From IMG/VR virus record IMGVR_UViG_3300009499_000172: DNA of 32,253 nt; one strand, written 5' to 3'. Shown here piece after piece: positions 1 through 32,253 of this stretch. This DNA comes from a virus. The number at the start of each line of letters is the position of its first letter. Within the stretch, counting starts at the first letter, position 1. Made by a program: the position numbers and the translations under genes. The notes beneath the pieces are model-generated. The model ran no database searches. It saw only the letters and a program-made list of their open reading frames with translations, and was not told the DNA's origin.

Positions 1-7
1 AACTGTA

Positions 8-286
8 TCATCGGTCATGTTGCATATTCACTGCAATATACTGTTCTCTTAAACGATTTCTTTCAGAAGCAAGCTCATCTGTGTAGTTCATCCATCGTGC
101 ATACAGCTGAAAGAATGGTGGTACGTCATCTGGCCTAGAGCATGAGGGACAACCATTCATCGGAATAGAGCCGTGCTCTGGCGACCACGGATACGACCAG
201 CTGTATCCACAAGAACAACACTCGTAATCGTCATTATTGATGTCGTGTTTACTTAACATTGCATGAAGAGGGACTTGCACCCTCAC
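8..286 (-). CDS. hypothetical small Cys-rich protein (CCSCG...CPSC motif, possible zinc ribbon)
   Basis: ORF in the minus-strand gene tiling. Cys cluster visible in the translation. No family recognised. Confidence 0.3.
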   Translation of the reverse strand: MRVQVPLHAMLSKHDINNDDYECCSCGYSWSYPWSPEHGSIPMNGCPSCSRPDDVPPFFQLYARWMNYTDELASERNRLREQYIAVNMQHDR

Positions 287-304
287 GTCATTTGACAGAG
301 GATT

Positions 305-796
305 TTAAGTTCTCCGCGTCTGCTGTTTCCGCCATTCATGCGCTTGGATTCGTCTATAAAGACTAATGATTCTATCGATATCGATGTCGCTTACTTTTCG
401 CTTCTTCAATACAGACTTAATTATGTTTTTTGAATTTGAGATGAGAATGTTGATTGCTTCTTCCCACACACGGTCATCTGATGCATTATTCAAACGAGCG
501 CAGGCCTGCTTGTAAAGCTTACGCTTAAGCTTTCGATACATACGCATCGACCTGATGCTCTTATCGACGGCTTTAACGTGCATTAGAACATCACGCGGTG
601 AGTCATTGTAGAGTGTTGGAAATGGTACAGTGTATGACACATCAAGGTTCAACAAGTACAGTATGACATTAACAAGCCGTCTTTTGTAAGGAGAAGATTC
701 ATGTATGGATTTGATGAAAGCATCCACGTGGATAATCTCCAAGTTGTTTACTAAAGCCGGCGTAGGCTTTTTCAACACCACAATAATTAATAACAA
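305..796 (-). CDS. hypothetical protein
   Basis: 163-aa minus-strand ORF in a co-oriented gene array. No recognisable motifs. Confidence 0.35.
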   Translation of the reverse strand: MLLIIVVLKKPTPALVNNLEIIHVDAFIKSIHESSPYKRRLVNVILYLLNLDVSYTVPFPTLYNDSPRDVLMHVKAVDKSIRSMRMYRKLKRKLYKQACARLNNASDDRVWEEAINILISNSKNIIKSVLKKRKVSDIDIDRIISLYRRIQAHEWRKQQTRRT

Positions 797-894
797 TCAC
801 TGCATCAATAACATCATCTTCGTCATTGTGTATGCAACGCCGGATTGATGATATCATTATACTAAACGATGAATAACGATATCACAACGTAAAT

Positions 895-1191
895 TCAGAC
901 GATTCCATTACCATTACATTCGACACACTGTTCATTTGACCCGCTGATGCTACAGCTTTCACAGTCTTTACCAAACGTCTCTTTGACTGAGATGATTGAC
1001 CTGACTGTACTGACGTCTTCGATTAGCTCATCAATCATCTTGAGCTTCGTCGTCAGAATGAGATGCTCTGTGCTTCTCATTGCAGGAAACATAGGGCTTC
1101 TCGTTAGGACCTCACGTGCCTCAACTAGCTCTAGCTGTTCTGCCAACAGCTTTCTCTTTCTAAGAACAATCTCTTCAAACAGCTCTACCAT
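895..1191 (-). CDS. hypothetical protein with C-terminal Cys cluster
   Basis: 98-aa ORF with C-terminal CESCS...CVECNGNG. Abuts the downstream gene. Confidence 0.3.
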   Translation of the reverse strand: MVELFEEIVLRKRKLLAEQLELVEAREVLTRSPMFPAMRSTEHLILTTKLKMIDELIEDVSTVRSIISVKETFGKDCESCSISGSNEQCVECNGNGIV

Positions 1192-1766
1192 GTCAGCTGT
1201 CCCCTACGAAGCATTTGAATGAGCTCATCTGGCGACATCCTCTTTGCATTTGCTGGTAAAAGCTCCTCAGCACTCACGTTGTATGGCCACGCAAGAAGCA
1301 CAGCAAACCCATTCGGATTATCAGTTGCCCACTCAATGATGTTCTTCGGTTTGTCATCGACAAAAAAGTCTGCGGCGACCCATGGTTTCAATCGACCCGC
1401 CATCAGCTGGCCCTGGTGGATTCCAAGCTCTCTGCGGAGCCACTCAACACGAGCATCATACCATCCCTTGGATTCCCAAGGAGACGTTAGGACCATGACA
1501 TCACCGAGCGCAAATGATAGCTGAACAAGCTCTTTCGCCCATGGCAGCTGTGGTTGTGTTCGCGTAAAATCGTTGTCAGAGCATATGGCATCTGCTTTTC
1601 TGGCAACATCCTTACCAAACCTTGCACGAAGCACATTGCGAAGGCTAAAGTCATCAACATCGTCAACGCTGAGCTCAATGCCAAGTCTCTTGATGACGTA
1701 TGCTGTCCATTCCGCTAGAACGCCATCGCAATCAAGAGCTATGCGTTTTCTACGTTGGATGCTCAT
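1185..1766 (-). CDS. HAD-superfamily 5'(3')-deoxyribonucleotidase-like phosphatase (NT5C-type)
   Basis: HAD motif I IALDCDGVLAEW (DxDGV), a motif II Ser/Thr (MVLTSPW), and motif III/IV FFVDDKPKN. The ORF track gives 1185..1784. The internal ATG at 1766 overlaps the upstream gene's stop as ATGA, so I take it as the likelier start. Confidence 0.6.
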   Translation of the reverse strand: MSIQRRKRIALDCDGVLAEWTAYVIKRLGIELSVDDVDDFSLRNVLRARFGKDVARKADAICSDNDFTRTQPQLPWAKELVQLSFALGDVMVLTSPWESKGWYDARVEWLRRELGIHQGQLMAGRLKPWVAADFFVDDKPKNIIEWATDNPNGFAVLLAWPYNVSAEELLPANAKRMSPDELIQMLRRGQLTW

Positions 1767-2032
1767 ACAACACCTAAAACCCATGCTGGAACAATGACGA
1801 ATCGCCCATCAGACAGTTTAATGTGCATGCTATTCTCTTTTCCACTCTGCTTGATATGACATATTATCGTGCCTCGTGTGTTGATATCAACATTTTTCAT
1901 GAACTTCAATTCTTGTGTAGAAAGAGGCGTCTGTGTAAAAACGTACCCACACTCACGACCACGCACCGACACATCAAGTGCAGAATAACGAAACACAACG
2001 TCAGACCCGACGTCAAACATGCATGTCCTCAC
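1763..2032 (-). CDS. hypothetical protein
   Basis: 89-aa ORF whose stop is coupled (ATGA) to the downstream start. No family recognised. Confidence 0.35.
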   Translation of the reverse strand: MRTCMFDVGSDVVFRYSALDVSVRGRECGYVFTQTPLSTQELKFMKNVDINTRGTIICHIKQSGKENSMHIKLSDGRFVIVPAWVLGVV

Positions 2033-2244
2033 AAACGTCTTGTGATTCGACCCTTCGAAAGCTCATACGGAGACAGAGCGACCTCGACCCTATCACCGAC
2101 GACAATCTTGATGCTATAGACGCGCATCTTTCCAGCGAGGTATGTCGTAGCGTCCTGCCCTGAGTCAAGCTTCACCTTGAACCTGCTTCCTGGTAGGATG
2201 TCGATTATCGTTCCTGTCGAAATGATGTCTGTATCTGCGGGCAT
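2029..2244 (-). CDS. infA: translation initiation factor IF-1 homologue (S1-like OB fold)
   Basis: The 71-aa sequence aligns along its full length with bacterial IF-1: GTIIDILPGSRFKVKLDSGQ...AGKMRVYSIKIVVGDRVEVALSPYELSKGRI versus E. coli [20 protein letters not shown]...[31 protein letters not shown]. Confidence 0.85.
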   Translation of the reverse strand: MPADTDIISTGTIIDILPGSRFKVKLDSGQDATTYLAGKMRVYSIKIVVGDRVEVALSPYELSKGRITRRL

Positions 2245-2261
2245 ATTTTTGCTTCTATCTC

Positions 2262-2603
2262 TTAATCAGCACCGTCATCGCCGACGGGTTCGTTGTTGGT
2301 GATTGGTTCTCGCGTATTTCGAAAAATCTTAAATGCTGGTAATCCTGATTCACTATCATACTCGATATCGACCTGTGCAATGCAGCCATGAAGTATCGCT
2401 AAAACATCACCGTTCTCCTTGATGACAGCGACATCGCCCGGTAGCGTGTCGTAATCGACAGACACAAATCCTCTTTCTCCCTCTTTCACACTCACAAACC
2501 TAGCCTGTTGTAAAGAGCTTATCACACGACATGATACTGTGCGTAATATCTCGACGTAAGTTCCATGTTCAAATAGCATTTGTAATCCTTGAAGCACAAT
2601 CAT
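2262..2603 (-). CDS. hypothetical protein
   Basis: 113-aa ORF in the co-oriented array. Confidence 0.35.
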   Translation of the reverse strand: MIVLQGLQMLFEHGTYVEILRTVSCRVISSLQQARFVSVKEGERGFVSVDYDTLPGDVAVIKENGDVLAILHGCIAQVDIEYDSESGLPAFKIFRNTREPITNNEPVGDDGAD

Positions 2604-2642
2604 AACATAGCGATTGTGTCGTTATCAACACATAGGCATTTA

Positions 2643-3281
2643 CTATTTCATCAATCGTCGTTGCATCAAAAGCATGAACAGACCGACGACAGCAATGACA
2701 AGCACAACCAGCGCATACACCCAACCGAACAAAAGGCAAATGACTGCAGGCGTAATAAGACCCATGTACCATTGTGTGATAATCATCTTGTCTAGATGCT
2801 GTACGTGTGGCTTATCACTGTGCATGTGCATTATGGTGGCCAACGTCATCCGTCCTCCGTCAAGCGGGTATAAGGGAAGGATGTTTCCAAAAAAAATGAA
2901 CACAAGATTCAACATCGCAACGTTAAAAACAAACTCAACTGGAAACAACACGTATGACATGAACAAGATGACAGACGCTAGCAATGATGCTAGTGGCCCA
3001 GCAACAGCGACATCAAACTGAGTTTTCGGTGATGCAGACGATAACATCGATATCAAAGTAGCAGCTCCGACGAAGTTGAGTGCTATGTTATGCACGGCTA
3101 GCCCATGTCGCTTTGCAGCAAGAAAATGACCGAGCTCATGTATGAACACTAACGTAATGCAAACAACATACAGCAAAAAAAACTGCAATCCGACTGCACC
3201 AGCGATGCATGCTAACATGATGACTGATGCATCGATGCTGACTGCCGTCTCTCCAATCGAAAAAATGCGATAACGGGTCAT
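2643..3281 (-). CDS. M50-family site-2 protease-like integral membrane metalloprotease
   Basis: HExxH in a TM helix (FIHELGHFLAAKRHG), a downstream LDGG motif (PLYPLDGGRMTLA) and multiple hydrophobic segments. This is the short SpoIVFB/RseP core architecture. Confidence 0.75.
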   Translation of the reverse strand: MTRYRIFSIGETAVSIDASVIMLACIAGAVGLQFFLLYVVCITLVFIHELGHFLAAKRHGLAVHNIALNFVGAATLISMLSSASPKTQFDVAVAGPLASLLASVILFMSYVLFPVEFVFNVAMLNLVFIFFGNILPLYPLDGGRMTLATIMHMHSDKPHVQHLDKMIITQWYMGLITPAVICLLFGWVYALVVLVIAVVGLFMLLMQRRLMK

Positions 3282-3487
3282 TTTTGATACCTTTCAGAGA
3301 TGTTTTGACCGATTGATTGCAGTATGTTCTCATGCGTAGCAGCCAAAATGTAATCAAGCGCAGTTGAGAGTTGAACATCAATCTTTGAACTTAAGGCTTT
3401 TGCTAGCACGTATCGTGGGCACGGCCCGATATCATGACTGAGTTTGAGAATTGTGGCGATGTGTTTTTTTGGAACGCGCTGTTTCAT
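3278..3487 (-). CDS. hypothetical protein
   Basis: 69-aa ORF with ATGA overlap to the upstream gene. Confidence 0.3.
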   Translation of the reverse strand: MKQRVPKKHIATILKLSHDIGPCPRYVLAKALSSKIDVQLSTALDYILAATHENILQSIGQNISERYQK

Positions 3488-4176
3488 CTTCTTGATGCCT
3501 TTTTCTTTTTCTTTTTCGTCTGCGTACGAGGAGCATGCCCTGAAATTGCACTCAATATCTCAATCGCAACATTCAACCTAGCATCCTCAGAAAGCTCTTC
3601 GTCGATGATGAGCTCTTCAAGAGTCGGCGTATCAAAAAAACGTGCAGCATCACCCAGTTTGACAGCTTCATTCAACATCGTCTGTTCATTCAGTAGCATA
3701 CGTTGTCGTTCGATGCATTCGCCCAGGCTAGCTGTGATGATATCCAAACGACGCTCAACGGCTCTCGTAGTCATTTTACTGATGTCAGCAGCCAACAGTC
3801 TTATCACGTTTGACTCAGCCCTAGCTCTCAACTGATTGGGTATATCATTGAAAATGACGAATGCATACTCAGTAAAATCTGGGTCATCTAAAAGCTTTTT
3901 AGCAAGAACGTTCGGTTTGATACATATGCGAACGCGACGGGCGGCTGTCTTAAACCTCAGATACTCTGATGCAGCAGCGCAAGGGATAACATCGATTCCA
4001 GAATCCTGCAGGTCATCGACCGCGCGCCAAAATTCACGTGTTGCACCGATGACAAGACGATGTTTTTTAAAGAATGAAAGAGCCTTCACAAGTCCAAAGA
4101 CACATGCACCCGTTTCTATAAGTTTATTCAGGCTTACAGTCCTCTCAACTCTTTTTGAGATAGACGCATTCATCAT
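3484..4176 (-). CDS. hypothetical protein with C-terminal poly-Lys tail
   Basis: 230-aa ORF. The C-terminus QTKKKKKKASRR is encoded by an (AAAAAG)x3 repeat. Confidence 0.4.
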   Translation of the reverse strand: MMNASISKRVERTVSLNKLIETGACVFGLVKALSFFKKHRLVIGATREFWRAVDDLQDSGIDVIPCAAASEYLRFKTAARRVRICIKPNVLAKKLLDDPDFTEYAFVIFNDIPNQLRARAESNVIRLLAADISKMTTRAVERRLDIITASLGECIERQRMLLNEQTMLNEAVKLGDAARFFDTPTLEELIIDEELSEDARLNVAIEILSAISGHAPRTQTKKKKKKASRR

Positions 4177-4224
4177 TTTTTATCTTAAAACAACTATCAT
4201 ACATGTTGCATTACAAAAGCAATC

Positions 4225-4893
4225 TCATTTTCTTAATGAAATGACCCTTGCACGAAGCCCAGCCTTATCAGCACGCTTCGTTGCATTCATCTTGAGCCGA
4301 ACGTTATACTCTTCATCAGGGTCGATGTGATTGACGACGCCAGCAACACGAATCTCGTCGCTGAGCTCAATCATGTTTCCGTTCAACATGACCAGCGTGC
4401 CCTTTGCGATGGTAAAAATCATTCTCTTCGATGATGGTTCGTTATCATAGACGAGCATCGAGCCCGCATAAATCACCTCTGTACCATCTGGTACGTCGAT
4501 GATATCCTGTCGGTTCGTACGACGACTGAGTTGGTATGAACAGCTCGTTGAGTGTTGCTTTGTCGGTTGTAGGCCAAGCGTTGCTGTCACATTTAGCTTA
4601 TCACCGACAACATACCTCTTATTACGCTCTTTGCTACGCTGGGGTTGTTTCATCTGTGTCGAATGATGTAGCCTGTTGATTGTTGATTGCGCTGTCTCTA
4701 GAACAGACAACTGGAATAGCTCTCCTTGTCCGAGGTTCGGCTTAAGAAGGGCGTTATGTATCGCATCATTGACGACAGACCTTACGTCCTGACTTACGTC
4801 GCGTAGGTGCAGTTGCACAACATCTGCGATTGACGCATTTGGTTGTGCGATGATGTCTTCAATCACTGCCTTGATGATGTCAGTTGCATGCAT
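4225..4893 (-). CDS. hypothetical protein
   Basis: 222-aa ORF with no recognisable motifs. Confidence 0.4.
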   Translation of the reverse strand: MHATDIIKAVIEDIIAQPNASIADVVQLHLRDVSQDVRSVVNDAIHNALLKPNLGQGELFQLSVLETAQSTINRLHHSTQMKQPQRSKERNKRYVVGDKLNVTATLGLQPTKQHSTSCSYQLSRRTNRQDIIDVPDGTEVIYAGSMLVYDNEPSSKRMIFTIAKGTLVMLNGNMIELSDEIRVAGVVNHIDPDEEYNVRLKMNATKRADKAGLRARVISLRK

Positions 4894-4935
4894 ATCGCTA
4901 CATTAACACGACTTCAACGATGCATGCACAACGTA

Positions 4936-5286
4936 TCATGCCTCTTCTCCAATGAGACCATCAGGAGAGATATCCTTTACAATTGACGCATCGACGCGCT
5001 GTGCAACAAGATTGATGAGCATCTCAAGCATCTCAGGATTAGGTGTGATTCCTGCAGCACGAAGCAAGTTCAATGCAAGACCACGCATCAGCGCACAACG
5101 ACCCTGGTCTGGGTCATTGATGAATGATGAGATAAACTTTTCGCTATCATTAAATGCCTGCTCGACAAGCGCAACTGGTGCACGATTATCACCCAAGAAA
5201 AACAACCATGGGATTACACGGAACAGCGTCGCAACATCATACGCCGTCTTATCAAGCCTAAGCTCGCTATCATCATCAAAGCTCAT
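4936..5286 (-). CDS. hypothetical protein
   Basis: 116-aa ORF. Confidence 0.35.
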   Translation of the reverse strand: MSFDDDSELRLDKTAYDVATLFRVIPWLFFLGDNRAPVALVEQAFNDSEKFISSFINDPDQGRCALMRGLALNLLRAAGITPNPEMLEMLINLVAQRVDASIVKDISPDGLIGEEA

Positions 5287-5528
5287 TCTTCTATCCTAGA
5301 GAGTAACTTGAAGTGTGTCAAATCATAACGAAAACAGACCTGCTCATCAAACAAAAAATAGTATTTGTTCGCTACTACACTCTTTTCAACGCAAAGCAAC
5401 AGAAACACTCCATGTGATTTTTCATCGTCGCTATCAACACTTACAACAATACCAAAGCCATCATCAGCTTCGCTTTTCCGCACTGGAAACATACATGTCA
5501 GGACGTCATTGACTCTAAACTTTTTCAT
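5283..5528 (-). CDS. hypothetical protein
   Basis: 81-aa ORF coupled to its neighbours. Confidence 0.3.
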   Translation of the reverse strand: MKKFRVNDVLTCMFPVRKSEADDGFGIVVSVDSDDEKSHGVFLLLCVEKSVVANKYYFLFDEQVCFRYDLTHFKLLSRIEE

Positions 5529-5826
5529 TTTTTACATCAACGAGCATTACATCGTCGAACAGACCAAGACGTCGTGCAAGCTCAGGTTGATTGAGCATCA
5601 GCATGTCTGCTGCTTCATCACCTATCCTTTCACGAAGGGGGCGTGCATCAACTGCATCATCATGCTTGACCCTTTGTGCAACCTCTAACCGTCTCGGATG
5701 ACCGAACACATCGAAATCAATGAAAAGCAACTCATGCTCTGAATGATGCTTTTCAAACTGCATCCTTCTGTATCTTGATATGTCTATGCACTTCATTTCT
5801 TTGAGATTCCCACTTTTTGTTTCCAC
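5515..5826 (-). CDS. hypothetical protein
   Basis: 103-aa ORF. Confidence 0.35.
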   Translation of the reverse strand: METKSGNLKEMKCIDISRYRRMQFEKHHSEHELLFIDFDVFGHPRRLEVAQRVKHDDAVDARPLRERIGDEAADMLMLNQPELARRLGLFDDVMLVDVKNEKV

Positions 5827-6242
5827 AGCTTGAGCTCTGCATTGTACTTCTTGAGTGAAGCATAATACTCATGCCACTCATCAAACGACTTCTGTACTAG
5901 TTGGGCCTCTACAACCTCGTCAAAATCGGGATTGGGCGCTGAAACATACGCAACGATGTTAAAGATGCCATCATAGTTTGTGTCGTATTTGAATGTAATG
6001 AAGCACTCGTTTGCATCGAACTTCGATGCAGCAGCAATGACGTCCGAGACTTTGATGGGTTCAAGCTCATTACAATTGGGTATGGGTATGTTTATGAACT
6101 TATCTTTTCCCACATACTTTGCTGGTTGCACTGGAGCGACCGGCTTAGGATTTTCCTTGATGAAACCTTCAAGCTTTTCTCTACGTTTAATTTCACGTTT
6201 AAGCTCATCCAACGACGCATCTTTAAGATTTTTCATAATCAA
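5793..6242 (-). CDS. hypothetical protein
   Basis: 149-aa ORF whose stop overlaps the RNA ligase gene. Confidence 0.4.
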   Translation of the reverse strand: MIMKNLKDASLDELKREIKRREKLEGFIKENPKPVAPVQPAKYVGKDKFINIPIPNCNELEPIKVSDVIAAASKFDANECFITFKYDTNYDGIFNIVAYVSAPNPDFDEVVEAQLVQKSFDEWHEYYASLKKYNAELKLWKQKVGISKK

Positions 6243-7435
6243 CCCTCATCGACGAAAGATGTAGAACCAAGCTTCTCTAGACCCTGTTTCTTCAGGAGTC
6301 GAAGCTGTGCAACGCTGATGTCTAATCGCATCGCATCTCTGATTTCAGACGCCTTCTCTATCTCACCGACAGCCCTACTGATTGCATACGCAAAACAACC
6401 GTCATGACCAACGCACTGTAAGTCTTCATCAAGCTGTTTACACGCCAACGCAATCTCTTTACGTGTCTGCAGTTCCATGATGCGTCTCGTGAGAATCTCA
6501 GACTCAACACGCTCAATCAATTCATCGACACGTGATACATTGGAAGAGATTTCATCCCACAGTGGCTCCATGTATGAACACACCTCCCAATCGAATCCCT
6601 CTTTGAGGAGGGTGTTCTTAAGACCATCAAGCGTTGATACGTCATTAAGATAGCAGAACTCCTTTAGGTAGCGTGGAGTAGCCTGCGACCTCAACGCATG
6701 AAGACGCATGTACCATGCGCTCTTGAGTTTAGAAAGATGATAGTTTCCATCACCCACATGCGTCCAAACGACGATGCCCTCCTTATCATCGAACGCAGAG
6801 ACACGCTGCCTGAGCACGTCTATGTCTGATGCAACATCATCATGATTATCGATGCAATCAACGTTGAAAACATTCTCAACCATTCTCCTGACACGAAGCT
6901 CTCCGCTTGACCAATCAGAGTATCCAAGGCCTATCAGGCGCGGTTCATCATAGCGAACGACTATCTGGTTCGACGGAGCAACGTACTCCATCAGGAAAGA
7001 CTGTTTTTCATGAGAAAGCTTTGCATCCAACAGGCGTGGATACCTCGACGCGATGAGACTACGAACGGCTGAATCCATGTCTGATGCTATCGTCTCACAG
7101 CCGCGCGTTCTAAAATGAACATGACCGTCGATGACAGACCTGATAATCAGGGAGCCGTCGGCCTTCCCAGGAAAATGTGAAATGCCCCTGTTGATGCCGT
7201 CAATGACAATGGAGTCATGCGCAGGCCTCTCAGAGAAATTGAAGAACTTCGGAAACCCTGCACTCACAACCTCGCCGTCTGGGCGACACAGGAGCGAACG
7301 AAGATGAAGCTCTTTCTCGTCCCACTCCCACATGGCCTTGTGTGGTACGATGAGAACGAAATCACCGATGCCGGTGATGCTTCTTGGGTTGATATGAAAT
7401 CTCTCTAAATCAAGAGAACCGATATCGATTTTCAT
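6239..7435 (-). CDS. ATP-dependent RNA ligase, T4 Rnl1-like nucleotidyltransferase
   Basis: Motif I KxDGS (FPGKADGSLI), motif III (FLMEYVAPS), motif IV (DKEGIVVW) and motif V (LSKLKSAWY, compare T4 Rnl1 HFKIKSDWY). The start ATG is preceded by GGTGA. Confidence 0.75.
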   Translation of the reverse strand: MKIDIGSLDLERFHINPRSITGIGDFVLIVPHKAMWEWDEKELHLRSLLCRPDGEVVSAGFPKFFNFSERPAHDSIVIDGINRGISHFPGKADGSLIIRSVIDGHVHFRTRGCETIASDMDSAVRSLIASRYPRLLDAKLSHEKQSFLMEYVAPSNQIVVRYDEPRLIGLGYSDWSSGELRVRRMVENVFNVDCIDNHDDVASDIDVLRQRVSAFDDKEGIVVWTHVGDGNYHLSKLKSAWYMRLHALRSQATPRYLKEFCYLNDVSTLDGLKNTLLKEGFDWEVCSYMEPLWDEISSNVSRVDELIERVESEILTRRIMELQTRKEIALACKQLDEDLQCVGHDGCFAYAISRAVGEIEKASEIRDAMRLDISVAQLRLLKKQGLEKLGSTSFVDEG

Positions 7436-7453
7436 CGCTTATCACCGTCCTTC

Positions 7454-7491
7454 ATTCAACGTCTTTATCCACATGATTAACGTGGTGTGTA
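7454..7491 (-). repeat. 38-nt conserved intergenic element, copy B (33/38 identical to 9323-9360)
   Basis: Plus strand attcaacgtctttatccacatgattaacgtggtgtgta. Minus-strand reading: TACACACCACGTTAATCATGTGGATAAAGACGTTGAAT. It overlaps the stop of ORF 7477..7683 and ends 18 nt before the RNA ligase start (ATG 7433-7435). Confidence 0.6.
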
Positions 7492-7683
7492 TGTGACCCA
7501 ATCACGAGGAGCCATCCTACTAAGGAGCTCCCTGATGTCAAGCAACACCTCGAGCTGGAGGCGTGCAGCGCACATGACATCATCATGCGAATCATGGTTC
7601 AATCGCTTGACGCGACCATACTCTGGGTCATACTTTCCCTCAAGTGACTCAAGTTCACCGATGATATCATCCTTGCTTCTCAT
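7477..7683 (-). CDS. hypothetical protein
   Basis: 68-aa ORF. Its 3' end is embedded in the repeated element. Confidence 0.3.
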   Translation of the reverse strand: MRSKDDIIGELESLEGKYDPEYGRVKRLNHDSHDDVMCAARLQLEVLLDIRELLSRMAPRDWVTYTPR

Positions 7684-7994
7684 TAGCGACGCCTCCTCTT
7701 CTTTCTTGCTCTCGTGTCATCATTTCCGTCTATGAACTCAGGATGCTTCTTTTGCACCCAAGCAACGAATTTTTGTATATCGTCATTCTCAAGCAATCTT
7801 TCGACAGATGAAAACTCTTTTTCAAGCTGTTTTTCGCTGAACGTGTGATGAATCTTGCTGTGGCACACACGATGCATGTGTTCTGTCTCAGTGCCACCAC
7901 GTGAGACAGGAATGAGATGATGCCTATCGATTGACGGCCCAGCAATCATCTCACGCCCGCATAGCGGGCAGCTTCCAAGCGATGTGCTCATCAA
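7683..7994 (-). CDS. HNH endonuclease
   Basis: CPLCGR...DRHHLIPVSRGG...HRVCHSKIH is an HNH/zinc-finger motif. The tail is basic. Confidence 0.7.
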   Translation of the reverse strand: MMSTSLGSCPLCGREMIAGPSIDRHHLIPVSRGGTETEHMHRVCHSKIHHTFSEKQLEKEFSSVERLLENDDIQKFVAWVQKKHPEFIDGNDDTRARKKRRRR

Positions 7995-8227
7995 CCATTC
8001 TCTTTGGCCTGAGGAGACAACCTGATGAAATGAACGTTACAGGTTGCACCGATGGCAGTCCCAGCGATGACATCACCCGCGACGAACCATCGACCGATGT
8101 CTGCATCTTTCTCAGAAAGCGTCGTGGAGCGATAGACGTCGCCAGCATCGATTAAATCTCCAGGATTAAGATGCTTCACATCGCACAAAACACGGGTGAA
8201 AGGATTAACCATGGTTTCATTGTCCAT
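7991..8227 (-). CDS. hypothetical protein
   Basis: 78-aa ORF with a degenerate copy of the repeated element immediately upstream. Confidence 0.35.
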   Translation of the reverse strand: MDNETMVNPFTRVLCDVKHLNPGDLIDAGDVYRSTTLSEKDADIGRWFVAGDVIAGTAIGATCNVHFIRLSPQAKENG

Positions 8228-8273
8228 ATTGACAATCTATCACATTGATTAATACGTTTTCACAGCAGATGCA

Positions 8274-8531
8274 TCACTGCGCTCTAATCAGAGGACATAA
8301 CCCGATGAAAACGCCCTGCACGTATCCCTTACAACCGCATGACATGCATGCAGTCAGGCCACCGTCGCTTATGGAGCTTGAGACGCCATGATGTAACGAC
8401 GGATGATGACCGCAACCATCATTGATGCAATACACTATGCCAAGAGCCTCAGCCTGCGCCTGCGTCATCTGCACGATGATGATGCCATCATCAAGAGGCT
8501 CTTGACGTTTAACCCTGGGTAGCCTTTTCAT
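8274..8531 (-). CDS. hypothetical Cys/His-rich small protein
   Basis: CINDGCGHHPSLHH...CMSCGCKGY clusters. Confidence 0.3.
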   Translation of the reverse strand: MKRLPRVKRQEPLDDGIIIVQMTQAQAEALGIVYCINDGCGHHPSLHHGVSSSISDGGLTACMSCGCKGYVQGVFIGLCPLIRAQ

Positions 8532-8579
8532 GGCCCTTTATACAAATCTAGAGATGAAGAAATCACTTCATCACATCGT

Positions 8580-8771
8580 CTATTTGTATTTTTTTACATC
8601 TTTGGCAATGCTTCTCTCTAAGCAGTGCAGGCTTTTACGAAGATGAATCTCAATTTCATTGAACACACTGAACCACTCACTGAGATGCGCTGCAGACTCA
8701 GAGATGTTGCTCTGCTTTATGTCATCAAACGCTTTTTTGAGCTTGCTGTTTTCGTCATTCATCTTCAACAC
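8580..8771 (-). CDS. hypothetical protein
   Basis: 63-aa ORF. Confidence 0.25.
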   Translation of the reverse strand: MLKMNDENSKLKKAFDDIKQSNISESAAHLSEWFSVFNEIEIHLRKSLHCLERSIAKDVKKYK

Positions 8772-9028
8772 AATACATTTAAAACATCATCTACAGTCGC
8801 AATGACATCATGATAAAACTTCGACATGGTCTCGAAGTATGTGTATGCTCCATCATCATCAAGCATCAGCATCACGGGTGTATCCACCCAACTTAGGTCT
8901 AGATGATGGATGCGATGAAGGCCCATAAGGTCGCGTGCATCATTACGATGACACTCTCTGATACAGAGATATATCTTTTGTTCGTTGACTGCAACAAGCA
9001 TTCCTGGCTGAAGTCTGATTGACATCAC
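8765..9028 (-). CDS. hypothetical protein
   Basis: 87-aa ORF. Confidence 0.3.
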   Translation of the reverse strand: MMSIRLQPGMLVAVNEQKIYLCIRECHRNDARDLMGLHRIHHLDLSWVDTPVMLMLDDDGAYTYFETMSKFYHDVIATVDDVLNVLC

Positions 9029-9235
9029 TCACTCCTCAGAGTAGTCGAATAGCTCATCCCTGAAGGCTATCGCAGGGTCGCCCGTTCTCAACACCTGCAC
9101 ACGATACTGCTCACGTGCAGACGGTGATTTGAGACCATCCCTCGGAAGCGCCATGACCTTCACAAAATCATTGACGCGCTCTCCAGTCTCATCATCGACA
9201 TGGACCCAAACAAGCTGCTGACCGACAGAAAACAT
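9029..9235 (-). CDS. hypothetical protein
   Basis: 68-aa ORF with GGAG about 6 nt upstream of the ATG. Confidence 0.35.
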   Translation of the reverse strand: MFSVGQQLVWVHVDDETGERVNDFVKVMALPRDGLKSPSAREQYRVQVLRTGDPAIAFRDELFDYSEE

Positions 9236-9275
9236 ACGTTCTCCATAATCACGAGGAGTGATTCCAATTCATTGA

Positions 9276-9303
9276 ATTATCAAGGGTATAATACCATGTT
9301 CAA
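9276..9303 (-). promoter_or_regulatory. candidate sigma70-like promoter (TTGAAC-N16-GATAAT) for gene 9029..9235
   Basis: Minus strand TTGAACATGGTATTATACCCTTGATAAT. It overlaps a half-copy of the repeated element (CATGTTCAACGTG, plus 9295-9307). Confidence 0.3.
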
Positions 9304-9322
9304 CGTGTTTAAGTGCAACACA

Positions 9323-9360
9323 AATCAACGTCGTTATCCACATGTTCAACGTGATGTGTA
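9323..9360 (-). repeat. 38-nt conserved intergenic element, copy A
   Basis: Plus strand aatcaacgtcgttatccacatgttcaacgtgatgtgta. It ends immediately 3' of the stop of ORF 9361..9606. Confidence 0.6.
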
Positions 9361-9606
9361 TCATCGCCGAAAGATTAATCTGATGCTTGCATCACCGACG
9401 TGCCCAACGACGTTCCATCCGATGGCGATGAAATGTTCGACGATGATTGTGCATCGTGCAGAGTCGAGTGGAAGCACAAGCACCCTTCCATCGATGAGCT
9501 CGTTCGGTGCCCATGTTGTCTCAAGCCATGCAGTCGCATCAGACACGATAGAAGACATCGACGGTCTCATAGTTGGATACAACGCATCCATCTCTTCTGG
9601 TGTCAT
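9361..9606 (-). CDS. hypothetical protein
   Basis: 81-aa ORF. Confidence 0.3.
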   Translation of the reverse strand: MTPEEMDALYPTMRPSMSSIVSDATAWLETTWAPNELIDGRVLVLPLDSARCTIIVEHFIAIGWNVVGHVGDASIRLIFRR

Positions 9607-9866
9607 TGCTCTTTCTTCTTTGTCCTGCGCTTCATGTCGATGTAAAGCCTATCAGTCTGCTGCTTTGAACCGATGACGACGAATGACACGTATCCGCTGT
9701 TGACGAGCGTACGCTGCACAAGCCTGCTTGTGAGAGGTGAGCCACCCGTGAAATCGAACGAAACGAATGATTCGTTCTTCGCTGTCGCCTCACGGATGCG
9801 GTCTGGGATGGTGCGAACGATTTTCATCGCATCTTCACTCGGGTCTTCATCAAGCAACCTAGACAT
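9603..9866 (-). CDS. hypothetical protein
   Basis: 87-aa ORF. Confidence 0.3.
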   Translation of the reverse strand: MSRLLDEDPSEDAMKIVRTIPDRIREATAKNESFVSFDFTGGSPLTSRLVQRTLVNSGYVSFVVIGSKQQTDRLYIDMKRRTKKKEQ

Positions 9867-10137
9867 CGTCTATCCTTCTAACAATATCCAGGTTGCTTGA
9901 GTACGTAATCGCCCTCGACGTGTCAAACAGAACGATGACGAGGTCATGGTTTATTGTCGGGTCGCCGTCGATGATGATGCCGAGCTTGTTCTTTGAGATT
10001 GGTGCAGTGCTAGATGAATAGTCTGCTGCCAACAACGGCGTCTCATGTGTGCTTGAGTCGATATGAGCATGGCCCACAACAATGAGTGGAGCAATCGCTT
10101 GTACAAGGTCTCCGCTTGAAAATGCCACCATGTTCAT
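9859..10137 (-). CDS. hypothetical protein
   Basis: 92-aa ORF. Confidence 0.3.
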   Translation of the reverse strand: MNMVAFSSGDLVQAIAPLIVVGHAHIDSSTHETPLLAADYSSSTAPISKNKLGIIIDGDPTINHDLVIVLFDTSRAITYSSNLDIVRRIDDV

Positions 10138-10172
10138 AATAATGCATCAGGGTCGGTATCGTCAATGTGAGA

Positions 10173-10586
10173 CTAATCTTCTTTAAGCTCTAAAGGTTCA
10201 AATGCATCCCAATCGAATGTTAGTGCATCTCCACAGATGATGTTGTGTTCAACAATCTTCACCCATTGTTCATTTCTTTCTTCATTGGAGCTTTCTTCTG
10301 CTTGTTTTAAGAGCCTTTCACGACATTCATCGATATTGTCTTGCATGATGTCAATACCGAATGTGGTGTTGAGGGCCTGTGTGGGTGTTAGGCCGGCTTC
10401 TATCTTTCGCTTGATGGCTTCGACAAGAAAGTTACCGTTGCCACAGCCTGTAATGTCGCCGATTGTCCATGTTGCGTCTGACCAATATGCACAAGGCCAC
10501 ATGTCTAGCATTTGGTGAACTATTCTTATGGGAGTAAAAACTTCACCAAGTTGAAATGCACGAAGTTTTGTTCTCATGTAAACCAT
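10173..10586 (-). pseudogene. truncated N6-adenine MTase-like ORF (motifs X, I, II, III only; no NPPY/F motif IV)
   Basis: GEVFTPIRIV (motif X), DITGCGNGNFLVEA (motif I), FGIDIMQD (motif II) and GDALTFDW (motif III), then a stop. Nothing downstream supplies the catalytic motif IV. It overlaps the upstream MTase stop by 13 nt. Confidence 0.45.
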
Positions 10587-11950
10587 TCTTTCATTTGCAT
10601 TTCTCGCTCATCAACGTCGTCAGACAATAGATGAGATATATCAGGAATTACACCATGTAAAGTAGTGATTGGTCTAACACCTTGATGAAATGCAACAATT
10701 AGTTTCTTAATGATACTATGCTTAATAAACCACTCATGTTTTTCAACATTACGAACAGCAACAACAAAAACTCTACCTCCACCCACGTCTAAACAAGCAC
10801 AATTATCAATTTTTTCACTATAAATTAGTTCTTGAAACGGTACTTTTTCTCTTTTGCCCATAAAACCGTGATATAATACAACACTTTGATATCCTTCATT
10901 TCGTTTTTTTGATAGAAAATTTTCAAATTTTTTATTATGTTTACATTTTTTTTGCTCTAAGACAAACATAGTTGTACCACTTCCACCATCCCACAAAATA
11001 TGCTTATCTTCAACATTAAGAATGTCTTTCTTATTTCGAAATTCACGAGCTTGTTTTTGAGTCTTGTATGAAACACATAAAGATGTACATTCACTAGTTT
11101 CGATTTTTTTTGGGTCAAACAATTCGATTGCACCGTACTTGTTGACTAACAACGCAGCTTTTTCTTGAATCACAACATCTAGTGTGTTATCTAAACACAA
11201 CAACCCATCAATAATGGGTCTTTCTTTATTATTAAGTAAATACTTTGTTGCTATTTGCCCATTCTTTTTAAGAGAAAGTGTCAATATCTCAACATCAATA
11301 CCTTTCCACTCTGGAGGTCGCTGAATTATGTTAATTTTAATTGAATCACCAGCTTCAGCTATTACTTTTTTCCTAAGAGCTGAGCTAGCATTCATAGCCC
11401 AATTTCTAGGCATTAGTTGCACCAACATCCCAGAGTTAGATAAGCTATCTATAGCCTTAATTATAAATTCTTCATAAAGATTTTCTTTACCAGAAATAGA
11501 AAATGGTGGATTTCCAGCAACAATGTCATACTTCACACTATCATTATAACTCAAAAAGTCCTGTTTGATTATAATGTTTTCGACGTCAATATCGACAAGC
11601 TTTGCTAGAGTATATAGTGCTTGCCGTGCACGATGTAGCTGTGCTTCATCGACATCAAACCCACGTATTCTAGCAAAACATTTGCTAAGTCTTTTTTTAT
11701 CATCTGGAATGGCGTGTCGCATCCCATAGTACATCCGTCGTACTGCCTCAAGTAAGAAACCACCCGAACCACAAGTTGGATCAAGCAGCGTTTTAGACGG
11801 ATTGCACCAAAAATTTCTCTCTATTCTCATCATCTTTCTGATAATATAGAGTGGTGTGGTGGTATCAGTACTATCTGAGAATTGCTGCTCTCTGAATAAA
11901 GATGCACTCTTAATCTTTTGATGGACCCGAAAATGATCTTGATAGTTCAT
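10574..11950 (-). CDS. N6-adenine DNA methyltransferase, gamma class (Eco57I/TaqI-like), with C-terminal target-recognition region
   Basis: Motif X TTPLYIIRKMM, motif I LLDPTCGSGGFLLEA, motif IV DIVAGNPPF. The gene is very AT-rich (local GC about 30-35% versus about 45-50% in the flanks). ATGA overlap with the upstream helicase gene. Confidence 0.85.
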   Translation of the reverse strand: MNYQDHFRVHQKIKSASLFREQQFSDSTDTTTPLYIIRKMMRIERNFWCNPSKTLLDPTCGSGGFLLEAVRRMYYGMRHAIPDDKKRLSKCFARIRGFDVDEAQLHRARQALYTLAKLVDIDVENIIIKQDFLSYNDSVKYDIVAGNPPFSISGKENLYEEFIIKAIDSLSNSGMLVQLMPRNWAMNASSALRKKVIAEAGDSIKINIIQRPPEWKGIDVEILTLSLKKNGQIATKYLLNNKERPIIDGLLCLDNTLDVVIQEKAALLVNKYGAIELFDPKKIETSECTSLCVSYKTQKQAREFRNKKDILNVEDKHILWDGGSGTTMFVLEQKKCKHNKKFENFLSKKRNEGYQSVVLYHGFMGKREKVPFQELIYSEKIDNCACLDVGGGRVFVVAVRNVEKHEWFIKHSIIKKLIVAFHQGVRPITTLHGVIPDISHLLSDDVDEREMQMKEWFT

Positions 11951-14421
11951 TTATCCCGCGCATCCCGCGCATTGATCTGGCTGTTGATCTCATCAATTCG
12001 CTTCTGCAATGCACTTTTGACGATGAAGTTATTCTCTATCCACTTCTTAAAGATCAAATATTGGCACTTCGTCATCGTCTCAAACAGCTTCTGGTGTTCT
12101 GGTGATATATCGATGAAGTCACGAACATAATGAATGGTGACACGTTTATAGGTACAACCAATGAATTGGGGAAGACGTCTCAAGACATCTTTCGCCTTCT
12201 TAATCAATTCATTAATCCTTATTTTCTCAGCTGCTTTTTCATCAAATGACTGAATTATTCCAGCTACACGCTCATTTGATTTACCTGTCTCAACACCATT
12301 ACATGCGATAGAAAGCTCTCTGGATTTTGGGGCTGTTTTCTTCGAAGCTGCAGGCAGATTATCTGATGTATCTAATATCTGTAATGCATTTTTCTCATTG
12401 AACTCTGAACTAGATACTGATTGTAGCGTTTTGCCATTTTTACAAGAACTAACATGACCTTGAGCAAGTGTTTTCATATCCTTCTCAGACAAAGGCTGGA
12501 GTTCGAAACTTGAACCGCTAGCATTTATGAGATTTAGACAACTCATGAGCTTAACGCACTTACCTTCAGTGCTTTGATCAGAGGCCTTGGTGTAACGAGC
12601 AAGGTCAAAACAGACTTTGATATTTCTCTCAGGGTGCAAATCGATGATGAGCCTCTTGCTATCTTTTCTGTTCGACTTACCCGGTGACATCGCCCTAAAC
12701 CAAACCTGGACGTTCTTTTCAGCAGTCATGACTGACCATGCTACGATGACACATGTGAGGTTCCAGAATGTCGCTCCCAATCCGTACCTACCGCAGGTTA
12801 AGATAATCGTCGTTTTATCATAATGCTCATTATATCGCAGTTTGTAGTTAACATCGTCGATAGATGGACAATCGCTGCCCGCGACCGAGAGACATTCAAC
12901 ATTTGGTATATTGTCCTCTAGCAAAGCCTTCATCGCCTTACATTGTGCGACCTCATCGAGTGTAATCAATATTGTTTTATGTTTCTGTAACTCTTTCCCT
13001 AATGTCCAGACGTCTCTGGAAGGTCTCAGAAGTCTCAGAGGTTCAGGCTCACTGCTTTTGCCAAAAAGACGCATAAACAGTTTTTTGATGTCATCCGAAT
13101 GCTCAAACACATCGTCGTTCTTCTTCATGACGAAGAACTTCTGCAATGAAAAATGACCCTCGTCGTCAAAGCGATTATGTGCTTCAACAAGTTCGTTAGT
13201 GAATTTGCATGTTACAAGAGTAGATTTATCATAGAGTTTATCCTGACGTGCAGCTTCAATATCATACTCATACTTCTCGCTTGTATTCTTGTCAAATGTA
13301 GCAATCTCCCTAAAGTTTGTACCTGATGAATGGATGATAAAGGGAGGGCTTTCTCGTTCTTCTAGAGACTTAATTAGACCAGCGATGTTAGTGTACGCAT
13401 CCTCATCATCTATCTTATCGATCCCGATATGGCTTTCGTCGGCGATCACAACTTCTGAGTTATAATCATGCGTGATATATTCCTGAATATCAAGAGATGC
13501 ATCTGCCTTCTGTCCTGACACAAAAAGCAGGACACGTAATCCTTTGCTTTCTGCTAAACGAACATCTTCCTTTACATCATCAAGTGACTTACCAGCTGCC
13601 TTTATGAACGCATATCCAGACTCTTCTGCATCACGCTTCCATGATGCCTCAATGCTTGTCGGAACAACAGCAATGACCAACAACCTCTTGACCCCCGAAC
13701 TCGATGCAAAGACTAAACATACTAGTGTCTTACCTGATTGTGGTACAACGCATAAAATGAATTTTTTTTTACTTCCGTTGTACGCTTGTCGCATCTTTTC
13801 GAGAGCAGACTTCTGCCATTCACGTAATTTTAGGTGCTCTTTGACTTTAGCACTACACAATTTTGAATATGCATAAGCTTTTGCTTGCTCGACCATAAGG
13901 TCTTGTAAGCGATCGAAACCATATGCATGTGATTTCTCTTTATCGATTAAGAGTGAATATGGAAAGAAAGTACGCAACTGTTCTGTACCAGCTTTATTGT
14001 AGTCTTCAGTGTTAGAACGATTTTCTTGTTCTCTGATAAGAAAACAACCATTCTTCTTAAGATGTTCGATGAATGGCTTATCGGGGTTACTACATGATTT
14101 AGCATCTTTTGCGATCTTTTTAGGAAAAAGAAAAATTCCAATTGCTTTACCACCCGGTGAAGCTGTGTGATAATTCTTAAATCTTTTGTGCACGTTTTCA
14201 GACATGCCTACCTTAAAATCTACAGCAAGCTTATCATCGGTGCTAGCCGCTGACTTAAAGTCATTAACGTCGGCACGGGCATAAATTACATCATGTGTTT
14301 CATATATTGAAGACCCTTCTTTAACTAAATCCCATCCTTTGCTCCATTCGAGCTCTTCACACGATCCATCCTCATTGAAACGAAGAAATAGTGGGTTTGT
14401 GTCAAAAATTTGTTCATTCAT
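11947..14421 (-). CDS. SF2 helicase/ATPase with N-terminal GIY-YIG-like (T5orf172/MUG113-type) domain; putative restriction-like nuclease-helicase
   Basis: N-terminal region KVGMSENVHKRFKNYHTASP...EQLRTFFPYS resembles the T5orf172 domain. Walker A VVPQSGKT, Walker B/DExH VVIADESH, SGT-like motif IIHSSGTNF. Translationally coupled to the MTase. Confidence 0.65.
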   Translation of the reverse strand: MNEQIFDTNPLFLRFNEDGSCEELEWSKGWDLVKEGSSIYETHDVIYARADVNDFKSAASTDDKLAVDFKVGMSENVHKRFKNYHTASPGGKAIGIFLFPKKIAKDAKSCSNPDKPFIEHLKKNGCFLIREQENRSNTEDYNKAGTEQLRTFFPYSLLIDKEKSHAYGFDRLQDLMVEQAKAYAYSKLCSAKVKEHLKLREWQKSALEKMRQAYNGSKKKFILCVVPQSGKTLVCLVFASSSGVKRLLVIAVVPTSIEASWKRDAEESGYAFIKAAGKSLDDVKEDVRLAESKGLRVLLFVSGQKADASLDIQEYITHDYNSEVVIADESHIGIDKIDDEDAYTNIAGLIKSLEERESPPFIIHSSGTNFREIATFDKNTSEKYEYDIEAARQDKLYDKSTLVTCKFTNELVEAHNRFDDEGHFSLQKFFVMKKNDDVFEHSDDIKKLFMRLFGKSSEPEPLRLLRPSRDVWTLGKELQKHKTILITLDEVAQCKAMKALLEDNIPNVECLSVAGSDCPSIDDVNYKLRYNEHYDKTTIILTCGRYGLGATFWNLTCVIVAWSVMTAEKNVQVWFRAMSPGKSNRKDSKRLIIDLHPERNIKVCFDLARYTKASDQSTEGKCVKLMSCLNLINASGSSFELQPLSEKDMKTLAQGHVSSCKNGKTLQSVSSSEFNEKNALQILDTSDNLPAASKKTAPKSRELSIACNGVETGKSNERVAGIIQSFDEKAAEKIRINELIKKAKDVLRRLPQFIGCTYKRVTIHYVRDFIDISPEHQKLFETMTKCQYLIFKKWIENNFIVKSALQKRIDEINSQINARDARDK

Positions 14422-14451
14422 AGCTTTATTTCTTAAGTTCTACACAGACAG

Positions 14452-14489
14452 ATGAAAGAGATGACATCAGAAGACATCATCTCTTTCAT
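14452..14489. repeat. perfect 13-bp inverted repeat (ATGAAAGAGATGA / TCATCTCTTTCAT) with 12-nt loop
   Basis: Read directly from the sequence. It lies in the 88-nt spacer between the RadA-like gene and the AT-rich helicase-MTase island. No flanking U-tract on either strand. Confidence 0.7.
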
Positions 14490-14509
14490 AACCGACAAGA
14501 CTTAATAGC

Positions 14510-15382
14510 TCATTCCTCGTTCAAAGAGCCCTCTTCCTTCATCCCATCATCCCACATTGACAAAATGTGGCATTGACCCCCATAACCGTAGCGGTTCTTA
14601 CGCGTCGCAATCAACCGCATTCCCTTCGTTTCACTCTTGTCCTTACCATCGACGTGCATGTGAAGCCATACGTCGGTCTCGTGCAGAAGCTTGTTCGCAC
14701 CCGCGATGTCTCCGTTCTTATTGACCTGGCCGATGACGATTGCAGAGTCGAACGTCTTCTTGCAGTGGTCGTTGATGAGCTTCATCGAACGAAACGGCGT
14801 CTGCCCGTTCGTGAAACCGTCTGCGTACCGACCGTCGTCTGTCGTCTGGAGGCTGTCCTGGATGATGACGAGGTGCTTGTCTGGGAATTTCTTCTTAAGC
14901 GTTCGAGCATGGCCGAGGAGGCTTCGACGTGCTCCCGTCTTCACCTGGTGCCTGACAGAGAAGTGGAGGTCGGGCGACTCATCATCAACGAGAGTGTCCT
15001 GTCCGACGAAGAACGTCGGGTTCTTCTTAAAGAGACGCTCACAGACGAGGCGCGTCTGGAACAGAGATTCCTCACCACCGTTGAAGAGAACCATGCAATC
15101 ATTGCGTGAATGCAACGCGTTCGCTATCTGCAGCAGAAGCGTCGACTTACCCGAACCTGGCGTTCCAGAGAACAACGTCATCGTTGATGGAGTGATTCCT
15201 TGGCCACCGTAGAGGTTTGTGACGAACCTCAGTCTAGGAGCTCTGATGTCGTCGTGGAATGCATACCTCTGACGAAGTTTCTCAGGCACGCTAATCTGGT
15301 CGATTGACGTGCAGTGCTCAACATTATCGATTCTAACGCTCATTTTATTCCTTCTTTTCTGACTGGTCGATTGCATCTGCAA
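14510..15382 (-). CDS. RecA-superfamily ATPase, RadA/Sms-core-like (possible phage Sak4-type recombination protein)
   Basis: GGQGITPSTMTLFSGTPGSGKSTLLLQIA (RadA GG.G..PGS..L..G.PG.GKSTLLLQ), Walker B LVIIQDSLQT, and IVIGQVNKNGDIAGANKLLHETDVWLHMHVDG (RadA HVTKEG.IAGPRVLEH.VDTVLYFEG). No Zn-finger or Lon domain. Confidence 0.7.
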   Translation of the reverse strand: MQMQSTSQKRRNKMSVRIDNVEHCTSIDQISVPEKLRQRYAFHDDIRAPRLRFVTNLYGGQGITPSTMTLFSGTPGSGKSTLLLQIANALHSRNDCMVLFNGGEESLFQTRLVCERLFKKNPTFFVGQDTLVDDESPDLHFSVRHQVKTGARRSLLGHARTLKKKFPDKHLVIIQDSLQTTDDGRYADGFTNGQTPFRSMKLINDHCKKTFDSAIVIGQVNKNGDIAGANKLLHETDVWLHMHVDGKDKSETKGMRLIATRKNRYGYGGQCHILSMWDDGMKEEGSLNEE

Positions 15383-15734
15383 GCCGTGCGATGACGCTCA
15401 CAGATGCAGGGTTGATGAAGACGATGTTTGTGCCGAACATGAATGCATACTTCAGATGTTGTGTTGTTCCGTTTGGAGCACGCCTGTCATAGAGTGACAG
15501 ATACTGCGTACCGATGAATATCCCTGCAAGAGCATCAAAAAGACGATAACCATCCTTAGAGGCGCTCTTGTTTGAAGATGAAGAGTAGTCTGTCTCCGCG
15601 ACAAGATGCTCTTTGTGCGTCATCACATCAACGACATTCATCGTATAAAGCGAATGCACCAGGCACACTGCATCTCCTACTCTAATGGGTTCACGAACTG
15701 ATGACGGCTGTTTCACTGGGACATGTTTAACCAT
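15345..15734 (-). CDS. hypothetical protein
   Basis: 129-aa ORF. Confidence 0.35.
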   Translation of the reverse strand: MVKHVPVKQPSSVREPIRVGDAVCLVHSLYTMNVVDVMTHKEHLVAETDYSSSSNKSASKDGYRLFDALAGIFIGTQYLSLYDRRAPNGTTQHLKYAFMFGTNIVFINPASVSVIARLADAIDQSEKKE

Positions 15735-15791
15735 CAGTGACCACTATAACACGACATCATGATTGAAAACACAACTGATATCTACAACAAA

Positions 15792-15839
15792 TTTTGGTTG
15801 GTATGACACATGTTTTATGATGCATCATACCAACCAAAA
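15792..15839 (-). terminator. candidate intrinsic terminator: 15-bp perfect stem (TTTTGGTTGGTATGA / TCATACCAACCAAAA), 18-nt loop, then UUUGUUGU on the minus strand
   Basis: It sits 10 nt downstream of the TGA (15849-15851) of the secreted delta-60 protein gene, the last gene of the MVP transcription unit. Confidence 0.5.
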
Positions 15840-15848
15840 CATCACTCA

Positions 15849-17393
15849 TCAGTTGTGGTGTCCGCTACCACCGATGAACAGCTCATTGATCGAGTTCGTT
15901 ACAACGAGTAGGTTGTCAATGGCCGGATTTGTGCAACCGGTGATTGGAAACAGCCTGACTCCGTTCGAGCCCCACGTTGTATCAACAGCACCCGTCGTCA
16001 AAAAACGTTGCGTTCTAACGCTTCCCGTCAAAAGACCGGCCGGGTCCTGCATCACAACAACGGGCTTACCGTTCGTAAGCACGACAGCATCAGCGATGAG
16101 AGCCCTATCTGTGGTCAGCATGTTATCAACAAGCACGAGTCCATTTGAGCCGAACGTCGTGTCGAACGTCCCATTAGAGTTGAATGCAACGATAAATCCA
16201 CGAGGAGCACGCAGAAGAGGCGTCGCAGCAGCGCTGTTAGCGACGGTGCCGACCACATAAAACCCACCAGCAGTACCCTTACGAAGGATTTTCGTCACCT
16301 TGATGGCATCAAAGATGCCGGTATCACCGTCGGTCGACAGCAATGAATTGATGGCCGGCCAGGCTAACAATCCACCATTAACGACCTTAAGCGAACCAGA
16401 ATCAGCAACACGCATGACCATCAACGACATTCCGTTTCGACCACCAATCTGTGATGACTTAAACTCAGCCTGGCCCGCAATCAGGTAGCCTGCACCGGTG
16501 ATGGGAAGCCCGGTCTGTGAGGTGTCAGTCAACACCGTCAATGTATGAGCCCTTTCACTCACTGGCAAGCTCTGTCCAAATGGAACAGCATCTCTGTCTG
16601 TGAGAAACATCGAGTTAAACGTCACATCATCCGCGTAGTTTGTATTCGTAAACGTATTCTCAATCTTCGTACGTTGTAGATACGTCTTGAATCGAGGATT
16701 GGGAATCTGACACACACCTGTGCACGTGTTGATGCTATGACCAAGCGCGACGATGTTTCCAAATGACCGAAACGGAACAAACGTTGGACCGACAGTGACA
16801 GGGTCATTATAGAGCCCGTCAGATGTGTACGTCATGTTTGACCCACCCGTAACAATCGGATTCGGCAACGTCCGCGTGTTAACAACACTAAATGTACACA
16901 TACCGGTTGCATTCGATTGGTCGAACGTACGACTGATGACCTGGTTCGCTGTTGGAGGTTGGTCAATGAACGGCAAGCCGAGTGTATGCACGATAATTGG
17001 ACCATAATTGTAGCTTGAGTTATTAACAAACGCAACCTGACCGACGTCAGTGTATGCTTGTGGAGGAGTATTATATGCTGTACACTGCAATGTGACGCCT
17101 CCCGTCGTCCATGTGCGCCTGTTAAGCGACGTGTGATTAATGCTAGCCTGTTGCTCATCACAGGAAGCCCAGATGCGATTATCAACGGCGTCAAAGATTT
17201 GAGATCGCATTGGAGCATAAGTACCAGCGATGTTCCACCCAGTCACCTCTGACCCGGCGGAAGAGATTCTCTTCTCAAATAGAGTCGGCGTTGATAACCA
17301 TGTCGAACAATCAATCGCATGCGCAGGAAATGCAGCACACGTAGAAACGCAGATGACGACCATCAACAAAATACGAAACATATCTTTTAACAT
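15849..17393 (-). CDS. secreted protein with C-terminal delta-60 (beta-propeller-type) repeats
   Basis: Likely start MLKDMFRILLMVVICVSTCAAFPAHA (signal peptide; AAGGAG 5 nt upstream of the ATG at 17391-17393). The ORF track extends to 17492. Repeats such as NSNGTFDTTFGSNGLVLVDN and GAVDTTWGSNGVRLFP match the delta-60 repeat signature. Confidence 0.55.
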   Translation of the reverse strand: MLKDMFRILLMVVICVSTCAAFPAHAIDCSTWLSTPTLFEKRISSAGSEVTGWNIAGTYAPMRSQIFDAVDNRIWASCDEQQASINHTSLNRRTWTTGGVTLQCTAYNTPPQAYTDVGQVAFVNNSSYNYGPIIVHTLGLPFIDQPPTANQVISRTFDQSNATGMCTFSVVNTRTLPNPIVTGGSNMTYTSDGLYNDPVTVGPTFVPFRSFGNIVALGHSINTCTGVCQIPNPRFKTYLQRTKIENTFTNTNYADDVTFNSMFLTDRDAVPFGQSLPVSERAHTLTVLTDTSQTGLPITGAGYLIAGQAEFKSSQIGGRNGMSLMVMRVADSGSLKVVNGGLLAWPAINSLLSTDGDTGIFDAIKVTKILRKGTAGGFYVVGTVANSAAATPLLRAPRGFIVAFNSNGTFDTTFGSNGLVLVDNMLTTDRALIADAVVLTNGKPVVVMQDPAGLLTGSVRTQRFLTTGAVDTTWGSNGVRLFPITGCTNPAIDNLLVVTNSINELFIGGSGHHN

Positions 17394-17435
17394 AAAACTC
17401 CTTATCACGCATAGGCGTGACATTAAACAACATGT

Positions 17436-17473
17436 GGGCGGGCACACAATGCAACATGCACAATGCGCCCGCC
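17436..17473 (-). terminator. candidate attenuator/partial terminator: all-GC 7-bp stem (GGCGGGC / GCCCGCC) followed by a U-rich stretch
   Basis: It lies 20-60 nt downstream of the MVP stop on the minus strand. The RNA reads ...GGCGGGCGC-loop-GCCCGCCCACAUGUUGUUUAAUGU, before the RBS of the downstream gene. Confidence 0.35.
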
Positions 17474-17491
17474 AACATGCACCATCATGCA

Positions 17492-26023: not shown

Positions 26024-27967
26024 TCATTGGATACAAACGTTTGAAAACACGCTTCGAAGGACATCGACATACCTGACTGGGTCTGCTGGGTAGAGGTCGA
26101 TTAGCCGCGACTGTTCGTTGAACGTGATGTCATTCCACATCATCCAAAATGAGCTTGGTGTGATGACATACGTCTCATACTCATCACCCTGAGCGCATGA
26201 ACCGACACGACAATCACCCATCTCTTGGGCGACGATTGTCTCACGTGATTGCATCGTCGTCTGCTCCCATGTCTGCGCAGGCTCATCAGTGATGATTATG
26301 ATGTATGGGTACGCACCCGTGTTGCTACCCATGGGTGAACGCCAACCTATGTGGAGCGGGTCTGCTGGATTCGCTGCCAACCACCCAACATCATAGCTCG
26401 GCTCAAGACCACCGTAGCTACAATCAAGCGATGCTAATGCTCGTTGGAATTCAGTGATATCGACGAGAGCGCTTGTCTGTGAGCCAGTGAGCATTAGAAC
26501 GGGTATGCCTGATGCAGAGCCTGATGGTTCAACACCAGGAAAGACGCCCAAACAAAAGCGATGCTCAGAGCCGATGAAGTCTGTGGCGTATGCAGAGATG
26601 CCTGCCCTCAATGCTGCCATCGTGGAGCACATCGACCCTGAGCCGTCGATGAAGAAACATATATCGACGCGCTCATGTGGATTGAGCTCTTCATCGATTA
26701 GACCATCACAATCATCATCCCTGTGGTTGCACACCTCAGCAATCGGAACAACAGAGCCCGCACACTGCGTCCATGTGCCAAAGTCACACATCTTTGAACC
26801 CATGCGACACTCACCGACACCAGCCGTCGATGCATCACCACACTGCTCAGCATAACCGTCAATGAGACCGTCACAGTCGTTATCTACACTATCGCATTTT
26901 TCTGGTTCAGTCGTCAAAAAGTAGCATGGACCCCAGCTACCCATATCATCACAGATTGAGACGCCCACGCCGCAGTTCGTTGGAAGACCGGTTGCCCTAT
27001 CTATGACATTTTCCCTACAGAGCATGACATCATCAGCAACGCAAGAACAACCCTCGTCGACACGACCGTTGCAATCGTTATCGATGCCATCACATAGCTC
27101 AGCAACGGGCGTCGGAGCATCACAATCAACCCATACACCACTGCTACAGTGTTCAATGCCACTTCCACACACTGTTGAACACCGCCTGAAGAGGCCATCA
27201 TCAATGAATCCGTTGCAATCATCATCAGAACCGTTGCACACCTCTGACGTAGGAAGGATGGCATTAATGCACACGCGGTCATGCTCGGGCGTGCAAATCA
27301 AATCTCCCATATGACACGCGCCGATGTTTGATGTTCCACACTGCCCAGATGATGTCTCATCCGTCAATCCGTTGCAGTCGTTGTCTAGCCCATCACACAC
27401 CTCATGCTCAGGAAGACGTTGGCCAACGCATTGACCTGAGATGCCACCTGAACAAAACGCAAGACCCTTTGAACATATCGACTGTGATGAAAAGACTGAC
27501 ACGAACGGACCGGTCCAACAAACATCGTAAAAAGCGTCGATGACGCCATCACAATCATTGTCTAACCCATCGCAAAGCTCTTTAGCATCAGGATTGATGA
27601 ACGGTGTCGTGTCATCACAATCACCAGAGCACGCTGTGTATCCGTCAACGTCTGAATCAAACCCTTCATCGATGAGGCCATCGCAGTCGTTATCTAGCCC
27701 ATCACAGAACTCGTCTGTGGCCGCTACGAAGCCATCGCACCTATCGACGACGTTCAGTTCATTGCATGCAGTGATTCCCATCTTACATGCGCCGCGTAGC
27801 TTAAGAGCCTCGAGGCCTGTCGTGATAACCTCACCGTCGCTAACGATGCATGGGACAGGTATTGGACATGCATGGCCCAGACCATCAGGTTCAGAGCATG
27901 CTGATATCAGCAGGATGACTGAGACATACGCTATAGCACGTGATTTCTTTGACTGATTTAGGGCCAT
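26024..27967 (-). CDS. lipoprotein with seven tandem Cys/Asp-rich repeats (CxGxDNDCDGxxDE; TSP3-like / putative Ca- or metal-binding) and a C-terminal VWA-like domain
   Basis: Signal peptide plus lipobox MALNQSKKSRAIAYVSVILLISAC. The repeats are CDGLDNDCDGLIDEG, CDGLDNDCDGVID, CDGLDNDCNGLTDE, CNGSDDDCNGFIDDG, CDGIDNDCNGRVDEG, CDSVDNDCDGLIDG and CNHRDDDCDGLIDEE. MIDAS-like motif ICFFIDGSGSMCS. Confidence 0.7.
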   Translation of the reverse strand: MALNQSKKSRAIAYVSVILLISACSEPDGLGHACPIPVPCIVSDGEVITTGLEALKLRGACKMGITACNELNVVDRCDGFVAATDEFCDGLDNDCDGLIDEGFDSDVDGYTACSGDCDDTTPFINPDAKELCDGLDNDCDGVIDAFYDVCWTGPFVSVFSSQSICSKGLAFCSGGISGQCVGQRLPEHEVCDGLDNDCNGLTDETSSGQCGTSNIGACHMGDLICTPEHDRVCINAILPTSEVCNGSDDDCNGFIDDGLFRRCSTVCGSGIEHCSSGVWVDCDAPTPVAELCDGIDNDCNGRVDEGCSCVADDVMLCRENVIDRATGLPTNCGVGVSICDDMGSWGPCYFLTTEPEKCDSVDNDCDGLIDGYAEQCGDASTAGVGECRMGSKMCDFGTWTQCAGSVVPIAEVCNHRDDDCDGLIDEELNPHERVDICFFIDGSGSMCSTMAALRAGISAYATDFIGSEHRFCLGVFPGVEPSGSASGIPVLMLTGSQTSALVDITEFQRALASLDCSYGGLEPSYDVGWLAANPADPLHIGWRSPMGSNTGAYPYIIIITDEPAQTWEQTTMQSRETIVAQEMGDCRVGSCAQGDEYETYVITPSSFWMMWNDITFNEQSRLIDLYPADPVRYVDVLRSVFSNVCIQ

Positions 27968-28001
27968 CTATACCTTGTATCAACGAAAGTAATAGATGTT
28001 A

Positions 28002-28268
28002 TCACTCGTCTGCATCAAAGATATCAACACGTTTCTTTTTCTTCGGCTTTTCAACGATAATACTCTGTTCAACGTTATGTTGCGTTTCAGCCAAACGTCT
28101 CGACTCAATGATTGCCCTGACAGCAACGACATCAGCTGCATCAGGCACAAGCCCACGAAATGCACACCTGGGCGCAAAATCGTCGATGCTGTTGATGTCG
28201 TTGTCGGCGACCCATTCCTCGAGCTTCTGCTCTGTTCGTAAAAGATAAACGCTTAGTTTCATACCCAT
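28002..28268 (-). CDS. hypothetical protein
   Basis: 88-aa ORF with a basic stretch KPKKKKR. Confidence 0.3.
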   Translation of the reverse strand: MGMKLSVYLLRTEQKLEEWVADNDINSIDDFAPRCAFRGLVPDAADVVAVRAIIESRRLAETQHNVEQSIIVEKPKKKKRVDIFDADE

Positions 28269-28280
28269 GTTGATAGATAC

Positions 28281-28541
28281 TCAGACGTTCGTCTTTGATA
28301 CCCTTGTGTCGTATATCTCATGAAGATATGAAACAACGAGGTTCTGAAATGATTGTGACGCTGCCAGCTCGGCTGGGTCGCCTGTTAGGCCGTACGTACC
28401 CATCAACGCGATCGCAAACTTTTCCATGACCCTCAAAACAACGTTCCTCACGGTCGAATGACCACATGGCTTATCGTTAAGCGTCATGATGTCTGCTATC
28501 ATCCTGTAGTCCATCCCTTCACCCATATCATCAATTCTCAT
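28281..28541 (-). CDS. small protein with sigma-70 region-4.2-like helix-turn-helix
   Basis: [37 protein letters not shown] resembles sigma70 DYTLEEVGKQFDVTRERIRQIEAKAL. The ATG overlaps the sigma gene stop (ATGA). Confidence 0.4.
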
Positions 28542-29374
28542 ATTGCGACCCCCGTCGATGCATTCTCAAGCATTCGAAGCTCTTTGTGTGTGATTGGAAA
28601 CCTGACATCATCTGTCGGGTCCTGCACGATTCCAAACCTAAGCACGAGGATTGCAGTCTCACGTGGAGTCAGTGAATCCAACACCTGTGATATTTTCGAT
28701 ATAAGCTCTTTTTTGTCGAACATGTCAAACGGAGACAGAGAGTCATCATCTGGAATGACATCACGCAACGTCTTTATTGACCCAGCGTCATGCGACCTAC
28801 CCACCTCAGCGTCGATTGATACGACGTATGGTGTTCCGCTCAATGCCGTCGATACAGTCGTCTCTGTGATTCCAAGTAACTCAGCAAGCTCAGCACGTGT
28901 GGGCTCTTGACCATGAAGTTCAATGAACTCATCACGTGCTGAGCTTAGCTCAGCAAGGACAGAGCCATTCCTACCTGGGACGCGAATTGTTCGACCCTGG
29001 TTCGCGATGAACCGACCGACGGCCTGACGAATCCACCACGATGCATACGTTGAAAACCTGAAGCCGCGGCGCCAGTCGAACTTATCAACAGCCTTCATCA
29101 GACCGACATTACCCTCAGCAATCAGGTCTTCAAGGTCACAACCCCTGTTCTGTTGTGTCTTTGCGATTGAAACGACCAATCTGAGATTGGACTCAATCAT
29201 TTTTTGCTTGGCACGTTTTTGTTCGTGCAATGACACGGGTTGCGTGCTTCCGTCTGGAAGCACCAACGTTCCCTCAATCTTCTGTGAAAGCTCAATCTCT
29301 TGCTCTTTTGTCAAGAGCTTGCGGCGGCCTATCTGCTTCAAGTAGATGCTAAGGCCCTCTGGCGATTTTCTCAC
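28538..29374 (-). CDS. sigma-70 family RNA polymerase sigma factor (regions 1.2, 2, 3 and 4; no region 1.1)
   Basis: [54 protein letters not shown] matches regions 2.1-2.4 almost residue for residue. Region 4.1 [15 protein letters not shown], region 4.2 [18 protein letters not shown] start with AGGAG 6 nt upstream. Confidence 0.85.
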
Positions 29375-29384
29375 TCTAACTCCT

Positions 29385-29439
29385 ACCCAAGCATATGCAA
29401 ATCCTACCTTTCTTTTGCTTGGGTGCCCGTTAAACGGGC
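29385..29439 (-). promoter_or_regulatory. structured 5' UTR of the sigma factor gene: 5-bp hairpin GCCCG-uuaaa-CGGGC and a 9-bp stem (ACCCAAGCA / UGCUUGGGU) whose 3' arm abuts the SD
   Basis: Minus-strand reading: ...TTGCAA-N18-TAAGAT (candidate promoter) ...GCCCGTTTAACGGGCACCCAAGCAAAAGAAAGGTAGGATTTGCATATGCTTGGGTAGGAGTTAGAGTG. Confidence 0.4.
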
Positions 29440-29496
29440 ATTTATGGTTGCATCTTAATCAATCGCACAAGGGCCTTGCAATACTAAATGCACGAC

Positions 29497-29877
29497 TCAG
29501 GTGATTGCTATCCTACGCGTCTTTTTTTCAGCACGACCAACGACTGGCATCACGATACGTAGCATCCCAGCGACATAGCTAGCTGTCGTTGCGCTGACGT
29601 CGATTGCATTGTTGAAGAACCACGTCGAATCGAACTCAGAGCATCCGGCTACGCTGGCATCACATGCGGGTGCTTTAACACGAACGACATCATCATCGAC
29701 ATCAATCGTGATATCTTCAATCTTACGACCCGGAATTGCTATCGTCAATGTATGTTCTGTAGCCGTCGAAACAATTGACGCTCTTTTGTCACTGACTGGA
29801 ATTTCGTCAAGCAAATACTTGCTGTTGAAGAACTGCGTTCGCAAGGGTGGAATATTGAAAAAGCTCTCTAAAACCAT
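29497..29877 (-). CDS. small heat-shock protein (Hsp20 / alpha-crystallin domain)
   Basis: TEHTLTIAIPGRKIEDITIDVDDDVVRVKA...SYVAGMLRIVMPV fits the ACD pattern (l.v.lPG...edi.v.v.d..L.i.g...GvL.i.lP). The likely start is the ATG at 29877 (GGAGGT 7 nt upstream); the ORF track starts at a GTG at 29898. Confidence 0.6.
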   Translation of the reverse strand: MVLESFFNIPPLRTQFFNSKYLLDEIPVSDKRASIVSTATEHTLTIAIPGRKIEDITIDVDDDVVRVKAPACDASVAGCSEFDSTWFFNNAIDVSATTASYVAGMLRIVMPVVGRAEKKTRRIAIT

Positions 29878-29946
29878 GATATGACCTCCATGAGCCACAA
29901 TCGGCTCCGTTAGATGTCATATATGCACCAAAATTGGAGGGTAAAA

Positions 29947-30303
29947 TCAAACAACATCAATCTCATCAGGAGCTGTGACGACAAGCAAAAAGACGCGACC
30001 TCGCTGCATTCTGAGATTGTTGTCATCACGATACTTTCTAGCTGCCTGAGACACAAGCTCAACGTAGAACCCATGCCCATCATTGAGCAGCTTTGACGCG
30101 TTCTTGATGAAATCACGACGAGGTTGTGCAAATCCTGCAATCGCGATGGGACCCTTTTTCATGTATGACTCAATCCACGCTATCAGCTTCTGGTGGTCAC
30201 CCGTTGGAACTGGGTTTGGAAGATGCTTTGCTGTCTTGAACGCTCCAAGAGAAGCATCATCAGGATGTTCTTTACCGAAGCACATGCTTGTGATAATCTT
30301 CAT
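29947..30303 (-). CDS. hypothetical protein
   Basis: 118-aa ORF. Confidence 0.35.
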   Translation of the reverse strand: MKIITSMCFGKEHPDDASLGAFKTAKHLPNPVPTGDHQKLIAWIESYMKKGPIAIAGFAQPRRDFIKNASKLLNDGHGFYVELVSQAARKYRDDNNLRMQRGRVFLLVVTAPDEIDVV

Positions 30304-30579
30304 TCATTTCTCTTTTCGAACGCTAACGATGATTTTTGCGTTTCTCAGACCGTCTGCACTCAACATTATGATATTGTTGGATGATGAATATGCACGTATC
30401 ACACGACCATGCTCTGTCTGCTCAAAGCATGACAGGCATATGAACCTACCGTTGACGCGATGCCTGTTATCATCAGCAGCATAACAGTTCACGTCGAAGA
30501 TGTCACCCTTTGACGGAAAGTGATGTCGTTCATACAACATCATGAAAGACTCTATGAGACGACGAACAAAGCGTATCAT
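30304..30579 (-). CDS. hypothetical protein
   Basis: 91-aa ORF. Confidence 0.3.
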   Translation of the reverse strand: MIRFVRRLIESFMMLYERHHFPSKGDIFDVNCYAADDNRHRVNGRFICLSCFEQTEHGRVIRAYSSSNNIIMLSADGLRNAKIIVSVRKEK

Positions 30580-30893
30580 CCTTCATCCTGCTTTTCATCA
30601 TTTTCGTATGGATTATCATCCATGCTTGTGACGAACTCGACCTGAGGTGCTCGAACAATGAGCTTACGGCCGAAGTAGTCCTTCCTGACAGTCACAGTCT
30701 CGCCATCGATCGATTCAATCATGCATGCTGTGCCCTTCTTACAGACGTCTGCACCATTCCTGAATTCATTCTTGAGCTTCGCGACATCAGGAAACTCTGA
30801 ACGCATGAATGTTGTGCCATCGAGCCGAACAAACAGCTCAACGGACGTCATGACCATATCACCCTTCTTCATCATCATCTCCAACATCAGCAT
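30576..30893 (-). CDS. hypothetical protein
   Basis: 105-aa ORF. Confidence 0.35.
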   Translation of the reverse strand: MLMLEMMMKKGDMVMTSVELFVRLDGTTFMRSEFPDVAKLKNEFRNGADVCKKGTACMIESIDGETVTVRKDYFGRKLIVRAPQVEFVTSMDDNPYENDEKQDEG

Positions 30894-31044
30894 GCTTCTT
30901 GAACGACCTCAACAGGAGGATGAATGCGATGAACGCCAAGAAAAACAACGCATGTAGTGGCATTCCGATGTAAAACGCAACAATCGTCAACAGGGCGTAT
31001 ATGAAGATGACTATGTCAGTGATGATGCTAATGAGAACCAGCAT
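30859..31044 (-). CDS. small two-TM membrane protein with acidic C-terminal tail (class II holin-like topology)
   Basis: LVLISIITDIVIFIYALLTIVAFYIG and ALFFLAFIAFILLL hydrophobic helices, then KKHADVGDDDEEG. Confidence 0.3.
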   Translation of the reverse strand: MLVLISIITDIVIFIYALLTIVAFYIGMPLHALFFLAFIAFILLLRSFKKHADVGDDDEEG

Positions 31045-31056
31045 TGTGGCCCCCTT

Positions 31057-31242
31057 TCAGAGGTGAATGATGATGACAGTCTCTTTCTCTTCTTGAGTGT
31101 CAGAGTCATTTGACGTTGGAAAAGGAAAATCATGAAGACCAATCTCAATTGAGGGACGATTGTCTATCTCTTGCTGTCTCTTAAGCCTTTCAATCTCTTC
31201 AATCATCCATGCAGGAGGAATATCCATGATTAATTTCAACAT
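31057..31242 (-). CDS. hypothetical protein
   Basis: 61-aa ORF. Confidence 0.25.
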   Translation of the reverse strand: MLKLIMDIPPAWMIEEIERLKRQQEIDNRPSIEIGLHDFPFPTSNDSDTQEEKETVIIIHL

Positions 31243-31263
31243 ATCAAAACCCCCGTTTAGATT

Positions 31264-31698
31264 TCATCGCCTTCCCTTATCTAAATAACCCTCAATTCTT
31301 CCAAGCGTTCTTGATATCTCATTGTTCTGCTTTATGAGGTCGTCGTTTTGTGATGCGATTGATTTGATTGCATCACGCATCTCGACTATCTGTCGTTCTT
31401 GGTTTTCGCCAGATATCTTCTGCTGGTACCTAGCATCACCCTGCGCCTGGACCCATAGGATGAACGAAACGACCATGACAGTGTATGTGACAAATGAACC
31501 GACCAAAAGCTTAATCACATCACCGATGCGAAGAACACGTTCAACGCTTTCTTTATGACCCACAATCTCAAACGGGTTATGGTCATCAGAACCATTCGTG
31601 CGACGCTCAATCATCTTTTCCTTCCCCCAGCTTTTTAACATTTTCAATGACGTGCATCTGTTGCATCCGAAGCTTCGACTGCTGTGCTCTGATATCAT
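31264..31698 (-). CDS. membrane-anchored coiled-coil protein (single TM then heptad region; i-spanin-like topology)
   Basis: TM helix LLVGSFVTYTVMVVSFILWV followed by QERQIVEMRDAIKSIASQNDDLIKQNNEISRTLGRIEGYL. The true start may be MIERR at about 31614. Confidence 0.3.
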   Translation of the reverse strand: MISEHSSRSFGCNRCTSLKMLKSWGKEKMIERRTNGSDDHNPFEIVGHKESVERVLRIGDVIKLLVGSFVTYTVMVVSFILWVQAQGDARYQQKISGENQERQIVEMRDAIKSIASQNDDLIKQNNEISRTLGRIEGYLDKGRR

Positions 31699-31870
31699 CT
31701 AGTTGTCGTGTGATACCACCAAACACAACGTCCTGTTCGTTCATCGTTTTCTGCTCATGGGTCATCATATCATGTGTAGAAATGCAGCAGCATGAAAAAA
31801 GAAAGGTGACAGCGATTGCACATGCTCGTTTCATACGACTATCGATAACTATCAACAGCCAATCAAACAT
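31607..31870 (-). CDS. small secreted/lipoprotein-like coiled-coil protein
   Basis: Internal start MKRACAIAVTFLFSCCCIS (signal peptide with Cys) followed by a coiled-coil segment. It overlaps the downstream ORF. Confidence 0.3.
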   Translation of the reverse strand: MFDWLLIVIDSRMKRACAIAVTFLFSCCCISTHDMMTHEQKTMNEQDVVFGGITRQLDDIRAQQSKLRMQQMHVIENVKKLGEGKDD

Positions 31871-32253
31871 CCTGTTTGAGTTGAACGACTTTCCTCACAT
31901 GTGCAATCGCTGTTCTTAAATACGGATGAAGCTGTTTCTCTGCTTCATCAAGAGAGAACCAGACGACCTCATGATGCTCATATATGCCTGAGAGCGGGTT
32001 GGGACAGAGATGAGGCGTCTGTGATGTTCGTCCGACGAATAACGCAACACGCTTCGAACGCTTACCCGGCTTGACCACGAAGATGGGCTCAACACCCCAT
32101 GGAAATGTGATATCATCGAGCCCAGCCTCTTCATGCGTCTCTCTAATTGCAGCCTGCATGTTCGTCTCATTGTCTTCGATGTGGCCCTTGGGAAGGTCAT
32201 AGCTTGAGTATGAACGAAGACAGAGCACCTCATGCCCACTTTGTGCGTCCCTG
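31863..32253 (-). CDS. Nudix hydrolase (5'-partial; reading frame stays open to the window edge)
   Basis: Nudix box GHIEDNETNMQAAIRETHEEAGL (Gx5Ex7REUxEExGU). No in-frame stop between 32228 and 32253 on the minus strand. Confidence 0.7.
   Translation of the reverse strand, partial: RDAQSGHEVLCLRSYSSYDLPKGHIEDNETNMQAAIRETHEEAGLDDITFPWGVEPIFVVKPGKRSKRVALFVGRTSQTPHLCPNPLSGIYEHHEVVWFSLDEAEKQLHPYLRTAIAHVRKVVQLKQDV

What the first reader, a model, noticed from the sequence alone, without database searches (positions are those of the whole stretch)
7454..9360. Conserved 38-nt intergenic element in two strong copies, a degenerate third copy and a half-copy, all ahead of minus-strand genes
Minus-strand copies TACACACCACGTTAATCATGTGGATAAAGACGTTGAAT (7491-7454) and TACACATCACGTTGAACATGTGGATAACGACGTTGATT (9360-9323) are 33/38 identical. 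A degenerate copy (GTGAAAACGTATTAATCAATGTGATAGATTGTCAAT) lies at 8263-8228, and a half-copy CACGTTGAACATG at 9307-9295. Each lies 0-50 nt upstream of a gene start (RNA ligase; ORF 7991..8227; ORF 9029..9235) and overlaps or abuts the stop of the preceding gene. The internal ACGTTRA duplication and the TTGAAC/GATAA segments suggest a family of phage promoters or regulatory sites, possibly recognised by the element's own sigma factor (28538-29374).
Basis: seen in the sequence. Interest (0 to 1): 0.55.

Follow-up and report, generated by a model that had tools for sequence, protein, structure and literature searches.

The report
Duplicated operator-like site in phage
A 38-base intergenic sequence occurs twice in this uncultured phage because one copy was recently pasted in front of the RNA-ligase gene; it looks like a protein-binding (operator-type) site next to an ordinary promoter, not a family of phage-specific promoters.

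Summary
The two strong copies (7491-7454 and 9360-9323, minus strand, 33/38 identical) and the exact 13-mer half-copy (9307-9295) are real. The "degenerate third copy" (8263-8228) is at background level. The promoter-family reading fails. Two-thirds (49.5 kb) of a 74.7-kb scaffold of the same phage holds only these sites, all within 1.9 kb. Neither copy contains a TAnnnT -10 hexamer, yet the phage sigma factor keeps the canonical -10-reading residues. Copy 1 is a ~27-nt insertion absent from the syntenic sister lineage, where the upstream gene runs straight into the ligase start. The unit shared by all three sites is CACGTT-N-AACATG, a 5/6 palindrome whose variable base is the dyad centre. One unit sits in the spacer of a sigma-70-like promoter candidate (GTTGCAC-N19-TATTAT), abutting its -10. 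Another lies 46 bp upstream. Best reading: operator-type sites for an unidentified dimeric DNA-binding protein, with one copy recently moved by short-patch conversion or template switching. Both full copies also carry a perfect DnaA-box 9-mer (TGTGGATAA = TTATCCACA), an untested lead. No binder was identified. Function is inferred, not shown. Interest is modest.

The parts
9323..9360 (-). Copy 2 of the 38-nt element. It begins directly after the TGA of the 81-aa ORF and ends 3 nt before the -35-like box of the promoter candidate.
   Evidence: Within the clade it varies only at element positions 7 (T/C/A) and 14 (G/T). The L006 orthologue is about 58% identical, with only ACGTT and TAACGACG kept.
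7454..7491 (-). Copy 1 of the element. It supplies the stop codon of the 68-aa ORF and ends 18 nt before the RNA-ligase ATG.
   Evidence: Invariant in 14 clade members plus L151.
7461..7487 (-). The ~27 nt (CACCACGTTAATCATGTGGATAAAGAC; boundaries uncertain by a few nt) that are present here and absent from the sister lineage L006. This is the inserted core of copy 1.
   Evidence: MAFFT gaps. L006 sequence read.
9341..9353 (-). O_A: 13-mer CACGTT-G-AACATG, 5 of 6 palindromic pairs. The centre base is polymorphic (G/T).
9295..9307 (-). It lies in the spacer of the promoter candidate, 1 nt from its -10 hexamer.
   Evidence: Not conserved in L006 (CATAATAAACATG), although its flanks are.
7472..7484 (-). 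O_C: 13-mer CACGTT-A-ATCATG inside copy 1, 4 of 6 palindromic pairs.
9334..9342 (-). TGTGGATAA, the reverse complement of the consensus DnaA box TTATCCACA (copy 2).
   Evidence: Read. The 9-mer occurs only in the two elements in 49.5 kb. Consensus taken from PMC8203912 and bioRxiv 10.1101/866236.
7465..7473 (-). TGTGGATAA, the DnaA-box 9-mer (copy 1).
9323..9331 (-). Second ACGTTGATT box of copy 2, 21 nt after the first ACGTT. It is a half-site only (1 of 6 palindromic pairs).
7454..7462 (-). Second ACGTTGAAT box of copy 1, 21 nt after the first ACGTT.
9288..9319 (-). Promoter candidate P9319: GTTGCAC (9319-9313), 19 nt, TATTAT (9293-9288). An alternative -10, GATAAT, lies at 9281-9276.
   Evidence: The -10 region and the leader are conserved in L006. 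The -35-like box is the most polymorphic stretch within the clade.
9236..9287 (-). AT-rich (about 33-37% GC), dyad-rich leader. It contains the perfect palindrome AATTCAATGAATT (9278-9266), the hairpin AATCAC-TCCTC-GTGATT (9263-9247), a GGAG Shine-Dalgarno (9244-9241), and then the ATG at 9235.

Best explanation
The functional unit is a 13-bp dyad, CACGTT-N-AACATG, not the whole 38-mer. I read it as an operator-type binding site for an unidentified sequence-specific, probably dimeric, DNA-binding protein. In the copy-2 intergenic region two identical dyads lie 46 bp apart with a half-site between them (ACGTT starts are spaced 21 and 25 bp). The downstream dyad, O_B, occupies the spacer of a sigma-70-like promoter candidate and abuts its -10 hexamer. 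A bound protein there would occlude RNA polymerase at the promoter of the 68-aa gene operon. The upstream dyad, inside copy 2, would act as an auxiliary site. Copy 1 is a young ectopic copy of the upstream site and its immediate flanks. About 27 nt were pasted between the 68-aa gene and the RNA-ligase gene in this clade only, most likely by short-patch gene conversion or template switching guided by microhomology (ACACCA on the left, GAAT on the right). There it could put the ligase under the same regulator as a roadblock, or it could do nothing. Shown: the sequences, their copy number, the dyad symmetry, the insertion polymorphism, and the position relative to promoter-like boxes. Inferred: protein binding, repression, and the mechanism of duplication.
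For: The 13-mer common to all three sites is 5/6 palindromic. Only 0.64% of 13-mers in the window reach that, and it is the only one of 37 exactly repeated 13-mers that does. The only polymorphic base inside it, which also differs in copy 1 (G/T/A), is the dyad centre. O_B lies 1 nt from the TATTAT of a GTTGCAC-N19-TATTAT site, whose -10 and leader are conserved in L006. The copy-2 intergenic region holds 4 of the 14 strong dyads found in all intergenic DNA and drops to 33% GC. The sites are all confined to one 1.9-kb stretch in 49.5 kb, which fits a local regulatory region rather than a genome-wide signal. Copy 1 is an insertion relative to L006 and is fixed in the clade. No RNA structure is shared by the copies and there is no Rfam match, which points to DNA-level function.
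Against: No DNA-binding protein could be identified. There are no HTH, RHH or other DNA-binding Pfam, PHROG or NCBIfam hits in any window ORF. AF2 of two neighbouring small proteins was uninformative, and the library search gave nothing useful. In the sister clade L006 neither dyad is conserved (2/6 and 4/6 pairs) and L006 has no repeat of its own, so there is no cross-clade constraint on the site. Copy 1 has no recognisable promoter downstream of it. The promoter candidate is itself only a consensus match from a pattern I derived from these same intergenic regions. That pattern is not strongly over-represented (7 sense, 5 antisense, shuffle mean 2.6). Too few substitutions exist to show selection: the chance that the variable positions avoid the half-sites is about 0.46.
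Confidence: 0.4

Rival explanations
1. Copy 1, and perhaps the half-copy, is a functionally neutral by-product of recombination or repair: a templated short-patch insertion copied from the copy-2 region. On this view the repeat says nothing about regulation.
For: Copy 1 is absent from L006 and from more distant relatives, where the upstream gene abuts or overlaps the ligase start. Similarity between the two loci stops sharply at 37-38 nt. The 87% identity, including what would be spacer positions, fits recency rather than constraint. The region is a hotspot of cassette exchange, with two HNH endonuclease genes nearby. There is no promoter downstream of copy 1.
Against: Three separate sites in this clade carry the same dyad. 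One sits exactly in a promoter spacer, where L006 has 4 clustered differences in otherwise conserved flanks. Copy 1 is fixed and invariant in 15 sampled contigs, although its flanks are invariant too. Neutrality does not explain the dyad symmetry.
Confidence: 0.25
2. One reading: copies 1 and 2 are promoters, for example TACACA, 16 nt, GATAA(C/A) with TGTG upstream. They would be read by host RNA polymerase with the phage sigma factor (28538-29374), and duplication gave the ligase its own promoter.
For: Both copies lie upstream of genes in the sense orientation. TACACA-N16-GATAAM matches TTGACA-N17-TATAAT at 8 of 12 positions. The sigma factor's region 4.2 recognition helix is diverged and truncated (THKELRM against TRERIRQ), so its -35 preference could be unusual. 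The ACGTTG word is enriched on the sense strand of intergenic DNA (8 of 29, 0 antisense).
Against: Neither copy has a TAnnnT hexamer, while the sigma factor's -10-reading residues are canonical. An 8/12 match is below the scan threshold and common by chance. There are only two copies in 66% of the genome. Other intergenic regions share a different motif conserved with L006, GTTGTG...TAnnnT, often ending 6 nt before the ATG. The L006 orthologue of copy 2 has TTGACA but nothing -10-like 16-18 nt downstream. The ACGTTG enrichment (p=3e-4) does not survive correction for 4096 hexamers, and half of the hits are the elements themselves.
Confidence: 0.12
3. A DnaA-box and iteron module. The perfect DnaA box, bracketed by phased ACGTTGA repeats next to an AT-rich dyad-rich stretch, would be the phage replication origin or a site where host DnaA regulates transcription. 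Copy 1 would be a second DnaA site.
For: TGTGGATAA is the exact complement of the consensus TTATCCACA (PMC8203912; bioRxiv 10.1101/866236). It occurs only in the two elements in 49.5 kb, against 0.38 expected. The chance that a given 38-mer contains it is about 2e-4 before allowing for post hoc motif choice. ACGTT boxes are spaced 21 and 25 bp, and the adjacent 45 nt are 33% GC. A RadA/DnaB-like ATPase and a helicase are encoded 1-6 kb upstream. Phage cis sites with DnaA boxes have a precedent in the T5 iss region (bioRxiv 10.1101/866236).
Against: Because copy 1 derives from copy 2, this is one independent occurrence. There is a single box per site, not a cluster. The box is absent from the half-copy and from L006 (CCTTGTTAA). 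There is no GC-skew inflection. The host and its DnaA-box preference are unknown.
Confidence: 0.1
4. An RNA-level signal of the nut/boxB type. The transcript would form a small hairpin YCACGU-NNNNC-AUGUGG (6 bp, 5-nt loop) recognised by an antiterminator or translational regulator. Two copies per genome would resemble lambda nutL and nutR.
For: Both copies can form the hairpin (the MFE for copy 1). Differences between the copies fall in the loop (positions 14, 16) or at the closing pair (C-G against U.G; position 7).
Against: Fold z-scores are +0.15 and -0.16, and the MFE of copy 2 is a different structure. The half-copy cannot form the hairpin, and the L006 orthologue does not conserve the pairs. 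There is no Rfam hit. The chance that 5 variable positions avoid the inner stem is about 0.2. The same invariance is explained by the DNA dyad.
Confidence: 0.05

Closest known systems
Lambda-type tripartite operators (OR1-3 and OL1-3; own knowledge)
   Same: Imperfect palindromes of 13-17 bp, two to three per cluster, with centres about two helical turns apart. One overlaps a promoter core. There are two clusters about 2 kb apart flanking a block of small genes.
   Different: No repressor or Cro-like gene is recognisable. All flanking genes are co-directional, with no divergent promoters. The second cluster (copy 1) has no promoter and is a recent insertion. Binding is untested.
Stoperators of Cluster A mycobacteriophages (L5, Bxb1; PMC6550527, PMC9283540)
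   Same: 13-bp sites in short intergenic gaps, at or over stop codons, oriented with transcription. Some lie in promoters and others away from promoters, where a bound repressor blocks elongation. This is a possible role for copy 1.
   Different: Stoperators are asymmetric and are bound by a monomer. They number 20-30 per genome and go with an identifiable immunity repressor. Here the site is dyad-symmetric, there are 3 sites in 66% of the genome, and no repressor was found.
SAS/ESAS repeats of Cluster K mycobacteriophages (PMC3203893)
   Same: Short conserved repeats upstream of gene starts, in one orientation, with inverted-repeat components and unknown function.
   Different: SAS overlaps the ribosome-binding site immediately before the start codon and occurs many times per genome, conserved across subclusters. 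The present element is 18 and 87 nt from the starts, occurs twice, and is clade-specific.
DnaA boxes in dnaA promoters, oriC, plasmid and phage origins and the T5 iss region (PMC8203912; bioRxiv 10.1101/866236)
   Same: An exact 9-mer match to TTATCCACA in both copies, with an adjacent AT-rich stretch and phased repeats at copy 2.
   Different: There is one box per site rather than a cluster. There is no evidence of origin function. The host is unknown.
Phage-specific promoter families (T7-type 23-bp promoters, T4 middle/MotA and late promoters, SPO1 gp28 promoters; own knowledge)
   Same: Highly similar sequences in sense orientation ahead of genes, in a phage that encodes its own sigma factor.
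   Different: Such families recur many times per genome and contain the element read by the polymerase or sigma factor. Here there are two copies, no -10-type hexamer, and one copy is missing in the sister lineage.

Membership tests
sigma-70-family promoter (host or phage sigma) | -10 hexamer with A at -11 and T at -7 (TAnnnT / TATAAT-like) | tested here: not met
   Copies 1 and 2 contain no TAnnnT anywhere. The best candidates, GATAAA and GATAAC, lack T-7. The sigma factor's region 2.3/2.4 is canonical.
sigma-70-family promoter (host or phage sigma) | -35-like hexamer 16-19 nt upstream of the -10 | tested here: inconclusive
   TACACA (4/6 to TTGACA) lies 16 nt before GATAAM, giving 8/12 overall. 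This is below the scan threshold. The sigma factor's region 4.2 is diverged, so its preference is unknown.
phage-specific promoter family | Recurrence ahead of many transcription units across the genome | tested here: not met
   Two full copies in 49.5 kb (66%) of scaffold_18, and none in 11.7 kb beyond the window on its own contig.
phage-specific promoter family | Transcription start at a fixed distance downstream | not testable with these tools
   No transcript data are available.
repressor operator (lambda-type) | Dyad symmetry of the site | tested here: met
   CACGTTGAACATG has 5 of 6 complementary pairs against a 0.64% background. Copy 1's site has 4 of 6.
repressor operator (lambda-type) | Site overlaps the core of a promoter | tested here: inconclusive
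   O_B lies between the -35-like and -10 boxes of P9319, but that promoter is only predicted. O_A and O_C do not overlap a predicted core.
repressor operator (lambda-type) | Cognate DNA-binding regulator encoded by the element | tested here: not met
   No DNA-binding domain in any window ORF. AF2 and the library search were uninformative. About 34% of the genome was not seen.
stoperator (Cluster A mycobacteriophages) | 13-bp asymmetric site, 20-30 per genome, one orientation relative to transcription | tested here: not met
   The site is symmetric and only 3 were found. Definition taken from PMC6550527.
SAS/ESAS (Cluster K mycobacteriophages) | 13-bp repeat immediately upstream of start codons, overlapping the RBS, many per genome | tested here: not met
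   The elements end 18 and 87 nt from the starts, and there are two copies. Definition taken from PMC3203893.
DnaA box | 9-mer matching TTATCCACA / TT(A/T)TNCACA | tested here: met
   TGTGGATAA at 7473-7465 and 9342-9334.
DnaA box | Bound by host DnaA | not testable with these tools
   The host is unknown and no binding assay is possible.
iteron-type replication origin | Array of at least 3-4 phased direct repeats plus an AT-rich unwinding region, near an initiator gene, with a strand-composition switch | tested here: inconclusive
   Three ACGTTGA boxes are spaced 21 and 25 bp, and an adjacent stretch is 33% GC. However, only two are full sites, no initiator was recognised, and GC skew shows no inflection.
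nut/boxB-type RNA signal | Conserved stable hairpin shared by the copies, plus boxA | tested here: not met
   z-scores are about 0, the MFE structures differ between the copies, and there is no Rfam match.
miniature mobile element (MITE-like) | Terminal inverted repeats, target-site duplication, many dispersed copies | tested here: not met
   No terminal inverted repeats are visible at the 38-nt ends. There are two copies only, both within 1.9 kb. A metagenome scan found only chance matches.

The most novel reading that the evidence does not exclude
The element is a host-DnaA-recruiting module. A perfect DnaA box is bracketed by phased ACGTTGA repeats beside a 33%-GC, dyad-rich stretch. Copy 2 would be the phage's origin of replication, or a DnaA-controlled early promoter region. 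Copy 1 would be a freshly spawned second DnaA site in front of the RNA-ligase gene. That would show how a phage of an uncultured freshwater host rewires a gene into the host's replication-initiator regulon by a 27-nt patch.
Probability: 0.1. Interest if true: 0.5.

Novelty: new member of a known kind. Interest (0 to 1): 0.25.

Why it matters
If the operator reading is right, this is a clean natural example of a cis-regulatory site being copied as a ~27-nt patch to a new gene within a phage population. The before and after states are both preserved in sister lineages. It would also give a handle (a 13-bp dyad) for fishing out the regulator of an uncultured, widely sampled freshwater phage lineage. 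Otherwise it is an ordinary clade-specific intergenic repeat. Its main practical value is negative: it should not be annotated as a phage-sigma promoter family.

Tried and rejected
1. Deposited phages and IMG/VR. Megablast of the region found nothing. An IMG/VR motif scan and a ligase-based locus scan found nothing. Protein-level hits are only 25-42% identical.

2. Metagenome scan. A scan with ACGTTNNNCATGTGGATAA returned 119 single chance hits. This scan was wasted.

3. RNA element or terminator. Folds have z-scores of about 0 and there is no Rfam hit.

4. Paralogous upstream genes as the source of the repeat. The two upstream proteins show no similarity.

5. The 'third copy'. It is at background level.

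6. Host inference from the phage GroEL. The phage GroELs form their own clade and their cellular relatives come from many phyla.

7. Search for a binder. Pfam, PHROGs and NCBIfam on essentially all window ORFs gave nothing. AF2 of the 85-aa protein was unusable (pLDDT 41). The 60-aa protein is a plain helical hairpin. HMMER against 1.8 billion representatives found only the L006 orthologue and giant Cys-rich repeat proteins.

8. Lost lookups. One contig lookup returned only the window's own truncated contig and one found no record.

9. GC skew as an origin indicator. It is monotonic.

10. ACGTTG as a general upstream word. The enrichment is suggestive but does not survive multiple testing, and the word is also common in coding DNA as Val-Glu codons.
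Full report
CONTEXT

The window is part of an uncultured tailed phage assembled many times from metagenomes. Contigs of 65-122 kb carry it, and the window's own contig is ERZ27249619 k141_271959, 83 kb. All genes in the window are on the minus strand and GC is 47%. Recognisable products include:
- a T4 RnlA-type RNA ligase, a full-length RpoD-like sigma factor, an MVP-shoulder protein, a MoxR-like ATPase with a VWA/metallopeptidase partner, and a helicase plus N6-methyltransferase cassette;
- two HNH endonucleases;
- a RadA/DnaB-like ATPase;
- just beyond the window, GroEL, HSP20, a 5'-3' exonuclease and NUDIX.

There is no close relative among deposited phages or in IMG/VR.

THE OBSERVATION

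The 20-nt core with up to 3 mismatches hits only these two places, against 0.00 expected. A scan scoring every 38-nt window against either copy finds nothing else above 25/38 on either strand, which is what shuffles give. The half-copy is an exact repeat of the 13-mer CACGTTGAACATG, 46 nt downstream of the one in copy 2.

The 'degenerate third copy' does not hold up. It scores below 24/38 ungapped, and its gapped local score of 20 is reached by 6.4% of all 50-nt windows. In the sister genome the bases conserved at that spot are a promoter-like pair of boxes, not the element.

Copy 1 overlaps the stop of the 68-aa ORF and ends 18 nt before the ligase ATG. Copy 2 abuts the stop of the 81-aa ORF but ends 87 nt before the next start.

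COPY NUMBER

I joined overlapping loci of one 74,692-nt scaffold of the same clade and now hold positions 2482-52000, which is 66% of it. This stretch contains two full elements and three 13-mer boxes, all within 1.9 kb. The 9-mer TGTGGATAA occurs only in the two elements. A further 11.7 kb of the window's own contig beyond the window has none. A degenerate-pattern scan of JGI metagenomes gave only chance hits.

COMPARATIVE EVIDENCE

L006 is a 77-kb contig whose ligase is 79% identical. It is syntenic from the MVP-like gene to beyond the window's low end. In L006 the gene upstream of the ligase runs into the ligase start (ATGA overlap) and copy 1 is missing. The window clade has about 27 extra nucleotides, CACCACGTTAATCATGTGGATAAAGAC, and these also create the stop codon of the upstream ORF. 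More distant relatives likewise have no gap before the ligase, so the insertion is derived. It is fixed and invariant in 14 clade contigs and in a 98%-identical ligase lineage. The flanks of the insertion resemble the L006 sequence (ACACACCA against AACCAACCA on the left; GAATGAAGG against AGAAAAGAATGG on the right). The event therefore looks like a microhomology-guided patch copied from copy 2. This step is inference.

The copy-2 intergenic region is homologous in L006, but only ACGTT and TAACGACG survive within the 38 nt (about 58% identity). The half-copy is CATAATAAACATG there. In contrast, the -10 region, the leader hairpin and the Shine-Dalgarno downstream are well conserved. L006 has no repeat of its own version.

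Within the window clade, copy 2 varies only at element positions 7 (T/C/A) and 14 (G/T). The 16 nt between copy 2 and the half-copy are the most polymorphic stretch.

WHAT ORDINARY PROMOTERS LOOK LIKE HERE

Several other intergenic regions share GTTG(T/C)(G/A)N, then 19-22 nt, then TAnnnT. There are 7 sense-strand matches in the window, 6 of them intergenic, and both boxes are conserved in L006. At 4932 and at the 'third copy', the TAnnnT ends exactly 6 nt before the ATG in both genomes. This implies leaderless transcripts. The high-GC relative L008 shows a repeated ...TGGGTTACAATGGACC(C)ATG.

I derived this pattern from these same regions, and it is not strongly over-represented on its own, so I call it putative. 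One member, GTTGCAC (9319-9313), N19, TATTAT (9293-9288), lies just downstream of copy 2 and contains the half-copy in its spacer, 1 nt from the -10.

WHY THE ELEMENT IS NOT A PROMOTER FAMILY

Copies 1 and 2 contain no TAnnnT hexamer. The phage sigma factor aligns with RpoD/SigA over regions 1.2-4 and keeps the residues that read the -10 (…[11 protein letters not shown]…). Only its region 4.2 helix is diverged and C-terminally truncated. ACGTTG is enriched on the sense strand of intergenic DNA (8 of 29, none antisense). However, half of these are the elements themselves, p=3e-4 does not survive 4096 tests, and the word is also frequent in coding DNA as Val-Glu codons.

WHAT IT MOST LIKELY IS

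The unit common to all three real sites is the 13-mer. It is a 5/6 palindrome (CACGTT-G-AACATG). Only 0.64% of the window's 13-mers reach that level, and it is the only one of the 37 exactly repeated 13-mers that does. The base that varies among strains and between copies (G/T/A) is the dyad centre.

The copy-2 intergenic region also holds GGTAT-T-ATACC over the -10 and the perfect AATTCA-A-TGAATT. That makes 4 of the 14 strong dyads in all intergenic DNA, and GC falls to 33% there.

This anatomy is two identical dyads 46 bp apart with a half-site between them, one dyad sitting in a promoter spacer. It is what operator clusters look like. I therefore favour binding by an unidentified dimeric DNA-binding protein that controls the operon starting at 9235. 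Copy 1 would be a young relocated site: a possible roadblock before the ligase gene, or neutral.

No RNA structure is shared by the copies (z about 0) and Rfam has nothing.

TGTGGATAA, invariant in both copies, is the exact complement of the consensus DnaA box TTATCCACA (PMC8203912; bioRxiv 10.1101/866236). It is flanked by ACGTT boxes 21 bp apart. With the AT-rich stretch at copy 2, this also resembles an iteron and DnaA-box origin.

Several points count against this. It is a single independent occurrence, because copy 1 derives from copy 2. There is one box per site. The box is absent from the half-copy and from L006. There is no GC-skew inflection. The host is unknown. I keep it as the most novel reading that the evidence does not exclude.

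WEAKNESSES

No binder was found. No DNA-binding domain appears in any window ORF. Structure prediction of two neighbouring small proteins was uninformative, and the exhaustive HMMER search added nothing. The dyads are not conserved in the sister clade, so there is no cross-clade constraint. The promoter next to O_B is predicted only. One third of the genome was not seen. Function is therefore inferred.

VERDICT

This is a real but local and clade-specific repeat. It is best read as an operator-type site, one copy of which was recently pasted ahead of the RNA-ligase gene. The promoter-family interpretation is not supported. Interest is modest.

Noticed in passing
window 4900-4932, 8228-8263, 15743-15775, 10136-10165 (minus strand); L006 orthologues: Promoter-like boxes (GTTGTG..., about 20 nt, TAnnnT) end exactly 6 nt (8 nt at 15743) before the ATG in both the window and L006. 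The genes concerned lack Shine-Dalgarno sequences. This suggests leaderless mRNAs, a habit typical of Actinobacteria among others (own knowledge). The host is unknown.
   Followed up: partly
window 28538-29374 (-): The phage sigma factor has canonical regions 1.2-3. Its region 4.2 recognition helix is diverged (THKELRM against TRERIRQ) and the protein stops about 20 residues early, so -35 recognition may be altered or lost.
   Followed up: partly
window 28057-28075 (-): ACGTTGAACAGAGTATTAT shares ACGTTGAAC-N3-GTATTAT exactly with the half-copy plus its -10 box (expected 0.03). It is followed by CGTTGAAAA. It lies inside the 88-aa ORF, 90 nt before the 647-aa MopE-repeat gene, and could be an internal promoter or operator, or a product of codon bias (GTT-GAA = Val-Glu).
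   Followed up: partly
window 7500-7511 and 9247-9258 (-): An identical 12-mer lies near both copies: in coding sequence 9 nt before copy 1, and in the leader hairpin about 65 nt after copy 2. An 11-nt core (CCTCGTGATTG) is present at both loci in L006 too, so it predates the copy-1 insertion. Its meaning is unknown.
   Followed up: partly
window 10173-14421 (-); L002, L010, L011, L014 and others: The helicase (824 aa), N6-methyltransferase (458 aa) and 137-aa gene cassette is replaced in other strains by a single opposite-strand ORF of 165 or 249 aa (218 aa in L006). This is a strain-variable, defence or anti-defence-like island bounded by a conserved hairpin (14422-14509) and a TTGACG-N18-TATTAT site (10136-10165).
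   Followed up: no
window 17492-20155 (-): An 887-aa protein carries Major Vault Protein shoulder and repeat domains (PF11978, PF17795). It is conserved in all relatives (L006-L008) next to a RadA/DnaB-like ATPase. This is unusual for a phage.
   Followed up: no
window 260-341 (-): A tRNA-Leu (anticodon TAA) overlaps the mechanical ORFs 8-286 and 305-796, so the ends of those ORFs are probably not coding.
   Followed up: no
window 9296-9676 (+): Gene callers placed a 126-aa opposite-strand ORF across copy 2 in contigs carrying the window's copy-2 variant (L001, L015, L028, L030). In other strains, and in L006, they call the conserved 81-aa sense gene instead. The antisense ORF is probably spurious.
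   Followed up: partly
window 21903-22499 (-) and 7683-7994 (-): There are two HNH endonuclease genes. The 198-aa one is strain-variable (other strains have a 257-aa gene there). Both lie in the variable small-gene region and could drive the patchy recombination seen around the element.
   Followed up: no
L008 3072-3130, 8623-8681, 14774-14832: The high-GC relative carries three copies of a ~59-nt intergenic repeat ending ...GGCTGGGTTACAATGGACC(C)ATG. This is a candidate conserved leaderless promoter family in that phage.
   Followed up: no
window 8274-8531 (-): The 85-aa protein is Cys/His-rich. Its only relatives, besides the L006 orthologue, are giant proteins (up to 3828 aa) carrying many tandem copies of a similar module.
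   Followed up: partly

Follow-up and report, generated by a model that had tools for sequence, protein, structure and literature searches.

A three-gene cassette at a hypervariable phage locus

Three minus-strand genes fill positions 10173-14421 of the window, by which we mean the whole 32,253-nt stretch of viral DNA that was analysed (IMG/VR record IMGVR_UViG_3300009499_000172). They encode an 824-aa T5orf172-like SF2 protein, a 458-aa N6-adenine DNA methyltransferase (MTase) and a 134-aa half-MTase, and are joined by ATGA overlaps at both junctions (GATAAATGAAC and TTTACATGAGA; Table 1). A sequence-only reading of this DNA had described the same ORFs, the ATGA coupling of the 824-aa protein to the MTase, and a third ORF of 137 aa that holds motifs X and I-III and stops before motif IV. 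All of this stands; the small ORF spans 10173-10586 (137 aa), and counted from its ATG at 10577 it has 134 aa. Genes of DNA metabolism surround the cassette, including the adjoining RadA-like ATPase. A promoter-like TTGACG...TATTAT lies at 10165-10136, in the downstream junction.

Table 1. Features of the cassette and its junctions (positions in the window)
Feature	Positions	Strand	Evidence
Whole three-gene accessory cassette, allele A of hypervariable phage locus	10173..14421	-	Lowest-GC block; flanks identical in >20 related contigs with other inserts
824-aa T5orf172-like + SF2 (DExH) translocase protein	11947..14421	-	Pfam ResIII match; AF2 pLDDT 74
T5orf172-like (GIY-YIG superfamily) N-terminal domain, residues ~43-160	13942..14295	-	Family profile; transitive homology
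SF2 ATPase/translocase core, residues ~196-660	12442..13836	-	Invariant columns in alignments; pLDDT mostly 85-95
C-terminal helical domain, residues 728-824	11950..12240	-	AF2 helices, pLDDT about 85
458-aa gamma-order N6-adenine DNA MTase	10574..11950	-	Pfam UPF0020/N6_Mtase/Eco57I
MTase N-half with motifs X-I-II-III, residues 1-145	11516-11950	-	
MTase motif IV (GNPPF) onward and variable C-terminal target-recognition part, residues 146-458	10577-11515	-	
134-aa half-MTase, conserved partner subunit	10173..10577	-	dN/dS, 2,233 clusters, confident fold, constant neighbour
66-nt 3'-end remnant of displaced opposite-strand homing-endonuclease-like gene	14444..14509	+	98.5% nt identity to alleles C/D
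Upstream flank, outside cassette: RadA/Sms-like P-loop ATPase, 277 aa	14510..15343	-	Identical in all alleles
Downstream flank, outside cassette: 92-aa ORF	9859..10137	-	Identical in all alleles
Downstream junction, 36 nt common to all alleles, directly upstream of 92-aa gene ATG (10137)	10138..10173	-	

The block is AT-rich and compositionally foreign, as had been proposed. Its GC content is 0.387 vs 0.481 for the remaining window, and composition is far from uniform: in a scan of all 4,249-nt windows the block sits approximately at the minimum (global minimum 0.386 at 10243), the next-lowest value without overlap of the block being 0.441. GC3 is 0.25 in the MTase, 0.385 in the helicase and 0.378 in the small ORF, vs 0.57 and 0.67 in the two flanking genes.

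More than 20 contigs from the same lineage of huge phages have the flanking genes in common and differ in what lies between them, where the insert measures 4,372 nt in some and about 800 nt in others. Most genomes of the lineage lack the cassette and carry an unrelated 0.8-kb gene there instead. The MTase C-parts of three cassette alleles (A, B and E) are 33-54% identical, between flanks that are 91-100% identical. Homology of the window MTase to allele B begins exactly at GNPPF (54% identity), and its C-part is 38% identical to allele E. The helicases of alleles A and B are unrelated; the comparison covers these two alleles, allele E having been seen without its helicase part. The other occupant (alleles C and D) is an opposite-strand gene of ~0.8 kb that matches a PHROG 'homing endonuclease' family (E 2.4e-8). 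Every occupant of the locus is AT-rich, and alleles B and C were found together in one sample. The junctions are sharp, common to the alleles, and hold nested remnants of the homing-endonuclease-like gene. In the window, its last 19 aa are encoded at 14446-14502 (tblastn, 100% over 19 aa), and within the 66-nt remnant lies a perfect inverted repeat of 13 bp (14452-14464 / 14477-14489). The block is a swappable accessory cassette, and its site in this huge-phage lineage is hypervariable; because alternative alleles lie between identical flanks, the suggestion of horizontal acquisition is borne out.

The shared junctions with their nested remnants, the co-occurring AT-rich alleles and the homing-endonuclease-like alternative occupant would all suit a selfish mobile cassette. 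Its T5orf172/GIY-YIG-type domain would home, cutting cassette-free genomes at or near the locus while the MTase protects carriers, and it would spread by recombination during co-infection, in competition with the resident homing-endonuclease gene for the site. However, the trio is found elsewhere in many genomic settings that are unrelated and have no obvious target site in common, and homing needs no 2.5-kb translocase. We consider this explanation improbable. It concerns the mode of spread, and is compatible with a restriction-modification (R-M) mechanism.

The position beside a RadA-like ATPase among DNA-metabolism genes might instead suggest a core replication or packaging function, with the 824-aa protein as a replicative helicase or terminase-like ATPase. 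That said, most genomes of the lineage do without the cassette, and Pfam, profile and structure searches found no terminase or DnaB similarity in the 824-aa protein. We give this reading next to no credence; presence/absence polymorphism between near-identical genomes effectively refutes it.

The motor, the methyltransferase and their small partner

The DExH SF2 helicase core claimed for the 824-aa protein is confirmed by the Pfam match and a complete motif set (Q203, G230-K231-T232, D328-E329-S-H331, S366-G-T368, Q572...R576). An exhaustive HMMER search recovered 85 remote relatives. Foldseek neighbours of the AF2 model are Snf2 remodelers, LlaBIII (Type ISP, the second-best structural match), HsdR, SauUSI and ZorD, and the family profile matches HsdR 3h1t (E 4.9e-13). 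The motor belongs with the dsDNA translocases of HsdR/ISP/Snf2 type, not with replicative helicases.

The N-terminal domain retains IY47, K70-V-G72, R80 and H119, with an ambiguous catalytic Glu (E139 or E147). The protein itself scores 14.7 bits against Pfam T5orf172, under the cut-off of 20, and AF2 confidence is low across the region. The T5orf172 assignment, also made earlier, holds because of transitive homology: a family N-terminal profile made without the window sequence scores the window protein 18.5 bits, which 0/500 shuffles reach (maximum 8.5), and the consensus of the helicase family's N-terminus matches PF10544 over the full model length (E 1.4e-13). The window's domain is divergent. 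Among 47 helicase relatives, 12 have significant T5orf172 matches, and in 14 an Eco57I-type MTase is fused on behind the nuclease and motor, giving single chains of 1,100-1,250 aa. A PD-(D/E)xK domain, suggested for the C-terminus of the 824-aa protein, was sought and not found there; residues 728-824 are modelled as helical. In the fused relatives P0008 and P0010 the region aligned to this helical domain runs into motif X/I. The domain is coupler-like by position, and may act as a coupler.

The MTase proved to be gamma-class with its own variable region, as had been read from the sequence. Its motifs X-I-II-III-IV are TTPLYII, LLDPTCGSGGFL, IRGFDVD, IKQDFL and GNPPF, its Pfam matches (UPF0020, N6_Mtase and Eco57I) are all above threshold, and its best solved relative by PDB sequence match is M.TaqI. 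The nearest kin of its N-half are the MTase parts of fused T5orf172-helicase-MTase relatives. The ATPase and MTase catalytic motifs of the cassette are all intact. In tandem arrays of MTase paralogs the catalytic parts are 61-74% identical and the C-parts just 20-43%; because these arrays diverge mainly in their C-parts, we propose the C-part as the specificity region.

Is the small ORF a relic? It carries motifs X (GEVFTP), I (GDITGCGNGNFL), II (FGIDI) and III (NIICGDAL) and ends ahead of motif IV, beside a large MTase with a complete motif set, and the sequence-only reading accordingly saw a novel R-M-like or host-takeover module next to a decayed, truncated second MTase. However, the small gene has a dN/dS of 0.18-0.20 at a substantial dS (0.22-0.57), its SAM-binding residues are invariant across all partner classes, and its AF2 model is confident (pLDDT 91.4, three strands plus helices), with MmeI/DrdV/CamA/BrxX/LlaGI MTase domains as structural neighbours. 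The family comprises 2,233 homologous clusters, nearly all stand-alone proteins of 120-190 aa, with homologues in at least 371 viral contigs, and the gene directly follows the MTase in 47 of the 59 viral loci. The small gene is under purifying selection, and its product is a conserved, selected partner in hundreds of viruses, not a pseudogene. Purifying selection and the constant MTase neighbour rule out decay, and that version as a whole is very improbable. The large MTase has its own X-I-II-III, so its fold is complete here without the small protein.

Relatives and known systems

The overlapping order helicase, MTase, small ORF is recovered from either start point, small ORF or helicase, and the trio is conserved across hundreds of viral contigs. 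The nuclease-type domain beside the motor differs between versions of the module: it is T5orf172 or PD-(D/E)xK-like, fused or adjacent. Modules of MTase and small subunit that have no helicase also exist (5/5 loci where the large subunit starts at motif IV, and the L067 array), and such pairs form arrays of up to five paralogs whose specificity regions have diverged.

To say that the layout fits no classical R-M type was an overstatement. Type ISP enzymes have the order nuclease, SF2 motor, gamma-MTase, target-recognition domain (PMC4666363), and the cassette keeps it: N-terminal nuclease, SF2 dsDNA translocase, linker, gamma-class N6-adenine MTase, target-recognition part. Some relatives are single chains like Type ISP, and LlaGI/LlaBIII MTase domains are among the small protein's structural neighbours, although no sequence-level match of the window proteins to LlaGI/LlaBIII was found. 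The cassette differs in being three polypeptides rather than one, in its T5orf172 (GIY-YIG superfamily) rather than Mrr-family PD-(D/E)xK domain, in a conserved half-MTase subunit without a Type ISP counterpart, and in its carrier, which is not a plasmid or chromosome but a huge phage of lytic appearance. In addition, 7 of the 8 tested helicase-family relatives match PDLC03626, a PADLOC/RM-finder model for a single-chain 'Type IIG restriction enzyme-methyltransferase' of ~1,359 positions. The fused P0010 does so at E 3e-49 (positions 336-1359), and the model is also matched by split bacterial versions that include a small half-MTase-like ORF. In the PADLOC profile search the window's own proteins, including the 824-aa one, fall short of this model.

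Trios of MTase, DEAD helicase and GIY-YIG proteins, and single-chain nuclease-helicase-MTase proteins, have been proposed to be R-M systems; for dnmA-yeeB-yeeC type clusters the 2009 proposal was that the MTase gives specificity while helicase and GIY-YIG nuclease cut (PMC2731913). The B. subtilis trio showed no restriction or anti-phage activity. Deletions of Vibrio dnmA/yeeB homologs reportedly increase sensitivity to some phages; the cluster coincides with a local dip in GC, and horizontal acquisition is presumed for it (PMC9973331). Our cassette likewise has these three activities (MTase, helicase, T5orf172/GIY-YIG) in one operon at a local GC minimum. In dnmA-yeeB-yeeC, however, an MmeI-like MTase comes first and the DEAD helicase and T5orf172 are separate, whereas in the cassette T5orf172 is fused to the helicase N-terminus, before an MTase that is not MmeI-like by Pfam (PF20473, 16 bits vs a cut-off of 27). 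A small half-MTase partner is not described there.

Split MTases offer a parallel for this partner. In some relatives (L034 and five IMG/VR loci) the large subunit begins at motif IV, with X-I-II-III coming from the small protein, and gp189 of Aeromonas phage CC2 is a single chain in beta order, IV...TRD...X-I-II-III. In contrast, the window's large subunit has an intact X-I-II-III of its own (gamma order), and the small protein resembles gamma-type (HsdM/MmeI/Eco57I-like) N-halves by sequence and structure, not classical, circularly permuted beta-class enzymes. A cultured T4-like phage, cyanophage S-CAM7, has a similar trio of overlapping genes, gp055-gp056-gp057, annotated 'type II R-M restriction subunit', 'DNA methyltransferase' and hypothetical protein. 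These are a 704-aa helicase (motifs like those of the window family by eye, unscored), a 348-aa MTase and a 133-aa small protein. Unlike the cassette, gp055 lacks a recognisable T5orf172 N-terminus by inspection, and the N-terminal half of gp056 is degenerate, with no canonical motif I. The searched literature held no experimental characterisation of this trio.

A candidate three-subunit restriction-modification system

The earlier interpretation is thus partly supported, and its R-M-like reading is retained as the best one. We judge it somewhat probable that the cassette is an ATP-dependent three-subunit R-M-like system, a split version of the Type ISP build, that would mark the phage's DNA and attack DNA lacking the mark. 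We infer its R-M character because of the MTase-fused relatives, the PDLC03626 matches, the LlaBIII/HsdR-like fold, the two alternative nuclease-type domains and the intact motifs. Against it stand the divergent T5orf172 domain, an 824-aa protein that falls short of PDLC03626 and the inactive B. subtilis trio. The R-M-like reading also gives no account of the extra half-MTase partner kept beside a complete MTase.

The main rival is a module for protection only, in which MTase and small partner would methylate phage DNA as a shield against the host's R-M or BREX-type defences, with no restriction. Methylation alone is a viable function because helicase-free MTase and small-subunit modules exist, and these pairs, with their arrays of up to five paralogs, look like multi-specificity protective methylation. 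Phage orphan MTases that guard against restriction are well known (e.g. PMC4190342). The helicase-T5orf172 protein would then load the MTase onto replicating or incoming DNA or make it processive there, the role suggested for P1 DarB, or would act in recombination, a context to which T5orf172 has been linked (PMC7824862); a divergent nuclease domain would fit this. However, the motor keeps a nuclease-type domain in two non-homologous forms, its relatives match a catalogued REase-MTase model, and it is a translocase of the HsdR/ISP/Snf2 type. We regard protection only as a serious but rather unlikely explanation.

Under the preferred R-M-like reading, the fast-evolving C-terminal part of the 458-aa MTase would recognise a short DNA target, and the phage's own DNA would be methylated. 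In fused relatives the counterpart of the C-terminal helical domain of the 824-aa protein forms one continuous chain with the MTase, so this domain probably docks onto the MTase. The third subunit, of 134 aa, is a predicted half-Rossmann SAM-binding protein, which would act in trans as the MTase N-half where the large subunit begins only at motif IV, and may be a retained obligatory partner in the window cassette. At unmethylated targets, by analogy, the SF2 motor would translocate along dsDNA and its N-terminal T5orf172 nuclease-type domain would cut host or competing-phage DNA. A putative role of the cassette in host takeover is possible.

An exchangeable cassette in a huge-phage lineage

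The window lies within an 83.5-kb metagenome contig (ENA ERZ27249619 k141_271959). Its long ORFs are nearly all on the minus strand and its gene content is phage-like, including a sigma-70 factor, a T4-type RNA ligase, DUF2201/VWA, an AAA_5 ATPase, an M50 peptidase and a Major-Vault-Protein-shoulder protein. The closest catalogued relatives of the phage are uncultured huge phages of 462-735 kb. Since the sigma-70-type factor has regions 1.2, 2, 3 and 4, the phage probably redirects the host RNA polymerase. Further features of this genome are collected in the table.

Coordinates of the cassette, its surroundings and two related loci
Feature	Sequence	Position	Strand	Remarks
37-nt repeat, two copies	window	7456-7492 and 9325-9361	+	33/37 positions identical; possibly a regulatory element
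Cassette (allele A)	window	10173-14421	-	three genes, for proteins of 824, 458 and 134 aa
HEG-gene remnant	window	14444-14509		last 66 nt, final 19 residues, 100% identity
Inverted repeat	window	14452-14489		13-bp perfect repeat, 12-nt loop; inside the HEG-gene remnant, between the RadA-like gene and the cassette
RadA/Sms-like P-loop ATPase	window	14510-15343	-	upstream flank; TIGR00416, E 5e-20; weak PADLOC mad8 match
887-aa vault-like protein	window	17492-20155	-	Major Vault Protein shoulder and Vault_3 repeat domains; catalogued phage homologs only in uncultured huge phages LR756500-LR756503, 38-40% identity
647-aa protein	window	26024-27967	-	four MopE-type copper-binding motifs (Pfam PF11617, E 4.6e-33); unusual as phage cargo
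Sigma-70-type factor	window	28538-29374	-	full-length
Five tandem MTase-large paralogs and one small-subunit gene (L067)	IMGVR_UViG_3300025139_000012	448-7486		C-terminal parts 20-43% identical
GIY-YIG fused to MTase-large (0371, 552 aa), then small subunit (0372) (L031)	Vibrio phage phi-ST2, KT919973.1	241073-244678		no helicase

The sequence-only reading had described the cassette as an AT-rich island of three ORFs, the first two of them coupled by ATGA. All three ORFs are present where it had placed them, and ATGA overlaps occur at both junctions of the cassette genes. The GC content of the cassette is 0.387 against 0.481 outside, which is approximately the minimum among all windows of equal length; the lowest non-overlapping window has 0.441. 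GC3 is 0.25 in the gene of the 458-aa MTase, compared with 0.57-0.67 in the two flanking genes. Megablast of the cassette region against 50,697 phage records gave no match, and a promoter and terminator scan showed no enrichment. The inverted repeat beside the cassette is not a classical terminator, as no T-run follows it.

Single-sequence pattern scans of IMG/VR and the JGI metagenomes, run with the RadA-like flank and with the small ORF, yielded no relatives. Exact-sequence look-ups of two flanking proteins, the RadA-like one of 277 aa and the product of the 92-aa ORF, recovered over 20 contigs from this phage lineage, the longest of 122 kb. Their flanking proteins are identical, and the inserts between them differ. 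Allele A, that of the window, is a 4,372-nt insert found in three samples (ERZ27249619, JGI 3300024353 and SRR6056592), encoding the 824-aa helicase, the 458-aa MTase and the 134-aa small ORF. Allele B (L004, L005; samples ERZ15185090 and ERZ28614686), whose contigs end just past the small ORF, encodes a 739-aa helicase unrelated to that of allele A, a 403-aa MTase without a canonical motif I, and a 134-aa small ORF. The N-terminus of its helicase is PD-(D/E)xK-like by motif, and the match to NOV_C is weak. Allele E is known from an incomplete contig (L033; SRR30296910), and the C-terminal part of its MTase is 38% identical to that of A and 33% to that of B; the flank has 95.7% nucleotide identity despite this divergence. 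Alleles C and D, found on many contigs, measure 796-800 nt and hold one AT-rich (GC 0.36), opposite-strand gene of about 249 aa, which matches a PHROG "homing endonuclease" family (E 2.4e-8). Alleles B and C occur together in one sample, and a 36-nt downstream junction is common to all alleles.

The homing-endonuclease-like (HEG-like) gene of alleles C and D has left a remnant next to the cassette in the window, and about 69 of its residues are retained in allele B. In allele C the gene has a homopolymer frameshift. A T-homopolymer some 60 nt into the gene, counted from its 5′ end, differs in length between alleles C (L007/L010) and D (L019/L022), and shortens the gene from about 249 to 165 aa in most contigs; this may reflect decay, phase variation or an assembly error.

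The variable inserts between identical flanks, in more than 20 contigs, and the retained HEG-gene remnants indicate that the cassette was acquired horizontally, as had been proposed, with the HEG-like gene as the putative prior occupant of the site. The RadA/Sms-like gene is outside the cassette, since it is conserved in all alleles. On the same comparisons, the C-terminal region of the MTase evidently diversifies much faster than the surrounding genome. The cassette might also be read as an element of selfish mobility. This would account for the competition with the HEG-like gene over one site, and is compatible with either an R-M or a protection-only mechanism; we consider it quite improbable.

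A divergent, putative nuclease-motor protein and its MTase

By sequence, the 458-aa protein is a complete gamma-order N6-adenine MTase, with motifs X (TTPLYII), I (LLDPTCGSGGFL), II (IRGFDVD), III (IKQDFL) and IV (GNPPF). Its Pfam matches to UPF0020 (41.5 bits), N6_Mtase (28.9) and Eco57I (29.3) are each above the cut-off, that to MmeI_Mtase (PF20473) reaches 16.3 bits against a cut-off of 27, and the best solved relative is M.TaqI. The C-terminal part is hypervariable, both between alleles and between tandem paralogs. The motif order, the Pfam and M.TaqI matches and the hypervariable C-terminal part bear out the claim of a gamma-class N6A MTase with its own TRD.

Homology between the MTases of allele B and the window is found from GNPPF onward only (54% identity), and for this reason the window protein may be a chimera joined exactly at GNPPF, of a donor N-half and a resident C-half. 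This idea is weakened by one fused relative, P0069, which resembles both halves. A distant homolog of the window MTase (P0004, 30% identity) was found on a contig (L006, ENA ERZ23495296 scaffold_2807) that may be from a eukaryotic virus or a eukaryote, because it encodes an Arf/Ras-type small GTPase.

A word-based homolog search with the 824-aa protein returned the self-match only, and there was no match in PHROGs, NCBIfam or the PDB by phmmer; relatives were found by exhaustive HMMER. The protein has a Pfam ResIII match and the SF2 motifs Q (Q203), I (GKT230-232), II (DESH328-331), III (SGT366-368) and VI (Q572/R576) are all present. Across alignments with 46-57 remote relatives, these motifs vary little or not at all. 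An AlphaFold model, built from the same family alignment, has high confidence in the core (residues ~200-660) and in a helical domain at the C-terminus (728-824), and is poor over the first 195 residues. The Foldseek neighbours of this model are dsDNA translocases, namely Snf2 remodelers, LlaBIII, HsdR of EcoR124I, SauUSI and ZorD, with the Type ISP enzyme LlaBIII at rank 2 (E 3.6e-10), and the family profile matches the Type I R subunit HsdR 3h1t (E 4.9e-13). Homology to a terminase or a replicative helicase, which the sequence-only reading had named as evidence that would tell against it, was not found, and such readings are rejected because the cassette is polymorphic for presence and absence.

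The T5orf172 domain that had been claimed for the N-terminus is recovered through intermediate sequences but not on the protein itself, where PF10544 scores 14.7 bits against a cut-off of 20 and covers residues 61-91 only. Significant PF10544 matches are found in 12 of 47 relatives, and the family consensus matches PF10544 end to end (E 1.4e-13). With a leave-one-out N-terminal family profile, scored without the HMMER bias filter and with a shuffle control, window residues 43-139 obtain 18.5 bits, a score reached by none of 500 shuffles (maximum 8.5). These results support a divergent T5orf172 domain, assigned transitively. Residues Y47, K70/G72 and R80 align with T5orf172 residues; the conserved catalytic-type Glu maps to different positions depending on the alignment, and AF2 confidence is low here. 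A C-terminal PD-(D/E)xK domain, which had also been suggested, was found neither by Pfam nor in the AF2 model, and Pfam gives no PD-(D/E)xK match at the N-terminus. The helical 728-824 region, a candidate for the coupler that joins motor and MTase in Type ISP enzymes, is continuous with the MTase in fused relatives. The MTase is in the same chain in 14 of the 47 relatives, and these single-chain forms are found only among the remote ones.

A conserved half-MTase and its partners

The only motifs of the 134-aa protein are X, I, II and III, so the description of a small ORF that stops before NPPY was correct. Its model (pLDDT 91) has three strands plus helices and corresponds to one half of the Rossmann fold of MTases; the MTase domains of MmeI (top), DrdV, CamA, BrxX/PglX, LlaGI/LlaBIII and BsaXI are its structural neighbours. 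The accompanying claim of a decayed second MTase is contradicted by several results. The dN/dS of the small ORF is 0.18-0.20 among alleles A, B and E (dS 0.22-0.57), its homologous clusters number 2,233 and consist almost wholly of stand-alone proteins of 120-190 aa, its SAM-contact residues are invariant across every partner class, and its MTase neighbour is constant.

Relatives of the small protein are found on at least 371 IMG/VR contigs. In three distant contexts a DEAD/ResIII helicase is followed by an Eco57I-type MTase of ~413-431 aa and then directly by the small ORF, and the cultured cyanophage S-CAM7 has the same trio (gp055, gp056 and gp057). Taking two non-fused helicase relatives as starting points led to this trio in both cases. 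Among 59 non-redundant IMG/VR loci with enough upstream sequence, an NPPY-bearing MTase is adjacent to or fused with the small domain in 47; these neighbourhood counts were obtained with crude ORF calls and with home-made HMMs and regexes, and E-values from the small local databases are only relative. The large subunit, i.e. the partner carrying motif IV and the TRD, has an N-terminal extension with no detectable X-I in 18 of these 47 loci. It has its own X-I half, as in the window, in 14 (12 with the helicase family of the window), belongs to a fully fused helicase-MTase chain (1,000 aa or longer), with the small ORF still following, in eight, starts at motif IV with no helicase nearby in five, and is fused with the small subunit in beta order in two.

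In Aeromonas phage CC2, gp189 unites both modules in one chain, where NPPY stands at residue ~10 and X-I-II-III at the C-terminus. The large subunit of locus L034 (290 aa, paired with a 132-aa small protein) begins at MKFDVVVGNPPF. In both, the small module must complete the fold. The cassette resembles split and beta-order MTases in that its small subunit has X-I-II-III only, with conserved SAM contacts. Reading the small ORF as the mere missing N-half of such an MTase fits the relatives whose large subunit has no X-I-III half of its own (L034, five IMG/VR loci and allele B, which has no canonical motif I), but was rejected for the window, where the 458-aa protein is complete and keeps its full N-half.

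In some loci one small ORF comes after an array of two to five tandem large-subunit paralogs, which share 61-74% identity in the catalytic parts and 20-43% in the C-terminal parts. Together with the invariant SAM contacts, these arrays suggest that the small protein is a shared, obligatory MTase partner, even beside a complete large subunit. L067 is one such locus, as are L114 and L100, and it resembles a multi-specificity methylation array. The phi-ST2 genes (L031) are inside the 7-deazaguanine (queuosine-precursor) cluster of that phage, beside what by eye is a putative DpdA/TGT-like protein.

Relation to known systems and proposed function

Type ISP enzymes have the order nuclease, SF2 motor, linker, gamma MTase and TRD (PMC4666363). 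They hemimethylate an asymmetric site and cleave through collision after ATP-driven translocation. The cassette has a similar order of nuclease-type domain, SF2 motor, gamma MTase and TRD, and the 824-aa protein has an SF2 core of the dsDNA-translocase type with intact ATPase motifs. It differs in consisting of three ORFs with ATGA overlaps, not one polypeptide, and in an N-terminus that is T5orf172-like and not a Mrr-family PD-(D/E)xK nuclease. The claim that the layout fits no classical type is overstated, since the order is that of Type ISP. The cassette would be Type ISP-like in working, yet it is not a member of that family, as it is not a single chain and has no Mrr nuclease.

Trios of MTase, DEAD helicase and GIY-YIG genes, as well as single-chain nuclease-helicase-MTase proteins, have been described as probable uncharacterised R-M systems (Morgan et al., PMC2731913). 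The dnmA-yeeB-yeeC cluster is inactive in B. subtilis, but in Vibrio the deletion of its homologs reportedly changes sensitivity to phages (PMC9973331). The cassette is distinct from this cluster, because gene order and fusions differ, with T5orf172 and helicase fused and upstream of the MTase here and as separate genes downstream of it there, and because the window MTase is not MmeI-like by Pfam.

The PADLOC model PDLC03626, "Type IIG restriction enzyme-methyltransferase", is matched by seven of eight tested relatives of the 824-aa protein, among them the fused P0010 over positions 336-1359 (E 3e-49). The window's own proteins are below this model; at E <= 0.01 the 824-aa protein matches only PbeA in PADLOC (E 4e-7). 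A ~220-aa relative of the small protein is encoded in L155, L159, L198 and about 60 other bacterial loci (Bifidobacterium, Clostridia and Bacteroidales; a gut-bacterial subgroup). Here the ~220-aa, half-MTase-like ORF runs into the beginning of the gene for a full gamma MTase of 512 aa, which is followed by an 834-951-aa protein. As this MTase and the large protein together map onto one PDLC03626 model, these loci are a bacterial split form in which the genes stand in reverse order.

Several lines of evidence lead us to favour, by a modest degree of confidence, the reading of the cassette as a split, Type ISP-like, ATP-dependent, phage-borne R-M enzyme: the Type ISP order, the fused relatives, the PDLC03626 matches and the fact that two non-homologous nuclease-type domains, T5orf172 or PD-(D/E)xK-like, go with the motor in different versions of the module. 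We infer methylation, cleavage and subunit contacts: the MTase and its TRD would mark the phage genome, and the T5orf172-motor subunit would attack unmarked DNA. In the main rival reading, the module methylates for protection only and the motor is an accessory. This reading gains from the helicase-free pairs of MTase and small subunit and from the paralog arrays, and we judge it rather unlikely. We regard the cassette as a divergent variant of the nuclease-motor-MTase R-M theme, carried by a phage and made of three subunits, and as part of a widespread, uncharacterised viral module. We came across neither the conserved half-MTase partner nor the phage module in the searchable literature.

A more ambitious proposal, which we offer tentatively, joins a trans-acting, shared small subunit, permutation intermediates and an uncharacterised three-subunit phage R-M class. 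The 134-aa protein would be an obligatory SAM-binding subunit, acting in trans and shareable among several large subunits. With large subunits that start at motif IV, it would complete the catalytic fold; beside a complete large subunit, it would activate or regulate this or license the nuclease-motor. The family would preserve, as stable functional states, the intermediates of a gamma-to-beta circular permutation by duplication and truncation. Such a series would run from a complete gamma MTase with an extra N-half (the window), through a degenerate N-half with a small subunit (allele B, S-CAM7) and a large subunit starting at motif IV with a small subunit (L034), to one chain fused in beta order (CC2 gp189). 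The three-subunit, phage-borne, ATP-dependent R-M class would serve in phage-phage or phage-host conflict.

For annotation, the small ORF should not be labelled a pseudogene or a "truncated methylase"; its presence also marks the module in viral genomes. The half-MTase partner is a natural and experimentally tractable system for trans-complementation of the MTase fold. Its family may also provide living intermediates of circular permutation between MTase classes, along the duplication-truncation route that has long been discussed. If our reading is true, a compact and swappable R-M-like weapon that depends on ATP is common in large phages, and its specificity region diversifies among nearly identical genomes; this would be the phage-side counterpart of bacterial defence hot spots.

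Follow-up and report, generated by a model that had tools for sequence, protein, structure and literature searches.

A complete gene of 647 codons plus a TGA stop lies on the minus strand of the window (the whole 32,253-nt stretch of viral DNA analysed here) and encodes a lipoprotein with seven PF11617 matches and a C-terminal VWA domain. The open reading frame starts with an ATG and its ends coincide exactly with positions 26024 and 27967; a weak Shine-Dalgarno-like AAGG was read 6 nt 5' of the ATG, such motifs being sparse throughout the window (15 of 39 genes, against a background of 18%). Two marine metagenome contigs in ENA (74.7 and 83.5 kb) encode an identical protein (P0001), and searches of PHROGs, NCBIfam and PADLOC with the 647-aa lipoprotein gave no match in any of the three. 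The immediate neighbours of the gene are an 88-aa ORF and a MoxR-type ATPase. The main features of the locus are the following:

26024..27967, minus strand: complete lipoprotein gene
27973..27976, minus strand: Shine-Dalgarno-like AAGG
27899..27967, minus strand: signal peptide, residues 1-23
27896..27910, minus strand: lipobox L-I-S-A-C, residues 20-24
26690..27895, minus strand: Cys/Asp-rich stalk, residues 25-426 (43 Cys, 14% Asp, 12% Gly)
26027..26671, minus strand: C-terminal VWA (integrin I-like) domain and Cys-containing C-terminal extension, residues 433-647, placed by AF2, Foldseek, profile and orthologues
24745..25911, minus strand: MoxR-type AAA+ ATPase, AAA_5 (phrog_1297, 1.2e-48)
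22713..24464, two genes beyond the ATPase: DUF2201_N metallopeptidase and DUF2201 VWA-like, the canonical partner of the ATPase

The export signal and the neighbouring ATPase

The N-terminus of the protein reads MALNQSKKSRAIAYVSVILLISA followed by Cys, with K7, K8 and R10 in the n-region and then the h-region AIAYVSVILLISA, whose hydrophobic core spans 13 residues. I-S-A-C24 fits both [LVI][ASTVI][GAS]C and a pattern modelled on PROSITE PS51257 that places the Cys between positions 15 and 35, and C24 is the predicted lipidated residue 1 of the mature protein. The same type of N-terminus was found in all 83 homologues, C24 being invariant throughout their alignment, and 65 of the 83 passed the strict PS51257-like pattern. 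A signal peptide and a lipobox were thus both predicted, as the sequence-only reading had proposed from LISAC, and the charged n-region, the h-region and the lipobox confirm, as judged from the sequence, a bacterial lipoprotein precursor and predicted Lgt/LspA substrate. The acidic residues behind the lipid Cys resemble the Bacteroidota surface-export signal equally well (PMC5080379), which further weakens the deltaproteobacterial host assignment discussed below.

The ATPase gene begins 113 nt beyond the lipoprotein gene, in the same orientation. Of the 25 other close-orthologue loci (L003-L027), 17 likewise encode an AAA5 homologue within 10 kb in that orientation, and one more, L020, has it within 10 kb on the opposite strand. 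Such an arrangement could suit a cytoplasmic protein that serves the ATPase as VWA partner or substrate adaptor, as in a classical MoxR-VWA chaperone pair. Such a partnership was rejected, and we regard it as scarcely credible, on the variable spacing, the DUF2201 partner and the export signal. The two genes are adjacent only in the window phage, whereas elsewhere they lie 1.5-8.6 kb apart or the ATPase is missing, so that their spacing ranges from 0.1 to 8.6 kb; near the more distant members of the family no such ATPase is encoded. The partner proper to the ATPase is DUF2201, and this pair occurs without any MopE-VWA gene in AR9/PBS1, N4-like and Vibrio phages. The lipoprotein, moreover, carries an export signal, whereas the ATPase has no signal peptide.

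The cysteine-rich stalk and the VWA head

The stalk is composed of an N-terminal module followed by seven modules of 44-77 aa, each closing with E-x-C-x3-D-x-D-C-x-G-x2-D. PF11617 was matched by seven stretches of the lipoprotein (113.6 bits against a gathering threshold of 27, E=4.6e-33), and the regular expression C-x3-D-x-D-C-x-G-x2-D was matched at residues 88, 132, 191, 244, 292, 358 and 413, with a spacing of 44-66 aa. All seven motifs were called by Pfam and by the regular expression and are covered by the homologue alignment:

27668..27706, minus strand: PF11617 motif 1, CDGLDNDCDGLID, residues 88-100 (C88, C95 and D100 invariant)
27536..27574, minus strand: PF11617 motif 2, CDGLDNDCDGVID, residues 132-144 (C132, D136 and C139 invariant)
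27359..27397, minus strand: PF11617 motif 3, CDGLDNDCNGLTD, residues 191-203
27200..27238, minus strand: PF11617 motif 4, CNGSDDDCNGFID, residues 244-256
27056..27094, minus strand: PF11617 motif 5, CDGIDNDCNGRVD, residues 292-304
26858..26896, minus strand: PF11617 motif 6, CDSVDNDCDGLID, residues 358-370
26693..26731, minus strand: PF11617 motif 7, CNHRDDDCDGLID, residues 413-425

The seven repeats of the sequence-only reading were therefore recovered, and they are conserved, all 14 motif Cys being invariant in 83 full-length homologues, as are most other stalk Cys. Their description as near-identical holds for the motif cores of about 13-17 aa (47-76% pairwise identity, mean 62%) but not for the Cys-rich surroundings, which differ; at the DNA level, one 21-bp match in 1.9 copies was the only repeat array detected in the gene. 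The Cys of the mature chain number 50, and this even number, together with the invariant stalk Cys, gives a pattern that fits a disulfide-bonded protein outside the cytoplasm.

All seven motifs contain D-N-D-C-D/N-G, with D invariant at +4 and +12, D or N at +6 and +8, and G at +9, a spacing of D/N and G that is the pattern of DxDxDG-type Ca2+ loops. The stalk modules were predicted by AF2 as small beta-hairpins without helices, and the model of the stalk by itself (pLDDT 82.6) had no Foldseek match in the PDB at E<=0.001. Ca2+ binding by the stalk is probable and is read from the motif only, as the PDB holds no structure significantly similar to the stalk. The likeness to thrombospondin type-3 repeats proposed earlier is borne out for the motif (DxDxDG-like and Cys-flanked) and fails for homology, by profile and by fold: TSP3/COMP homology of the stalk was rejected, the full-length profile having retrieved no TSP or COMP chain from the PDB at E<=0.1 and Foldseek having given no match. 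Other modular Cys-rich extracellular proteins (NEL, PAPP-A) headed the non-significant Foldseek matches of the stalk.

The Pfam name of PF11617, Cu-binding_MopE, the 14% Asp of the stalk and its only match in the PDB, MopE 2vov (E=0.0045 with the single sequence, 0.023 with the profile), would by analogy with MopE/CorA be compatible with an extracytoplasmic protein for the capture or storage of Cu or Ca. The alignment is limited, however, to MopE residues 5-63, with which DSDVDGYTACSGDCDD, just before PF11617 motif 2, aligns, and the invariant MIDAS of the VWA head points instead to the binding of a protein ligand. The copper site of MopE consists of two His and a kynurenine, unlike the PF11617 motif (PMC3423442). 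Copper binding by the stalk is not supported, since the beta-sheet core of MopE with its His/His/kynurenine site is not matched, and a metal-capture or metal-storage function appears very improbable.

The C-terminal domain has a VWA fold with an intact MIDAS residue set (D441-x-S-x-S, E522 and D561), in agreement with the VWA domain called earlier from DGSGSM. In the full AF2 model (pLDDT 87.3) residues 433-647 are mostly above 90, with alternating beta and alpha elements, and Foldseek returned 219 PDB matches at E<=0.001, the best 50 of which were nearly all VWA or I-domain chains. Among them were the I domains of integrin alpha-X and alpha-M, collagen VI and ANTXR2 (E 2.5e-8 to 1e-5, TM(target) 0.65-0.73), the integrin I domains having a sequence identity of 10-17%; the BFVD matches of the protein were likewise VWFA proteins. 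Because the Pfam VWA models did not match the window copy at E<=0.1, its fold is established by the orthologues, the family profile and AF2/Foldseek. Pfam matched VWA_2 in 24/44 and VWA in 19/44 orthologous C-terminal domains (best 2.4e-7), and the family profile retrieved from the PDB integrin beta-8 (E=2.4e-6) and alpha-X (6.5e-6), the latter ranking first with the full-length profile. The Integrin_beta model of Pfam had no match at E<=0.01 among 44 family members. The MIDAS residues are located as follows:

26633..26647, minus strand: MIDAS motif D441-G-S443-G-S445, aligned with VDVSASM of integrin beta-8
26402..26404, minus strand: E522 in G-G-L-E-P-S-Y-D, candidate fourth MIDAS ligand of the beta-integrin type (Glu, not Thr)
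26282..26287, minus strand: D561-E562 at the end of the beta-strand YIIIITDE, D561 being the candidate fifth MIDAS ligand

D441, S443, S445 and M446 are invariant across the 83 homologues, as are E522 and D526, which align with P-E-G-G-F-D of integrin beta-8; the ligand position of E522 was taken from this alignment and not from coordinates. Just upstream of D561-E562 stands I-G-W-R (W542, R543), also present in integrin beta, and the alignment pairs igwR..itDE with IGWR..MTDQ of integrin beta-8; D561, E562 and R543 are invariant, and W542 is almost so.

Distribution, genome setting and host clues

A total of 469 relatives were found on IMG/VR viral contigs. The gene is carried by jumbo-phage-like contigs from uncultured marine viruses that reach 308 kb in length, and the architecture is kept in 80 complete viral ORFs (strict lipobox in 65, DxSxS in 76, five to nine motifs in each). 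These relatives, together with the phage-type neighbours, substantiate the earlier assignment to a phage-like element. The related loci are non-structural regions with GroEL, DnaK, HSP20, a sigma factor, RNR and DNA polymerase as neighbours; PHROGs, applied to ten large neighbouring ORFs of these loci, identified RNR, DNA polymerase and DnaK and no structural genes, so that the viral assignment is based on IMG/VR membership and gene content. The gene is large and syntenic, with the order of its block conserved across related loci, and its conservation resembles that of a core gene. No match was obtained in 50,697 GenBank phage records by megablast (18 kb of the window) or tblastn (the window lipoprotein and one distant family member), and the lipoprotein is absent from the text of a 2026 jumbo-phage review and of the main marine jumbo-phage survey.

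In a GTDB genome scan with the full alignment, which ran up to 600 pattern hits, none of the best 80 cellular loci matched the lipoprotein over its full length; these loci matched the repeat region only, stopping near query residue ~430. A word-indexed protein search with the C-terminal profile recovered only fragments of the same family, and the clusters of giant proteins ending in this VWA domain bore only the names 'DUF4215 domain-containing protein [bacterium]' and 'cysteine-rich repeat protein'.

The cellular hits to the repeat region came mostly from Myxococcota or 'Deltaproteobacteria' MAGs, in which the C-terminal domain is not shared. PF11617 is, we presume, concentrated in Myxococcota, in line with the hit lists obtained here, and such hits therefore say little about the host. 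The deltaproteobacterial host suggested by the sequence-only reading consequently retains these repeat hits in its favour and is graded as weak: the hits concern the repeats only, the 'delta-60' protein match was below threshold (29.5 bits against a cut-off of 76.5), and the GC content of the window (37-55%) is low, which we take to be far below that of typical Myxococcota. The Bacteroidota -7 promoter motif TANNTTTG was not enriched (9 found, 13.7 expected), and as further host clues the window has a single tRNA-Leu gene and weak Shine-Dalgarno usage.

The genome setting also bears on whether the protein could be a virion-associated adhesin for host recognition, with the VWA domain binding the receptor and the 'signal peptide' mis-called or non-functional. 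VWA proteins are annotated as virion structural in some phages (one BFVD hit, from Pseudomonas phage PaMx28, is an example), and Cys-rich modular rods serve as fibres in other systems. The gene, however, lies among replication, chaperone and transcription genes and not among structural ones; the lipobox and hydrophobic leader are conserved over homologues of 28-80% identity; and 50 conserved Cys would call for oxidising conditions, unlike the cytoplasm, where the virions of tailed phages are assembled. We consider a place in the virion improbable.

The genes that follow the lipoprotein in related loci suggest another alternative, a periplasmic envelope tether or an accessory to cell-wall remodelling or lysis. 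In 10-11 orthologous loci a VanY peptidase with a signal peptide (PF02557 in L004) is encoded about 300 nt downstream, and in four loci a downstream gene encodes an SLT-like protein whose N-terminus resembles a lipobox (the SLT call coming from motif reading), a hint of a periplasmic, cell-wall-linked rather than a surface role. The lipid anchor would then sit in one membrane while the VWA domain gripped peptidoglycan-associated or opposite-membrane proteins, across a periplasm that the stalk could span, by a rough estimate from its seven small modules; working with the VanY/M15 peptidase or the SLT-like lytic transglycosylase, the protein would stabilise the envelope during a long jumbo-phage cycle or help to disrupt it at lysis. 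The conserved gene order of the block and the core-gene-like conservation of the family would fit a conserved envelope target, and phage spanins follow the same logic of a lipoprotein with an extended periplasmic domain. Against this, the 32 kb of the window encode no homologue of VanY or SLT, the protein has neither a C-terminal transmembrane segment nor a neighbouring i-spanin-like gene, PHROGs gave no lysis-family match, and known spanins are several times smaller than 647 aa. A tethering or lytic function is thus conceivable but unlikely.

Proposed role and comparison with known systems

The reading that we favour, tentatively and at a strength somewhat short of probable, is that of a phage-made envelope lipoprotein that acts during infection as a one-chain, integrin-type binding molecule. 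The precursor would be exported by Sec during infection and lipidated and cleaved at C24 by the host Lgt and LspA, leaving the protein tethered to a membrane of the host envelope, assumed here to be of the Gram-negative type. In the oxidising periplasm the 50 Cys of the mature chain would form disulfides, and the seven E-x-C-x3-D-x-D-C-x-G-x2-D loops would each probably hold Ca2+, stiffening the stalk of about 400 residues into a rod. The stalk would present the VWA domain, whose MIDAS may hold Mg2+, Mn2+ or Ca2+ with its coordination completed by an acidic side chain of the ligand, as in integrins. The last and least certain step would be an altered binding by the surface or envelope of the infected cell: the protein might occupy some conserved structure of the envelope and so block secondary infection or the loss of progeny, or it might render infected cells adhesive towards surfaces or other cells. 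Superinfection-exclusion proteins are usually small, fast-evolving and patchy in distribution, whereas the lipoprotein gene is large, syntenic and core-like, so that a conserved housekeeping role in infection fits at least as well. Superinfection exclusion, host-surface remodelling and Ca-dependent attachment, the roles named in the sequence-only reading, are plausible and agree alike with the present results.

In a broader and more doubtful version of the favoured reading, a clade of uncultured marine jumbo phages would carry a near-core, beta-integrin-like surface lipoprotein, a compact counterpart of the focal-adhesion protein CglD of Myxococcus xanthus, that re-programmes host adhesion or receptor access. 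We know of no earlier integrin-type adhesion module in bacterial viruses, and if this version were true such phages could be a vehicle moving beta-I-like VWA domains between lineages. The parts (lipobox, PF11617, VWA/MIDAS) are all known, the novelty being the viral carrier and the spread over hundreds of marine contigs. Display on infected cells would give a testable handle on host-surface change by large marine phages in long infections, and the conserved residues for signal and sorting may reduce the range of candidate hosts.

Several phage proteins, namely T5 Llp, phi80 Cor, TP-J34 Ltp and the Rz1 o-spanins, are likewise encoded by phages and, during infection, exported to the host envelope, where a lipid anchors them. 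They are of ~60-200 aa, lack VWA and PF11617, and by the PHROGs search have no sequence relation to the lipoprotein described here. Identity with a phage spanin was rejected on the length of 647 aa, the C-terminus ending in VLRSVFSNVCIQ without a hydrophobic segment, and the lack of a PHROGs match. With integrin I domains the phage head has in common the VWA fold, and D-x-S-x-S, the Glu, I-G-W-R and the T-D strand end align with integrin beta-8, whereas the integrin hybrid and PSI domains, transmembrane tail and alpha partner are absent. MopE/CorA of methanotrophs shares the short C-x-D-G-x-D-x-x-C-D-G motif but not its copper-binding core, and PF11617 is documented to match just a short part of MopE/CorA (PMC6189053). 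Among cellular proteins the repeats are matched best by Myxococcota proteins of ~1000 aa with VWA and PF11617 (P0090 and P0109), at 35-40% identity over 53-57% of the query; these proteins were rejected as orthologues, because only the repeats are shared and BLASTP of the C-terminal domain gave no better than E=0.28.

Compared by its published domain description, CglD is the closest described analogue of the phage protein. It is a beta-integrin-like gliding-motility lipoprotein of M. xanthus, surface-exposed and both Ca2+- and MIDAS-dependent; it combines Ca-binding repeats of the DxDxDG type with a stalk rich in Cys and a beta-integrin-like VWA domain, and its MIDAS mutant is defective; of its 1130 aa, residues 40-430 form the Ca-binding region, with 12 repeats matched to COMP, and the VWA domain is internal (644-1111) (bioRxiv 10.1101/2023.10.19.562135). 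Both proteins have a lipoprotein signal, DxDxDG-type acidic loops, a Cys-rich stalk that would be disulfide-stabilised in the phage protein, and a VWA domain that carries a D-x-S-x-S MIDAS and matches the integrin beta I-domain, although the phage domain matches that of alpha-X about as well. The phage protein differs in its 647 aa, seven PF11617 motifs, terminal VWA domain and candidate fourth ligand, Glu and not Thr. CglD is cellular and has COMP-matched repeats, whereas the phage stalk has no COMP or TSP match by profile or fold, and the window encodes nothing that corresponds to the Glt gliding machinery served by CglD. Since CglD is surface-exposed and depends on Ca2+ and on its MIDAS, such a combination of parts can work as an adhesin.

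Architecture of the lipoprotein and its repeat stalk

The open reading frame was found at exactly the coordinates proposed in the sequence-only reading, on the minus strand, which carries essentially all other genes of the window; it lies upstream of the ATPase module discussed below.

26024..27967, minus strand: lipoprotein gene, 647 aa, ATG start preceded by a weak AAGG
22713..25911, minus strand: MoxR-type AAA_5 ATPase (phrog_1297), a 104-aa ORF and a 583-aa DUF2201 protein

The N-terminus (MALNQSKKSRAIAYVSVILLISA, directly followed by Cys) has a basic n-region and then a 13-residue hydrophobic core, and I-S-A-C24 matches both the lipobox consensus and a PS51257-like pattern, in agreement with the lipobox originally reported. 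C24 was invariant among 83 aligned homologues, all of which (83/83) had a leader of one type, and the strict lipobox pattern was present in 65 of the 80 complete viral ORFs reconstructed from IMG/VR loci. Many of the 83 homologues showed a G-C-x-C context at the lipobox, so either of the two Cys may be the lipidated one.

The sole Pfam family detected on the protein was PF11617 (Cu-binding_MopE, "putative metal-binding motif"), which matched seven separate stretches with 113.6 bits (Pfam cut-off, 27 bits), bearing out the count of seven metal-binding-motif repeats. Their cores, located with a strict regular expression, start at residues 88, 132, 191, 244, 292, 358 and 413, with a spacing of 44-66 aa. 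The repeats had been described as near-identical; the cores were only 47-76% identical in pairwise comparisons, the modules around them were dissimilar, and no tandem array underlies them at the DNA level, indicating that they are old and diverged. Cys occurs 43 times in residues 25-432, where Asp makes up 14% and Gly 12%, and the mature chain has 50 Cys in total. Both Cys of all seven motifs were invariant in the 83 homologues, as was a Glu two residues ahead of five of the motifs; the 80 viral ORFs carried between five and nine motifs, most commonly seven or six.

The motif core, D-N-D-C-D/N-G-x-x-D, is a loop of the DxDxDG type in which the Asp residues at positions 1 and 9 are invariant, from which Ca2+ binding can reasonably be predicted. 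The suggested resemblance to thrombospondin type-3 repeats held for this motif but did not extend to homology: no TSP or COMP chain was matched at E<=0.1 when the full-length family profile was searched against the PDB, the only stalk match being MopE (2vov, E=0.023), and a stalk-only AlphaFold model (pLDDT 82.6) gave no PDB match at E<=0.001 with Foldseek. A copper-binding function was also considered on the basis of the Pfam label, and was not supported. The MopE alignment spans only MopE residues 5-63, PF11617 is documented as covering just a small region of MopE/CorA (PMC6189053), and teneurins and a Volvox gametolysin share the short motif (PMC3278476), so the name is not transferable. 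That the lipoprotein serves to capture metal is likewise unlikely.

Among the matches listed, the best cellular relatives of the repeat region came from Myxococcota, "Deltaproteobacteria" and Bradymonadia metagenome-assembled genomes, and had only the repeats in common with the lipoprotein. PF11617 is apparently concentrated in these phyla, in agreement with our match lists, so any query containing it would tend to land there. The "delta-60" protein (15849..17492, minus strand, 547 aa), also cited as a sign of a deltaproteobacterial-type host, matched TIGR02608 (delta-60 repeat) partially and in one stretch (residues 434-456), with 29.5 bits (curated cut-off, 76.5), and had no Pfam or PHROGs match. 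GC content in the window was 37-55%, Shine-Dalgarno use was weak and the Bacteroidota -7 motif was not enriched. The proposal of a deltaproteobacterial-type host is weak.

The C-terminal VWA domain and the protein family

Pfam VWA models gave no match at E<=0.1 on the C-terminal 215 residues of the window copy, which start VDICFFIDGSGSM; among 44 orthologous domains, VWA_2 was matched in 24 and VWA in 19 (best 2.4e-7). When all PDB sequences were searched with a profile built from the 44 domains, the matches recovered were integrin beta-8 (2.4e-6), integrin alpha-X (6.5e-6) and alpha-L I domains. In an AlphaFold2 model built from 83 homologues (mean pLDDT 87.3, C-terminal domain mostly >90), strands and helices of this domain alternate as in the VWA fold, and the matches listed by Foldseek against the PDB included integrin alpha-X/alpha-M I domains, collagen VI, ANTXR2 and integrin beta subunits (E 2.5e-8 to 1e-5, TM to target 0.65-0.73). 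Together, profile searches and predicted structure identify the C-terminus as a VWA domain, as first proposed.

In the profile alignment with integrin beta-8, the family motif VDxxFxxDxSGSM aligned with VDLYYLVDVSASM, and the strand end I-T-D-E with M-T-D-Q; I-G-W-R is common to both, and the Glu of P-E-G-G-F-D lies opposite the invariant Glu in G-G-x-E-P-S-Y-D. These four features point to a complete metal-ion site (MIDAS), whose predicted fourth ligand is Glu and not Thr, as in beta-I domains. The domain is not assigned to the Integrin_beta family itself: this Pfam model matched 0/44 members at E<=0.01, and alpha-I domains scored about equally. Residues D441, S443, S445, M446, E522, D526, R543, D561 and E562 were invariant across the 83 homologues, and D-x-S-x-S was found near the C-terminus in 76/80 viral ORFs.

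A large protein database gave one identical protein and about 90 full-length homologues (36-80% identity, 610-760 aa), all of them metagenomic (JGI, ENA, Tara, Logan) and unnamed or "hypothetical". In IMG/VR, tblastn confirmed 469 relatives, located on viral contigs as long as 267 kb. An HMMER search with the C-terminal profile, covering 1.84 billion representative proteins, returned 62 representatives at E<1e-30, most of them of 580-700 aa and with the same plan; a few were giant Cys-rich repeat proteins ending in this VWA domain, one annotated as "DUF4215 domain-containing protein [bacterium]". Since lipobox and motifs are conserved in the 83-homologue alignment and the 80 viral ORFs, neither of the two weaknesses that the sequence-only reading had named for itself, a missing signal peptide or lipobox and repeats not conserved in homologues, was found. 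One 267-kb contig, IMGVR_UViG_3300030329_006583, carries two diverged paralogues about 50 kb apart, one of 814 aa with 9 motifs and the other of 713 aa with 6.

Carrier element and gene neighbourhood

The window corresponds to the opening 32 kb of an ENA contig of 83.5 kb; in another assembly the contig measures 74.7 kb. Its genes encode a T4 Rnl1-like RNA ligase, a denV-like pyrimidine-dimer glycosylase, an HNH endonuclease, an N6-methyltransferase, a ResIII helicase, NT5C, an M50 peptidase, HSP20, a sigma-70 factor, the MoxR-type ATPase, the DUF2201 metallopeptidase/VWA-like protein and tRNA-Leu; GroEL, NUDIX and 5'-3' exonuclease genes lie just upstream in the contig. Homologue contigs of 190-308 kb have DNA polymerase III alpha, thymidylate synthase, ClpP, GroEL, DnaK and RNR as neighbours. 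The carrier is best regarded as a lineage of uncultured marine jumbo phages; structural genes were not found in the contig stretches examined, so this assignment is based on how IMG/VR classifies the contigs and on their gene content. A role of the lipoprotein as a virion adhesin seems unlikely. Neither the lipoprotein nor a distant family member had a nucleotide or protein match among 50,697 GenBank phage records; the lipoprotein matched no PHROG family, and no mention of it was found in the jumbo-phage literature searched.

Other genes of the window were also recorded. The sigma-70 factor (28281..29374, minus strand) is apparently naturally split into a 278-aa ORF that stops shortly after LRFGI and carries regions 1.2, 2 and 3 with the beginning of region 4, and an 86-aa ORF with a region-4.2-like helix-turn-helix and an ATGA overlap with the first; the same arrangement in both assemblies and in diverged IMG/VR loci (L028/L029, L045 and L052; 40-44% identity) shows that this is no assembly error. 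An 887-aa homologue of the eukaryotic major vault protein (17492..20155, minus strand; MVP_shoulder 1.8e-18, Vault_3 3.2e-8) aligns with rat MVP residues 477-797 (E=1.6e-9), and would be a marine example of the homologues already reported in phages and bacteria (bioRxiv 10.1101/2023.11.10.566534, 10.1101/872010). In a methyltransferase and helicase cluster (10173..15382, minus strand), a 137-aa ORF faintly matches MmeI_Mtase and a 458-aa N6-adenine methyltransferase has PADLOC mad2 and type II MTase matches; an 824-aa ResIII helicase (weak PbeA match) and a 290-aa P-loop NTPase (weak mad8 match) complete the cluster, which could be an anti-restriction or DNA-modification module. The 212-aa Peptidase_M50 (2643..3281, minus strand; 1.5e-16), a site-2-protease-like membrane protease, seems unusual for a phage, and tRNA-Leu(taa) lies near the window start (260..341, minus strand).

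The MoxR-type AAA+ gene begins 113 nt downstream of the lipoprotein gene and is followed by the 104-aa ORF and the DUF2201 gene. The 112-nt spacer (25912..26023, minus strand) contains repeated AACGTT-containing words (aaacgttatttcgttgtgtaaacgcttgttaacgttgtttag), matches no consensus sigma-70 promoter or terminator, and could be a phage-specific regulatory site. Of the 25 other close-orthologue loci (L003-L027), 17 have the ATPase/DUF2201 pair on the same strand, 1.5-8.6 kb downstream, and one has it on the opposite strand; the pair was missing near distant family members. Relatives of it with about 25% identity are present in AR9/PBS1, in N4-like Salmonella phages and in Vibrio phages, which are without the lipoprotein. 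A MoxR-VWA partnership between the ATPase and the lipoprotein was rejected as unlikely, since the pair is an independent module, its spacing varies or it is absent, and only the lipoprotein is exported. The DUF2201 protein is phrog_1314, labelled "HNH endonuclease" in PHROGs and several GenBank records, in what looks like a mis-annotation.

A looser block is conserved around the lipoprotein gene; upstream it includes GroEL (14 loci), a glutaredoxin-like gene and, directly adjacent in 14 loci, a 64-70-aa CxxC...CxxCxG zinc-ribbon ORF. Synteny holds in L004 and L011-L027 (close orthologues) for about 0-4 kb either side, a region rich in chaperone and envelope-enzyme genes; DnaK is also nearby in more distant relatives. 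Downstream, a signal-peptide VanY/M15 peptidase lies at about 300 nt in 10-11 loci and an SLT-like protein in four, neither being found within the window. These neighbours, and conservation of the lipoprotein gene like that of a core gene, would suit a periplasmic tether or a cell-wall role, to which we give a fairly low but appreciable probability.

Proposed role and comparison with CglD

The observation that opened this analysis is confirmed, and the structural interpretation is supported. From the parts demonstrated in the protein, we infer its localisation, metals and ligand: in the model with the best support, it would be exported by Sec and lipidated at C24, its seven-module stalk would be locked by disulfides and probably Ca2+-loaded, and, within the infected cell's envelope, the distal VWA head would bind an acidic residue of a ligand through the MIDAS. 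On average, two of the four residues that follow the conserved Cys are Asp/Glu, which under the enterobacterial +2 rule would mean inner-membrane retention. If the Bacteroidota lipoprotein export signal applies (consensus SDDDD or SDDFE; PMC5080379), they would instead direct surface export. The weakest step of this proposal concerns the biological role: masking of receptors or superinfection exclusion, and adhesion, are the roles classically considered for a phage lipoprotein and for a MIDAS adhesin.

The VWA/MIDAS lipoprotein adhesin architecture has so far been described in myxobacteria, and what is new here is that uncultured marine jumbo phages carry it in a conserved gene. The nearest described analogue, CglD of Myxococcus xanthus, is a lipoprotein exposed at the cell surface. 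It combines twelve DxDxDG repeats that match COMP, a Cys-rich, EGF-like stalk (46 Cys, DTT-sensitive mobility) and a VWA domain matched to integrin beta-3; its MIDAS mutant D656N is defective, and its function in gliding is Ca2+-dependent (bioRxiv 10.1101/2023.10.19.562135). The phage lipoprotein has the same parts list, although it is about half the length and carries its VWA domain at the very end, and the likeness, drawn from the published description of CglD, is one of functional analogy.
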